Assembly (NCBI GenBank): GCA_973895155.1
Contig: OZ316897.1
Span: 3,876,211 to 3,940,210 of the forward strand
Reading direction: 5' to 3'
Source of the DNA: Marsupella aquatica
Taxonomy: Eukaryota; Plantae; Marchantiophyta
Length of the DNA stretch: 64,000 bases
Positions 1 through 64,000 of the stretch are shown here, piece after piece. Position numbers and translations under genes: made by a program. Below the pieces are notes generated by a model. The model was not told where the DNA came from and did no database searches. It worked only from the letters and a program-made list of their open reading frames with translations. Numbering within the stretch: position 1 is the stretch's first letter; each line of letters begins with the position of its first letter.

Positions 1-3000
1 CAACCTCTCGTATAATGCTCAAAAACAAAGCAGGACCGGGGAAATATTCTTGTGAAGGCACGTCACATCCCATATCAAACTGTACAGTACCTCACTAGCT
101 GCAGCTTCAAATCGGACATACAGGACAGATGTCTCTGCGCCTTCTGAGAGGGATATTTTGCTATTTCCACCAGTACTGTCTTTAATGGCTGCTTGCACCT
201 GAGTTGAAGACACCTCAATGGTCATCATGCAAATTAAAAGAGGAAAATCCCAAAACAGTTAATAGCTGCCCATCCCCGCTTTCGCGTTTAATAAATGCAC
301 TGCAGTGTCTGCAAAACAAAGACGAAGTGAACAAGGAGAATTCCTACTCTGAAAGAAGTAATGAAATACGATACCTGGGCTGAAGAATTTCTAAGCACGG
401 TGAGCACATGTGTACGAACCATCCCGAGAGCCCTAGACTGTGCATAACCACGAAGAGTCTCAACTCAATGCAACTTACGTGAACTTGGGCATCCGAGCGA
501 TGTAGATAAATATAATTGACAGTAATTCGCCCGAATAAATTGCGGAACGTCGCGCAAAGTCAACTGTTTTAGATCTCAAACGAACTTTGCAATCTTTCAA
601 ACAAAGAGCTCCGCCAGATATAGGTCATTTCCTGTCCCTTCGCAAAGACAACAATCTTCACGACCTCACCTACTGCTCATATTTAGGTCTACCTGCAATA
701 AGCTACATATAACCAGATTATTTACCTGAAGTTGTTGAAATTTAACCAGATAGACAGATGAATCTGCATACTGAGGATGACTTCCGACGTACCTGTGGCC
801 AGCAAACAATTATAAGTATGCACACAAACCAGATTCTTGAATTCTAGTTACTTGAAAACTACTGAAAAACACTAGGGCTCAATAAAATCGAAATTAAACG
901 TTACGTAATTCGTGGCTTTAATGGCATTCTGCAACCAAGGCGAGTTTGACTTACGAAAGGCATTCATCCAGCCGTTTTAATAATGGTAGAAAGCGAGGGC
1001 TAGCGACGCTCATACTCGGAGCATAGAACTGGTTCGCAATCTGTTGGATGTACAGCATTCTAAATTGTCAGCAGATGTCCAAAATTAGGTTAACTATGTT
1101 CCACTGTATCATGTTGAGAACCACCATTCAAATTTTGAGAAATGCTGCTCGAAAATCGAGGGAAAGTTGTTTAACACAAAAAGTTCCGAACTAAATGAAG
1201 TGAATGTTGAGCGAAGAGTGAAAGAGCGCAATGACAAAGACTCCCTCTTTATGACAAGCTGCTATTCTGCGATAGGACAAACTTAAAGACTACTTCGTGG
1301 CGATAAAGTCTTAAAAATTGATCCATTCACTGCAGATAGGAAGGTCTACGTTTTCCAGCTCATCGAAATAATTGAGCTTATTTCTCAAGGCATCTGCAAA
1401 CTCCACCAGCCTTTCCTTTTCCATCACCTGTCACCCAGACCAAGAAGGAAAGGTCACTCCCCGATGAGAATTCAAACCATGTTCTGAGCATATTCCCCAA
1501 ATCGTCCCCTCCTTTGACAATCTATGAGCTATAGATTACTTTGACAATCTATGAGCATTTTGAATGCATTAAAAAACATCACTCCCAGGATCACACAATC
1601 CTAACGATTCCGGAGAACAATCGGAGAATCATTTCTTGAAAACCATAGAAACATTTGGTCGGAAGTGCAGATAGAATAAAACCCCCACTCCGCTTATCTC
1701 TATTTACTAAAGACTGTTTTAACCGATTTGATGTTGCTATTTACAGTTAACGGAGAGGTGCTTGCTGCTTATATACATATCAGAACCATAAGCGGTGGGA
1801 TATCAGAAGAAAAGGAATTGATAAATAGGAACGCAAAATGTTTTCAGGCTCTCAATAAAATGTAGAATACAAACGTACCAATCTCTCGCAGGCATCATGT
1901 AGTGTCTTGGTTTTTATGGCAACTTCTTGATGTTGTGCTTGTAAATCATCGAAGCGAGATAAGGAACTATCTAGCTGCATCCAAGAAAGCACTGCCCTTC
2001 GTCAATTGTGAGTGACTGATAATCATTGGCAAAGGGAACCCCTCTAAGTAACGCAGTGAGTTGAAGTTGAACTTACAGATGAAACCGCAGGGTGAGGGAT
2101 GCTACCTGGCCAAGAATATTATCACAAGTTTGGAGTGATCCTGTCAGAGAGTTCACGTACTGTCTATACTTCTCTTCAGTCTGCACTGGCAAAACCACAA
2201 TGTACTAGTATATGAGATGTTGTTAATGACTTCAGACAGATTCTCCGCATTGAACGTAAAAATGAAGGACATCGGATCACGACACTGATAACAATATGGA
2301 GAGAAGAGTATTGACCTCTGTCTTCATGGCAGCTTCCAGATCCGTATGCCACTTGTAAAACTGCAATGATTCAAAACATTAAATTCAGCTTCCACCAGAA
2401 GTTGCATTAACTGAACACTTCGCTGCACTACACCAATCCTCAGTCAGGTACATACTGGAAATTGGAACTAAAGCTGCCTTACGAACGCGTCATACAAATA
2501 AAGGACCCGTCTTACCTGGTGACTGTTCAGTAAAACCAGCTCTGTCAACGGCTCTGTTGAGTCGGTGGAAGACGTAGATTGAGTTAGGTCTTTCCCGTTT
2601 GCAACATCTTTCACCTGCGAGCGAGAAAAACGTCTGTCAATTTAAAAATCAAGATCAGAGGAAAATCAAATTTCCAATCTGAGACTTGCAATTCTTCCTC
2701 GAATAATATGTTTCCAGTACCCTCCAGCAATTCAATATCCTACCGCTGTCAACGATTATTCCTGTAGAGAAGAGCGAACTGACCACATGAGCCGGTAGGG
2801 GATACTCAGCTGCCGTCAGCGCTAGCGCTCCAACAGCCGCTAGCTGCTGCTCTGTCAATGGCGCATTCTGCAACCAAAAGTCAGCACAATCGATTAGCTC
2901 ATTGACGCCAGCAGCCACATTTTCCTCCAATGGACTGTCAAGGGATATGCAGATGGATCAATAAATTACCTGCTCCCATGCCGAGGCAAAGCTGTAACCC

Positions 3001-3056
3001 CTCGACACCGCTGCAGATCTAGGAGGCAAAGTAGCAGCCGCACCGATGGTAGCCAT
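1..3056 (-). CDS. COG3: Conserved oligomeric Golgi complex subunit 3 (Sec34), multi-exon, 3' part outside window
   Basis: ATG at 3056. Exon 1 (2970-3056) reads [29 protein letters not shown] and the next exon reads [28 protein letters not shown], matching the plant COG3 N-terminus as I recall it. The last visible exon reads [34 protein letters not shown]. Many short GT-AG introns. Confidence 0.92.
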
Positions 3057-3915
3057 GATTTGCTGGAGACGACCAAGTCCGGAAGGACAATGGAATTACC
3101 GGAAAATTTATCACATTATTGCCATTACATATACTGCGGAACCCGTCCCTGGATCGGTCTCTACATATACGCCTCCAACTGAGAAATTCCAAAACAGCAC
3201 GTCCTAGTGAATGATCGAATAAAATTTAGATCCCGACCACATTAAGTGAGAGCTCAACCAGTCCACCAGAAGACCAAGGACAGGGATCCCAGGCGGCAGA
3301 ATCAGCGTCGCCTGACAACTCAAAGGGCGACCAAAGCTCACACAAGAAGACCTTAATACAGTCCATCCAACCGGCAAGCTTAACAAAGCTTAACAAATCT
3401 CCATTACCCTCCCGCAACAGAACGATTGCCGGAGAAAAACAAAGAGCAAGGGCAAGAAATACACACACCTTCCGGAATTCAAATGGGCCAACTCAACGCC
3501 GAGATGCCGTGATTTGAGATTCGACGACAGAGCAGAGAGAGCAGAGAGAGGAGGGTGATGAGTGCCCTAGTGCCGCAGCTGAGGAGCCAATTGACGAAAC
3601 TCCACGACACTTCTTGTAGCGCGAATCGACAGCAGGTGGAGGAGGAGGAAACAATCGATCACAGTGTGAGATCGATCGACGTGCGAGCGAGAGAGAGGGT
3701 GTGCACGAGAAATGCGAGAATGTGCAAAGCGGAGCAGACAGACGGATGGAAAACTGTGCTATCTGTGTTGGCACAATAAATAACCAGGCCCGTGACCAAA
3801 GGGGGTTTGGTCACAAAAGCTGAACTTTCTATATATGTTATGATCACATGTTCATAGTCACCACTAGTGAGTATTATACACCTCCATTTTATATCCATCC
3901 CCTTCATTTACCTTA

Positions 3916-3990
3916 AGTGTTTCCAAAGATTAAAAGAAAATATAAATTCTCAGTGTTTCCAAAGATTAAAAGAAAATATAAATTCTCAGT
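3916..3990. repeat. 36-bp tandem duplication
   Basis: agtgtttccaaagattaaaagaaaatataaattctc occurs twice head to tail. Confidence 0.85.
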
Positions 3991-6900
3991 ATGATTCTTT
4001 CGAAAGAAAAACTCACACTTGTTCAAAGATGCTATACATAAGTAGGTAACCATTTTCCCAACCAAGAAACAAAAAGAATTCAATAGCAATAAACATTCTC
4101 TAGAAAGAAACAAAACATTAAATGCTCTCTCTCATCTCCTTTTGTCTCATGCTATAATATGTACACATGTACAATACTATGGGGAAAATACTTTATTCTC
4201 CTCAATGATAAAGTCATCATGCCAAGAAATGAAACCTAGTTACAAAAGACAAAGTATAGTAGACCAATGTATTGAAACCAAAATATTGGGATTAAAATAT
4301 TGAAACCAAACCAAAGTATTTTGAGGCCATTTTTGGGCCCCCATCACATCTACTGAACTAAAGTTCAGCCAAATACCCGATTTTAATTACATTGTCACTA
4401 AATATATTTAAATTTAAATTTATAATACTGTCCTTTTTTTGTATTTACAAAAATACTATTATTTAATAATATAGTTCCCCTAGTTAAACTTGTCATCACT
4501 ATCCCAAATCATGGCATTTTTATAAATATAGAAAAAACTAGATTGTAGATTAGAACATCTTTAGTGGCAAAGCAATTAAAAATTGGGACCAATAATTGTT
4601 AATTTAGACACAACTTACATAATACTTTGTGCCTGTGAAATCTGGAGAAACCAATGCTCCCATGTTGGTCTTTTGAAACCCCCATGAACCACATTTACTA
4701 AAATTTGAGTTTAATTATAACAACTTGGTATTCATAAATTCACATATTTTGTTTTGTTTTGAGGATGTGAGAAAAATAATAAAGCTACACTTCCATATAA
4801 TGATAGTGAACATTTTGGTTAATTTATTCATCATGGAATGTAGAGGTAAATGTTTTTAGATGGATTTTCATTAATTTTCATTGTGTAATAAAAAATATTA
4901 GGTAGTCTTTACAGACCCCATTAGGGGTCCCTTGCAAAATTCCCTAGCATGAGGATGCGCCACATTAGTGAGGATGGTGACAAACAGGACGGAGCAGGTT
5001 TTTTGGAAAACAAAAAAGTCCTTGTCATGTTTGTGTTCATATTAGTGTAAATTATGGGGCGTCATGCCATAAGTATTAAGAGTAAATAAACCTAAATACA
5101 AAGAATGAGATGTAATTTTTTTTACCATAACTGTATTAATTAGTTACCTTTAGAGTATTTTAAAATTGTTTACTATGTAATTAGTTAGATAACTGTCTCT
5201 AAAATAACGTAAGTAAGTAACAGCTCATCCTTGATCCTCTCTTTTGATGAGAGAGATACCAACGAGAGATGATTGTGAACAAGGTACAGTTACCATTATG
5301 TCACATTATGTCAAAGAAACGGAGGAGCAATCTTCAACTGAGTTTTGATTTTGAATTTGAGTTGGAGGTGAATGGTGGATACCGTATGATCGTATAACTT
5401 GCACACACTTAAAGTTAAGAACCGTCACTGACTCAAGAAACGCAACATCAAAAAATGCCCACATCCCTTCTCAAGAGATGTCGCAATCCCGTCATGGTCA
5501 CAAACTTAGCCGCTGCAAATTGAGTTATTTGATTATGTCGTCATCGCTTGTCCGCAATGCTCGTTTCCCGGCTTGAATTGTTTGCACCCCTCCAGGCTTC
5601 AACTGAAGCTCACTCTAAACACAAGTTGACACCAAATGCAGCCTCTATGTCGAAGAAACAATCGCTGCTGTCCCCCTCACACCGGAGGTTTTTAAAATAA
5701 AAAAACTACAAAACTTTCATGTGAAGTGATGACTCGTCCATTTTGTGTGTTCTTCCCATTGAAACGACAAGCGCTCTTCCACCAACAGTTGAGTAATGTC
5801 TTCTTGTTTGTCTTGTGGCCATATTAATGCTCTACATAACTCACAAACTATCAATCAAGAATGGTAAAAACACGATTTCGCCAATGTGTAAGCCAAAACC
5901 ATAAAAAAACTCAATTCCTCGACATTCAACCTTCCGTTTGATAAACCAGAGAGATCATTTCAAGCAGATCGATCCCCTCTATCTTTCGAGTGTTCTCTTT
6001 TGTACGAGCACACGTACACCAAGACCACTGGGAGACTCAAAACCATTGGTACCGCCTTACTAAAAATTGATTTCATTTTGTCTCACATGCATTCCTTGGA
6101 TGAACGTGGGCAGATGAAATTTTCCAGTCCACAGATGAATTTTTCATGTCTACTCTTCTTGTAGGTGAAAAACTAAAAATTATTTTTAAAACTCAAAGTC
6201 ATCAAGTTATTAGCCTAAAACTCTCGTGGACCACCAAATGTGGTTCAGGATCTGAGCATTGAATGTGTCCAACATGATGGTCCATCCAGGCTTTGCTTTC
6301 AAAATCTGGAAATGAATTTTTTTCATCTAAAATTTAATAACATTCTAAGCATTATTTTGGTACAAACACTCTCTGAATTTTTTGGGCCCTACTAATAAGG
6401 TTTTGGGGCACATGTGAAATCTGAAAAGAATTTTGTCATTTACATTTCAGGAATATTGTAAGCATCCTGGTGTAAAACACTGACTGCTCTAGTAGCATCA
6501 GTAAATAACTTGAATATTATTCTCCTCTAGCTATCGTTTCTGTAAATAACTCAAATATTATTCTCCTGTTATTTATAAAAACACAAAAATAAATTAAAAT
6601 AATAATGTTTCATTCAGGCTCTGCACGATCGGGGATGCTCCTGTAGCAGTTTACCTTTAGGATGAGGAGGAAGGTGCCATGAAGGCAGAGGAGGACAATA
6701 CAACACAAGAAAAGCAAGAAAAGTAGAGAAGGACACTTGGTATTGAAGGGCTACCCTCACTCTACTTTCCATGAGTTCAAGTGAGATCTGATGGAAGAGT
6801 GCCCTTAGTGAGACCCAAAATTGAGACAATGGCTTCAAGAGCATCTCCTCCCTATAGTGTTTGTGGACCACCATTAGGTGACAAAATGTAGGCAAAGGTT

Positions 6901-8267
6901 GTGGCCTCGAGCACAGCCCACTCCCCCAATTATAGTCACTCCCACAAATTCCATAATTGTCCTGAGCTAGACTTTGAGCTGGCCATATTAGAGCACTCCC
7001 ACCTGTGCTTGCACAGTCCCAAACCAGTGCACAGTCTGGCTGTTTGAGAGCCAGTTTGCCACCCGTACATAAGGCTTCAGGTCGGGGTCTCATGCTCTTT
7101 TTCTTTCTGACATTAAATTTACCTCTTTGAAGGTGAAAAAACCAACCTGGATGGCATGCTATGTTGGTAATTATGCTCCCATGGACTGCCCAAACCCTCA
7201 GATTGAAGAAAATAAGCTAGGACCCCAGGCTTCCTTTTTTGCTCAGTGCAATGTCTGCTTGTTGTGGGCTGTTTGCAGTGCTTGTGAGTGTGTGCTACTT
7301 CTCTTACTGCTCCTGGAAATGTGGGCTTTTACGTATGTGGAGTGCTTGCAACTTTGCTCAAAGATGAAACACCCTGCACTTCCTGTTTGTGTTTGGACTC
7401 CTTGCAATGCTGCTTGAAATGCAATACCTACAATGCCTGTTTGTTTTTGAACTCCTTGCATGCAGTGCTGCTTGAAAGATGCAATACCCTGCAATGCCAG
7501 CTTGTTTTAATTTGGACTCCTTGCAATGCTGCTAAAAAGATGCAACAACACCTCAAAATAATGGGCAATTATAATGTGTAGAGTAACCCATGGCCCCAAG
7601 GGGATTACAACATGGCCCCTGATGGCCATGGTTTCACATTCAAGCATAGCCCCTGAGTGTACTTTTGGTCTATTTTGGCCTGAAAGTTGCCTGAATTTGG
7701 ATAACCATCGAGGCAGGCTAGCCATGGATTGGAGGCTAAAATCTCACAATCCCTAGCTGGGCCAGGCTGGCAAGGGGTTGTAGCTCTTAATTATTCATTC
7801 AAATACAAAGAGGAAACTACAGCAGGACTACCTAGGGCTAGACAGGGTTGAGAATTTAGAAGCCTCATTCACACTTACCTTGTTGCAGACGCAGCCACGG
7901 CCACTATCCTATCACAGCAAAGTTAGGCATTGGAGCATAATGTTTTGACATGACCTAGCTATCCATCCAAAAATCTACTATCATTAACTTTTCTTGACTT
8001 CTCAATACCTGGTGGTGTCAGCTTACAGAATCTCTCAGGACGAATGTGATATGAAATGCATATAGTTAGAAACAACAGTTATTTAAAAAATGTTCCTTTT
8101 CTAGGTGTATCATTTTAAGTATTTTGAGTTCATTTTGTCACCCCTCTTCACATTTTAGACTTTGCTATCCTAAGCATATACTTTACCACCAATTTTAAAC
8201 TTTTACCATTTGAGAAAAGAAGATTTACCTGTTCTCATGAGCCAGAAAAATGAATCTGAGAAGTGTG

Positions 8268-8389
8268 GACAACTAGTGTCTTAAGTTCCGCCATGATTAG
8301 TTTTACTAAACTTGTTTTGATTGAATTGACAACTAGTGTCTTAAGTTCCCTCATGATTAGTTTTCCTAAACTTGTTTTGATTGAATTGA
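8268..8389. repeat. 60-bp tandem duplication
   Basis: gacaactagtgtcttaagttcc...ttgattgaatt twice with a few substitutions. Confidence 0.85.
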
Positions 8390-8721
8390 TTGTCATTAGT
8401 GAGTATGTGACTGTACCTTATGTTCACAATTATTCAATATCTTTATTCCATTAGACTTTTATTTTTCCTGATCACTATGTGTATATCACTCTATTCATTA
8501 AAACCTGAATTTCTCCTGATAACTATTTCCTTGCTTGTGTCCTCTTTGTATCCCACTCATTGTTAAAAAATACTATTTTATTTGCATATATTATACTTCT
8601 ACTATTGTATTTTATTGTAAAAAAATTAGATCTCTTACACATATCAATATTAATATGACAAAAAAGCAAAGCACATATCATTAAAAGACAAAAAAAAACA
8701 AAGCATATGTTCCAGGATAAA

Positions 8722-8898
8722 CATGCTATAAATCTTGGTACGTAGTGAATACATGAGACCTGTGAAGTGGAGGAGTTCTTATTCAGCTCCAGACTGTAGT
8801 TTCCATCTCCATGCTATAAATCTTGGTACGTAGTGAATACATGAGACCTGTGAAGTGGAGGAGTTCTTATTCAGCTCCATACTGTAGTTTCCATCTCC
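8722..8898. repeat. 88-bp tandem duplication
   Basis: catgctataaatcttggtacgtagtg...gtagtttccatctc twice, nearly identical. Confidence 0.88.
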
Positions 8899-11800
8899 TT
8901 GGCCGTTGGATATTCTATGACAAGCCCGGGGAGTACTCATATTCCTCCCAACGCAACAATTTAAGGCTGACCTATGACCGGAGATACTGTAAAAGTGCCA
9001 TGATCTAAGATTCCAAGCGTGCATGTAGAGAACGTAGAATCAGTCAGATTTCGCGACAATGCCAAGGACGTAAGGTACGAACATTAGTGGTCCTCGAAGG
9101 TAGCATCAAGGAGACCTGTCTTTCTCTGAGCTCAATCGCTCTAAAGCCCCCCGTTACGTTTTTCGGCCAGCAATCCAGCATCACGATCCCAGTCCTTTAC
9201 TTAAACATCGAGAGGATGTCGATGCTACGGTACCACTGCTGAGCCTACAGTTGAATTCTGATGTCGAGTATCAGCAACACGTAAAATGCTAGTGAGCGCC
9301 AAGCAGACAGATTTCGAGGAGAGCAACACAGACAAGCTGACAGCTAGATTTTTAGAGAGTGACGGTATTGTAACCAGCAAATATAATTGTACACATGACG
9401 AGGCCGGGGTTTCACGAATGTGGATCTCTTTAGCCTGGCCATCTTGTAGACATCACAGGATTATAAAGAAACGTCATGTAGACGTACCGGTCTGGAGAGG
9501 GATGAGAGCAGCATCTAGCTCGAATGATACAGAGGGCATGCTGCATGCAGGAACTGAATGACGTGGTCTTCCGTCGTACGAGATGTTGCGGAAGGCTAGC
9601 CAGAAATGTATCAAAATGAAAACCCTCAGACTCCCAGATGTAAAGACTGATTCATATGTCATAGAATTCAATCAATTTAATTATTGAGTTCGTGCGGTGT
9701 GACCATGCACGCTGAAAAGAATCGACTGTCAATGCAATTTAGAGAGTACTTCGGATGGTACATTGACGATTTGACGGGATCGAATACATGATCGCCAGTG
9801 ATTTGGAGTTACAGAAGGGGGGCATTAATCTTGAATGGACTGGCTCGAAAAGTACGTAGGAGTTGAATTACTCTATATTTTTGTGCTGTCCACGATAATT
9901 TAGGTTGCTACCGTACTGACGGGAGTTCTATCATTCTCACTTCAAAGAGCAACCGCGTATTTAATTTGTTGTGGAGACTCACAAAATTTTAAGGTAAAAG
10001 AGGGCCTAAGCCAGGCCGTACTGTACATAGGCGATCGTGTCCGAGATAAATATTGTCAAATGATCGAAGCAAATCCAAGCTAAGGTTGTAATAACGGACT
10101 CATGATCACCGTGATGATGCTTGCAAAGCAAGTGGAGGCAAGGACAGGCCAAGAACCACGAAATCGTTCAGTGGAAGCCTTGGGCTCGAGCTGCATGTGC
10201 TAGGACTCCAGGCTCCAGCCGGAGAGAGTGGGAAAAAGAGGAAATTAAAGCAAGTCACTACAAGGAAGAGAGACGAACTTACAGAAGATGTTTTTAAAGT
10301 TCATGCAGCAAAAGGAACCTGGCCAGGAAGCTGGCATGGGAGAGTAATTGAATTCTGTATATAAATCTCTTTCGTTCTACTGCCTTAAGCCGATTGACAG
10401 GATAGGGCCTCATGAATGAATTGTTGTTTAAGACCTGAAGGGTTTCCAGACGAAGGGAGGGCTAAAGACTGCGTGGAATTAAGTTCTTCACGAAAAGAAG
10501 AGCAAGGGTGATAGAAACTCGAAAGGAAACGAGAAATCAGAACCAAAGCATTAATTTGAAAGAAGGTGATGTAGAGAGGAAGAGACGAACAAAAGTATAT
10601 ATAAAAGCCACTGATCGAGGAGAACAAGACTTTTGAAGGAAGGAGCCGTCTGCAAGGACCTGATTGAAGGAATTGAACAGCGCGCACCGAGACCAACCAA
10701 AACGAAGACTGAGGAAGTAGACCAAGACGAGGCTCAAGAAAGAAGAAGCGCACGAAAAGAAAAGATTGACCATCAGGCGGGTTCAGCCTTATCTCCCAAG
10801 AGAGCTTCGGTCCTCTTCAAGATATATCAAAAGAAGGGACCTGGCGACCTGCTAAGACCGGCTTCTGTGAAAGAAGAGATTGAAAGAAATCTGAGAGAGA
10901 GAAGAAAATGAAAGAAAGGATGAAGAACGACCTCGATCTGCATTGGTGGCCTTGGCTTGCACGAGCTCCCAGGCCACTTGTTGGCCATAATTATATTGCA
11001 TGGATCAATACATGATCTCTCGACCATACAAATTATCTTATATAGTTGTAAGTTCGTACGTATGCGGGAAGATCCAGGGATTCAGGGCAACGGAAAGAGG
11101 AAAATTGAACCAAAGGAACGGGGAAAGTATGGAAAGACGGGCCAAGAAAAGAGTTCTACGAGAGACGAGGGAAGGAGAGCGAGAAGAAGGAAAGGATAAA
11201 GCGTGGAGGCAGCCACGTGGGCATAACCGTCCTAAGTCCGTTGAAGCAGCGCGGGCTGGCTACCTCTAGCTCTAGGCAGGCAGTTACTGTGCAGCCCAGC
11301 CCAGCCCAGCCCAGCCTAGCATGCACACCGGGAGCTCAGAGCTAGCAGCTCCTTCAACCATCTCGGAAAGAGAGGGAGAAGAGAGAGACACAGAGAGACT
11401 TCGAATTGTTGTTGTCGTTGTTGTAGTTGTTTGGTTCCAAGGTTTCGCAACCGGGTCCCGGACTCCCTACGGCCAGGCTCTCAGGACTCCTCCTTCGACA
11501 CCTTTTGTACACCTCCAGCCCCTGAGTGTTCCTTATAATATACTCTGGTTTCCCTTCCGCCGATCTCTGCTTAGTCTCCTCACCTTGCTTAAACACGTCT
11601 CTGGAAGGAGCTGCTTGTTACCTAGCGAGCGGGCAGGACAATCTGTCAAGTGAGCTTGCTTTGCATGTGTGACGTGACGTTTCAAGCCGGATCGTCAGTC
11701 TCTCAGTCCTTGAGAGGGGGAGGATCTGCAGGATCGTAATTGAGTTGAATTCCGGAGCTAGCTGCGTTGGCTGGTTTGGCTTTATGCTCCCTAGCTTGTA

Positions 11801-12164
11801 GCCACTAGCCAGCGTAGAATTCTTCCTCCTTTCCCAGTAAGCAATGCCCAAGTCGAATTCTAAATTCAGAGGAGGCCATGTAGAAGAGTCGAGGGAACTT
11901 GACATTGTTTCGTTTACTCTCTTGATATCTAGATAGAGAATTGGGTTGAGCTCAAGCAGCAGCTGCTGCTCTAGAAGTACGGTTAACGGGGGAGCTAGCA
12001 AGACCTGACCGTGGATCAATCCATTGCAAGAGCTGCAAAGAAGAGAGTAATTAATAGTTGGGGGACGATCCAGATCGAGAGGCGACGATGCTGCAGGTGT
12101 TGATGGCTAGGTGATGGGGAGCGTGGAGCGGTAGAGGTAAGGCTGCTGCCAGCATGTGGGCAAT

Positions 12165-15100
12165 ATGGAGAGCAGCGCGCCCACCGCGTCGCCGTCGTTG
12201 AAGAAACTCAAACGTGAGGCAGCACAGCGCCGCAAGGCCCAAGCCCGCTCTTTGAAGCTCCGTGCTGACGAGCAAGAACGCTTGCAACGCCTGGTCATTT
12301 CCCTACTCAGCTCCATTACTCCATGCCTTCCATCACCAACACGTCCATCTAGCTAGCTCCACAACTTGCTCTCTTGGTATCCTAGGCCGTTCCAATGATC
12401 ATTCCCCAACTCTCCACAACAATGCTGGGCCGGAGAAGTAGCTACCGTATGTAAAATCTTACCGTGGAGTTCGTTCAGCACGTTGCCCGCATCATTTTCT
12501 CAGCATTAGCGATCGGTTGACATTCCCATGCAAGAGCAGGACTTTGATCACTGACGTAAATTGGTAAAAAGGTTAACGTAACCGTTCGAGCAGCTAGCTA
12601 CTCCCATGATCGAAATGGAATGTCAATGGAGAGCTAGTTTCGCATGATGGATGCCTATGCATGGTTCGCCGGCCGCTTCATCAGTCTGGCCACGAACGAG
12701 TGGACCACCCTTCATCCATCATCCTTCTTGAAACGTTAGAGTTCGATCTTGGCATGGCCGCACCAACACATTTTGAGGCTCATGGTTGTCTAATGAATCT
12801 CAACGACTTCGTCGACGACGAGTGACGAGTCCAACCCATCATTACTCGCTCCTAACCACCATGGTGTGCACACCGGTATACTCGTTGGTTATGCCCATGA
12901 ATCGGTCGGTAGTGGTAGTCTGAATCATTGCGTAATTAAGATATTTCAACCTGCCCCTGATTCTGTAGAAGCTGAGCGCGCCAAGTCCTGCCAGCTTGTC
13001 AAACCCCTGCCTGGATCTTGATCTGTCTTTACAAACGTCAGTCCTGCCCTTGTGCGTCTGAATGAATGAGGAGAAGATAGATCTACCGCTTTTTCCCTCG
13101 TGGCAGGGAAAAAGGGTTTCACCAAGTTACGGGTTCACATTCGCAGCATTACAATGTGGTGGACTTATATGTTTATAAGCCAGGGCTTTGAATACGCTCT
13201 TCTGCTAAGAACATAGACATGTGTAGTTAGCAGCTATGCGCACGTGCATCCCAGGTACATTTTGAAGACTTGAACCTCTATACGGTAAGCTGGATTGTAG
13301 TTCTCGATTGACTCTCCAAGACTCCGTGTAGAAATGCCTTAGGCCAAGAAGTTTCACCATGGCGACTGTGTCGATCTCTTATCGACAAAGTTATGGACAG
13401 TTTTCGATAACCACTAACGTCTCCATGCATGATGCGTAAATTGATCTTTCAGCGTCGATGCTTTAGTGCTTAGTACGCACCGGGGAATGCACACATTCAA
13501 TCCCTTGAGCTACTTTAGTTGATCTTCTACAGCTAGGTTGTGCATGCGTTGGACACTTTTCGAAACGTCCGGGGGTTCCTCGGGACAAATTTGTGATCGA
13601 AGTGGTACTTGGAATTCGTTCGCAAATGCATTCATGAATAAATATGTACAACACGAGATCTCACGATACTCCTCTAAAACGTCTAAGTAAAACTCCTTAA
13701 AGTTAAGTTCGTGGATATTTGAGGAAGACAATTTTTAATGCCTGAACAATCTGATAAATGAGTGTGCGTTCATGTGCAGGAAATTGACGCGTTAGTGGAG
13801 CAGCAGCGCCTTCAGCGATTGGAGAGGCAACGATGCGAAGAGCTCGCATCCGCTCGGGTGGTGCAGGGTTTAGCTGTTCCTTCAGGAGGAGGAGCAGCAC
13901 TTCATCAGCAGACTCACCAAGTCCTCTCGCAATCCCACGATGGTAAGTGCAAAACTTCGTCAAGTAGCAGCAACAACAACAATAGTCATAAGCCACAGCA
14001 GCAGCAGCAACAACAACGGGAGTCGAATTCGAGGGGAGGAGGGTCAACGTCGTGCATGTCGGACGGGGATCAGCAGCACAGCCTGCACAAGTCGAAGGCA
14101 GGATTGAAGAACTGTGGCAGCGATGCAGTAGGGGTTGGCGGGGGAGGAGGTGGGGGAGGAGGGTGGCGAGGCAAGGACTCTCAGCGAAGTAAGCACGCTC
14201 AGCAGCAGAGCATGCGTGCTGCCGTGGAGAGTCGAAGGCGGCTTGCAAGAGGGCCTCGAAGCGGGGTGGTGGCAGATGCACACCCCACTCTTCCATCGGA
14301 AGATCACCGTGTGGTGAGCACCGAATACCAGGCAGCAGGCACGCAAGCTCTGATGAGAGTCACGCTCCTGGCTGCTGGCTTTGTCATCGGTGCTCGGGGC
14401 ATCTCCGCGCGTTTGATCGGTCAAGTTACGGGCGCCATCGTCCAATCCTGGACAGAGTCTTGCCGCCCGGACGCTGTGCCCATCCGCCTCTTCCGCATTC
14501 AAGGCAAGAAAGCGGTCGTGCAGGCTGCAGTGGCGCTTATCGGTCAGGCTGTGGCCAAGTATAAGGATCTCTGCGATTGCAAACGGAGGGGAGAGTTTGT
14601 CCAGCGGGAGCACATCATCAATGGCGTGGAATTTTACTACCAGCCTCCTCCACGCAAAGCGTTCGCCCTCAATGCACCCGACCAACAGCAACAACAAGCG
14701 TGTTGCAGCGGCAGCGGCAAGCCTGTTGGTGGTGTTGTTGGCACGGACGAACTAACACCACCCCACGGATCCACTGGAATGGCGGTCGTGCAATCCGGGA
14801 CCGGTGCTGCGGGTGTTACGAATCCCGCAACACCGCCACAGCTTGCGTTCACACCTCACCATGTGTGGCTGCAGCACCTACAGGCACAGCAGCAGCAAAA
14901 GCAGCAGCAATTGCAAGAGCAGCAGCAACAATTGCAAGAGCAGCAGCAGGCTGTGACGTCAGGAGTGGTGGCCGGGGGAATGGTGGGGGACAACCGTTCA
15001 ATTGGTGGACGGCCACAGTCAGGTTTCTTTGATTGGAGGACTCAGCAGCAGCAGCAACCACAGGTGGTGCAGAATTCGACTCAGGCAAGAATTTTGCAAG

Positions 15101-16361
15101 CTTCCAAGGGTAGTGGAGACCAAGATTTGCAGCAGAAAGAGGGGAGGTTAGTACTGGGTGCGGACGGTGGGATGGGGGTGGATTCAAGGTGCACAAGCAG
15201 TTCAGAGTTGGAGCGCATTGACCAAGGGCTGCAGCAATCTGTAGCCAGCTTGGAACAGGCTTTGCAGCAGGTACGATTGGAGCAGCGCTTGTTGCAGCAC
15301 AATAGGGCAGTGACAGAGATTAGCCCCCCTGGAGGTGGAGCGGATAATTCCCGAGGAGTTATTGTTGGCAACAACTTGAAGCAGCAGCAGCTGCAGATGG
15401 GGAGTGAAAGGGTTCCGAATTTGTGGGCAGAAGTTGGCATTGGTAGCCACGAGAGGGCACCTGGATTTCCCCTGGGATCGAGCTTGTTCAGCATTTTTGG
15501 TACTGGAGAATTGCCGCTGCCGATTAGCAATTCTCACGACGGCAGATCATCCGGGGGTGTTGTTGATGCAACCCCTCCTGCTGCCAATACGCTTGGATTA
15601 CAGCAGTTCAACTCATCTATGGCTTCGTCCACCACCGGCCCCTTTGATTTCCCCAGATGTGATTTTATGAGGGAGAGCTTGCATGCTTTTCCTTTTGCAC
15701 CTCGAGACAAAAGTAACACGAACACCACCTGTAACGGATCCATGTCTGAATATAGTCTTTATGGACACTCGAAGAATGTCGTCGTTGCTGACTCCGGAGG
15801 TGATTCCAGTCTTTGCATTGTTTGCCTTGAACAGCCAGCAGGTGTTCGCCTCATGGTAAGCACAAACGCTTAGGGATTTTGATAATTCCTGTGATCATTT
15901 TCTATGATTGATCAAATCGGACTGCAGACTAAATCCACCGGCACAGTCAGTTCATCATTCTGCCCTCATCTAGAGATGTAGCAGTCTGAAAGTTATTTGT
16001 ATACTGCTACAGAGGCTTGGTACTGCTGCTTACTTGTTCTAAGAGAAATCGATTAAAATGTACTATTTTTGTAGGATTCCTCTTTCTTACAGTATTGGAA
16101 GTATGGCATCGCATGCAGGCATGTGGCCATACGTCGTTTTGTTTGGCTTGTGTGCAGGGACTGGTGAATTGTCCACTCTGCCGTGAGAAAATTGTTGGGC
16201 TTCATCAGTGTTCCAATTCAAGGGCGACTAGCTCACCAGCTGGAGCAATAGCAGGGGCTACTTCTGTGGCAGTCCAGCAGCGTGGCGGGTCAGCAGTGGG
16301 GGCCAAGCTAAATGGCTCCTCGTACCATTTGTGGAATTGGGTCCCCGGAGCTTCTGTTTAA
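12165..16361 (+). CDS. KH-domain + C-terminal RING finger protein (MEX3-like architecture), Q/G-rich; predicted exons 12165-12293, 13780-15855, 16119-16361
   Basis: KH GxxG loop in RVTLLAAGFVIGARGISARLIGQVTGAIVQSW. The RING is split by a phase-0 intron: CIVCLEQPAGVRLM|ACGHTSFCLACVQGLVNCPLCR. Splice sites keep the frame. Exon 1 is less certain (donor gtcatt). Confidence 0.8.
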
Positions 16362-19300
16362 GTTGAAAATGTACTGTGAATTATGTCCGGCATTTGAAGA
16401 GTTTGATCAAAATGGATGCAATCATTCTGAACTGCATAGAATCCTTCCGAAGAAATTGGATGGCACTGTATATTGTCAGCTATGATGTATATGCATCCTT
16501 TTGGTACTCGAGGTACTTTGATACCACGGCCCTAGTGAAACTTCCCAAGCTAACTAAAGCTGTGCATATTTCCTTTTTCCTGTAGGTGTCGGTCGGTTCC
16601 AGGAATTAAACTGTATTCCCTCCACCTGCCTACTATTGCATTTTACATTCTTCCCCGTCTTTTATCGAGTGGGTGTAGATCTAGCTTATCAACATATACA
16701 GATGTTACACCTAGATGGACGGACAGTTCGGCAAGGGCTAGACAAAAGATGTTAAGTCAGAGGGCTTCATGACTCAAAATCTGGGGATTTGTTGTGAGTT
16801 GAGCAGGATTTGATTTGAAGATCTCAGTTTCCATAGTGGAGGCTTCCTGGGATAACTGAATCGCTGAAGCCACCATGCTACAAGCTTGTGATCAAGACAG
16901 GGTCCGAAATTCAAGGGAGGATCTTGAAGTCAATCTAGTATATGGTTAACATGCCACCAACTGGTTCTCCTGGCCATCTTAATCTTGTGGCGTTAGATGC
17001 AAGGGTTTTATTTGGAACATTCAGAAAATACTGAGACCTCTTTAGATTACTCTGTTTGCTCTATAGGCATCGAGCAGTCTCCTCAGGGAACGCTGAAAAG
17101 AAGCTGAAGTTGAAGTTGGCGAGCTAGGTGCTGCTTCCCTCTAATAGTAAAATAATTGGTAGTAATGAGCCTCTCAGCATTGATTGTTCGGTGAAATCTT
17201 TTTGTGCTGAAGCTATTTTGATGTCACCAACTAAACAATCCAATCGAATATATGCGTTTATTTCAGACGATTGCACATCTGATCCAGACATTGTGGACGT
17301 TAAGTCGTCGTAGTCAGTGATTGTGAGCAACATAATTCACTAGGAAAAGTTTGCTCGAATCCTCATGAATTCACCCTCTCAATCTTAGGGTGCAATCTGA
17401 CACTAAACCCGAAACCAGACCTAATATATCTCCTAGTCTTCCGCAGAGCAATGTCTACAGCAAATCGGATTGTGATGTGATGAGAGCCAAAAGATGCACA
17501 CTAGTTTTGATGTCAATTGAGTTCTTGAAAAACCGTTATCCTTGGCTGTGTCTTTTGTGATTCAGGTCAGATCACAGTACAATCCACTTTCACGGATCTT
17601 GATCAACAGAAAGCCTTAAACTGCTAAGACCGAGCTAAACTCCAGATACCTTCAAATTTGAGACAGAATCAAAATTCATTGTTGAAGGGACAGCAGCAGA
17701 AGGCGTTCGAATTGTTAGTGTTCAAACAGGGAGGGGAAAAAGGAGTCATTCAATTATTTAATACTTAGTAATTAACAGTAGTTTACGTGCTGTGAGTTGT
17801 GATCATGATGGGTTGGAACAAATTCGGGCTGTCAGTATTGAGGGAAGCCGTAACTTTTCTGTCCATAATTCTGGGAGGCAGAGACTTCTATGCTACCTAG
17901 CCAATTCAAGGACTGGACAAAGTGTTTAATAACTAAGTAAACTTCAAACATAATAATTGAGCATCCATCATCTGCAAAGTTCCAGCCATCATTGGGGGAG
18001 CTGGAAACCATGGAGGTCTTCCGGCCGTGTGGAAAAATTCCAGAAACAGAAAAATTAAGACATGAAGATTCACAAAACCTGCCGTCTCTTCTCGAACAGA
18101 ATCAGTCTAACTCAGTTGACAAATTCGGTCAAACTCCTATCGGTTTCCAACATTACACATGCCTAAATCCTGCACTACCTCCCTTTCAACCTTTTTTGGG
18201 ATTGGATGTTGATATGTGAGTGACATGGAATCAGAGCGAAGTCACGGATCCCAGGAAGCTAGCAAGAAGGTGAACAGTGGAATTCCAAGCTAGTTTGTAA
18301 GTCAGGAGACTCTTAACATTGGCCACCCTGACTTTCTGAGGTCTGCGAACACATGGCTCTCAGCCCTCAAAACCTTTGAAAGAACAGAAGAATGCAATGC
18401 CGCTGCTCTCTCCAGATAACAAACAGGAGAAGATGAGCTTGACAAGGTCGGGCGATGGGTTGTGTTGAGATGTTTAGCAAATGATCATCCCGAGGAAAAG
18501 AGCGTGGGTAGGAATTCCACATTCGTACCCCTTTCGATTTCTAGAGCCTTTGAGCAACTCCGCCTTATGAACATTGTAGCATTCGCACCTGTCTGCCTAC
18601 GAGGCGGCAACTCTTTCGTAAATCGTAGTCAACTCTTTGTACATACGGTGCAGATTCGGTGAGGGATTATTATCCTGATGATTCTGGAATCCTGAGGAAG
18701 ATCAGGAAGATTTTTCGAAGCCCTCGTAAATCATAGTTGGGGTTTACGAAATAGTCAGGATTTCAAAATCTTCCTGCTAATAATCTGTAAATCGTAGTCA
18801 CTGCAGGGGTGGCTGTACTCGATTTTAAATGTTGGAAAAGTATGAATCTGGTGCATTGAGTGGTGAATTTTATGAAGAGGCGGCAATTCTCGGCAACCAC
18901 GGATGTATGCTTTAAACCAGACCGCTTCGCATTCATTGCCAAGTTACGATACAGAGCACGAGAATGTGCTTGTGCTTTTTCTGACCGGCCAGCAATCGAT
19001 TGATCAGTTGCCCTGAACTTTAGATTGATGATTCTGTATCCATGCCACGCGGACGTCTACGTACTGAGAGCCGGACACACGTTTCCGTAAGGCTCTAAGG
19101 CAGGTCTAACGGAATCATAACGTGAGGCGGCTCTAAACATAAAGACCACTCTGCTAACGGAATCATAAAGTGAGACGGCTCTAGAGATAAAGACCAATCT
19201 CGTCCACTATCGACTGTTCTGAGGTTATTACTCGGCTTTTGGGAAGTGGCCTTCAACGTCCACCATTTTTTTTGACAATGAAATTGCGTGTACACGCTCC

Positions 19301-20819
19301 TTAATTAGGAATCTTAACCGTGTCATAAGTCGATGGAAGTACGAGTTCTTCTCTAGGAGTCTAATGGCAGCGCCAACACCTCAACCCCGTTTGAGACGGT
19401 TCACAAGGTGAATGTTCATTCTAAGCAGCGATGTGCAATATGGCACCCGTGAGCCTATAGGAGACCTTCCTAGTGTACTAATTTTGATTTCTACTCCAAG
19501 TTTCTGCTCGATTTATTGTCCGTTGTCAGTCAGGAGCCCAAACGTTGCTGCACTTACGGTGACCTGCAATTAATAGAACAGTGTGGTCTGCAGTCCGTGC
19601 TGATCAATCCTGTAGAAAGAGTCTCAAATGGGCGATTGGGCGCTGTCTCTACACATATGACGAATCAAACGGAAGCGGGAAAAACGTTGAATGATGTATG
19701 TCTGGACGCTGGGTAGCGGTTTCGCTGGTTCAATCATCGATTGAAACCCATTATCCTCCCAACAGCCCTGGTTAAGGAAACCTATGGCAGGTTCGATGTA
19801 CAGGTCCATCTGGAATTTCGTCAGTGCGCTCTGTCAATAGTGATGATGCGACAGAGCCAGTTACATAAAAAATAATAAATATTGGTTTCAGGCTCATCAA
19901 AATCTTCTTCCGGCAATATTGAAGTTGTTTCTCTGGCATGAGAATTATTACCTGAAGAAAGTCCTCCAGGAAATCGTCCCAATCCAGCCTGGAAGCTTAG
20001 ACACCAGGCCACTGCCTGTCAACAGCACTTCAGATCTCTGACTGATAGGGCACAAAAGATCGCAGCCTCTGCAAATTGCTCTAGAGCACATTTGGAGCAC
20101 ATTTGGAGATCGTCCCTAAACAAGAATTATTTTAAGTGTATGAAAAACTACGCCAGATGGTCAAGCAAATAGACGTTTCCTTAATGTTGTTGTCAATGGA
20201 TATGCCTGAGAAGCGAGTGGAACTCTGGACATAGCTAGAGTTTTCGTTTGCCCGGATGAGAGGTGTGCGTTGTCCCGACGATGACAGTGTAGGAGACATT
20301 CATTCGCTAGATAGTTGTCCGAGAGATGCTCCGGGACAACTAAAGCGATATGCGATTCGGTACCAACAAACAGAGAAAACACAAGCAAATTCTTTCTCAC
20401 GAATTATGCATTTTGTCGCGCGTAAATTGAAGATAGAGCTATTACAGTGAGTCGACCATGGCAAGCTCTACTCTTCTACATAGAGTTACTACGAAGGTCA
20501 CACCCTGAACTCTGACCTATGGTGGGTTAGTTCAACTGCCCGTAACACTTGATCATGTGCCTATGCTCTACTATTATTGTACAATCTTCGATTTTGCCTA
20601 TCGATGGCTGCTCATTAAATTGACTGGATTCTGAGTCTTGCTGATGTACAGTTTCACTAGCTATGGCTGATGCATTTGAGCAAGTGTACTCGGCGACCTT
20701 TCTTAGCGGAAAAAGCGACGCATTGGCTGAAAATCCGTGTTTACTGGATTTCGAGGGTATTTACATGTGGGCATCAAAATTGGTTATTTGAGGTGGGGTC
20801 CTCGCTTTTACGGCGTGGG

Positions 20820-23258
20820 CTACGAGCGAAAGCAAGATAGCGGAGATCTGCCCATTACTCGAATGACTTGTGCTTGGATGGCTGCCTTAGCGGCCCTCGC
20901 GGCTCGTTTGGCTTCCGCCTGTGCTTTCATTTCCGCTGCTTTCTTGTGTGCCCGTGCAACATCGTTTTGCATCTTCTCTGCCGCCTTCGCCCTCTTCTTT
21001 TCCAGGTCCGACTGCAAAGGGACGATTGAAGCTGCGATGATCAACTTCTTGTGGGCAGATGAGAGTTAAGATCAAACTTAACCCAATCTACTGAAAATGC
21101 AAAGCCTCAACCCTACAATTGCTTGTTATGAAGGCTTCATTAATTGCGGAAGTACGCTTCGTCATCAGTTCATCAATTCGCAGGATGGATATTTGATTAC
21201 CTCCAACTTGCTCAAACGTACGGTCGCGTTTGCCACCTTTCGTTCTTCCCAGGCCTGAATCTTGAGCTCTTTCCGATTATATCTGCTCGGCCGCGAAGAT
21301 CAATGCCGTGAGACAGTGCTAGGAAACGAACTGGCAAGAAATCAGAGCTGCTAAAGAACCAACTACCCCAGAAAAGCCTTCCGAAAGGTCGGATGCAATC
21401 GTTCGACCCGGGATGCGATAGCAATGGGGACAAGAAGAACATTGAATCGAGAGAATCCAGTGTCACCTGTTCAAGATGGCAGCATTCTTCGCGTTCTCCC
21501 AAGCCTCGGCTTTTAAGCGTAACTCTTCCAACTTTGCTTTTTCCCGGTCCGCTTTTTTGCGACTCCTTTCACTTTCGGTAGACTGGTTGGACTTGGTGGA
21601 CTTATCTCTTTTCAGCTCATGGGACTCTTCTGGTGCCACGGCATTGGGACTCAGCTTCCTTGAACGATTTGCTTTTCTTGTCATTTCGTGGGGAGGCGAG
21701 ACTCTGTAAATGTACTGAGAAGGAACACTGTTGGCAGCACTGACCACCGACCCACCTACAGAGAAAGTAATGCAGTAATTGTCAAACGCAATTCCCAATA
21801 GAAAGCTGATGTCGAGGTGCAGTCAACTGGGAAGTAGTACTGAAACAGAAAAGGCATCAAGCTGTGGACGCCATGACTGTGATGTTAGTCTCGAGTTGAC
21901 TTCGGACCACGTGTGAACAGTATAACATGCCTTCGGACAACTTACTTGTAATTAGAAATCCATTCATCAAAGGGACATGTGGACATGCATAGAAGAGACA
22001 TGATGTCTAGCATGCCAGCGGCGCAACAGTCCCTCCTAAGATAATTATAGTGGACAGAATCTTGATAAGGATCAGCAAGGTTGGAGTAGTACCTGAACTG
22101 TAAGAGGATTGCGTTCGCCTGCTTGATCGCTCGTGCCTGAGCTCCAAGCCACCACCTCGAACTGTGGCTACCCCATTCGATAAAACTGGCGAATTACCCA
22201 CTAATCCCAGTTCGTCTGAGAACTTCTGTTCCCTTTCGAGGACAGCTTTGATCGTGAGCCGAGGGGTATCCGAGGTTTTGTTTTGGGACCACAATTCTAG
22301 ACGTGACTCGTCAATCTTCTTCAAAGTCGCCCGGAAACCAAGTTTTTTCTGTTCCGTACCATGATCACCGTTAAGAAGCTTCTGTTTGTCCTCGCTGCTT
22401 TTCTCTTTGTCACTGATACCATTCTCGACTATCTCAGGGTCACCAATTGGGACGATTTCGGAATTGCTACCGGCCCTCGGTCCGCCTAGCGCTCCGTTGG
22501 TGTTCTCTGGGTCTGCAGCTCGCTGAGAAGGGGGAAACCTCCTAATCACTAATTTCTGATCCTCTCTGAAGCTTGCAGCACGGGGAAAGAGTGGAGGTAA
22601 CTTCATGACTTCGTAGTTATGATCATCTCCGGCGATTGGAGCTAGGGAAAGAGGTGATAACTTCGCGACAGTTAACTTCTGCTCTGCTGTAGGCGACGCC
22701 ATTCGCTCTTGTCCGCGTGGAGGTTTAAGAAGTACTACAGGTTCTCCCACGGAAGAATTAACAGACGAGCAGCTCAACGCGTCGACTGCATTCGGATTGT
22801 CAATCTCTTGCACAGCCAAGGCTAGCTCATTGTCGAATTCCCGACTGACTAGCTCATTGTCGAATTCCCGACTCGCTGACCTCGAAGTGTAATTACTTGA
22901 TAATTCCCCTGATAAACCATATAATCGATCCTGGTCAGGAGACTTGAGCTCCGCAATATTCCGTTTCTTGCCTCCCCGCTTCCATGATAGGGCCGGGGAT
23001 CGAGCAATGGTTGGACCTGAAGATCCATATCATATGGGAGCGTCAGCCGAAAATGACAGCGTGAAGGCAGGATACAGCAAACCCAAGTTGCGATGCTCAT
23101 AACGCGGCAATTAGATCGAGCTCAGTTCTACTCTCAGTGAACAGGTTCAAGAGCATCATGTACCTTCTTCTGCCTCGCCGGAGAGTTCTTCCTCTCCAGA
23201 GAGAGCCTCGTTGAGAGCGGCTCGGGGGACAAAAGGGAGAATTCCATCGTTTGCTTTC
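20820..23258 (-). CDS. Remorin family protein (Remorin_C); exons 23164-23258, 22093-23016, 21467-21755, 21201-21282, 20820-21011; further upstream exons probable (e.g. 24283-24879) but not resolved
   Basis: Typical remorin C-terminus: LKAEAWENAKNAAILNR|YNRKELKIQAWEERKVANATVRLSKLE|SDLEKKRAKAAEKMQNDVARAHKKAAEMKAQAEAKR...GRSPLSCF. GT-AG junctions are phase-compatible. Confidence 0.88.
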
Positions 23259-26200
23259 CTGCTTTCCCTGTCATTACGTCCGTGTTCAGGAGATTCGACT
23301 CCCCTTCTCTGTCACCATGAAGGAAACCCAGGAAACATGGGTCAGTGCTCGGACTGTATCACAACACTGCCAAATACTTTCGGAGCTCATAAACCTTCTT
23401 TGCATAGAATTATCTTTGCCATTGCTAATGTCAAACCCATTGTGTGGAAGAGCTTCATACGCTTACGGCTGTCGTTCTCAGTGACTAGTTTTCCGTAGTT
23501 GCACACGCGAGCGAAAAAGGCTCTTCCATGGAAGCTAAGAATTCGCCCAAGCTACAACAAAGAGTGATCTGACGGAAAGATTGTCTGCTCTTGTTGCTTC
23601 AGCTGCTACCTAAAGGGTCTGCTCTGTTTGAACGCCGCCAAGCCACGGGTGGTGTCCGAATAACATGTCAGCGATACGATGACCGCTAGTACATGACTCA
23701 GTGACAGAAAAAAAGTCTTCCCCGTCGACGCAAGCACACAATTCGGATGATGAACGTTGATACGGATCGAAAATCTTGTCGCTTGATGAACTACCGTATA
23801 GCGATCGAGGAACCAATAAAAAAACCAGAGGTTCTGACTCACTGGTCTGCACGTGCAGCTTACAAAACTATCCAAGTACAAAAAGCGTAGAGAGGATTAT
23901 TATCTCTGCCTCGGTGACCATTTTCATACGGAAGTGGTAGCTGCGCACTCTACAGAAGTTGAGAAGAAGCTTAGGAGGGGGAGGGCTATGGCAGAAGCTA
24001 GCCCTACTACACGAAACTTCGCGACCTAATTCATTAAACCAATTTGCTACTGAGAGACTGAGCGCGATGATGATGTTCAGAGAGTTTCAATGTGTCTCCC
24101 AACAGAGACATTCGATGCTGTAAGAGGGGTACCTTCAAACATTCGAGCCGTCATTGAACAATGTTCTAGTATAAACACCCCGTATTGCGCTGTGATTCAT
24201 TCAACAAAATGACCCTATCGGCCATCACCTGAGAACCGACCCCAGAGCTGCATGCAAGGCTGAACAGGTCGTACAATATTACCTGCTTTGGATGATCCAG
24301 AGCTCGGTTCGTGTACGTATTTATCCAATGTATACTGGAATTAGCTCGGTCGGCAGGCTTCGGGGATGACTTCGACGACCCGGAAACCAATGCAGCAGAG
24401 TGCTCGATTGAAAGCTGTCTCGGAGACACCTGCTGATTTGGAGACAGACCACCTGAGAGTACGTCATAGAATCGATCCATATCCGACTCCCAAGGTGGAG
24501 TTTCAGCCCGTGCTGGTGTCTTCTCAAGCGACTCCCCGTTCGAAGGTGGCGAACTAGTGGACGGGCTGCGGGTGCGATACAGCGGCCCAATTACTGAGTT
24601 CGGGCTCGATTCCAGCCACTGCTTGACGGCCTCATGGATGCTCTGCTTGCGATTGTCGTAAGGATCATCCAGAGTCGGCCTAGGCGTGATAGGCGCGATC
24701 TCCTCGTGGCAACGTGCGTGGTTCGTCCCGTGGGGACGAGAGTACACGGGGACGTACTGGTCGGCCGGAATGTGTCCAGAACATTGCACTGCTCTCTGCT
24801 TGAGTGACATTGCTTTGATCCAGCTCTCCACGAGCGATCTCCAAACTTTACAAAGTGGAATAACTTTGAGGTCCCACAAAATCGAGCTGGCCCGGCCGGC
24901 GAGAGCTTCGCCTCAATTAATGAAGTACCCTGAAAAGGTAAAAGAGACCTCTCGACTTCAACTTACTCACTGCCCACCAGAAAGCTGCTGATCAGATGAG
25001 ATGTCCCTCCAATAACATGCCCTGTATACCGACTCCCGAAGCTGCTAATCTAAAACATTCAACTGCAAACCTCAAATCCTGTCGAATTAACTTACTGTAA
25101 CGCAATTCTTTGGTCAAAACCTTCAAACGTATGAAAGCGCTCTTGTCGCCGACAAAGTGAATTGGAACGAGACACGCACTCCCTCCTATCGTCGTTTCAC
25201 CTAACGAATACTGTTCAGAACTCCAATTTCCACCTCCACCTCAGAAATCAGCTCAACAGCGGAGGGCCAGCACAAGCGACCTCGATAGTTATTGATGCAG
25301 GAAACTGCGCTGCCCCACGCAGAACTCTGGAGCAAATATATACAGTGCACAGTGTGCAGCTGGTCACTCACTGACCATCGAGCTGGTACTGTAAAGTACC
25401 CTGCTGGTCATGTCAGCGATCATAAAAAGCGTTTTGACAGACTGAGAGAGTATCTGCTTGTGTAAAATATGGATGAGGAAAAACAAGTAGACAACCTCGG
25501 GCAAAACACCTGTCCTTCCGATAATATCGCTAGCCAACATTCAAGTGGGACACCACCCTGCAGCGACGACCAACAAAGCGAATCCAATGGGTCAGATCGA
25601 CCGATAGAGCGACGACCACGGGCCCACTACTGTTCTTCTGACCGACGCGAACGCCGTAAGGCCGAGGGAAGTGACAAATCCCTCCCACCTTCACTCAATT
25701 TCCTCGTGTCCGAGCGCACACATAAGACAAACTCGCGAGACCACGCCCAATGATGAATATCGGAACAAATTTGCCGCGGTGACAGAATGCGTGAACCTAT
25801 CCACGGTGCACCACAGCACCTCCTCCAATCGCCACTCCCCAGGCTCGCCCAGACTGATGATGATCCTCTTCCTCTCTGGAATGCAATGAGACAACCTTCG
25901 TCGGCTCCTCAGGACTCCCCCGTCAATCTCTGAGCTCCTGTTCGCAGTCATGCATAGCAAAAGGCATAGGCAGTTTTTCAAGCTCTGAAGCGTCGAAGAT
26001 TCACGAAGGACAACAATTCATGCAACTGGTTTTCGAAGTTGACGATCAATGCTCAGAGGGGAAATTGAAGCACTCCTGGCTACTTGGCGGGCTTTAAATA
26101 TTAATACTCAATTCAAACTTTCATACGGAAGCTCCCAAAAGCTTGAAAATATGACAAGTCCGTCACCCGAGGTGTGAATTGTGTGTCCTTCTTTCTCCTC

Positions 26201-26364
26201 TATCGACAATTGGACTCACTCAGACCTTCAGAGCTAAGCGTTTGTTGACCAGGATCCCCCACAACCCAATCCTACGGACCTCATAAGCGACAGTGACTCC
26301 TGCAGTGAGTCCTGCACTGTCTACAGTGAGAGGTGGACACTGGACAACTCTATGCCAAAACCAG

Positions 26365-26870
26365 CTTCGGTATCTGGTTGTTGCACCTTGGGTTAATCGG
26401 ATTAGATCGAAAACAGCTTTTCGATTAGAAACCAGTCACCACAATCCTACCTCTAGCTCACAATCAGAAGCATTAAAGCACAGTACTCCACTACTGAAAA
26501 ACTATGTAGGTGGGCAAGTCTACTGTAGGTGTGCCATAATCACATGCGGTTCGTTTACGTACCGTGGGATTAGGCAGGTAAATGTCACAGTCGAGGGAAG
26601 AGAATGGGGCTTTTCGATCATGGATCCAAACTCAGCTTCAGTATTTAGATGTTGCACCTTGCGATTAGACCGAAAGCAGCTTTTGATTCGAATCTCCGAT
26701 TAGAATCTCACCAGTCACCACAATCCTACCTCTAGCTCACAAGCAAGGGCATAGTCCTCCACTACGGAAAAACTATGGAGGTGGGCAAAGTCTCCGTATG
26801 CCAAAATCACATGCGGTCGGCTAACCGTGGAATTAGGCAGGTAAATATCACAGTCGAGGGAAGAGAAATG
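26365..26870. repeat. Diverged ~290-bp local duplication
   Basis: caccagtcaccacaatcctacctctagctcacaa...ttaggcaggtaaat.tcacagtcgagggaagagaa occurs at ~26430-26600 and ~26710-26868. Confidence 0.75.
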
Positions 26871-28487
26871 CGGCTCTTTGGATCAGTAGATCACCGTCAT
26901 CACATCAAATGCTCTTTCACGTACAGAAAAGGTTGATCTGGTGACTCGGTGAGAAAGTCATGGATATGGCGAAAGGGAACAGACAGTACTGGACCACTAC
27001 TGTGGAGAGCTGAACAGCATCATTTCGTAGGACGGTAGGGACTAGGGACTTTAGCGACTACTACGTTAGCGACCTAATAAAGAACTGGAAGGCCCCGGGC
27101 CCGGCGGTCGTTACACGTGTTGCCTCCTTCGCGCCACGATTAATTCAGAATCAATCTCTCGAGTTGGTAAACTTCTTCTGACCGTTGGATGGTAGCCCCA
27201 TGCTGTATCGACGGACAGAGTGAAGGCCAACGTTCTGACAATGAGGCGTCCGAACGTTTTGATGCATACCATATGGAGATGTAGGGGGCCTCACGTTTGC
27301 TGAAGCAGCGTGGTAGGCGTGCATCTGCATGAATGGTCCCACTGACTGCAGTAATGGTCACACACAGAGTTGCTAACGTAGTGGCTATTATAAGTGTAGG
27401 GTTTTGAGTATGCTAAGGGTAGTGGCTATTATACGTGTAGGTTAAGGGTCAGTATTAAATACTGAAACAGTTATTTTGAGTAGTTTTATATATTAAAACA
27501 GTTCGGGCGTGTAACAGCATCTTCTAACCTTACTAAATTCTAATGGGGGTTGACTGAATCACTAACTAAAATGTAAAAAGTCAAGTCAAACCAATTACAC
27601 AGGAAGTATTACTTTTAAGTGACTGTTCCATAATCCGCTAACTAAAATGCAAAAAGTCATGTCTAACCTATTCTTTTGAACCCTGAACGTTACAGAATAC
27701 ACTAACAAAATGCAAACAGTCATGCCTATCCTAATCCTTTGCTCTCTGATTTTCAGAAAGTGAGGTCTTTCGTGGGATTTTTTAAGTTACTAGACTAATG
27801 TACTTGGCTTTTCTTCCTCCTCATTGTTAGGTTTTCAAGGTTTTTTAATTCTATTGTGGTACATAAATCAACAACAATGTATAGTTTTGATTTTCTATAG
27901 TTGTTATTTGCACACCCCCTTTTACCTTTTGGGAGGATTATAGTTTCCACTGCCTTCCAGAGTTGAGCCCTGGGACTTGAGGGTGGATTTAATACTGTTG
28001 GACTTAATACTGGGCTGTGAAGCTGATGCCTAGTGCCAGGAACATTGTGGGTTGAGTTCATTTTTTGATCACCACAACTATGTACAGTCACTACAAAGGG
28101 TATTTACTCCTCCAACTAACCAAACCTAGAAATGGTGGGAGACGGTCTAACAAGGGCATGGGAAAGAAAAGGTTAGCTACAACTTAAATATTAAAGAATC
28201 TGGCTTTAAAAGGGCCGTGTCCGAGCAAAAAATCACACAAGGGTTTTCTAATCATCACATTGCCAAAGAACCAAAAGCGTCTAGCTGGGATAGAAACATT
28301 GGACGGGGGATTCCACAGGAAGAAGACCCAATAAAGGGAGAAACGAACAACCCCTGGAAACCAAAGACCCAAATAACACGGAGACCAAAGACCCGGGCAA
28401 AGACCCAAATAAGGGTGACTTTTCAAGACATGAGGACACTTGTCACTTTTTTCAGCAAAGGAAGACCACTTCTTGTTTTCAACATAT

Positions 28488-29448
28488 AAAAAATATACAC
28501 ACTTTTTATATACAAAGGGACCAAACAGAGTACAAATGAACAAACAAAAGAGGGCCCAAGTGGACAAAACCAATCGAAAAAGAAGTGAGCAAAAGGGAAC
28601 CACTAAACACCAAGAAAGAGGAACTAAAAGTAAGAAATGAACAATAGGGAACCCCTAAAAACCAAGAAAGAGAGAGAGACTAAAACTAACCCAAGCGGAC
28701 CGAGGTCCTCATCATTCCTACCGATTGTGGCAAAAAGCTAATGGTCCACATCAAGAGTCAAAACTAGATCGGCAAGTGGGATTGGAACATCCTCAAGGGG
28801 AGCTAGCCGCTGCGGAAGCACACTAGCACCCACTGTAAGAGATCGACGATAGATGGCCCGAGCTTGAGCACGCTGTAAGGTGACTAAAATGCGTTGGCGA
28901 AAGTGCGTGGTCAAAATAGAAAGCGGGGGTCCGGTGGGACCCATTCGGCCATGAACATCCCGGGCAGCTTGCCGAAGAAGCCCATCAAACTGAGGATGAA
29001 GACGCCCAAATAGCTCCACAGCAAGGGGGAGGAAGCTGTCGGATGAAGCTCGTGCAGCATATTTGGCCTCCTTCGTTGTTGCCGCACGTGACGCTGCTGC
29101 CCCTGCCGTAGTTGCCGCTGTCCCAATGATGTCTTGGCGCAATGGGTTTGCCACCACAACATCTGCCAAAGTACGTTGACCCTCACGGACCATGGTAAGA
29201 TCCACCCGTAACCGCTGTGATGGAGGACCAGGTAACTCGAGTACCACCTCCCGCCGCACGCATACCAAAGAGCCAGAGAGAACCTGAGCAGTCGCATCTC
29301 GCACAGCGTCGTGAACAATAATGGTTTCACCTCCCAAACTGCACCGAAGAAGATGGACACCTGTGGCATCACAAGGCTTCCCACAAGTGCAAGAAGGAGG
29401 TAAACCTGCAAGAAGTGGGTGGGGCACATTTGATTTTGACTTCACCAC
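28488..29448 (-). mobile_element. 5'-truncated non-LTR retrotransposon with C-terminal zinc knuckle + restriction-like endonuclease (CRE/R2-like RLE class)
   Basis: ORF 28738-29448 has CTCG...HLLRC (CCHC), HDAVRD, RVDL...LADVVV, KEAKY and FLPLAVELFG, the RLE signature. It is followed by a 3' UTR that is shared with the copy at 63519-64000. Confidence 0.8.
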
Positions 29449-31847
29449 TCTTTTTCCGTACGCAATTTAAGCAGTATTTTTTCACAAGCAATTTCAGCAT
29501 ACTTTGGATTCTCCAGGGCCTGTTTTTCCACCTTTGTCTCTGTTGCTTGTTGATTGATCATCATCATTGTTGATCCACATTCCTTGTTGGAGGGTTTGGG
29601 GGACCCGGTTTGCTCTTAGCCGCAACATCCCATCATTGGTTGGCACCCCAATAGAAGCGGGAACAGAAGCTCCCAGTTTCCTCCCCACCACAGCACCCGG
29701 CTGTAGGTGGACCTGTACATGTGCGATGGCTGGTCTCTGACATTTCAGCTTGCTGCCCCTGGAGGTGCAGTTTCTCGACTTGCCAGAGTGGGCTTCCTCC
29801 ATTATCTTCCTTTTCTTTTCAATGTCTTCATTGGGCCTTTTGTCGCTTCGCCCTTGGCCATGTTCTCTTTGAGAATGTTGGCACGGGTCAAATGCCCTGC
29901 CCCACCACTCACTTGTCCCCCTTCCTCCCAATCATCCTTCCCCCCCCCCCCCCCCCTCCCCCTTCCCCCTATGTGGTAGCCTTTGTGTTTGCTCTTCTTC
30001 ACTAAATCTCTCTCATCTTTAGGATGCCCCCATATATGCCCGATGCTCTGCTTGTCCCTTCTTCCTCCCCGTCTTCCTCCCATGCCTTGTCTTCAATTCC
30101 CCAGTGTATTGCCCACCCCATCATAGTCCTGGCCCAGAGTCCCCTCCTCTTCCCATCCCATACTCTCTCCAACCCTCCACCCCTCCACCCCTCCAACATC
30201 CTCCTCAGGCCTCCCCCTGGGCCCTCACTACAAGTAAAATCAATGGACCACCTGTAATCGTGACTGTAACTATCCCTTTTACCCCTTGCTATTTAAATTT
30301 CTCATTTTTCTATATTTAATAAGTTGACTTTTTACCAGTAATAATTATAATCAGTTCAAACTGAATAAGAACTAGTCTAACACACATACTTCACGTATTC
30401 ACCAAGACTAAGGGCCCATGGAGGCCTCCTCCTCCACGTTCGGTCCACCCCCACATACCTCCCTTCTAATCTTTCCCTGGTCCCTCCCATGAAGAGCACC
30501 CCCCTTGCACACTTGTCTTTATTGTGGTTGTGTTGGCATCTCTCTCCCCCCATCCCTCACTCATCATCGTGGGCGGGGCCGGTGCTCACATTGCCAGCAA
30601 GCACATCCCAGCCCCGTCTCAACCCTGTTAGATTTGCCCCTCCTTTCTTGGAGGCCTCCAAGTAGACACGGAATTGGTTTTTCTCTCTCAACCCCCTTAC
30701 GGCCTACCATCCTGGGTACATTAGGGCTTGCCTTTACACCCACATGCATTGTGCTCATTGGTTTGGTCCGCCTTATTGGCAAATCATGCAACTTATCTTG
30801 GCACATCCTATTGAGGTGTCCTATTGGTCTTCACTCATGCTTTTTCAACAATGGACTCTTACCTTCCCTAGTCATGGTGGTCGCATGGGTCACCATGAGA
30901 CTGCCTCTTGTATTCACCATTTATTGTGGAAGATTGGGAGTAGCTTCAGGAAGAGTACGTTCTTTGAGTCGAGCTTTACCACAGGTGCTTTGTCTGACCC
31001 AGCTCGCCACTCTAATATTCCAGAGCATAGATGTCATGCTTGTTGTTGAGCCCAGGTCCAAGAATATTGTCGTGCCATCCAGGTCCTTTCTCCCAGTCCT
31101 AACTACGGTTACATGTAACCATACACTAAAAGTACATACCTAACATAGACCTCTTTTGAAGGTTCTTTTGTACTTTGTTTGGCCCTTATTGTACAAATTT
31201 TGTTTTCTGTAGTCTTTGGACCAAAGATCTTTGGAAGGGAAGTTCAATAAATGCAATCTTGGTGGTTTAAAGTTCTAGACAAAACAAACACTTCACATTA
31301 GTATTTACTTGGGTCCACTACTTGCCATTAGTAGACACCATACCTGAATGGGGCACTGATTTCTTTTACAAGGAACTCCAGAATTTTATTATTAGAGGCA
31401 ATGTAAAGAAGATAATGGGCCTTCACATCATGTAAAGTCACCCTAACTCTATGTAACAAGGGATGTAAGATTGAGTGTTGGAGATTCCAAAAAGTCTAAA
31501 CTTTGGTCAATAGTAGGTAGCTTAAAGGCTGAAAATCACACCAAATAATTTACCATCAAACATATATCATGTTGTCATGCAATAAAATAATTGTGTATTA
31601 TATAAAAGTAAGATTTAACTGCAAGATGCTTTGTGGTTGTCCTGTGCTGTTTGCTTCCACCCCTCTGCAGGTTTTTCGCAGTTTATTATTAAAGAATAAA
31701 TTTCCAAGTAACATTTAAGTGCAAGAGTGTATACAACAAATCTTGTCAAGTCTTGGAGGTATAACCAACTGGCTTTGGTCAGTTGGCTAGAGGATGAGCC
31801 TAGAGCCGAGAGGTCCCAGGTTCAATCTTCCCTCCACACACAAGGGG

Positions 31848-32058
31848 TGTGTGTGTGTGTGTGGTGTAGGGATGGGAGTATAATATTGATTATCTCCTCA
31901 GCCCTTGGTTGCCCCCTTTGGGATTCTGGTTTAATTTTCTCTTCCTCTTCCTCTTGTGTGTGTGTGTGTGTGTGTGGTGTAGGGATGGGAGTATTGATTA
32001 TCTCCTCAGCCCTTGGTTGCCCCTTTGGGATTCTGGTTTAATCTTCTCTTCCTCTTGG
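31848..32058. repeat. ~121-bp tandem duplication with (TG)n microsatellite
   Basis: (tg)n-ggtgtagggatgggagta...gggattctggtttaat..tctcttcctctt twice. Confidence 0.8.
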
Positions 32059-35000
32059 TCTGGGTCTCTTTCGGATCTTGAGTATTGTTACCTTGTGGCT
32101 ACCCTACATAAAAATGCATGCTCTAGAACAGGACATCTATCCTATGTTGGATGGGCCTGTTTTTTATTTTCGAGGCAAAAAAATAATTCTTGAAGGTATG
32201 GTGTAATAGTACTTCAATTTATTCTGTCAACTATGAGCCGTCGATTCTGGGAATACACGGCTTTAATAAACTCATCTTCATATTTATTCAAAGGATATAT
32301 TCACAAGAGTATTATTTCCCATTTTAATAATCGTAAGGTTCATGGAATCTCACGCCTTCATCCTTGGATAGTTTTCCATGCATGCAGATACCATATCTAC
32401 GATCCGATAGATCTTGGCCAGATATCAGAGTTAATGAATACGGCGGAAGCATAGTTATCATGACTGTCCTTTCACTCTCTGGCAGCATCTAATCAAGCAC
32501 TGTCATAATAATTACTTTATTTTGCTAGTCTCAAGATTGACAAAAAGCGTTTGCTAGATTAATATTTTAATTGGGAGTATTTTAATTAAAATGTTTAGTG
32601 GAGGCCGCTGGGTCACTGACGGCGCAAAGTCCACTTACTTTTTAATTCATTTCTTTCCATTCCAAAATTGCAGAGCTACAGTAGTTAAGAAAGAACAGGT
32701 CAGGGTAGCCTTTTTTAAATGCACCAGAGGGGAAAAAGAAAGAAAGAAAAAAGGGCATCAGAATTTATAAATCAGAGGAAAACAAAGTACAATGAAAGGA
32801 AAGAGGGGTGTTTTTTCGATTAAGGGCCCGAGGTTAGGAACAGAGTAATTTTTAAGTTTTCCTTTTTTTGCTGGCTGACTAATGTCGCTTTGTATGCAAG
32901 ATTGCATACAACAAATCTGTTTTTTTTTCTAGATTAAACTCTCACTGTTAGGTCTCCCAATATTTAAAGACAACCAGAAGATTCTTTTTTTGGTCTTGAA
33001 AGGAAATGACGAAGAGCACTCCCAATAGACTGTCCCTGCCTCAATAGTGACATAAATGTCTTGTAGGGAACCCATTTAAGGGTGAGCCCCCATGTAACTC
33101 ACACCAGGAGGGAGAGAATTCCAGCCAAAAGCAGAGAAAACTTTTAAGAGAGGTAGAATCTACAGTAGCTAATTTTGGTCTCTGAAGAAACGCTGACAAT
33201 GTGGCAGTCACACAACTGACCGGGAAACTTTGTTTTCTTGTTTTCTACCCTTTATGCGTCTCCTTCCTTGGGGGTAGTGCCCCCAGGTTTGGCCTTTTTA
33301 GGTCTTGACAGTGTGAAATATATATTTTGGGAAAAAGAAAACACCTATTTGTTTTAGGTGAGCAGGGTAACCCAAGGAAACCATGCCTGTGTAGAAGTAA
33401 AAGTGTCTCGCTAGGATCATGGGCACAAAGTCTTGCACCAAGTGTGGATGCTGTGAAGGGGTAGGGAGGGATCGAATGATTAGCCTAAAACCAAGAGATC
33501 CGTTCAACCCCCCCTCCACATGCAAGGGTTGTGGAGGGTGCATGGTGGGGGTGTAGTGGTGAGAGTCCTGGTATCTCTTCAATTCCTGACTGGCCTGCTT
33601 TGGGGGCTCTGGTTTAAACCTAACTCTTGCTTGGTGTGAGAATGACCCCTCATGCATTACCTTACAGAGATGCATGCTCCAGAGTTGATAGTTTGTCCTC
33701 TGTTGGATGGGTCAGGTTTTGGTTTCAAGGCCAATAAAATAAGTTGGTGCTCAACTCAACTATGTTTGCGTCACCGTGGCAAGCTTAGATGCCTTTGTCA
33801 CCCACCAAAACGAACCATTGATTGTGAAGACATCTTTTTGAACTGCATGTGACCTATCCTGGAAAAAGCACGGGGATGGCAGGAACCGGCCCAAGCTGAA
33901 ACAACTCCAAGGCTCTGGAACAGAATGCTCAGAGCAACTTAAGAATTTGGCCCAATCCTTTTCTGATAAATCCTTCACTGTTTCACTGCACACAAGTCGA
34001 ATGATTCCTCAAATCCCTCAAATCAATTTGTCAAATGTCTAAAACTGTGCTTTTGTTTGCAGGCCTACAATTAAGACAGATACAAGGGCCTAAAATTGCA
34101 TCCAAAACAAATTTTATGCAAGTTTGTGATACTCCAAAATGAGATATCTAAGTTTAGCTTTCAATCCAATTTTTGTGTGTTGTGAGAATACAGAAAAGTG
34201 TCAACTGTCATTGAAAAGAAATTTTCCAGAGCTTCCAACTATAGAACAGTGCAAGAGTTTACTCTATAGACTGCAATACAAGTCATATTTCAGTCATGAT
34301 CAGTCTGAACAATATTACACAGGAAATTTTACACCTTGGCCTGTACCATTCGGGAATCTTTGCCTAGGGATGGTATGTTTTTTTCTCAATGGCAAGAGGG
34401 AGGGAAATTATAGCAAATTTGTGAAAGAAAATATTATTAAGAGCTACAAATGACAGTGAAGGACCAGAAACTTTCCAGGGGCAAGGGGGGAAAATGTATA
34501 AAACTTCAAACATCAATTATACATTAGCTTTGGGGTAAATGGCACAGGAAGGTCCCCAAGAGGAATACAGACCCTATAATGAATAGTGAATGCTGAGCTC
34601 TCTCCAGTGCTACTAACACCTGTTTGAAGGATTTAGCACAGAACCCATTCACATGCGCCGCATGCAAGAGCAAAACTGTCTGGGCCAGATATTATTGTGT
34701 ATTGTGCGGTTTGCAAATTCTTCAATTTTAATATCTACTGAGTAAACGATTTTATAGGCCTTCCCTACTCATGGAATCAAAGCTTCAATCCTCCCTTTCT
34801 GAACTCTCCCCGGCCCCCTTCCCCAGCCTGTTTCTTTGTCCTGCTGAGATGGCGATTATTCACGTGGTCCAGAGTTTCTGAACGGAAACCATAAAATAAA
34901 AAACGAAACCAAAGCTGCAAAAAGAGACCAACAGCAAAAAAACAGAACAAAAGTCATTTTGGAAGTTACGGGGTGTAAGTTTTTCTGGCCCTGACAAACC

Positions 35001-36115
35001 TTCAAGGATCCCCAATTGAAAAGGAGTAAAGAACTCCTCTAGCGCTTTTTCTCAAATTAGAGAGTGAGAACAAAGTCCTCCTTACTTTTTTTCATGTTGA
35101 GTCAACAGATCTTTCGATCGCTACCATATACACATGCTAAAATCAGGGTGGTTTTGTAAGATGTGGGGGCACTTTTTTACACGAAAGCAAACTACAGGGC
35201 CACTTTTTGTTCTAAAGATAGGCTCCTGACCAAAAATCTCCTGAAATAAAGTTCAATGAATGCAAATCCATTCGAGTGATAGAAGGAACCAAGTTCTGGA
35301 AATGTTTGGGCCACCTTTGGAGATGGTCTAAAATTGTAGACAAAAGAAGCACTCCACACGAGCATGTACTTGGGCAGTGACTTGGGCCACCTACTTGCCA
35401 TGTAGGATAGGTACATACCATACCTAAATGCCCCCCTAAAGTTACCCAAGAAAGAATTCAAACCACATTCATGACTAGAGACTCCTCAATGATAAGTTTC
35501 CCCTGAAGGAATTTAATTCACCCAAAAAGGCTACAACTGTAATGATAGTAAATGAAAGCCAAACTTAACAATCTTCTAGGATCTACCGCTAATTCCACAT
35601 GACTACTCCTAACTAGCCTGACTGCCTGAGTTTCAGGTGCGCGGTTGTCTTCCCCACCTACTGCCTCATCCCAAAGCCGCCACACACAATCATGATCTCG
35701 AGGCTTCACTCTAAACCTAAGCTCCAGAGTGTCGCTTTCAATTGCAAAATATTAGTTAAATTATTAAGTTAGACCAGAAGTGATTTCAAATGCACCTCAA
35801 CAGCTTGCAAATGAAATGATAGAAAATTGCAGCCAAAGTAACAAATGGCAGATAAGACTACAATAACGAGTTTAAATAGGAACAGTCACATGATGAGGCA
35901 AAACTATTGCCTGTTGAGTAAGGTATTCCACATTTTTGCAGTAAGTTGACATATTAGAATATGGCAACATGGGTTTTGTGTCTGCTTACATGGATTTCAG
36001 ACCCGGCAACAAATACTCAAGCTATATGAAGATTATTGTTGTTTGGTGACCTGCTATTTGGTGATCAATGTTGGTTAGAGTCTTCCCTTACTTGCTACTG
36101 TGGATCTCCAGCCCT

Positions 36116-36139
36116 TATATATATATATATATATATATA
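36116..36139. repeat. (TA)n microsatellite
   Basis: Run of tatatata... directly visible. Confidence 0.95.
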
Positions 36140-36652
36140 AGAGACAAGTCGCCAAATGCCTCTGCGTTGCACGAAAGAGGTCGAGGTGATAAAAAGGGTA
36201 TTGAGACAATAAAAGATGTCAAGTTGATTGCACGGAAGCTTTTAGGCAGGATTGCTTTTATAACATTTGATTATATATACCAATCAAACATATATATTAA
36301 AACCATTGTCTGTGCGCTGCATAGTTGGCATTACAACCATTTTATTATTGCGACTATTTCATTGTTGCAATCAATTATCATTGTGACCATTTCATTGTTG
36401 TGTCCATTTTATGTTTGGGCCATTGTTTCCTTGGTCAATATGGTTATTGCAAAAAAGAATTTAGGATTGAGTGTTAATGTCAGTTGGAAGAAATACTTCA
36501 TAGAGAGAATAGAAAAAATAAGAAATTTAGTTCTCCCCTCAATAGCCTTTTTCCACTTTTGTATAAATAATGTCTTTTCAACTCAAAACTCTAATTATGG
36601 GTCCAGTTAGAGACTCTTGCAAGTTTTTAAATAACAATCTTGAAAATTACAC

Positions 36653-36936
36653 CTCAGGGGTTTCATTTCCACAAAAATGGCACAATCAAGTGCGATGAAG
36701 GATAGGGTTGTTTTAGTGGTTTGAAATGAAGACTTAAGAATTTTTGCAGAAGAACAATAGGGTCTTTTAAATTCAATTTTAAGATTTATAAGAACATTAG
36801 GGTCTTTCTAACCAAATTTTTGGAATATTCCAACTTTATAGGGGTTGAAAAATTAAAAAATCTTACATTTTAGGGGGTCCGAGGCCTAAAAATGTCGCAA
36901 GGGATGGGGAGGCATCCATATAGTGAGACCCCCAAG
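36653..36936. mobile_element. MITE copy 1 (imperfect TIR ctcaggggtttca / tgagacccccaag; 8-bp TSD aattacac/aattacat)
   Basis: Homologous over its length to 56897-57192. Imperfect terminal inverted repeats, flanked by an 8-bp direct repeat with one mismatch. Confidence 0.8.
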
Positions 36937-38098
36937 AATTACATGTCACCAGGCAATTCATGTTTGTTGAATTTTATTTATCAATGGTGTAGACCGTGCA
37001 ATGTGGGTTGTCACTCATGTGATGGTTGAGAACACACGTGTGACTAGCCTGAAGAATATCAATCGTTTCTATGCACAAATGATACATGTTTTCTGGTGCC
37101 AAATTCTAACAAAAACTTGGATAGTACATAATACAATAAATGTGACAAAAAAAAAATTAGAATCGAACCATTGATAGTGTTCGATCAATGGTCAGCATTG
37201 TGTAACGTGGTTTAGTCCGTAATCAATGGACAGGTTAGCATGGTGTAATAAGGCTAAGTGCATAATAAGTTCCCTTGTACAAAAAAAATGTAATGAGTGG
37301 GATTTATGTCACTTGCCACGTGCAAAGTGATAATTATTGTTTGTGATGGTAAAATTAGGTTGTGTCCAAATACGTGTCAATGAACTTGGCTATGTTACAC
37401 CGCCATATTTGGATAGATTCTTTGTCTATTGATGAGTCTATTATCGTACCTTTATCTTTGTATTTATGAGACATGCATAACACCTTCAAGTAGCCTATTG
37501 TGAAGGTGCGTGACAACATTAAATATGGGCCAAGCGTAATGTTTACTAATGCTTTTTGTTGGGTCTTTAAACAACCCACCACGTACACACAATTATAATG
37601 TGCTGCCATATATGGATAGATTAGTTGGATTTTTTGTCTAAATAGATTTCCTATTATGTAGGTAGATAAGATGTGTTAGGTGTTTGAACGGGTATCCAAG
37701 GTGTTCATAGGTAAGATGTGTGCGGTCTTCAAACGGTATCCAAGGTGTTCGAACGGGTATCCAAGGTATATATGCTCTCACAGTTCAAGTGGACTGGCTG
37801 AGTATAAGTTGGCCACTTCAGTCTATGTTTCAATTGATGCATTTGACAAAGTAAGTGTCTAACTTCTATGCACAATTGACTATGTTTGATTCTATGTTAA
37901 GTTCTGGACTACTTTACTTTTGGGGCCACTTGATCATTTTTGTCTCTGATTGATATGTGTTATTTTACATGTCACAATGTAGATATTTATCTATCGTGTT
38001 TAGTGCAAGATCTTGAGCTGTTGACGGGCTGCAATCAACACTCCTGAGTATTGTATCTTTGCGACAGATTTTTGAGAGGTAAATATTCTCTATGAGCT

Positions 38099-41020
38099 AT
38101 GTCTTTACGTTCATTAAACTTGCGTAGGGAAATTGTTCGACAACAAACATTTAATCTGCACAGGAATTCAAACAGACCGTCTGCAAGGCATTGGCCAAAT
38201 GTTGATATCTTATGTAGGGAATGGAAAGGCCTATGTCAGAAAACCATTCGGAACATGAAAGTCTGTGGTAATTGTGGATTTGTATCTTATGGAAATAACT
38301 TAGAACTGAAATTGTTTGAAATTGTGCGTGTAGTAGTACAGGAGTAGCTCCGTATGCATATTGTAATGCATTTCTAATACCTTGCATATGTGTTGATAGC
38401 ATGCATTAAAATATATGTATGGCTTGTGTAAAAGATAAAGATAGAGGAAGTCTACTATCTTTCATGTCACCTTCGTATATTCGGTGTATTCTGCAAGCAA
38501 AACCACTGTATCGACAACTCTTATCTTTAATAGATTGTAGATTGGGGATAATCAACAAGTTTAATGGGTTTCATTCAGGTTTTGTACGCAACAAGAGCTA
38601 ACTATATAGTCTGCTTATTTGTTGAAATCTGGATACATTATAGTGTTAGTAATAATATTGGTATGATTATGAATCAGGTTTACAAGGTGTTTGCAACTAA
38701 CTTGCTTGCTAACAAACTATTTAAAAGATATTTATGTTTGCTTGAAACACCAAATTCTTCACTTGGAGTTTCTATTCTAACACCTGATGCAGTGCAGAAT
38801 ATCTTAGAAAAGCAGAAAGAAAAGGGATTGCAACTTATTCTATGACAATCAATCCATATGATCCAGATAATTATTCAAATACTTCACGATGTGTCACACT
38901 CAATACCTGTATCTAGAAAGCGTAAGTATCATCTTTTTGAGTCTGGAAACCTGCACTGTAAGAATGCTTTATTACTAAGAGAGCCAATGTTGACTAACGG
39001 GGCCGGTGTGTCTGAAGAGCAGGATTGTGAGCAGGATGTGTCCATTTTTATTCCCTCATCAACATGGTCATTACTGCGGTGGTATAACATTTTCTGAGTA
39101 TATTAAGAGAAGAACTCTTGCATGCACACATTCCACTTTGGTGTACTTTAGATGATGTAGATAGGGTCAATAGTGAAATTTGTGCATACATTCCAGCTCA
39201 TTTTGATGATAGTTCTGGTAAGTTTACCGAACAGTTTGATAACCCAATGACTAAATTATTGTATGGATATGTCACTTCAAAGCAACTGCATCGTTGCAAG
39301 GAAGGAGTGTGTATTCATACTGATAGCGATACCGGTTTATGAGATTGTAAAATGGGTTTTCCGCATGAACCGCACATGGAGAAGAGTCCTTCTATTGACC
39401 CTCAAAGTGGAAAATGGCAATATCTTTGTCAAGGAGTGGAAAACAGAAATGTTGTAAGTTCCATATCATCTTGTCATTTTATCATTGTGGGGTGCCCATA
39501 TGAACCTCCAAAGAGTGACAAATGAAACATGGTCGTTCTACCTACTTAAATATGCTATCAAATGTGAACCGATGGGTTCATTGAATATTAATCTTGAAAA
39601 TGCTAAGTCTTTACTATAGATGCATTGAGCAATACCCAATTAAAGTTGGTTTCCAATGATGTTCTGTCAAGACCTATTTCCTCTACGGAAGCAGCACTAG
39701 TTACGTGTCTACAAATTTCTACTATACGTACATAGATCATCGTCGGTCACTCTTGTGGATACGTACTTCTCTATATCAAAAAGCTTTCATTGGTAGTTTG
39801 TCTTGACCCTACCCAGGTATATGCTCTGAGACCTTTGAGGTTAGGAAACTTGTCATTCTATGAGTATTTTTGGAATTATGATGTGTTGCCTGTAAAAAGT
39901 AGAGAAACTGATTTTGTGGATGTAGACTTTCAAGGGAACTATGTGTTCACTACTACTAAGTTGGTAAGCTTTTCAGACTTTCACCCTGTGTAAGTACCAT
40001 TGTAATCAGTTTTTTTATAATGTTCTTCAAGATAGACCTTGCTTAGACATATACATTTTTGGTCTGAAGTTGAGTTATTGCTTAGGAAAGATTCTGATTG
40101 GACATATCTCCATGAATGTGTGTATCGGAAATTAATTAGTTGTGATAAGGATATAGAAAACCTGATATGTGATTACGCAAACAAACACCTATACTCTTCT
40201 TTGTACAAAGCAGAGATGATTGTAAAAATTAAGAGTAGTATTTCACCCACATTGTGGGATGAATCATTTGCGGGTCCTTATGTAGCTTCAAAAAGATGTT
40301 TAAGACAGTCTGAAGTTCAGACAACTACCATTAGACCACAACCCTTGTCTTTAAGTAATTTTACTCTGACTTATGATCAGTCAGAAGTGTTCTTGAAACT
40401 GAAATCTCAACAGAGTGGTCTACATATGATTACAAGTTCTCTGGGAACTGGTAAAACCTTTTTTATGGGTTTTATGAAGAGCTATTGGAAAGAATGTGCT
40501 TTTAACGTCCACTACAGTAGTAGTTGCAATTAGACTAGATGCTTTTGCAATCATGACTATCCATCATGCATTCAAAATACCAATTAGAGGAGCTTTATTA
40601 CCGTTGCATAGAAGTAATAGTATTTTTGATTCTTTGGCTTCTTCTCATGTTATGGTTATCGATGAATGTAGCATGCTTACACCAAAAATCATGAAAAGCA
40701 TAGCTTCATGATTGCATGGAGTTCTTCAAGGTAATGATCGCGGAAATGATCCATTTACAGTGAATCTAATTGTTTTGGTAGGAGATATGTGTCAATTGCC
40801 TCCTGTGCGTAATCATGAAACTGAGTATATATGTACTCAGTGTCATTTATCTTCATATTCATTATACAAAAATATGCAGCGGTATCACTTGACATGTTAT
40901 TTGTCAAGCATTTGACCCTCAATACAATTCTTAGCTTTTTTAAACTCTATTTGTCTTACTAATTATCCTAGTCAATTACATGCAATAGACGACTGCCTGC
41001 AACAATGTTTTGTCTCTGAA
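38099..41020 (+). pseudogene. Helitron Rep-helicase, 5' part (HUH Rep + Pif1 helicase motifs I-III), many stops and frameshifts
   Basis: HUH motif LHAHIPLW (~39118). WGAHMNLQRV...YLLKYAIK (~39490-39560, catalytic Tyr motif). Walker A SLGTGKTF (~40440), VIDECSML and VLVGDMCQLPPV. Confidence 0.85.
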
Positions 41021-41285
41021 ACACGATTTCGGACCGACCGAGAAGTGTGTCGGAGTTCTCGTTTAGCCCGATCCCGTTTTTTTTCTAAGGCAATGCAATG
41101 ACCGATAAAATTGGAAAAAACTCTCCAAAACGCCACTTTCCTCCATTGCATCGCCGCGGGAATGCAAGGACCGATACGTGCATCGGGTTTTACATTCCGT
41201 CAGTGAAAAAGTCCGAACTGCGAGTAACTTGGTCCGAACCGCGTAATCCAGGAACGACCACGCACTAACCCAGGTAAAGGGGAAA

Positions 41286-41340
41286 CTTAACCATGGTTAA
41301 GGGGAAATTAACCATGGTTTAGAGCGTCTCCTATATAAAG
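41286..41340 (+). promoter_or_regulatory. Left-end promoter-like region: 16-bp perfect palindrome cttaaccatggttaag, a second partial copy, then a TATA box
   Basis: Palindrome at 41286-41301, partial repeat at 41308-41321, ctatataaag at 41331-41340. Confidence 0.45.
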
Positions 41341-41930
41341 AGGAGCGGGCTGCCCATAAAATGTTTGCTTTTGCCAGAGCAAATATCTCCTGACTGAGAG
41401 CGAATACCAAACTCCCATCAAGTCTTACATTCCTCCCAAGCGATTCGACTCTTTCTACCAAAAACCCGATAAATTTATCGGAATAGCCATTCCTGTTCAA
41501 GTTCTCCATGTAAGACTAACTAGTCATTTAGTGTAAAATGTCCAGATCCGAGCGGACTGCGATAAATTTATCGCATTTTGCATTCCTCTGTTGCAATCAT
41601 TTGATCCAGTGTAGAGAGGTGTTGCCTTCATTCCGATAAATTTATTGGAGTCTTCATTCCTTTCATGGAAAGAGGAGTAATTGAGAATCCGATAAATTTA
41701 TCGGAGTTGTCATTTTTGTGAAAGATTGAATTCAGGGGTTAGGTGTCTGAGGAAGTCATATTTTCAATTCGAATGCGGAGTGTGATAAACTTATCGCATC
41801 CTCCTGTGAGAATCATTTTCCTTTGTTTTGTTTGGAGACTCATCTTCATCTCTGATGTCGCAGTGTTGCCGGGTTTAGGAGGCACAACGGAAGGTCGATT
41901 GCAATCCGTGGACAACAGGTATTGTGACAA

Positions 41931-42260
41931 ATGGTTGTCTTCCTTGAAAATCGTGTCAAACGTGCACGCCGGTTGTACAAGAGACTCGTGCGACTCAAAG
42001 TTCTCCCCATCGGTATAGGAGCATTGTGGATGGGTGGTACTGATCCTGGAGATAGGCAAAATCCTCTCCGCATTGAATTCTGCGGAATGAATGATGTAGG
42101 AGTTCCAATTCATTCGAGGTTGATGTTAACGGCGTGTTTACATTCTTTGGAGTTTTCTTGTAACTATTGTTGTCGTCGTCTTGACAACAAGTACCACAAA
42201 CAGGCTCACTTCTGTTGTAAGATTTGGAACGAAGACCCTTGGGTGAACCTTTCACGATGA
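41931..42260 (+). CDS. Orphan Cys/His-rich cargo ORF of the transposon
   Basis: 109 aa with CNYCC...H...HFCC. It follows a tgtcgcag acceptor-like site at 41863. No family recognised. Confidence 0.35.
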   Translation: MVVFLENRVKRARRLYKRLVRLKVLPIGIGALWMGGTDPGDRQNPLRIEFCGMNDVGVPIHSRLMLTACLHSLEFSCNYCCRRLDNKYHKQAHFCCKIWNEDPWVNLSR

Positions 42261-42454
42261 GTGTTTCGACCTTTTCATTGAGGCGCGTCTTGGAAGGACA
42301 TATTTAAATAAACAAGTCCTACCCTTGCGCAGTGAATATAATACGTCACGAGTCCTAATCGTTAAACTGTCGTGCAGGGTTGGTACTGTGGATGTGTTCG
42401 GTTACACCTAGTGATTGAAGGTATTTTTATTGGTGGTTTTGGTAGCTCTGCTTC

Positions 42455-43003
42455 ATGGCTGCATCGGAGAATCTAATCGTTGCAAAGATGGGATCCGTTT
42501 TAGCCCACGAGCGTAGGAAATATATTCGAGGAAAAGTGCCCGGTGTGGAATGCGGAAGTTTGTTGAATGGACTTCCCGATGAACTCGTTGAATCTCACAT
42601 TTGGCCCCTCCTAGCCTTATCTTGCACACAAGATGAACACCTTGGCCTTGACCTAAAACTTCTACCAGAAGAACGACTGACTCGAATGAGAACAATCATT
42701 TGTCTTGGAGCCACCTCGAAGAAATGGAACCATCTTGTTGTTGGTACACGATTTTGGGCGCTATTGAAATATGCAGTCCGTGAGATCAATGACATAAACA
42801 AAATGCTCGCAAGCATTCCTAATGCCGACCTTCTCTCAAACCTACATATTGCTAGGGTCTTCCGAGAGGAAACTCATTTCCTCCCTCCCATAGATATGCT
42901 TGGGTGCTTTTCGTATGAGCAGTTAGATCAGTTTCATAGAGTTTGGATAAATCTTGGAGAAAGCGGGAAGCGGACAATTCTTGCATGGCATGGACGAGTC
43001 TGA
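42455..43003 (+). CDS. F-box-like cargo protein
   Basis: Intact 182-aa ORF with LLNGLPDELVESHIWPLL and a later LGATSKKWNHLV...FW, typical of an F-box motif with an insertion. Confidence 0.6.
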   Translation: MAASENLIVAKMGSVLAHERRKYIRGKVPGVECGSLLNGLPDELVESHIWPLLALSCTQDEHLGLDLKLLPEERLTRMRTIICLGATSKKWNHLVVGTRFWALLKYAVREINDINKMLASIPNADLLSNLHIARVFREETHFLPPIDMLGCFSYEQLDQFHRVWINLGESGKRTILAWHGRV

Positions 43004-43295
43004 GTGGATGAGGCATTGCTGCGAACATCCGATAAATTTATCGCACTCCTCATTCCTCTAGTCGATTTTGGGTGCTTGTAAAGAAACACTTTGAATATAA
43101 TTGACTCTGCCTCCCCTGACTTCGGGTTGTGTGGTCCAGAGTGTATTTTTTTGCGCCTCTTCGGATGATTAGCTGACAAGTGCATTGGCTTCACAGCCCG
43201 TTATACAAGGTACTGTAAAGTTGGATGAAACTTGTAGAATTGTAATTAGTATGTTCTCCAAAATTTATTCCTGATTTCTATTCGGTGATCAGGCC

Positions 43296-44008
43296 ATGCT
43301 CGAGCGACGTATTTTTGTACCCTACCCGGATCCTCCAAAATGGGGGAATGGAGCCATGCTGGACCAGCTAAGGAGGCTGGATGAGTCACTAATTTTAAAG
43401 ATATGCAGGCTGGTAGTAAAACCATTTTACCATAACGCATTTCACTTCTACGTAGATCAGGTAGGGGGAGAAATTTATATTTGGTGGGATAGATATGTTG
43501 GATTTTCTAGAAGAGTTATCCTACTCTTTCTGAAAACTGGTGCAGTAAGACATTTTATACTCCACTGCTGTCATGTTGTGAAGGGCAATCCTGCTTATGA
43601 GCCAGAATTCTATGCCGACAACAGACGTAGAGCATTCGATGAGATTCAGGATGTGATTGACGAGCTGGACAATCCTCTTGCCACCGAGTTTTTTATTGAC
43701 ACTGGTGGGAAACTATATTCATACAAGATTCGTCAACTCCCCCCCAGCCGGTCTGTGGGCTCTTTAACTTGATCTATGTAAGTTGCCTGTGGACGAACGT
43801 CCTTGCCAATGGTGAGATCTGTCCATGCTGCACAAATGCTTGTTGTGACATTCCGTCACGCCGGTATTCAGTAGCAGTAGTGAATCCTGAGACTGGTGAA
43901 GTTGATTTCCATTGGCTGTGGGCTTATGATCATCGCATCACTCATATTCCCCAATGGCCCAAGAAGCGGATCGAACGCTTCGCTCTGGCGAGGTTCAACT
44001 ATGATTAG
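43296..44008 (+). CDS. Two overlapping orphan cargo ORFs (43296-43772, 158 aa; 43769-44008, Cys-rich), possibly one frameshifted gene
   Basis: Protein-like ORFs with a 4-bp stop/start overlap. No family recognised. Confidence 0.4.
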
Positions 44009-44046
44009 GGTTTAGGTTTAGGGGTTAAGGTTTTGGATTTAGGGTT
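44005..44046 (+). repeat. Degenerate plant telomere-like (TTTAGGG) tract / telo-box
   Basis: ttagggtttaggtttaggggttaaggttttggatttagggtt upstream of the ParB-MTase gene. Confidence 0.65.
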
Positions 44047-44228
44047 CCATAGCTGATTCTTCGACCTGTACACTCGGCCGTCAATTTAAAGAAGGCTCAC
44101 TTTTGCGATAATTTTATCGGTCTCTTTGTCCTTGTGTGATGAGATATCGTGTCCACATGTGCTGTGAGATTGGCGGCGATAATTTTATCGCTCTTTGCAT
44201 TGGAATTTGTTTATTTGCAGACTTTTCC

Positions 44229-47200
44229 ATGGCTGCTAGTGGAAAGAGTGGATCTGTTGAGGCAGAAAGTCTCATGACAAGCCTCACCAATGCAATTTGG
44301 ACAAGTGAAGACATTTGTGAAGAGGTCAAGTGTATCAAGAAGTCATGGTACTTCCGTGACGCCAGATTATAGTCCACGGGTTTCGAAGACTGTGCTACCC
44401 CAATCCTTTGGGTCCAGTTGCAAAAATCGGCGAAGGTTAATGTTTCGTATGGCCCTGTCATTGCTGTTGCCATCGTCGAGTTCATGGTTGGCCACGGGGA
44501 GGGAAAAGTGTTGACAGAGGGCCTTAGTTTCTTGACAATGTGTGGGCGCAAGGGTTTCACATCTCTCATTGTTACTCTCGATAACTTTGATGAGAAATCG
44601 ATGGACAGTTATCCAGAAGATCCCCTTGTTGCCAATGTTCGGGCAGCAAGAGAGATGAATGTTATGGGTTCGGCTTGGATCGGCCAGTATGTGCAAGATT
44701 GTAATGCCATCATGCTTCCAAGGGTGAACGCAGAGTACAAGAGACTTGTGGGTGAAGAGTTCAAACCTGTCCGCAAAATTGTTTTCAAGAAACCAGGTTC
44801 AAGTGGCAGCGGTGGTTCTAATGCCGATAAAATGTCGGGGCGGAAAGAACCATTGCAATCCTCTACACATATTGACATGGACGAACCTACAACTTCTGGT
44901 CGGGTTTCGGGAAGTGGAAAAGGGAAAGGGAGAGGTAGCGGCAGGGGAGATGCCGCGGGAACCTCTGACGGTGGGAAGAAGAGCCAGGAAACTGGCGGTA
45001 GTGGGAGAGGCCGGGGCAACCGTCGAGGACCATCCGTTAAACCAAGCGAAAGTAAAGGATCCGAGGGATCCGGGCCATCTGGTTCTGGACTTAGCACAAA
45101 GAGGAAGAGGACTGGCTGGACTGAGACGGTGGCTGCAGAAGTAGATAGAGCTCCGTCAATTCCATCAGTTCCAGTCGCGGTTCCTACGGCGCCATTGGTA
45201 AGTACTACATCATTGTACTGTTTAACAAACACGAAATCCGATAAAATCTCGTTGTTTATTTCCTGAATTGCGGATTGTTGAGTTATGTTGAACAAATGCG
45301 AACTCCGATAAAAATCTCGCAGTTTCTTTCCTTAATTGAATTTGCAACGCTTTTGTAGGCTGATCAGGAGGAGGAGACGGCTCTTTTGATGTATGAGACG
45401 GACGCGATCAAGGCAGAGCTCAGTCTTCTGATGCAACGAAGGGTGCAAAGGACAACTGTGCTTCTGCATGTCGACAATCTCATATTTGATGAGGAGGGGG
45501 ATTTGTCAACTTTGATTAGACCAGTGGATAGATTGCATGTGGAAAATATCAAGATACTTCTCATGAAAAACCCCACCAACTTCAGTGCCCTGTTCATGCT
45601 GTGTGTGGATCCGAAGGATTGTCCCACAACCGCAGATTGGGACATCCTGAAGTCAAGGGTATGGAAGTATAGAATTATTGGAGGGAATCATGGTGCTCGG
45701 GCAAAGTCCGAGTTGTTTAAAATGTATGGGAATCAAATATATGGTGAGCTGGAAGCTTGGGTTTACGCTGGGCTTACAAGATCCGAGGTCCGAAAGTTAG
45801 GCTTCCAGCATAACTATGACCAGGAGTATCGGAAGAACATGACTAAAATTGACCAAGTTTGCGCTTGTCACAATATTTTCCTTGAAATGGGTATGGGCTC
45901 GACTAAAGATGTCCGCGAAGCATGTTGTCAAGAATGCATGATGGAGTACACGCCAGGAGTTCGTGACTCCATGGCCAAACATGATCCGGCTTTCCAAATT
46001 GCTTTCCGAACAGGTGAAATTTGGGATCTTCAGGAGAAGATTTTCCAGATGTGGGAGAAAGGTATTGTCTTAGGACAACCCAAAAAAATTGTGGCAACGA
46101 CGAACGCAAAGGGAAAGGTAAAACCTTTGACGGTAAGGGAGATTAAAATGAATAAACTTGCTGGTGACCTCAACTTAAATTCATTTCAAGGTCTCCAAGG
46201 ACTGTCAAATAAGGAGCATATCAAGCGTCTCTTGAATAGGGTTATCGAGAAGGTGATCACTTTGGATCAAGTGCACAAGGAAGGTGAGAAGTTGAAAAAG
46301 CTTGCCAAGGTGAAGAAACTATTTTTGCAGATATCTGGTCAGCCAGATTGGGCAACATGCAGAGAAATGTTTCCCAACGAAATAGATGTCTCGGTCCTTG
46401 GCATATGGGCGGAGAAATTGAGTGACGCGGTAAGCATTCCTCTCACAGCATGCTCTATCGCGAGATTTTTATCGGCTTTAGCATTCCTTTGTTGGTTTCT
46501 AAGCGATTGCATCTATCAGCTAGCGTGCTCCATCGCGAGATTTTTATCGGCTTTAGCATTCCTTTGTTGGTTTCTAAGCGATTCCATCTATTGGCTAGCG
46601 TGCTCCATCGCAAGATTTTTATCGGCTTTAGCATTCATCTCACGCTATTCTAATTGTAGATGTGTTTGACATTCTTACAGCTGAAGATTAATTCAAAAAG
46701 GAAAAGCAAAGTGGTTCCGGCTGTCACTTATAATTCTGCGGGGGAGGTTATTGTTCCCTCAGCTGAAATCCCTTATGTGTTTAAGAATTTTGTGCTTGCT
46801 GCAATCGATAAGTACAATCGGCTGAGGTCCTTAGGCGAGGGCACAGCAGAAGCGTTTGAACAAACATGGAAAAATGCAGACGGGGATCGATTCTTTTCCC
46901 TACTATCTCCATGTTGGTGATGTTCGAATTTTGGATTCTTTTGTTCAGCCAAGGGTGTGGTTGCGGATATTCCATATGGTTTTAATGCTCCTGGTTCGGA
47001 GTTTGATGAAGTGGCCTTCACAGAAAAGGACATTTTAGACATGTTGACAAGTTTCTCAAAGATGACGACCGCTAAGCAGTGGAGGTTTGTTGTGATCCAT
47101 TCACTACAACAAACGCATATGGTGATGTCTGCACTGAAGAGTGTATGCAACTGTGGGGTCGAGGCTGGAATCTGGGAGAAGACTAACATTCATGAGCGTC

Positions 47201-47785
47201 CCGCTGGAGCTCGATTGGCGTGGGGTTTTGAGAACTGGTCGATAGGTTTCTATAGCGAGGAAGGCATTCGGAACATGAACATGTACAATTTCCAACCGGA
47301 TGAGTCTCGCGTCAATATCATCAAGGTTCCATGTGTAACCAAGAAGTCCGTTGATCCGTTGGGATTTGTTGTGAACCCATATCAGAAGCCTGTTGGTTTA
47401 GGGGCTTGGTTTGTTTCCCATTTCTCTGAGAAAGAGGATTGGGTTATTGATCTTTGTTGTGACCGGATCGACATTAGCTGCTACGCTCCTCAATTCTCGC
47501 CAGGGTTGTGCTGTTGATAAGAGTTCTGCGCAGATTGGTTTTGTAAAATCCCAGATCATGATTCTGGAGTCAAACTGGAATTTATATGAAGAATCCCAGA
47601 TTGAAGGGCACGACGTTGAAGGTCATGAGATTCAACCACCAATTGCAGGCCAATTGGGTGTACTCGGGACATCGACTTACGTAGTTGAGGTCGTGAAGGA
47701 GACCGAAGAGGAACAAGAAGAAACTGAGGAAGAGCCTCCCAGAACACCAAATGAGGATGATCTCAACGACATGTTATTAGATTAG
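44229..47785 (+). pseudogene. Spliced ParB/Srx-like domain + beta-class N6-adenine/N4-cytosine DNA methyltransferase fusion; exons 44229-45197, 45359-46429, 46681-47785; in-frame stop at 44370 and frameshifts near 46890-46955 and 47461
   Basis: Two phase-0 GT-AG introns (45198-45358, 46430-46680). ParB-like segment: IRPVDRLHVENIKILLMKNP...YRIIGGNHGARA...AWVYAGLTRSEVRKLGFQHN. MTase segment: YYLHVGDVRIL, VVADIPYG (motif IV), NPYQKPVGL...FSEKEDWVIDLCC[G]TGSTLAATLLNSRQGCAVD (motifs X/I). The IV-before-I order indicates beta class. Confidence 0.85.
46440..46640. repeat. 75-bp tandem repeat (about 3 units) in MTase intron 2, each unit carrying the palindrome variant CGAGATTTTTATCG
   Basis: Motif starts at 46461, 46536 and 46611. 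Confidence 0.9.
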
Positions 47786-48113
47786 TTGCGTGTGCTCGTT
47801 AGGATAATGTCAATCACCAATGAAGTTGTCGATAAATTTATCGACTTATGTATTCCATGAGGAAGAACCTTTGTCACATTTATTAATGCGATAAATTTAT
47901 CGGACTTTGCATATATCGGACTATCGCGATGTTCCTGCTGGGGGAATGGAGTTGTCGATAATCTTATCGGACAGCATTGTATTCTCTAACTGGTTTGTCA
48001 TTGCAATTATTTAAAAAAAAAGATATCATTATAGCTGCGGAGTACATAGTCCCAAAATGATAACCACTGTACATATTCATGGGAACGATAACCATTATAA
48101 CTTAAACCTGAAA

Positions 48114-51100
48114 CTAGCTTCGACTATCAACGACTATAGTCTCCATTGCATTTTGAATGATTCGTCTTGTTTGTATAGGGAGAGTACTATTTGCCAATAA
48201 CGCAAAGTTATACGCATAAATGGTAGTTTCTGATAGGGACAATTCATCCTCCAGTACTTTGCTAGATGAAGCCTCTTTCTCTGGATAATATCTGCCTTCA
48301 ATTGTAGACTCTTCCTCCGAATCCATTGCATACCAAGTGATTTTAATCCGCTCCGGGATGTCGTTAATTCTTGTGAGAATCTCAGTCACTTTTGCCATCT
48401 AGAATGGTCTTCCCTTGGGATCCTGATGGGCTGCTACACATATCATTGCAAATTTAGTATTCACCTCTAGATCCTTGAAGTCTCCAATTTCCGTGACTTT
48501 TCTTCGACTTCCGGAATACATGACTATCCTCACACCCGCTACTTTATCAACCAAGCTAGGTTCCATTGCTGCTTCCGTAGGATTACTCGGAAGTTCTCTC
48601 TGTACGTTTACCTTGGGCCAACTCCAATCAAAACTCCATTGTGCAGGTTTCAGGTGGTGCTGAATCACTTCTTTTTGTTTGTCAAAAAAACGACCCCACC
48701 ATAGACGATCTGCGTCGTCAAAGTAATTGAATCCATCTTCAATTGCTCTTCGATATTTTTGAAGAGTTGACAAATAACTTTGAGCCGCCCGCTCATCTTG
48801 TTCCTCAGCATCATTCTCTTGCTCTTCATTGTCTCCTGTCGCTCCCGTGGCCGACTTCAATGCCATTTGTGGTGCGACCCACATTCCAGATGATGGAATG
48901 TACCGAACAAAATCCACCGTCTCTCCCCAATCGATTGTCGTTGAAAGATGTTTGGCATGGAATACGGACCGAGCACTTCCATCTTCGAATACTCTAGTAA
49001 TCCGAAATTGTTTTTGAGCACTTATGCCGTGGAGAGTACGTAGAACCTGACCATCCATATCCTTGTCATTTGCTTGATCCTTGTCTGACACAAATTTCTT
49101 GAAATCGGCAACCTCGTCGACAAAAAATATCTTTGCCGTAGGATTGTAGGATTCCTCTATGATTGCTGAAAGAGTGTGCAACCGGAAAGCTTTCCGCTTG
49201 TTCAAAACTTGCTAAACATTTGATCAATTTGATCATGTGTGTGCCCCACCAATAGGAAACCAACCTTTATTTTCTGGAAAACACCTATCTCCACCAACAT
49301 ATTCAAATATGCCATAAGATATTTATTCTTGTTTTCCCGAGCTGTGTTATCAAGCTGGAGGTAAAGCACTGGAGGTAAAGCACTGGAGGGAGCAGACCTT
49401 CCCAGGTATTCAGAATATGTTGGATAACGTGGATGGTCAGGTTGCTATCATTGTGAATATTTGGATAGTTCAAAAAAACATTTGAACTTAATTGTTTGTT
49501 GAAGATCAAACAACCCACTACGTGTACAGGGATGAAATACTTTTCATCCATATTCTTCGGACACCGAATGAAATGAGGGTAACTCTGTCTTCTTTTGATC
49601 CATTCCATCAATACAGATGCCCAAATATTTCTTCGGACTCTTGTAACATTTGCTCCGGTGCTTTGCTAACTTCTCCCTCTCGACTGCTTGTGCCTTCCGA
49701 TGCTCGTTTAGCAATGTTGAGAATTTTCCTACAATAATAAAAATGTTTAGGACAAAACATGATAACCGCAATGTTGAACCCTGCGATAAATTTATCGGGT
49801 TCAGTATTCAAACACAAGACCGTAATGATAAACCCTGACAACGATAAATTTATCGCGTTCAGTATTCAAACACAAGACCGTAATGAAAAACTGTGATAGC
49901 GATAAATTTATCAGGTTTAGTATTCAAACTGTTCAAACGATATATTCACTCACATGGCCAAAGAAGAAGCACATGAATACTCAACCCGATAAAATTATCG
50001 GGAGTAACACACAGGTTTAGAAACTTACTCTTTTCTGCTTCGAGTGTTGCCTTGTCACGGAGTGCTTTGAATTCAGTACACGGGGCGCAGGTGGAGAAAC
50101 GGCTCCTTTTGGGGATGCGCACGCGAGGAAACTCCTTGTTCCAAATGCGAACAAACCACGAATATGTCATGCCTTGTTTTTGGTGCATTAGAGTTTCGGA
50201 CTGGAAGGCATCAAAAACTTCTGTTTTTGTCCAATTGTCAGGTAAATGAAAGATATCCTTGTTGGGGAGACTCTCGACATTTGTGGAAAAAAAATCATCC
50301 AGCCATTGGACGAGACCAAGATGTGCGGGTGATTTTTCTCGACAAACTATACCGATCTGTATCCGAGAAAACATGTTCTGCGAGATTTTTTGGAGATGAT
50401 TATTTCCTAGTGAAAATAATTTCTTAAAACCACTCCGACAAAAGGATCTACCGCTAACTGAGTAACCACTTGCACCAGCATGCCCACCCTTCACACATCC
50501 TCTTAGAAGGACGTTCTTCTCTGGGTAGGATAGCCCATAGTAATAAGTGCGTTGTTTCGTCACGGCTAGTAGACCCAAATCCCGCAGACAGTAATTATCA
50601 CAACACGAATACTTATGAATTTCTCTCATTTTGTTTCTATTCAATTTGTCATTTATCACATTGTCTTTCCTAGTAATTCGGTCCCTATCTTTTTTACTAG
50701 GCTCATTTGACTTCTCTACAACCTGAAATCCGTTCATAACATTGGCATTTTCGGGTCCTTCAGGTGCCTCGCGAATAGATGCATCACTCTCTGCTGAGCT
50801 ACCATCCTCTATAGATCTCCTTGACGCATTTAGAGGGGCATTGAATAGACGACTATAGCTATTCTCTTCGACAGCTCCTTCTAAACATTCAGACATAACT
50901 TGTGCTATTATATCGGATTCTCTATCTCCTTCCTCATCTTCGTCCTCCGATGCACTCGACTCATCTGAAAACACAATTGGACTCCGTGGCTCTCTATACA
51001 TAACCCGAACGCCACTAAGACCTCTCCTCGATACTTGGAGCCTGGAACCAATGACAGCCCGCCCTTGAGAACTTGGAGATTCTGGATTCGCACGTGCAGT

Positions 51101-51677
51101 CCCAACGACTCCGCGAGCTGCTGGAAAATTGAGCACTTGTTCACCACGATTCCCACGGACCATTCGAGAAAGGGCCGAGTCTGGACTTCGCAGTCCGATT
51201 CCCTCGCTTGCTCGCACATCCAGTCCAGGCAATGCAAAGACCGATTGCCGTATCGGTCTTTGTATTTCTGTGTCCCGATCCTCACCCGGAGACTGAAAGA
51301 TCCGTCGTTGAACTTGTGTTGAATGTGGCAACTTGAATGCCGACGACGATACGCGTATCTGTCGCCGGATACCCTCTCCATAACCCGGGATGGATGGCCT
51401 GAAGCGACGTCTTGGACCTAAACCTGGGATTGAAAGTTTCTCATTTCTTGGCGATGGAACGCTCAAGAGACGACGCTTCTCAGGTTTACTAGGCGACACA
51501 TAGTAAGCACTGGGCTCAGGACCAGAACTTGCATCAAAATTTGAGTCAGAGATTTCGGGCACTATTTGTTGTGAGAGAGGTAGAGCTTTAAGTATGCGAC
51601 TTGGCAAACAGCGAGCGACAAGATTAGGAGAGGATTCAACTAAACTGGAAGGTGAATCTGTGTCTGATTGAGACATG
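48114..51677 (-). pseudogene. Sola1-like DDD transposase; exon 1 ~50029-51677, intron 49729-50028, exon 2 48114-49728; frameshifts and one TAG stop (probably TGG) at 48399-48401
   Basis: CCxxxC and FPRVRIPKRSRFSTCAPC (Zn motif). Predicted catalytic segments ICIDGMDQKKT, VLYLQLDNTARENKN and FLLVGHTHDQIDQMFS. A 14-bp duplication (ctggaggtaaagca, ~49354-49385) causes one frameshift. Confidence 0.8.
49784..49930. repeat. 58-bp tandem repeat (about 2.5 units) in the transposase intron, each unit starting with the palindrome
   Basis: Units start at 49784, 49842 and 49900. Confidence 0.9.
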
Positions 51678-51961
51678 GCTATCCAAGACACTATGGGGCT
51701 TTGCATTCCTCCCGCAATCAGGGAAAACAAAAGGCTCAATGGACAGAATGTTGCTCCAAGAACACAACTCCCAAAACTCTACTCTCGATAATGACGCCAA
51801 AAACTTATCGGCGGTGGCCCTTTTATAGTGTCTGTTGAGGGGTTGGCCCACGTGTCCACTTTTGATTGGCTGTCACCCTAAACGACAAAATAGCAGAAAA
51901 GGGTATATTTCTTGGATTTCCAATTTTATTCTCACACGTGCATCGTGGCAAAATTATATAG

Positions 51962-52252
51962 TTTTGAAATTGAAGCGATAAATTTATCTGATGTTGGTAT
52001 TGCAAAAGTGGTTCCTTCATATGGAAGTTGCAATTTGAAATTGAAGCGATAAATTTATCTGATGTTGGTATTGCAAAAGTGGTTCCTTCATATGGAAGTT
52101 GCAATTTGAAATTGAAGCGATAAATTTATCTGATGTTGGTATTGCAAAAGTGGTTCCTTCATATGGAAGTTGCAATTTTGAAATTGAAGCGATAAATTTA
52201 TCTGATGTTGGTCTTGCGAAGAGTTTTCTTCATATGGATAGGAATTTTGAAA
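51962..52252. repeat. 71-bp subterminal tandem repeat x4, each unit containing CGATAAATTTATCT
   Basis: Motif at 51976, 52047, 52118 and 52190 (period 71, 71, 72). Confidence 0.95.
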
Positions 52253-52854
52253 TTTAACCGATGAACCGAAGGATCTTAGTATTGTCGACTAGTATTTTTG
52301 TCGCCCGTAGTTTTCGCGATAATTTTATCGGACTGCGCATTGCTGTTGAAAGAATGGCATGTTGACTATGGTCACTTGCGGAGGTAACTGCAAGGTAAGT
52401 TTGACGAACCGTGCAGTAATTCTTATCGACTGTGATGTAAAATATTTTTGGTAAATATCCAAAAACTGAGAAACCTGAGATTGGGTCAGAGTTTTCGTGG
52501 CTCAAATCCGGAGTCCGATACAGTTATCGCACTTGGCTCGAAACGTGGATATGGATTTATAGATCTAAGACCTTTCATATATCTTCGGAGAGCGTGAATA
52601 TGAGGTCGAGGAGAAAGTTTTTCGGATCTAATTGTTCCTTGATAATATGAATGTTTGTTAGCATGAATTTTATTGGTTTTGATCATTATTAAATTTGCTG
52701 TTTCAATCCGAACTCCGATACGAATTCCATTATTTCCCCAAAAATGCGTTTTTGATGAAAAAAACTGCCGATTTCGCGAGATTCGGCGGAAAATGAAAAT
52801 ACACTTCTCGTTTAGAGGAAATAGTTCTCGTTCGGTCCGAAATCGTGTTCTGAA

Positions 52855-53464
52855 CAAGAAGGATACAGATTTGTTGATGAGAATACAATGATTATTTGTT
52901 TGCATAGAGATAATGTGGCTAAATATATAATACAATGAGTTTACTAAATGTTTTTACTATAGATCATCATATAGTAGAAGTTAATGTCCATACAAATGCT
53001 CCTGCTAAGAGACTTGGTCAAAAGCAATGGATCTCGATCTGACACGAAGTTTCATCAACTAACACATATAGCTATTGGTTGTAGAGTTTTATTGACTGAG
53101 AATATTGATATTTCAAATGAAGCTGCTAACGGTAGTAGTGGAGAAGTACATGATTTGTTTTTTGATGAGAACATTTGATTTGTCCACAATAATTGTTAGA
53201 CTGCATAGTAACGGTAAACTAGTAAGAGTTGTGAGATCTTGTACTAAATACAAAAGAATCAAGAACATGATTAGTTACCACAAGTCAACATTTCCACTAA
53301 TGTTAGGAAGTTCAATGACTGGACATAAATCACAAGGATGTACCTTAACGGGAAAAGTCCTGAAGTGGTTGTTCTATCTGTTTGCTCCTAGTTTGACATT
53401 TGTGATGTTGAGTCGTGTTACAAACAGGAAGAATTTAAAATTTGTGGGTAAGTTATCTCCTTAA
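52855..53464 (+). pseudogene. Helitron Pif1 helicase, 3' part (motifs IV-VI)
   Basis: IAIGCRVLLTENIDISNEAANGSSG, FPLMLGSSMTGHKSQGCTL and FVMLSRV. Continues the frame interrupted at 41020. Confidence 0.88.
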
Positions 53465-53488
53465 TTTGGATTTTACTGTCTACAGAGA

Positions 53489-53959
53489 ATGAGATGTGGT
53501 AAGTTGGAGAATGACATGTGCAAATCTTTTGAAATGGCATCGAAAAGGAATCTGCACAACACAGAGAACTTGAAAGCAACTGAGAATGTTGTTTTCAATT
53601 ACGGAAATGGTACGCAACAATCTCCAGTCAACTTGGCATCTGAATTGTCTCCTGAAGTGAAAGTAGGACCAACGGCAACAGAACACGGAACCCCGATAGC
53701 CAAAGAGTTTTTACGAATGATCCTTGTTGATATCAAGGATGAAGACACAAAAGATAAAGGAGAGGAACCAATGTTCAAGGAGCCTACACCAAAACAAATT
53801 AGATATGCAGATTCATTTGGGATAGAGATGACAGAGTGGGAAGGTGGTATCAGTGTGAAGGGTATGAGTCTTCTCATTGATGCTAAAAAGGAATGGCGAC
53901 AAATGTTTCTGGATATGCATGGAGACTATCTGGCATCTGATATGGATCTTACTTTCTAA
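53489..53959 (+). CDS. Orphan ORF immediately downstream of the Helitron helicase
   Basis: 156 aa, containing EPTPKQIRYADSFGI...MSLLID, which resembles a small helical PTxKQxxY motif. Confidence 0.4.
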   Translation: MRCGKLENDMCKSFEMASKRNLHNTENLKATENVVFNYGNGTQQSPVNLASELSPEVKVGPTATEHGTPIAKEFLRMILVDIKDEDTKDKGEEPMFKEPTPKQIRYADSFGIEMTEWEGGISVKGMSLLIDAKKEWRQMFLDMHGDYLASDMDLTF

Positions 53960-55329
53960 ATTGTTTAGCTATATATTCATGGCAAATTTTTTTTCATTAG
54001 ATTATATATTCTGTGATTTTTATGTACATCTGGACTTGTGTGCAGGCATTGTAAAATAATGTCTACGTTACAAACATGTTTCATTTGATGAAACACTGAC
54101 AAGGAAAGAGATCGAGCATGAAATTACTGAAATGTCATACAAGAGGAGTAGCAACAGATCAGTTGAGACAGATGCATCATTCATTAAAAGTACCTATGGA
54201 CATTTTGGTCAATTTGACAGCAAACCAGGCAGGGAAAGTCATTGCTTGAATGAACAACGAACGAGATGTACACCCGGATGCAGGTGGATTACAAGATATT
54301 CCTAAACGTTCTTTGTTTGATGATGGTGCTATGTACTTCTAACTTTCCTGGAAGTATTAAGATAGAAGGATCTCCAGGACAACATAAATGTACATAGAAT
54401 GTCACATACATTTTAACTACATGTAGTGTTAAGTGGATGCTATCAAAAGCGTGGGACTATTTTCTACTTTAAGTTATGGAGATTAGCACACAAAAACCAT
54501 TTCACCACGCTAGCTATATTGTACTACTTTTTAAGTACATGACTGATTCAATGACAGAAAAAGTAATTGACTGAGTGACAATCTACAATTACTGCATTTT
54601 GAGTAGTATTGTGAATTTGATTGGATTGTTAATCTAAATGTGTTTCAGGTGAAGAATCTGCTTGCAATTCATGTGACGGTAGTGTTATGACTATTTACAG
54701 CATGAATACTAGTACTCAAATTGAATGCATAGACAATCCAAGAATTCATCGTAGTGGGCTAGTCAACGGAGGTTGTGAAGGAAAAGCTATGGATCAATGG
54801 AAATATGATTGGTTGCTGAAAATGATTTTCAAGCCAACATTCCAGGAAGAGGAGGCTCGTATGGAACTTTTGGAAGAGCTTTAATTGGGACATTTATCAA
54901 ATAGTTGAGAACAGAAGTTGTCCAAAATGTAGTACAAAATAGACACAATTTTTTTTTATAAATATTTTGTAAGGATCTAGAGTTAGAGGAATAGCATTGC
55001 AATGTTAAGTTTTGATGATCACTGTACTAGAGACTACAAATAAATCATGTTTGAAAGATTTACAAGTGGATGTACTTATATTGTTCTACTATTAGATATA
55101 CACACACAAATTCTCAATATTATCTTCAAAGCATTTAGTTTGAGTACTAGGCTTGGTTACAAAAGCTAGAAACAAGTCATAGCAAATGCGATGATACTTG
55201 TGGTCAGCTAAAAGAATGATCTGAGATGAGAATATATAAGTTCAAATTCAAATCAAAGTGAAAGTTAAGTTGATGTACTAACAAATCTAAGTATTTCTAT
55301 GATTCCTTTGTAACAATCTATCCAGTTTT

Positions 55330-56650
55330 TTATTTGTCATAAAGAGCACCTACATAAGCGGCATTACTAGTTGAGCTCTTGTGTGTTGTGCCATGTACAA
55401 TATCACTACGGAAAGCAAATAGGTTGCCATCTTCAATTCCCAGACGCATTCCATATTCGGGAATTACAAAATCAATTGTTGAAATTGTTGAATCTGGATG
55501 ACTAGCGTAGTTACATAATGTACGTAAACTCTGCCGTGTCTTCATCTTTGTGCATTTTGGTGCAGAAATCTTTGCTGATGTAAAGTTGATAAGAGCTTGG
55601 CCCTTTAGTTTCCAACTCCTTATCAAAAAATGACATATTTTGGTCTCCAGGAGCAAGATATGGGTGCGAGTAGTTGAAATAACCTTCCAACATTGTAGGG
55701 CACCACCACATATAGAGAGCCATTGAAACGATGTTGACAAGCTCAATATGAGAGTACTTATCAACTAAATCCTCAAAGCGGAAGTTATGGATTGTGCACA
55801 ATCTGTTAAGAGATGCTTGATTTTTGTCTTGTGAGTATAAAAAGATACTCTTTTGGACAAGTTGTATGGGTTATCAAAAGGACCAAATCCTGTTATGTAA
55901 CTCTTGAACGATGCTTTGTTTTTTCCTCTTTTAATCTCGTAATGTGATCGAATCAAATAAGGAAACTAATAAACTTTGAATGAAACCCATAGTTTAACTT
56001 GATAGTTTTTAATGTCTTACAACCATTGCTATAAGATAAGGCTTGGATCCTGACCTATCATAAAAATATGTATAGTTATGGGTTTTCTCCATAACCACAA
56101 AATCATTAGGGAAATCCCTAAATATAAAACCACCATTAGAAGAGGAAGAACTAGGCTTCTTACCATTCCATGCACCCTTTGTAATGTGCAACATGAGAGG
56201 AAGAGATATGATGGACAGTTAATTCTGCTTTAGAAGTTTTCTCGTAGTTTGAAGTTTTCTTTGAGTATAGTAAGAAAACATTCCAACGAATTGATGTATG
56301 GGTTTTGGTACGTTCAGCCTACATTGATGATTGGAAAAAAATTCATCAATTTCTTTCCATGTATTGATTGGAATAGAACATGGAAGCTTCATTTTGTCTT
56401 TCCTTGCAATTTATATACCCATTCCAAAGTATGGCTTTGGAAAACTTTGAGGATCTATTGAACGTAAATTGAGTACTTTTGTAACAAAAAGTACAAGAAC
56501 TTTTTTGTCTCTAAGAATCCAAGAAAGTGCAAACCTTTCTTTGCCAAGGTGCAATCTGCTCAAGTATACCCACATTTGAACAAATAAATCAACAGAGAAA
56601 TCATCTCCCATTTATTTTCAACCAGGTGAGTTTTTTTTTGTTTGACCATC
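55330..56650 (-). pseudogene. TET/JBP-family 2OG-Fe(II) dioxygenase, frameshifted
   Basis: Reassembled across frames: HYEIKRG...YITGFGP...LYMWWCPTMLEGY...YQLYISKDFCTKMHKDEDTAEFTY (HxD at ~55544-55552)...DFVIPEYGMRLGIEDGNLFAFRSDIVHGT (distal His at ~55393). Confidence 0.72.
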
Positions 56651-56689
56651 TGCAAGAAAATGAAAATTATTAGGTTGGTAAAGTTAGAA

Positions 56690-57410
56690 CTGGGTCAAAC
56701 AGGACATCGACTCTTACGGACATGTGTACTATAATGCCTTAATTTGTAACTTAAAAAAAAATTCAACATATATTTTTAGGTTTGTAAAGTTACACTATGG
56801 GTCAAACAGTACACCGACCCTTTCAGATGTATGTACCATTCACCTTAATTTGTAATTTTCATAGTTTTTTCAAGCATATATTTTTGAGTTTGTAGACTCA
56901 GGGGTTTCACTTTCACAAAAATGGCATATCACGTGCGACGAAGGATAGGGTCATTTTATTGGTTGTAAGGGAAGACTTAAGAATTTTTGTAGAAGAACAA
57001 TAGGGTCTTTTAAATTCAATTTTGAGACTTATAAGAACAATAGAGCCTTTTTAATCCAATTTTTGGAATATTCCAAGAATATTCCAACTTTATAGGGGTT
57101 AAAAAATAATATTTTTTCTTACATTTTAGGGGGTCCAAGGCCTAAAAACGTCGCAGGTGATGGGGAGGTCCCCATGTAGTGAGACCCCCGAGTTTGTAGA
57201 GTTACAACTAGGGTCAAACAGTAGACCGACCCTTTCGGATATGTGTACCAGAATGCCTGAATTTGTAACTTTTCATAGTTTTTTCAAGCTTGTATTTTTG
57301 ACTTTGTAAAGTTACAACTGGATTCAAACAATACACCAACCCTTTCGGATGTGTGTACCAGAATGCCTTAATTTGTAACTAAGTTTTAGAATTTTTTCAA
57401 ACATGTATTT
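56690..57410. repeat. ~107-110-bp diverged tandem repeat (4 units, interrupted by MITE copy 2); a further copy at ~60826-60885
   Basis: Core gggtcaaacagtacaccgaccctttcggatgtgtgtaccagaatgccttaatttgtaac at ~56692, 56799, 57211, 57320 and 60826. Confidence 0.85.
56897..57192. mobile_element. MITE copy 2 (TIR ctcaggggtttcact / agtgagacccccgag; perfect 8-bp TSD tttgtaga)
   Basis: TSD at 56889-56896 and 57193-57200. Removing it restores the surrounding repeat unit. Confidence 0.85.
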
Positions 57411-60400
57411 TGTTATTTCATGGACAAGACTTCCATCTCCAATGGGGGCTTGACATGATATATACTTACTTTCTTGACGCTGCTTGTATAAAGGCCGGAG
57501 AACACTAAACGTGCGTCGTACAAAGCGAAAGGTCTATAAGTTGCTTTCATAAAGTTCCAAGTCAAGGTTTTCCACAATCTGCAACTGAATAACACGTGAA
57601 ACTTAGAAACATCTAATTAACACCATGGGCCCTCACTCTATGTATACTAAGTGTACGCCCTGCGCCCGGACCCCCCCTTGCCTACCCCTTCTTAGTATTT
57701 TTTTCTTTCATATACATTACCCTTGTTCCATGTAAAAGATTAGTTTTTGATAATTTTTTATACCCTTAGGTGCCTTATAAAACTGATAAAATTTATATTT
57801 GAAAACACATAATTGTGGAATTATAATAAGGAAAACCCAAGATAGGGCTAACATACAAGATCCAATTGGAGATACACAAATTTTCTGGACAAAAATGATG
57901 CATACAGCACCCTAGTGGGGCATACAATCACTCACACAGTTTAGATATGTTTTACCAGTTTTACTAAACTAGTATAGGCAAGACTACAAACAAGACATGG
58001 ATTGGTAGGCAATAGGTGGGCAGTGGCAACATCCCCACAAGCATGGGCATTGTCTGCACTGAGTGTGCACTCTACATTGGAGAGACTATTACAAATGGGA
58101 TTACAAACCAGATAATCAAACTAAGATATGGGTCTAGGTACTAATAGAGTGACTCACTTGGGACACTATGTTCCAATGATTGAGACCTTGCCACATGGCC
58201 CCTTATACAATGACGCGTGTCACATACATTATAGGACCCATTCGGCTGAGTTAATATGCCACGGTTTTGGAAATACCCTTCTCCCTTATAAACCCAAATT
58301 TGTATAAAGTTGCGGGTTGGTTGGTTCTAATTGATTTATAATTATTAGCCAGAAATGGATTAAAAATACCCTTCAAGCGGGCGCACGTGTTTCCGGGATT
58401 ACGTAAGCTGAGGGCCCAGGGAATTAACATCTAGATCATGTTTCCATCTAGACAAACATCTAATTAACATCCTTACCCTAAATAATCTCAAACAGCAAAA
58501 GTGAAAAGAAATTGAATGTCAATTCTAGTCGGGATTATCCTGTGAACAAACAATGGCAAATTGGAATCTTCCCTAGCTGAGAACCCTTCTTCAAAGCCGT
58601 AGTCATTCTATTGTTGACCTCAGGAAACCTTGTCCACCCCTTGTAAATTGGGAAGGACTAGAATCCTTTTGGTGGAGAGATTGGAGATCCTTTTTGCCCC
58701 CCTCAAGCTTGCAATTGACCAACTGCAAGATAAAGCATCGCCTGACTGATACACATGCAAATACCTGTCCTATAGGTGTACGCCAGCCCTTAGCTTCAAC
58801 CACATTCTATTGTCGTCCCCTAGTGCAGCTACCTGTTACATAGGTGTATGCCAAATCTTAGCTCAACCACAATTTGTTGTCTTCCCCTAGTGTAGTTGCG
58901 ATATTCTTTGAGCTAGTCTCATTTATGTTTATGATTCCCCCTCCCCTTTTGACTTTCTCATCAAAAGAGACCCAGCCTGCATTCAAAAATGCATAACAGT
59001 GGGGAAATTGTCAGACCTTAGATAGCATCACCAATTTGGGAGTTCATTGATGTTGCTAATGAGACTGTACATCAAGACTCTAAGAATGTTGATGATGGGC
59101 ATCAGATAAACGTCGCACGATTGGGGGCATGTACAAGCTGGGAATTGTATCTCATCAAGACATTGGAGTCCTATTGGTATTTGTTTTCAACAATGCGGAT
59201 ACATACAGAGCTAATTGCAGCAAATGAATGTGGATACTTACAGAGCTGTAAAAGCTTGACAATGCTTTTGATGTAGAGTTTGCATGTGGAGCCTCCCAAG
59301 ATAATGCCATTGTCGTCGTACCCACCACAGTGGCCATTCAGGAAGTTGCTACAAATATTGGGCTGTAGATGAGCTCGATAGATTTCTGTGCTACGACTAG
59401 TGAGTTCTAGATGCACCCAGAACTGGTTGTTGGGGAGTGTCATCAAATGCTAGTCCGATAGCTCCCATAGTACTTGAAGCTGACGATGATGGTAGTGAAG
59501 TTGACTGGAAGGAGGGGCATTCTTGTCATTAGCAACGTCAAGGGTGTTCATTTGAAGCTTACAAATTGTATGTACATGGAGCCAGGACCAGATGTTATCA
59601 ATGTTCTACACTCTCTCGATAGTGAAGGCAGGCAGCCAATCTTCACTTTGATTTCTATATTGTGGGGTGGGGTGCTGTCAGTGGCACATTTCAGTGACAT
59701 GTGGGAAGTGCTTCATTATCTTATTCACATAACAAAGGTGGGACGGTGAAAAGCCAAGTTTCAAGCCCTTGGCACCCTTCAAACTTGTCATTTTCTGCCC
59801 CCTAAGGACTGCCTAGCGAGGAAGAAAGCCTCACTTACTCATAACGTGACTATCCCTAAACATTGCTCTGTTTGTTTCCTTTGCAAGAACAAAAGGGAGC
59901 CGGCTATCCCTAAAAATTGCGGTGTTTTTTCTTTTGCAAAACCAAAGGGAGCAAGACATTGGGCCCAATATGAATAAGGAGAGTAGAGTCTAAGGAACAT
60001 ACTGTTGTGTCATCGAACTTGCAAGGCACCGAGGGACGGGGAACCTAGTTGGGCCCAAGATAGGGCACTCCTAAGGGGATGAGGTGGGGCGGGAGGTGGG
60101 GCCAATAATGCCTTGCAACATGTCAAATGACAAATGAGACTCAAGGCACCTCAGGTTACGCGGGTTAAAGCATTTGAAAAGGGGGTCAAAGTAAGAATAC
60201 AAAGGGGAGGGGATCGAGGGAAGAGGTTGATAATAACATTCAATCAGTTTGGGGAGCAGGTTAGTGGAAACGTTCTTCCAAAGCTCTTTTGTGGTTGAAT
60301 TGGATGGCAGTAGTAGGCTAGCAAAGATGGGAGAGCCCTCACACACAAATTAAGGACTGAGGTGAGCAATTGGATAGTACGGGTTTGTCTCAAATATTTT

Positions 60401-63141
60401 AACCAAGAAATGGTGGGTTGACAAAAACCCAACCATACCTTGACTTCTTTGTGCAGGCAAGCCTCTTGCAAATATTTAGAAAAATAGAATTACTATTTTG
60501 GAAGGGGGGCACAGTAGGCAAACAAAGCCCAAAATGTCAATCAAAGTGTAAAGCAAAAGTTGGAAGACAGTCTACAATATACCACACAGCCTGAGTGTAA
60601 ATTAACAATGAAATTAATTTGCTTACCTTTATGATTATGGCCATCGAAGAACTGTTGTCCGATCTTAACCCTAAATCAATACCAATAATCCCTCAAATGT
60701 TATTTGCACCCACAAAACAAGTAATGCCAATTTGTAGAGTCCACCTGATCATAGAAATGATAATTTTATTGATAACAGTTTAGGGTTTGTAATTTGATGT
60801 TAAGGTCACAATTGAGGTCAAATCCCGGTCAAACAATACACCGACCCTTGCGGATGTGTGTATCAGAATGCCTTAAGTTGTAACATTTTTGATCCATATT
60901 TTCTGAGAGGTGCAAGGGTATTCTCCTCATCTAGAACATTTATTTTCTTCCAACGTACTAATTTATGATTTATCCATTAATCATACCAGGAATACCTTGT
61001 GAGCACCAAGTCATATGGGAAAAATCAGATTTTGTTCAACAAAGATACATTGGACCACGCGCCCTCACATCTTCCTAGGCCCTAATTAATATCCTTGCCC
61101 AAAGCATGTAGCCAACAAAAATGGGTTCTTTCTTTTGGGGCCTCACCGTGAGAATAAGGGTATATTCTAGGGAAACATTACTACTTTAGAAATACTTTCG
61201 TTATCGTTAGAACCTGAAGCAAATGTGAGGGCAAGAATCCAATTGAAACTAGCCCTCAAATTTCCAAATTCAGACCAACAAAAGAAAGATTGTTCATTTG
61301 TGGTGTGGAGTGGCAATATGGAGATATCAATGTGGTAAAATTGATAAACTTTTAAACTTTTTGACATCATTTGGAGCTAATTCAAAGCAATCAGCCATCC
61401 TTGAACCTGTTGTGACCCTTAAAAGAAAGTTCTGGAAGAAGTTGAAGAAGATTGAGTTTTGACAGAATAATCGCTTTCAACGAAATATCGCTTTGGAAGA
61501 AAACCGGAAAAAAATCACTTTGGAGTTGAAGAATCACTTTGTGTTTTCTACAAAAACTTGGAATGACCATTGTGGATCGGCTTGATGTCGGATGAATGAG
61601 CTTTTAGGCTTGTTGGAAAGCAATTGGAAAGGGCTACATGAAGAATTTTGGAGCCAACAAAACCAAAGTAGTTGAAAATATCTCAAACCGATTCTCCGGG
61701 TTATTTTGGCACTTGTCTTTTAAATCGTTTTACACCTCTTCCCCTCATTCAAGATTTTACATTGGTTAAGTAGGAATAGGATACCAAGTGACTCATTTAG
61801 TCACCCTTAGGAATATAGATTTCAAAAGGTCTTAGTTATCTCACCTTTTTAAGTCCCCATGTTTAGATAGGAATAGATCTTAGTCCTTTAGGAATCTTTT
61901 GGCATCTCAGGCCATTAAGGGAGACTTTCTTATGGACTCCCAGGACTATTTTCAATGTCTTTTCTTTTGAATTGATTTTTGACCAAGTTGTGGGTCTTTC
62001 TCTCATGCCAAATTGGGCTTAGGAGAGAGAATCTAATGAAGGAGAATTGCACCATAATCTAAATTGAATCAAGCATTTCATGCACCAATTTATGCATTCA
62101 AGTTTTGGATGTTTGAATTAGAGGTAGAGAATAGAATTGAATGAATGAATAAGGTGAGTCTTTGAAATCTAGTAAATGAGGGAATTGTATTGACTCTTAC
62201 AACAAAAACCGATCACCATTGGTGTATAAAGAAGTTGGAGAGAAGAGAAAACATATTTATCTATTGAGAAGAAGGAGAGCCTAAGGAAATTCATTGTAGA
62301 ATTTGTGAAATAAAAATCATTTCAGGATTCTGTGTTACCAAAACAGTGAAGAAATTGCTTTAGGATTTCAAATCACATAAAACTAGAATAAATCGCTTGC
62401 CTTATTCCTACCGGGAACGAACTTTGGTATTTTTAAGCACTAGCCCCGACTACCCCTTCTTTGAACGTGAATAGCGGAGAGGACAATAAAAATATTATCA
62501 AAATATATTCTCTATTCATATTATTTGAAGGTTAATGAAATGATAAAAAACCTATCATTTTAATAAACATATATAATATATCATTCTCTTTCATGTGCAC
62601 ATCAATCTTTTTGTATGCACATCCATCTTCTATGCACATATGTTGTGGTGGGGCCATAGTGCCCATATTTTTTGAATATAAATACTTTAAAATTATCATA
62701 AAAACTTGCATGTACCAATTGACATACATCATAGTCATGTCACCAGTTTTTCCCATGCACATGATGACCATAGAGTTACGGTCTAGAGGCTTCACTCTAG
62801 ACCTAGGCTTTTACAAGTAGACTTCAATTGGCGCTTTTATAGTAAGATAATCATGTACATTCTATGTGATTACACTTACCACATGTGGTCCACTCTCAAA
62901 CAATATTTACACATATTCGGATAGGCAATCCATACACTCACATCACACAAAGCTTGTGAAGAAGTCTCCCCACAAATAGCTTTTGATCAGATGTAATCTT
63001 GTTAGCAAACATCTCTAATATTATCAGCAACCTCAGAAAATTGAGAAGCTCTGCAAAATACCAGCCAATATCCCACCACAAGCATTGCTAGTCAATTATC
63101 CAATCATAACCACCAAAGGTTCAGAACGAATCAATCCACAT

Positions 63142-63276
63142 TTGTCTCTCAACTCCCACACAAACAATAATGAAGTTAATAAACAATTGTCTCTCAACTC
63201 CCACACAAACAATAATGAAGTTAATAAACAATTGTCTCTCAACTCCCACACAAACAATAATGAAGTTAATAAACAA
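63142..63276. repeat. 45-bp tandem repeat x3
   Basis: ttgtctctcaactcccacacaaacaataatgaagttaataaacaa x3. Confidence 0.95.
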
Positions 63277-63518
63277 ATTCAAGATCAAGTCAGTCATATT
63301 TTCTCGATGGAGCAGGGCACACATCCATCATGATATGTTCAATCTACATCCATAGTTTTCAGACATTTGGAAGATTATTCATGGACATACCTTGATTTGC
63401 ATAGGAAGATGTTGAAACAAACTACACGTTAATCAAGATAGAAGAGTTTAGCCCTCATCAAGTGAATCATATACTTCTTTCCAATTCATATACTCTTTCC
63501 AATTCAATAACTGAAGTG

Positions 63519-64000
63519 AAAATACACACATACTTTTTACAGAAAAAGGCCAAATAGAGTACAAAAGAATAAACAAGAGAGGTCCCAAGTGGACAAAACC
63601 AAACACAAAAGAAGTGAGCAAAAGGAAACCCTAAAAACCAAGAAAGAGGAACTAAAAGAAGTGAGCAAAAGTAAACCCCTAAAAACCAAGAAAGAGGAAC
63701 TAAAACTACCGCAAATGGACCGAGGTCCTCATCATACCTAGCAAATGTGGCAACAAGCTAGTGGTCTACATCAAGTGTCGAAACTAGATCGGCAAGTGGG
63801 ACAGGAATGTCCTCTAGGGGGGCTAGCCGTTGCGGAGTCACACTAGCACCCACTGTCAGAGATCGACGATAGATGGCCCGAGCTTGAGCACGCTGTAAGG
63901 TGACTGAAATGCATTGGCAAAAGTGCGTGGTCAAAACAGATAGCGGGGGCCCGGTGGGACCCATCCGGCCGTGAACATCCCGAGAAGCTTGGCGAAGAAG
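63519..64000 (-). mobile_element. Second copy of the RLE non-LTR retrotransposon 3' end (continues beyond the window)
   Basis: MGPTGPPLSVLTTHF...LQRAQARAIYRRSL...LDVDH is nearly identical to the C-terminus at 28738, and the 3' UTR is shared. Confidence 0.85.

What the first reader, a model, noticed from the sequence alone, without database searches (positions are those of the whole stretch)
55330..56650. TET/JBP-like dioxygenase relic in land-plant mobile DNA, 2.5 kb from the methylase transposon
Seen in sequence: HxD (MHKDED) and a distal FVIPEYG...GNLFAFRSDIVHGT strand pattern, broken by frameshifts and convergent with the Helitron helicase. Established knowledge: TET/JBP enzymes oxidise 5mC or T, travel with transposons in fungi and algae (KDZ elements), and are not standard land-plant genes. 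Inference: probable cargo of the Helitron, a possible 5mC eraser used against silencing. The usual 2OG-binding Arg after the distal His is not evident, and linkage to the Helitron is unproven because I could not define its ends.
Basis: partly seen in the sequence, partly recalled or inferred. Interest (0 to 1): 0.78.

Follow-up and report, generated by a model that had tools for sequence, protein, structure and literature searches.

The report
Dead TET-like gene in plant Helitron
A broken gene in a land-plant genome, predicted to encode a TET-type iron enzyme that modifies DNA bases (a class that reviews say plants lack), lies tail-to-tail with the helicase gene of a likely rolling-circle transposon and is likely its passenger, whose intact copies would likely help the transposon weaken DNA-methylation silencing.

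Summary
Minus strand 56649-55330 is a roughly 450-codon pseudogene with at least four frameshifts and four internal stops, but HKDED (55552) and HGTT (55395) survive. It belongs to a small unnamed family with three stop-free 447-459 aa members at 33-35% identity. A low-confidence domain model has the 2OG-Fe(II) double-stranded beta-helix fold, with NgTET1 ranked first but tied with AlkB-type folds. Motifs and spacing match the PE-type TET/JBPs of fungal transposons, which also lack an invariant last-strand Arg, so that objection falls. In two public runs a diverged, net in-frame variant covers the PIF1 helicase, spacer and gene at one shared depth, about 4-5 times the exact-match contigs. This supports cargo status, but no contig bridges the two genes and no termini were found. 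The methylase transposon is only an insertion that splits the helicase. TET-bearing Helitrons are published for fungi and Chlamydomonas; I found no land-plant report. Activity on 5mC is inferred only. The scan noted a similar pair elsewhere in this genome (e1-10602750, unchecked).

The parts
55330..56649 (-). TET/JBP-like dioxygenase pseudogene, about 450 codons; frameshifts near 55960, 55795, 55522 and 55341 plus more in 56190-56620; stops at 56413, 56221, 56011, 55996 in the N-terminal frame
   Evidence: stop-free relatives P0004, P0019, P0022
55538..55576 (-). SKDFCTKMHKDED: strand II with the HxDxD iron ligands (His codon 55552)
   Evidence: HxD in 12 of 13 and HxDxD in 11 of 13 homologues that cover the site
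55348..55470 (-). C-terminal strands: FVIPEYG, distal His (HGTT, 55395), basic residue at His+5 (Lys here), last strand AAYVG without Arg
   Evidence: His and Arg at +5 in 7 of 7 distinct homologues that keep this segment
55876..55890 (-). GFGPF strand, matching by eye the G-x-SAGSR / GWRK strand that carries the first Arg in fungal transposon TET/JBPs
38100..41014 (+). Decayed Helitron-like Rep-helicase, 5' part: HUH-like HAHIPLW and YLLKY motifs (by eye, consensus recalled), PIF1 helicase motifs
41021..52848 (.). 11.8-kb TIR transposon inserted in the helicase gene (duplication TCTGAA, or CTGA with one more TIR base); not part of the TET unit
   Evidence: joint 41014 to 52849 in runs X1, X2, X3
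52849..54880 (+). PIF1 helicase 3' part (to 53464), then further + strand frames and a CxxC-bearing exon-like piece ending near 54880, about 450 nt from the TET-like gene's 3' end
56666..57411 (.). 107-bp tandem array upstream of the TET-like gene, interrupted by a MITE; one more unit at 60805-60885
   Evidence: joint 57287 to 56773 without the MITE
56897..57192 (.). Very high-copy MITE with 8-bp duplication TTTGTAGA; a sister copy at 36653-36936. Independent insertions, not LTRs of the element
57623..58421 (.). Second TIR element with 8-bp duplication AATTAACA, inserted downstream of the array
60332..60900 (.). Stretch at the same multi-copy depth as the Helitron, with one array unit: possible continuation of the element behind a single-copy-like stretch (58740-60332)
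   Evidence: X1 126.9, X2 65.3; inferred

Best explanation
This is a dead copy of a gene that is predicted to encode a TET/JBP-family iron dioxygenase and that likely rides as cargo in a low-copy Helitron, where intact copies would likely oxidise the methyl group of 5-methylcytosine in DNA and so weaken host silencing of the element. Shown: a decayed reading frame of a conserved 450-aa family with an His-x-Asp...His triad, tail-to-tail with a PIF1 helicase gene in a remorin-bearing contig, and a diverged, more abundant variant over both genes. Predicted: the double-stranded beta-helix fold and TET/JBP affinity, closest to the fungal PE type but with HxD instead of HxE. Inferred: co-mobilisation by rolling-circle transposition; Fe(II) binding; a co-substrate held without the usual last-strand Arg, perhaps by the invariant Arg five residues after the distal His; oxidised 5mC escaping maintenance methylation (recalled from TET1 expression in Arabidopsis).
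For: Family and triad. Atlas: best named clusters are Tet_JBP and 2OG-FeII_Oxy_6 at 0.92-0.94 for both the window piece and P0004 225-449. Fold: all 50 listed VIA rows are DSBH oxygenase-type folds by title; NgTET1 first (Z 10.4, rmsd 3.5, 165 aligned), TET2 Z 9.1 with the longest alignment (189), CMD1 Z 8.0 (188); NgTET1 first in Foldseek (E 0.021). A 29-column ungapped pattern made from 5 PE-type Helitron rows finds its best site among 35,389 stop-free six-frame positions of the window at 55470 (9 of 20 columns, next best 7; 0 of 200 shuffles of the 56-aa piece reach 9). Linkage: variant contigs at X1 depth 111-157 on Rep/helicase pieces, 119 at the empty site, 128-172 in the spacer and 130-143 in the gene, against 22-34 for exact-match contigs; X2 54-79 against 11-15. 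Length differences of the variant contigs (697 vs 681 nt; 457 vs 448 nt) equal the window's net frameshift modulo 3, and the 55341 insertion is absent in both runs. Precedent: TET+ Helitron1/2 in fungi (PMC12730594) and Helitron2 in Chlamydomonas (10.1101/2022.06.16.496473).
Against: No Pfam, PHROG or PDB sequence match is significant. The model is weak (pLDDT 46, pTM 0.45) and NgTET1 is tied within 1 Z with rice ALKBH1 (9.9) and a Burkholderia oxygenase (9.6). The Atlas recognition value for the window piece was low (1905). The PE pattern covers a segment that I chose after seeing the likeness, and in 3 of the 8 homologue records with that segment intact (P0008, P0011, P0019) 7-20 of 200 shuffles reach the score, in a fourth (P0009) 124 of 200. 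The acid that reads 5mC in CMD1, TET2 and NgTET1 sits at His+5 and a stacking aromatic on the last strand (PMC7854593 passages); here the acid is at His+4 and no aromatic is at the equivalent place by eye. No contig bridges helicase and gene, no Helitron terminus was found, the tool warns that depth is no copy number, and the Rep domain has no Pfam hit. CpG observed/expected is 0.37-0.49 across helicase, spacer and gene, so the element shows no sign of having been protected from methylation. No PE- or PU-type enzyme has been assayed (PMC12730594, section 4.2).
Confidence: 0.5

Rival explanations
1. Same gene and same element, but different chemistry: the enzyme does not use 2-oxoglutarate in the usual way and writes another mark, for example an ascorbate-derived adduct on 5mC as CMD1 does, or hydroxymethyluracil from thymine.
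For: No Arg on the last strand in any of 7 distinct homologues with that strand; the first-Arg position is not invariant (Pro in P0004 and the window). A Thr/Ser eight residues before the first His matches CMD1 Thr337 by spacing. CMD1 itself sits in a transposon. CMD1 is among the longest fold alignments (188).
Against: CMD1's other vitamin C and base contacts (Arg244, Trp358, Ser414, Phe416, Arg418) are not evident by spacing; CMD1 ranks 27th. Fungal PE-type rows also lack an invariant Arg there (Gln at Gly-2 in 9 of 9 complete rows, Arg at Gly-1 in 5 of 9), so the trait is not CMD1-specific. An invariant Arg at His+5 could serve 2-oxoglutarate.
Confidence: 0.22
2. The gene is TET/JBP-like but is not Helitron cargo: it belongs to a neighbouring or nested element, or gene and Helitron were multiplied together as part of a larger duplicated block.
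For: No bridging contig and no termini. The region is a nest of insertions. Unchecked notes report TET-like genes in IS3EU-like elements of this genome. TET/JBP genes move between transposon superfamilies in fungi (PMC12730594).
Against: Depth shows no step between 52872 and 56730, whereas each of the three recognisable insertions shows a 5- to 1000-fold step. No inverted repeats or duplication were found around the gene. Only about 450 nt separate the two 3' ends.
Confidence: 0.18
3. The family is another 2OG-Fe(II)-fold oxygenase (AlkB-like base repair, RNA or protein hydroxylase), or an iron-binding but non-catalytic DNA-binding protein.
For: Fold Z-scores of ALKBH1, prolyl hydroxylases and OGFOD1 lie within 0.5-1.6 of NgTET1; no significant Tet_JBP Pfam match.
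Against: All ten best named Atlas hits fall in the family or clan of the best one, and the named rows shown are Tet_JBP or 2OG-FeII_Oxy_6. AlkB's RxxxxxR end motif (recalled) is absent. Collinearity with PE/PU rows runs over the whole domain by eye. The triad is kept at 33-35% overall identity.
Confidence: 0.1

Closest known systems
PE-type TET/JBP dioxygenases on Helitron1/Helitron2, Zisupton, EnSpm, Plavaka and IS3EU of Pezizomycetes and Agaricales (Kojima 2025, PMC12730594)
   Same: Transposon context including Helitrons; ungapped C-terminal spacing F-x-I-x-x-Y-G-x-R...L-x-A...HGT (11 of 29 identities by hand to each of Helitron-15_AB and EnSpm-22_AB); no invariant Arg on the last strand; similar order of strands and helices by eye
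   Different: HxD (HxDxD) instead of the HxE hallmark; land-plant host; Tyr instead of Gln two before the last-strand Gly; invariant Arg at distal His+5; a 190-aa N-terminal extension of no known fold; the SAGSR Arg only partly kept
PU-type TET/JBP (Pfam PF20515 2OG-FeII_Oxy_6) on Puccinia Helitrons and other rust transposons (PMC12730594)
   Same: HxD followed by a second Asp and D-[IL]-S-x-F; 3 of 5 Helitron rows also lack the distal Arg (Gln or His); weak Pfam hit on the same stretch (E 0.15-0.17)
   Different: GWRK motif replaced by GFGPF; below Pfam cut-off; C-terminal spacing differs
Chlamydomonas TET/JBP genes in Helitron2-2_cRei and Helitron2-3_cRei, and CMD1 in DNA-1_cRei (10.1101/2022.06.16.496473; PMC7854593)
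   Same: Green-lineage transposon-borne TET/JBP, including Helitrons; CMD1 also does without a functional distal Arg
   Different: No sequence match to CMD1; CMD1's vitamin C pocket residues mostly not evident; chlorophyte, not land plant
NgTET1 (PDB 5cg8, 4lt5) and human TET2 (9hxv)
   Same: Best fold match; HxD...H triad; D-F-C-x-x-x-H-x-D and HxTT resemble TET2 (TET2 motif recalled)
   Different: Both canonical 2-oxoglutarate arginines are not conserved; host genes rather than cargo

Membership tests
TET/JBP dioxygenases | Double-stranded beta-helix 2OG-Fe(II) fold | tested here: met
   Domain model of homologue P0019 191-447: 25 chains at Z 8 or more, all listed rows DSBH oxygenase-type; low model confidence
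TET/JBP dioxygenases | HxD/E...H iron triad | tested here: met
   Window HKD 55552 and HGT 55395; HxD in 12 of 13, distal His in 7 of 7 distinct homologues
TET/JBP dioxygenases | Significant match to Tet_JBP (PF12851) or 2OG-FeII_Oxy_6 (PF20515) | tested here: inconclusive
   Best PF20515 E 0.15-0.17, 12 bits against cut-off 27; none for P0019, P0022; Atlas features point to both families; no profile-profile library available
TET/JBP dioxygenases | Closer in fold to TET than to other 2OG families | tested here: inconclusive
   NgTET1 first in both searches but tied within 1 Z with ALKBH1 and a bacterial oxygenase
Canonical 2OG-using TET (TET2, NgTET1, AG type) | Conserved Arg on the last strand binding the C5 carboxylate | tested here: not met
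   Absent in window and 7 of 7 distinct homologues; Arg/Lys at His+5 instead. Not invariant in PE and PU types either
TET/JBP dioxygenases | Oxidises a 5-methylpyrimidine in nucleic acid | not testable with these tools
   Needs enzyme assay
PE-type TET/JBP (Kojima 2025) | HxE motif | tested here: not met
   HxD throughout; HxE called the hallmark in section 3.4
PE-type TET/JBP (Kojima 2025) | C-terminal F-x-I-x-x-Y-G-I-R...HGTS spacing | tested here: met
   Best site in the whole window, ungapped, 9 of 20 columns; same register found in 9 homologue records; segment chosen after seeing the likeness
CMD1-like vitamin C glyceryl transferases | Vitamin C pocket residues (Arg244, His249, Thr337, Trp358, Thr399, Ser414) | tested here: inconclusive
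   By spacing only: Thr337 and Thr399 equivalents present, Trp358 and Ser414 not; no residue-level structural alignment available
Helitron | PIF1-like helicase | tested here: met
   Pfam PIF1 E 2.5e-11; both halves hit PIF1 structures
Helitron | HUH Rep domain upstream of the helicase | tested here: inconclusive
   HAHIPLW and YLLKY motifs by eye (consensus recalled); no Pfam hit
Helitron | Termini (5' TC, 3' hairpin plus CTRR, or Helitron2 asymmetric repeats) enclosing the cargo gene | tested here: inconclusive
   No convincing terminus in scans; ends probably disturbed by insertions; shared depth only

The most novel reading that the evidence does not exclude
An early-branching land plant hosts Helitrons that carry their own, undescribed clade of TET/JBP enzymes, related to the fungal PE type and possibly acquired from fungal transposons, with a rebuilt co-substrate pocket; intact copies are active and write oxidised 5mC, or a new base, into a land-plant genome, a demethylation route that plants are said to lack.
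Probability: 0.3. Interest if true: 0.85.

Novelty: new variant of a known kind. Interest (0 to 1): 0.57.

Why it matters
A review states that plants lack genes for TET proteins and demethylate with ROS1/DME glycosylases (PMC7300381 passage). A transposon-borne TET/JBP clade in a land plant would break that rule, give a genetic source for oxidised cytosines in plant DNA, and add an enzymatic anti-silencing strategy to the known VANC type. Three stop-free relatives make the chemistry directly testable, and the lack of the usual last-strand arginine makes an unusual product plausible. The arrangement itself (TET/JBP on a Helitron) is already published for fungi and a green alga, and this copy is dead, which limits the surprise.

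Tried and rejected
No whole genome was held, so sister copies could not be read. A word-based homologue search with the window frame found none among 776 candidates; with alignments it added two proteins. Scans of metagenome contigs, GTDB genomes, IMG/VR and phage records found no relative, so the neighbourhoods of the homologues are unknown. Sequence searches of the PDB gave nothing below E 0.3; PHROGs only a weak unnamed hit (E 0.025). The full-length model was poor (pLDDT 49, pTM 0.28) and gave only weak DSBH rows and no fold for the N-terminal part. No RNA holder was listed among 6 runs; this is no evidence on expression. Rejected: the 300-bp direct repeats at 36653 and 56897 as LTR-like ends (they are a high-copy MITE with its own 8-bp duplications and loose ends on both sides); a functional link to the methylase transposon (nested insertion, different depth); the missing Arg as a sign of decay (it is missing in stop-free relatives). 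Hairpin and CTRR scans gave two weak candidates (58746; minus strand 37160) and a loose hairpin before CTAG at about 60905-60934, none convincing. A quantitative profile or tree against the fungal PE/PU sequences was left out, so the PE affinity and any fungal origin rest on by-eye comparison and one pattern test. Literature searches for a land-plant TET/JBP listed none; Iyer et al. 2013 and 2014 were not held and could mention scattered plant members. Look-ups of earlier findings by sequence and by look-alike place returned nothing.

Full report
Observation. Six-frame translation shows MHKDED in one minus-strand frame and FVIPEYG...HGTT in the next (positions). A phmmer search of the stop-masked frame 56647-55514 against 1.84 billion representatives gave 15 proteins at E 0.001 or better, the best a stop-free 449-aa protein (P0004, E 1e-39, 31% identity). 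Two more stop-free full-length members followed: P0019 (447 aa) and P0022 (459 aa); the three are 33-35% identical. All come from unnamed or 'hypothetical' entries on contigs of 1-3 kb. Aligning them back maps the window copy into alternating frames with shifts near 55960, 55795 and 55522, a one-base insertion at 55341 relative to other copies, further damage in 56190-56620 and four stops at 56413, 56221, 56011 and 55996. The start resembles that of P0019 (MVKQKK against MGKQKR) at 56649, directly behind an acceptor-like TTGCAG, so an upstream exon is possible. The gene is real and this copy is dead.

What the protein is. HxD is kept in 12 of 13 homologue records that cover the site and HxDxD in 11 of 13; the distal His and an Arg five residues later are kept in 7 of 7 distinct homologues with that segment (Lys in the window), with fixed spacing to an AAY[MV]G strand that holds no Arg. 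Pfam gives only PF20515 at E 0.15-0.17. The ESM Atlas places both the window piece and P0004 225-449 next to Tet_JBP, 2OG-FeII_Oxy_6 and unnamed, mostly fungal clusters at 0.92-0.95; the recognition value for the window piece was low. A model of P0019 191-447 is of low confidence (pLDDT 46, pTM 0.45) but matches DSBH oxygenases throughout: NgTET1 Z 10.4 (rmsd 3.5, 165 aligned), tied with rice ALKBH1 9.9 and a Burkholderia oxygenase 9.6; TET2 9.1 (189 aligned), CMD1 8.0 (188), CcTet 7.9. Foldseek also ranks NgTET1 first, at E 0.021.

Which TET/JBP type. Kojima 2025 (PMC12730594; I read part 1 of 7 of the text, section 3.4, part 1 of 2 of the discussion, passages, supplement parts 1 and 9 of 20 and the first 30 of 36 'Helitron' places) lists PU, AG and PE types on fungal transposons, PU and PE on Helitrons. 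By eye the family is collinear with the PE rows, from an xYDxxGxxLV[AG]xV opening through a G-[FH]-[SG] strand, an AL[FY]W helix and the iron motif to the C-terminal strands, where 11 of 29 residues are identical without a gap to each of two PE rows (hand count). A pattern made from five PE Helitron rows finds its best site of 35,389 at 55470 (9 of 20 columns; next 7) and the same register in 9 homologue records, four strongly (1 of 200 shuffles) and five weakly; I chose the segment after seeing the likeness. The HxE hallmark of PE is not met; around the iron motif the family looks more like PU. CMD1, which uses vitamin C, also does without a functional distal Arg (PMC7854593, passages), but most of its pocket residues are not evident here.

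Surroundings. The + strand carries a decayed gene with HUH-like motifs (by eye) and a PIF1 helicase (E 2.5e-11) from about 38100 to 41014 that resumes at 52849. Between lies an 11.8-kb TIR element with a target duplication; contigs of runs X1, X2 and X3 join 41014 to 52849, and the element's depth is about ten times that of its flanks. The 'methylase transposon' is therefore a nested insertion. Further + strand frames run to about 54880, some 450 nt from the 3' end of the TET-like gene. Upstream of the gene lie a 107-bp tandem array and two MITE-like insertions with 8-bp duplications. A remorin gene at 20.8-23 kb marks a land-plant contig, and exact-match contigs in two studies cover parts of the gene, which argues against contamination.

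Linkage. In X1, exact-match contigs have depth 22-34, while diverged contigs have 111-157 on the Rep and helicase, 119 at the empty site, 128-172 in the spacer and 130-143 in the TET-like gene; in X2 the figures are 11-15 against 54-79. Binned depth shows no step from 52872 to 56730. The variant over the gene differs at about 6% of sites; its length differences (16 and 9 bases over two intervals) equal the window's net frameshift modulo 3, so it is net in frame there, though stops or compensating shifts are not excluded because the tables were cut. Of 15 listed differences in the HxD-bearing piece only 3 are silent and none touches the His or Asp codon, as expected if the window copy drifted. 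The same depth returns at 57347-57612 and 60332-60765, so the element may extend to about 60900. Limits: depth is not a copy number, no contig spans both genes, and no terminus was found.

Mechanism. Most likely a Helitron captured a TET/JBP gene and intact copies oxidise 5mC, loosening silencing (about 0.5 for the whole chain; about 0.88 for TET/JBP affinity, 0.78 for cargo). Substrate, co-substrate and benefit are inferred. CpG depletion over the whole unit (0.37-0.49, against 0.87 in the TIR element) shows no protection. Rivals: other chemistry (0.22), not cargo (0.18), another oxygenase (0.10).

Novelty. TET/JBP on Helitrons is published for fungi and for Chlamydomonas (10.1101/2022.06.16.496473, passages). 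A review says plants lack TET genes (PMC7300381, passage; PMC10573277 passage contrasts plants and animals). Eight searches listed no land-plant case; passages of PMC11065753, PMC12344493 and PMC4738411 named none; Iyer 2013 and 2014 could not be read and may bear on this, as may supplements I did not see. The scan's own unchecked notes report a TET-Helitron pair and TET-bearing IS3EU-like elements elsewhere in this genome; I could not test them. Verdict: new variant of a known kind, interest 0.57.

Noticed in passing
window 41021-52848: High-copy TIR transposon with many CGATAAATTTATCG palindromes, a DUF7869 transposase on the minus strand (E 1.6e-10), a frame with an IIGGNH ParB/Srx-like motif (45359-46669) and one with DIPY and DWVIDLCC methyltransferase-like motifs (46921-47517; family labels recalled).
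   Followed up: partly
window 42446-44008: Extra frames inside the TIR element, one with a weak F-box-like hit (E 0.065).
   Followed up: no
window 36653-36936, 56897-57192: Two copies of a 290-bp MITE with 8-bp duplications and extremely high depth in three runs.
   Followed up: yes
window 57623-58421: 800-bp TIR element (CCATGGGCCCTCA ends) with 8-bp duplication AATTAACA, depth about 1000 in X1.
   Followed up: partly
window 20823-23029: Intron-bearing remorin gene on the minus strand with a long N-terminal region.
   Followed up: partly
window 13762-16361: Gln/Gly-rich gene with a weak KH hit and a C-terminal RING finger.
   Followed up: no
window 28490-29466 and 63519-64000: Two 87%-identical copies of a retroelement-like 3' end; the frame at 28738-29466 looks like the end of a non-LTR or DIRS-type open frame (by eye).
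   Followed up: no
window 37165-37195: Strong small hairpin with an overlapping second inverted repeat just left of the Rep-helicase; possible terminus signal.
   Followed up: partly
P0004 residues 1-100 (window about 56600-56300): The family's N-terminal helical domain is modelled with pLDDT 80-89 but matches no known fold above Z 5.3; it could be a targeting domain.
   Followed up: partly
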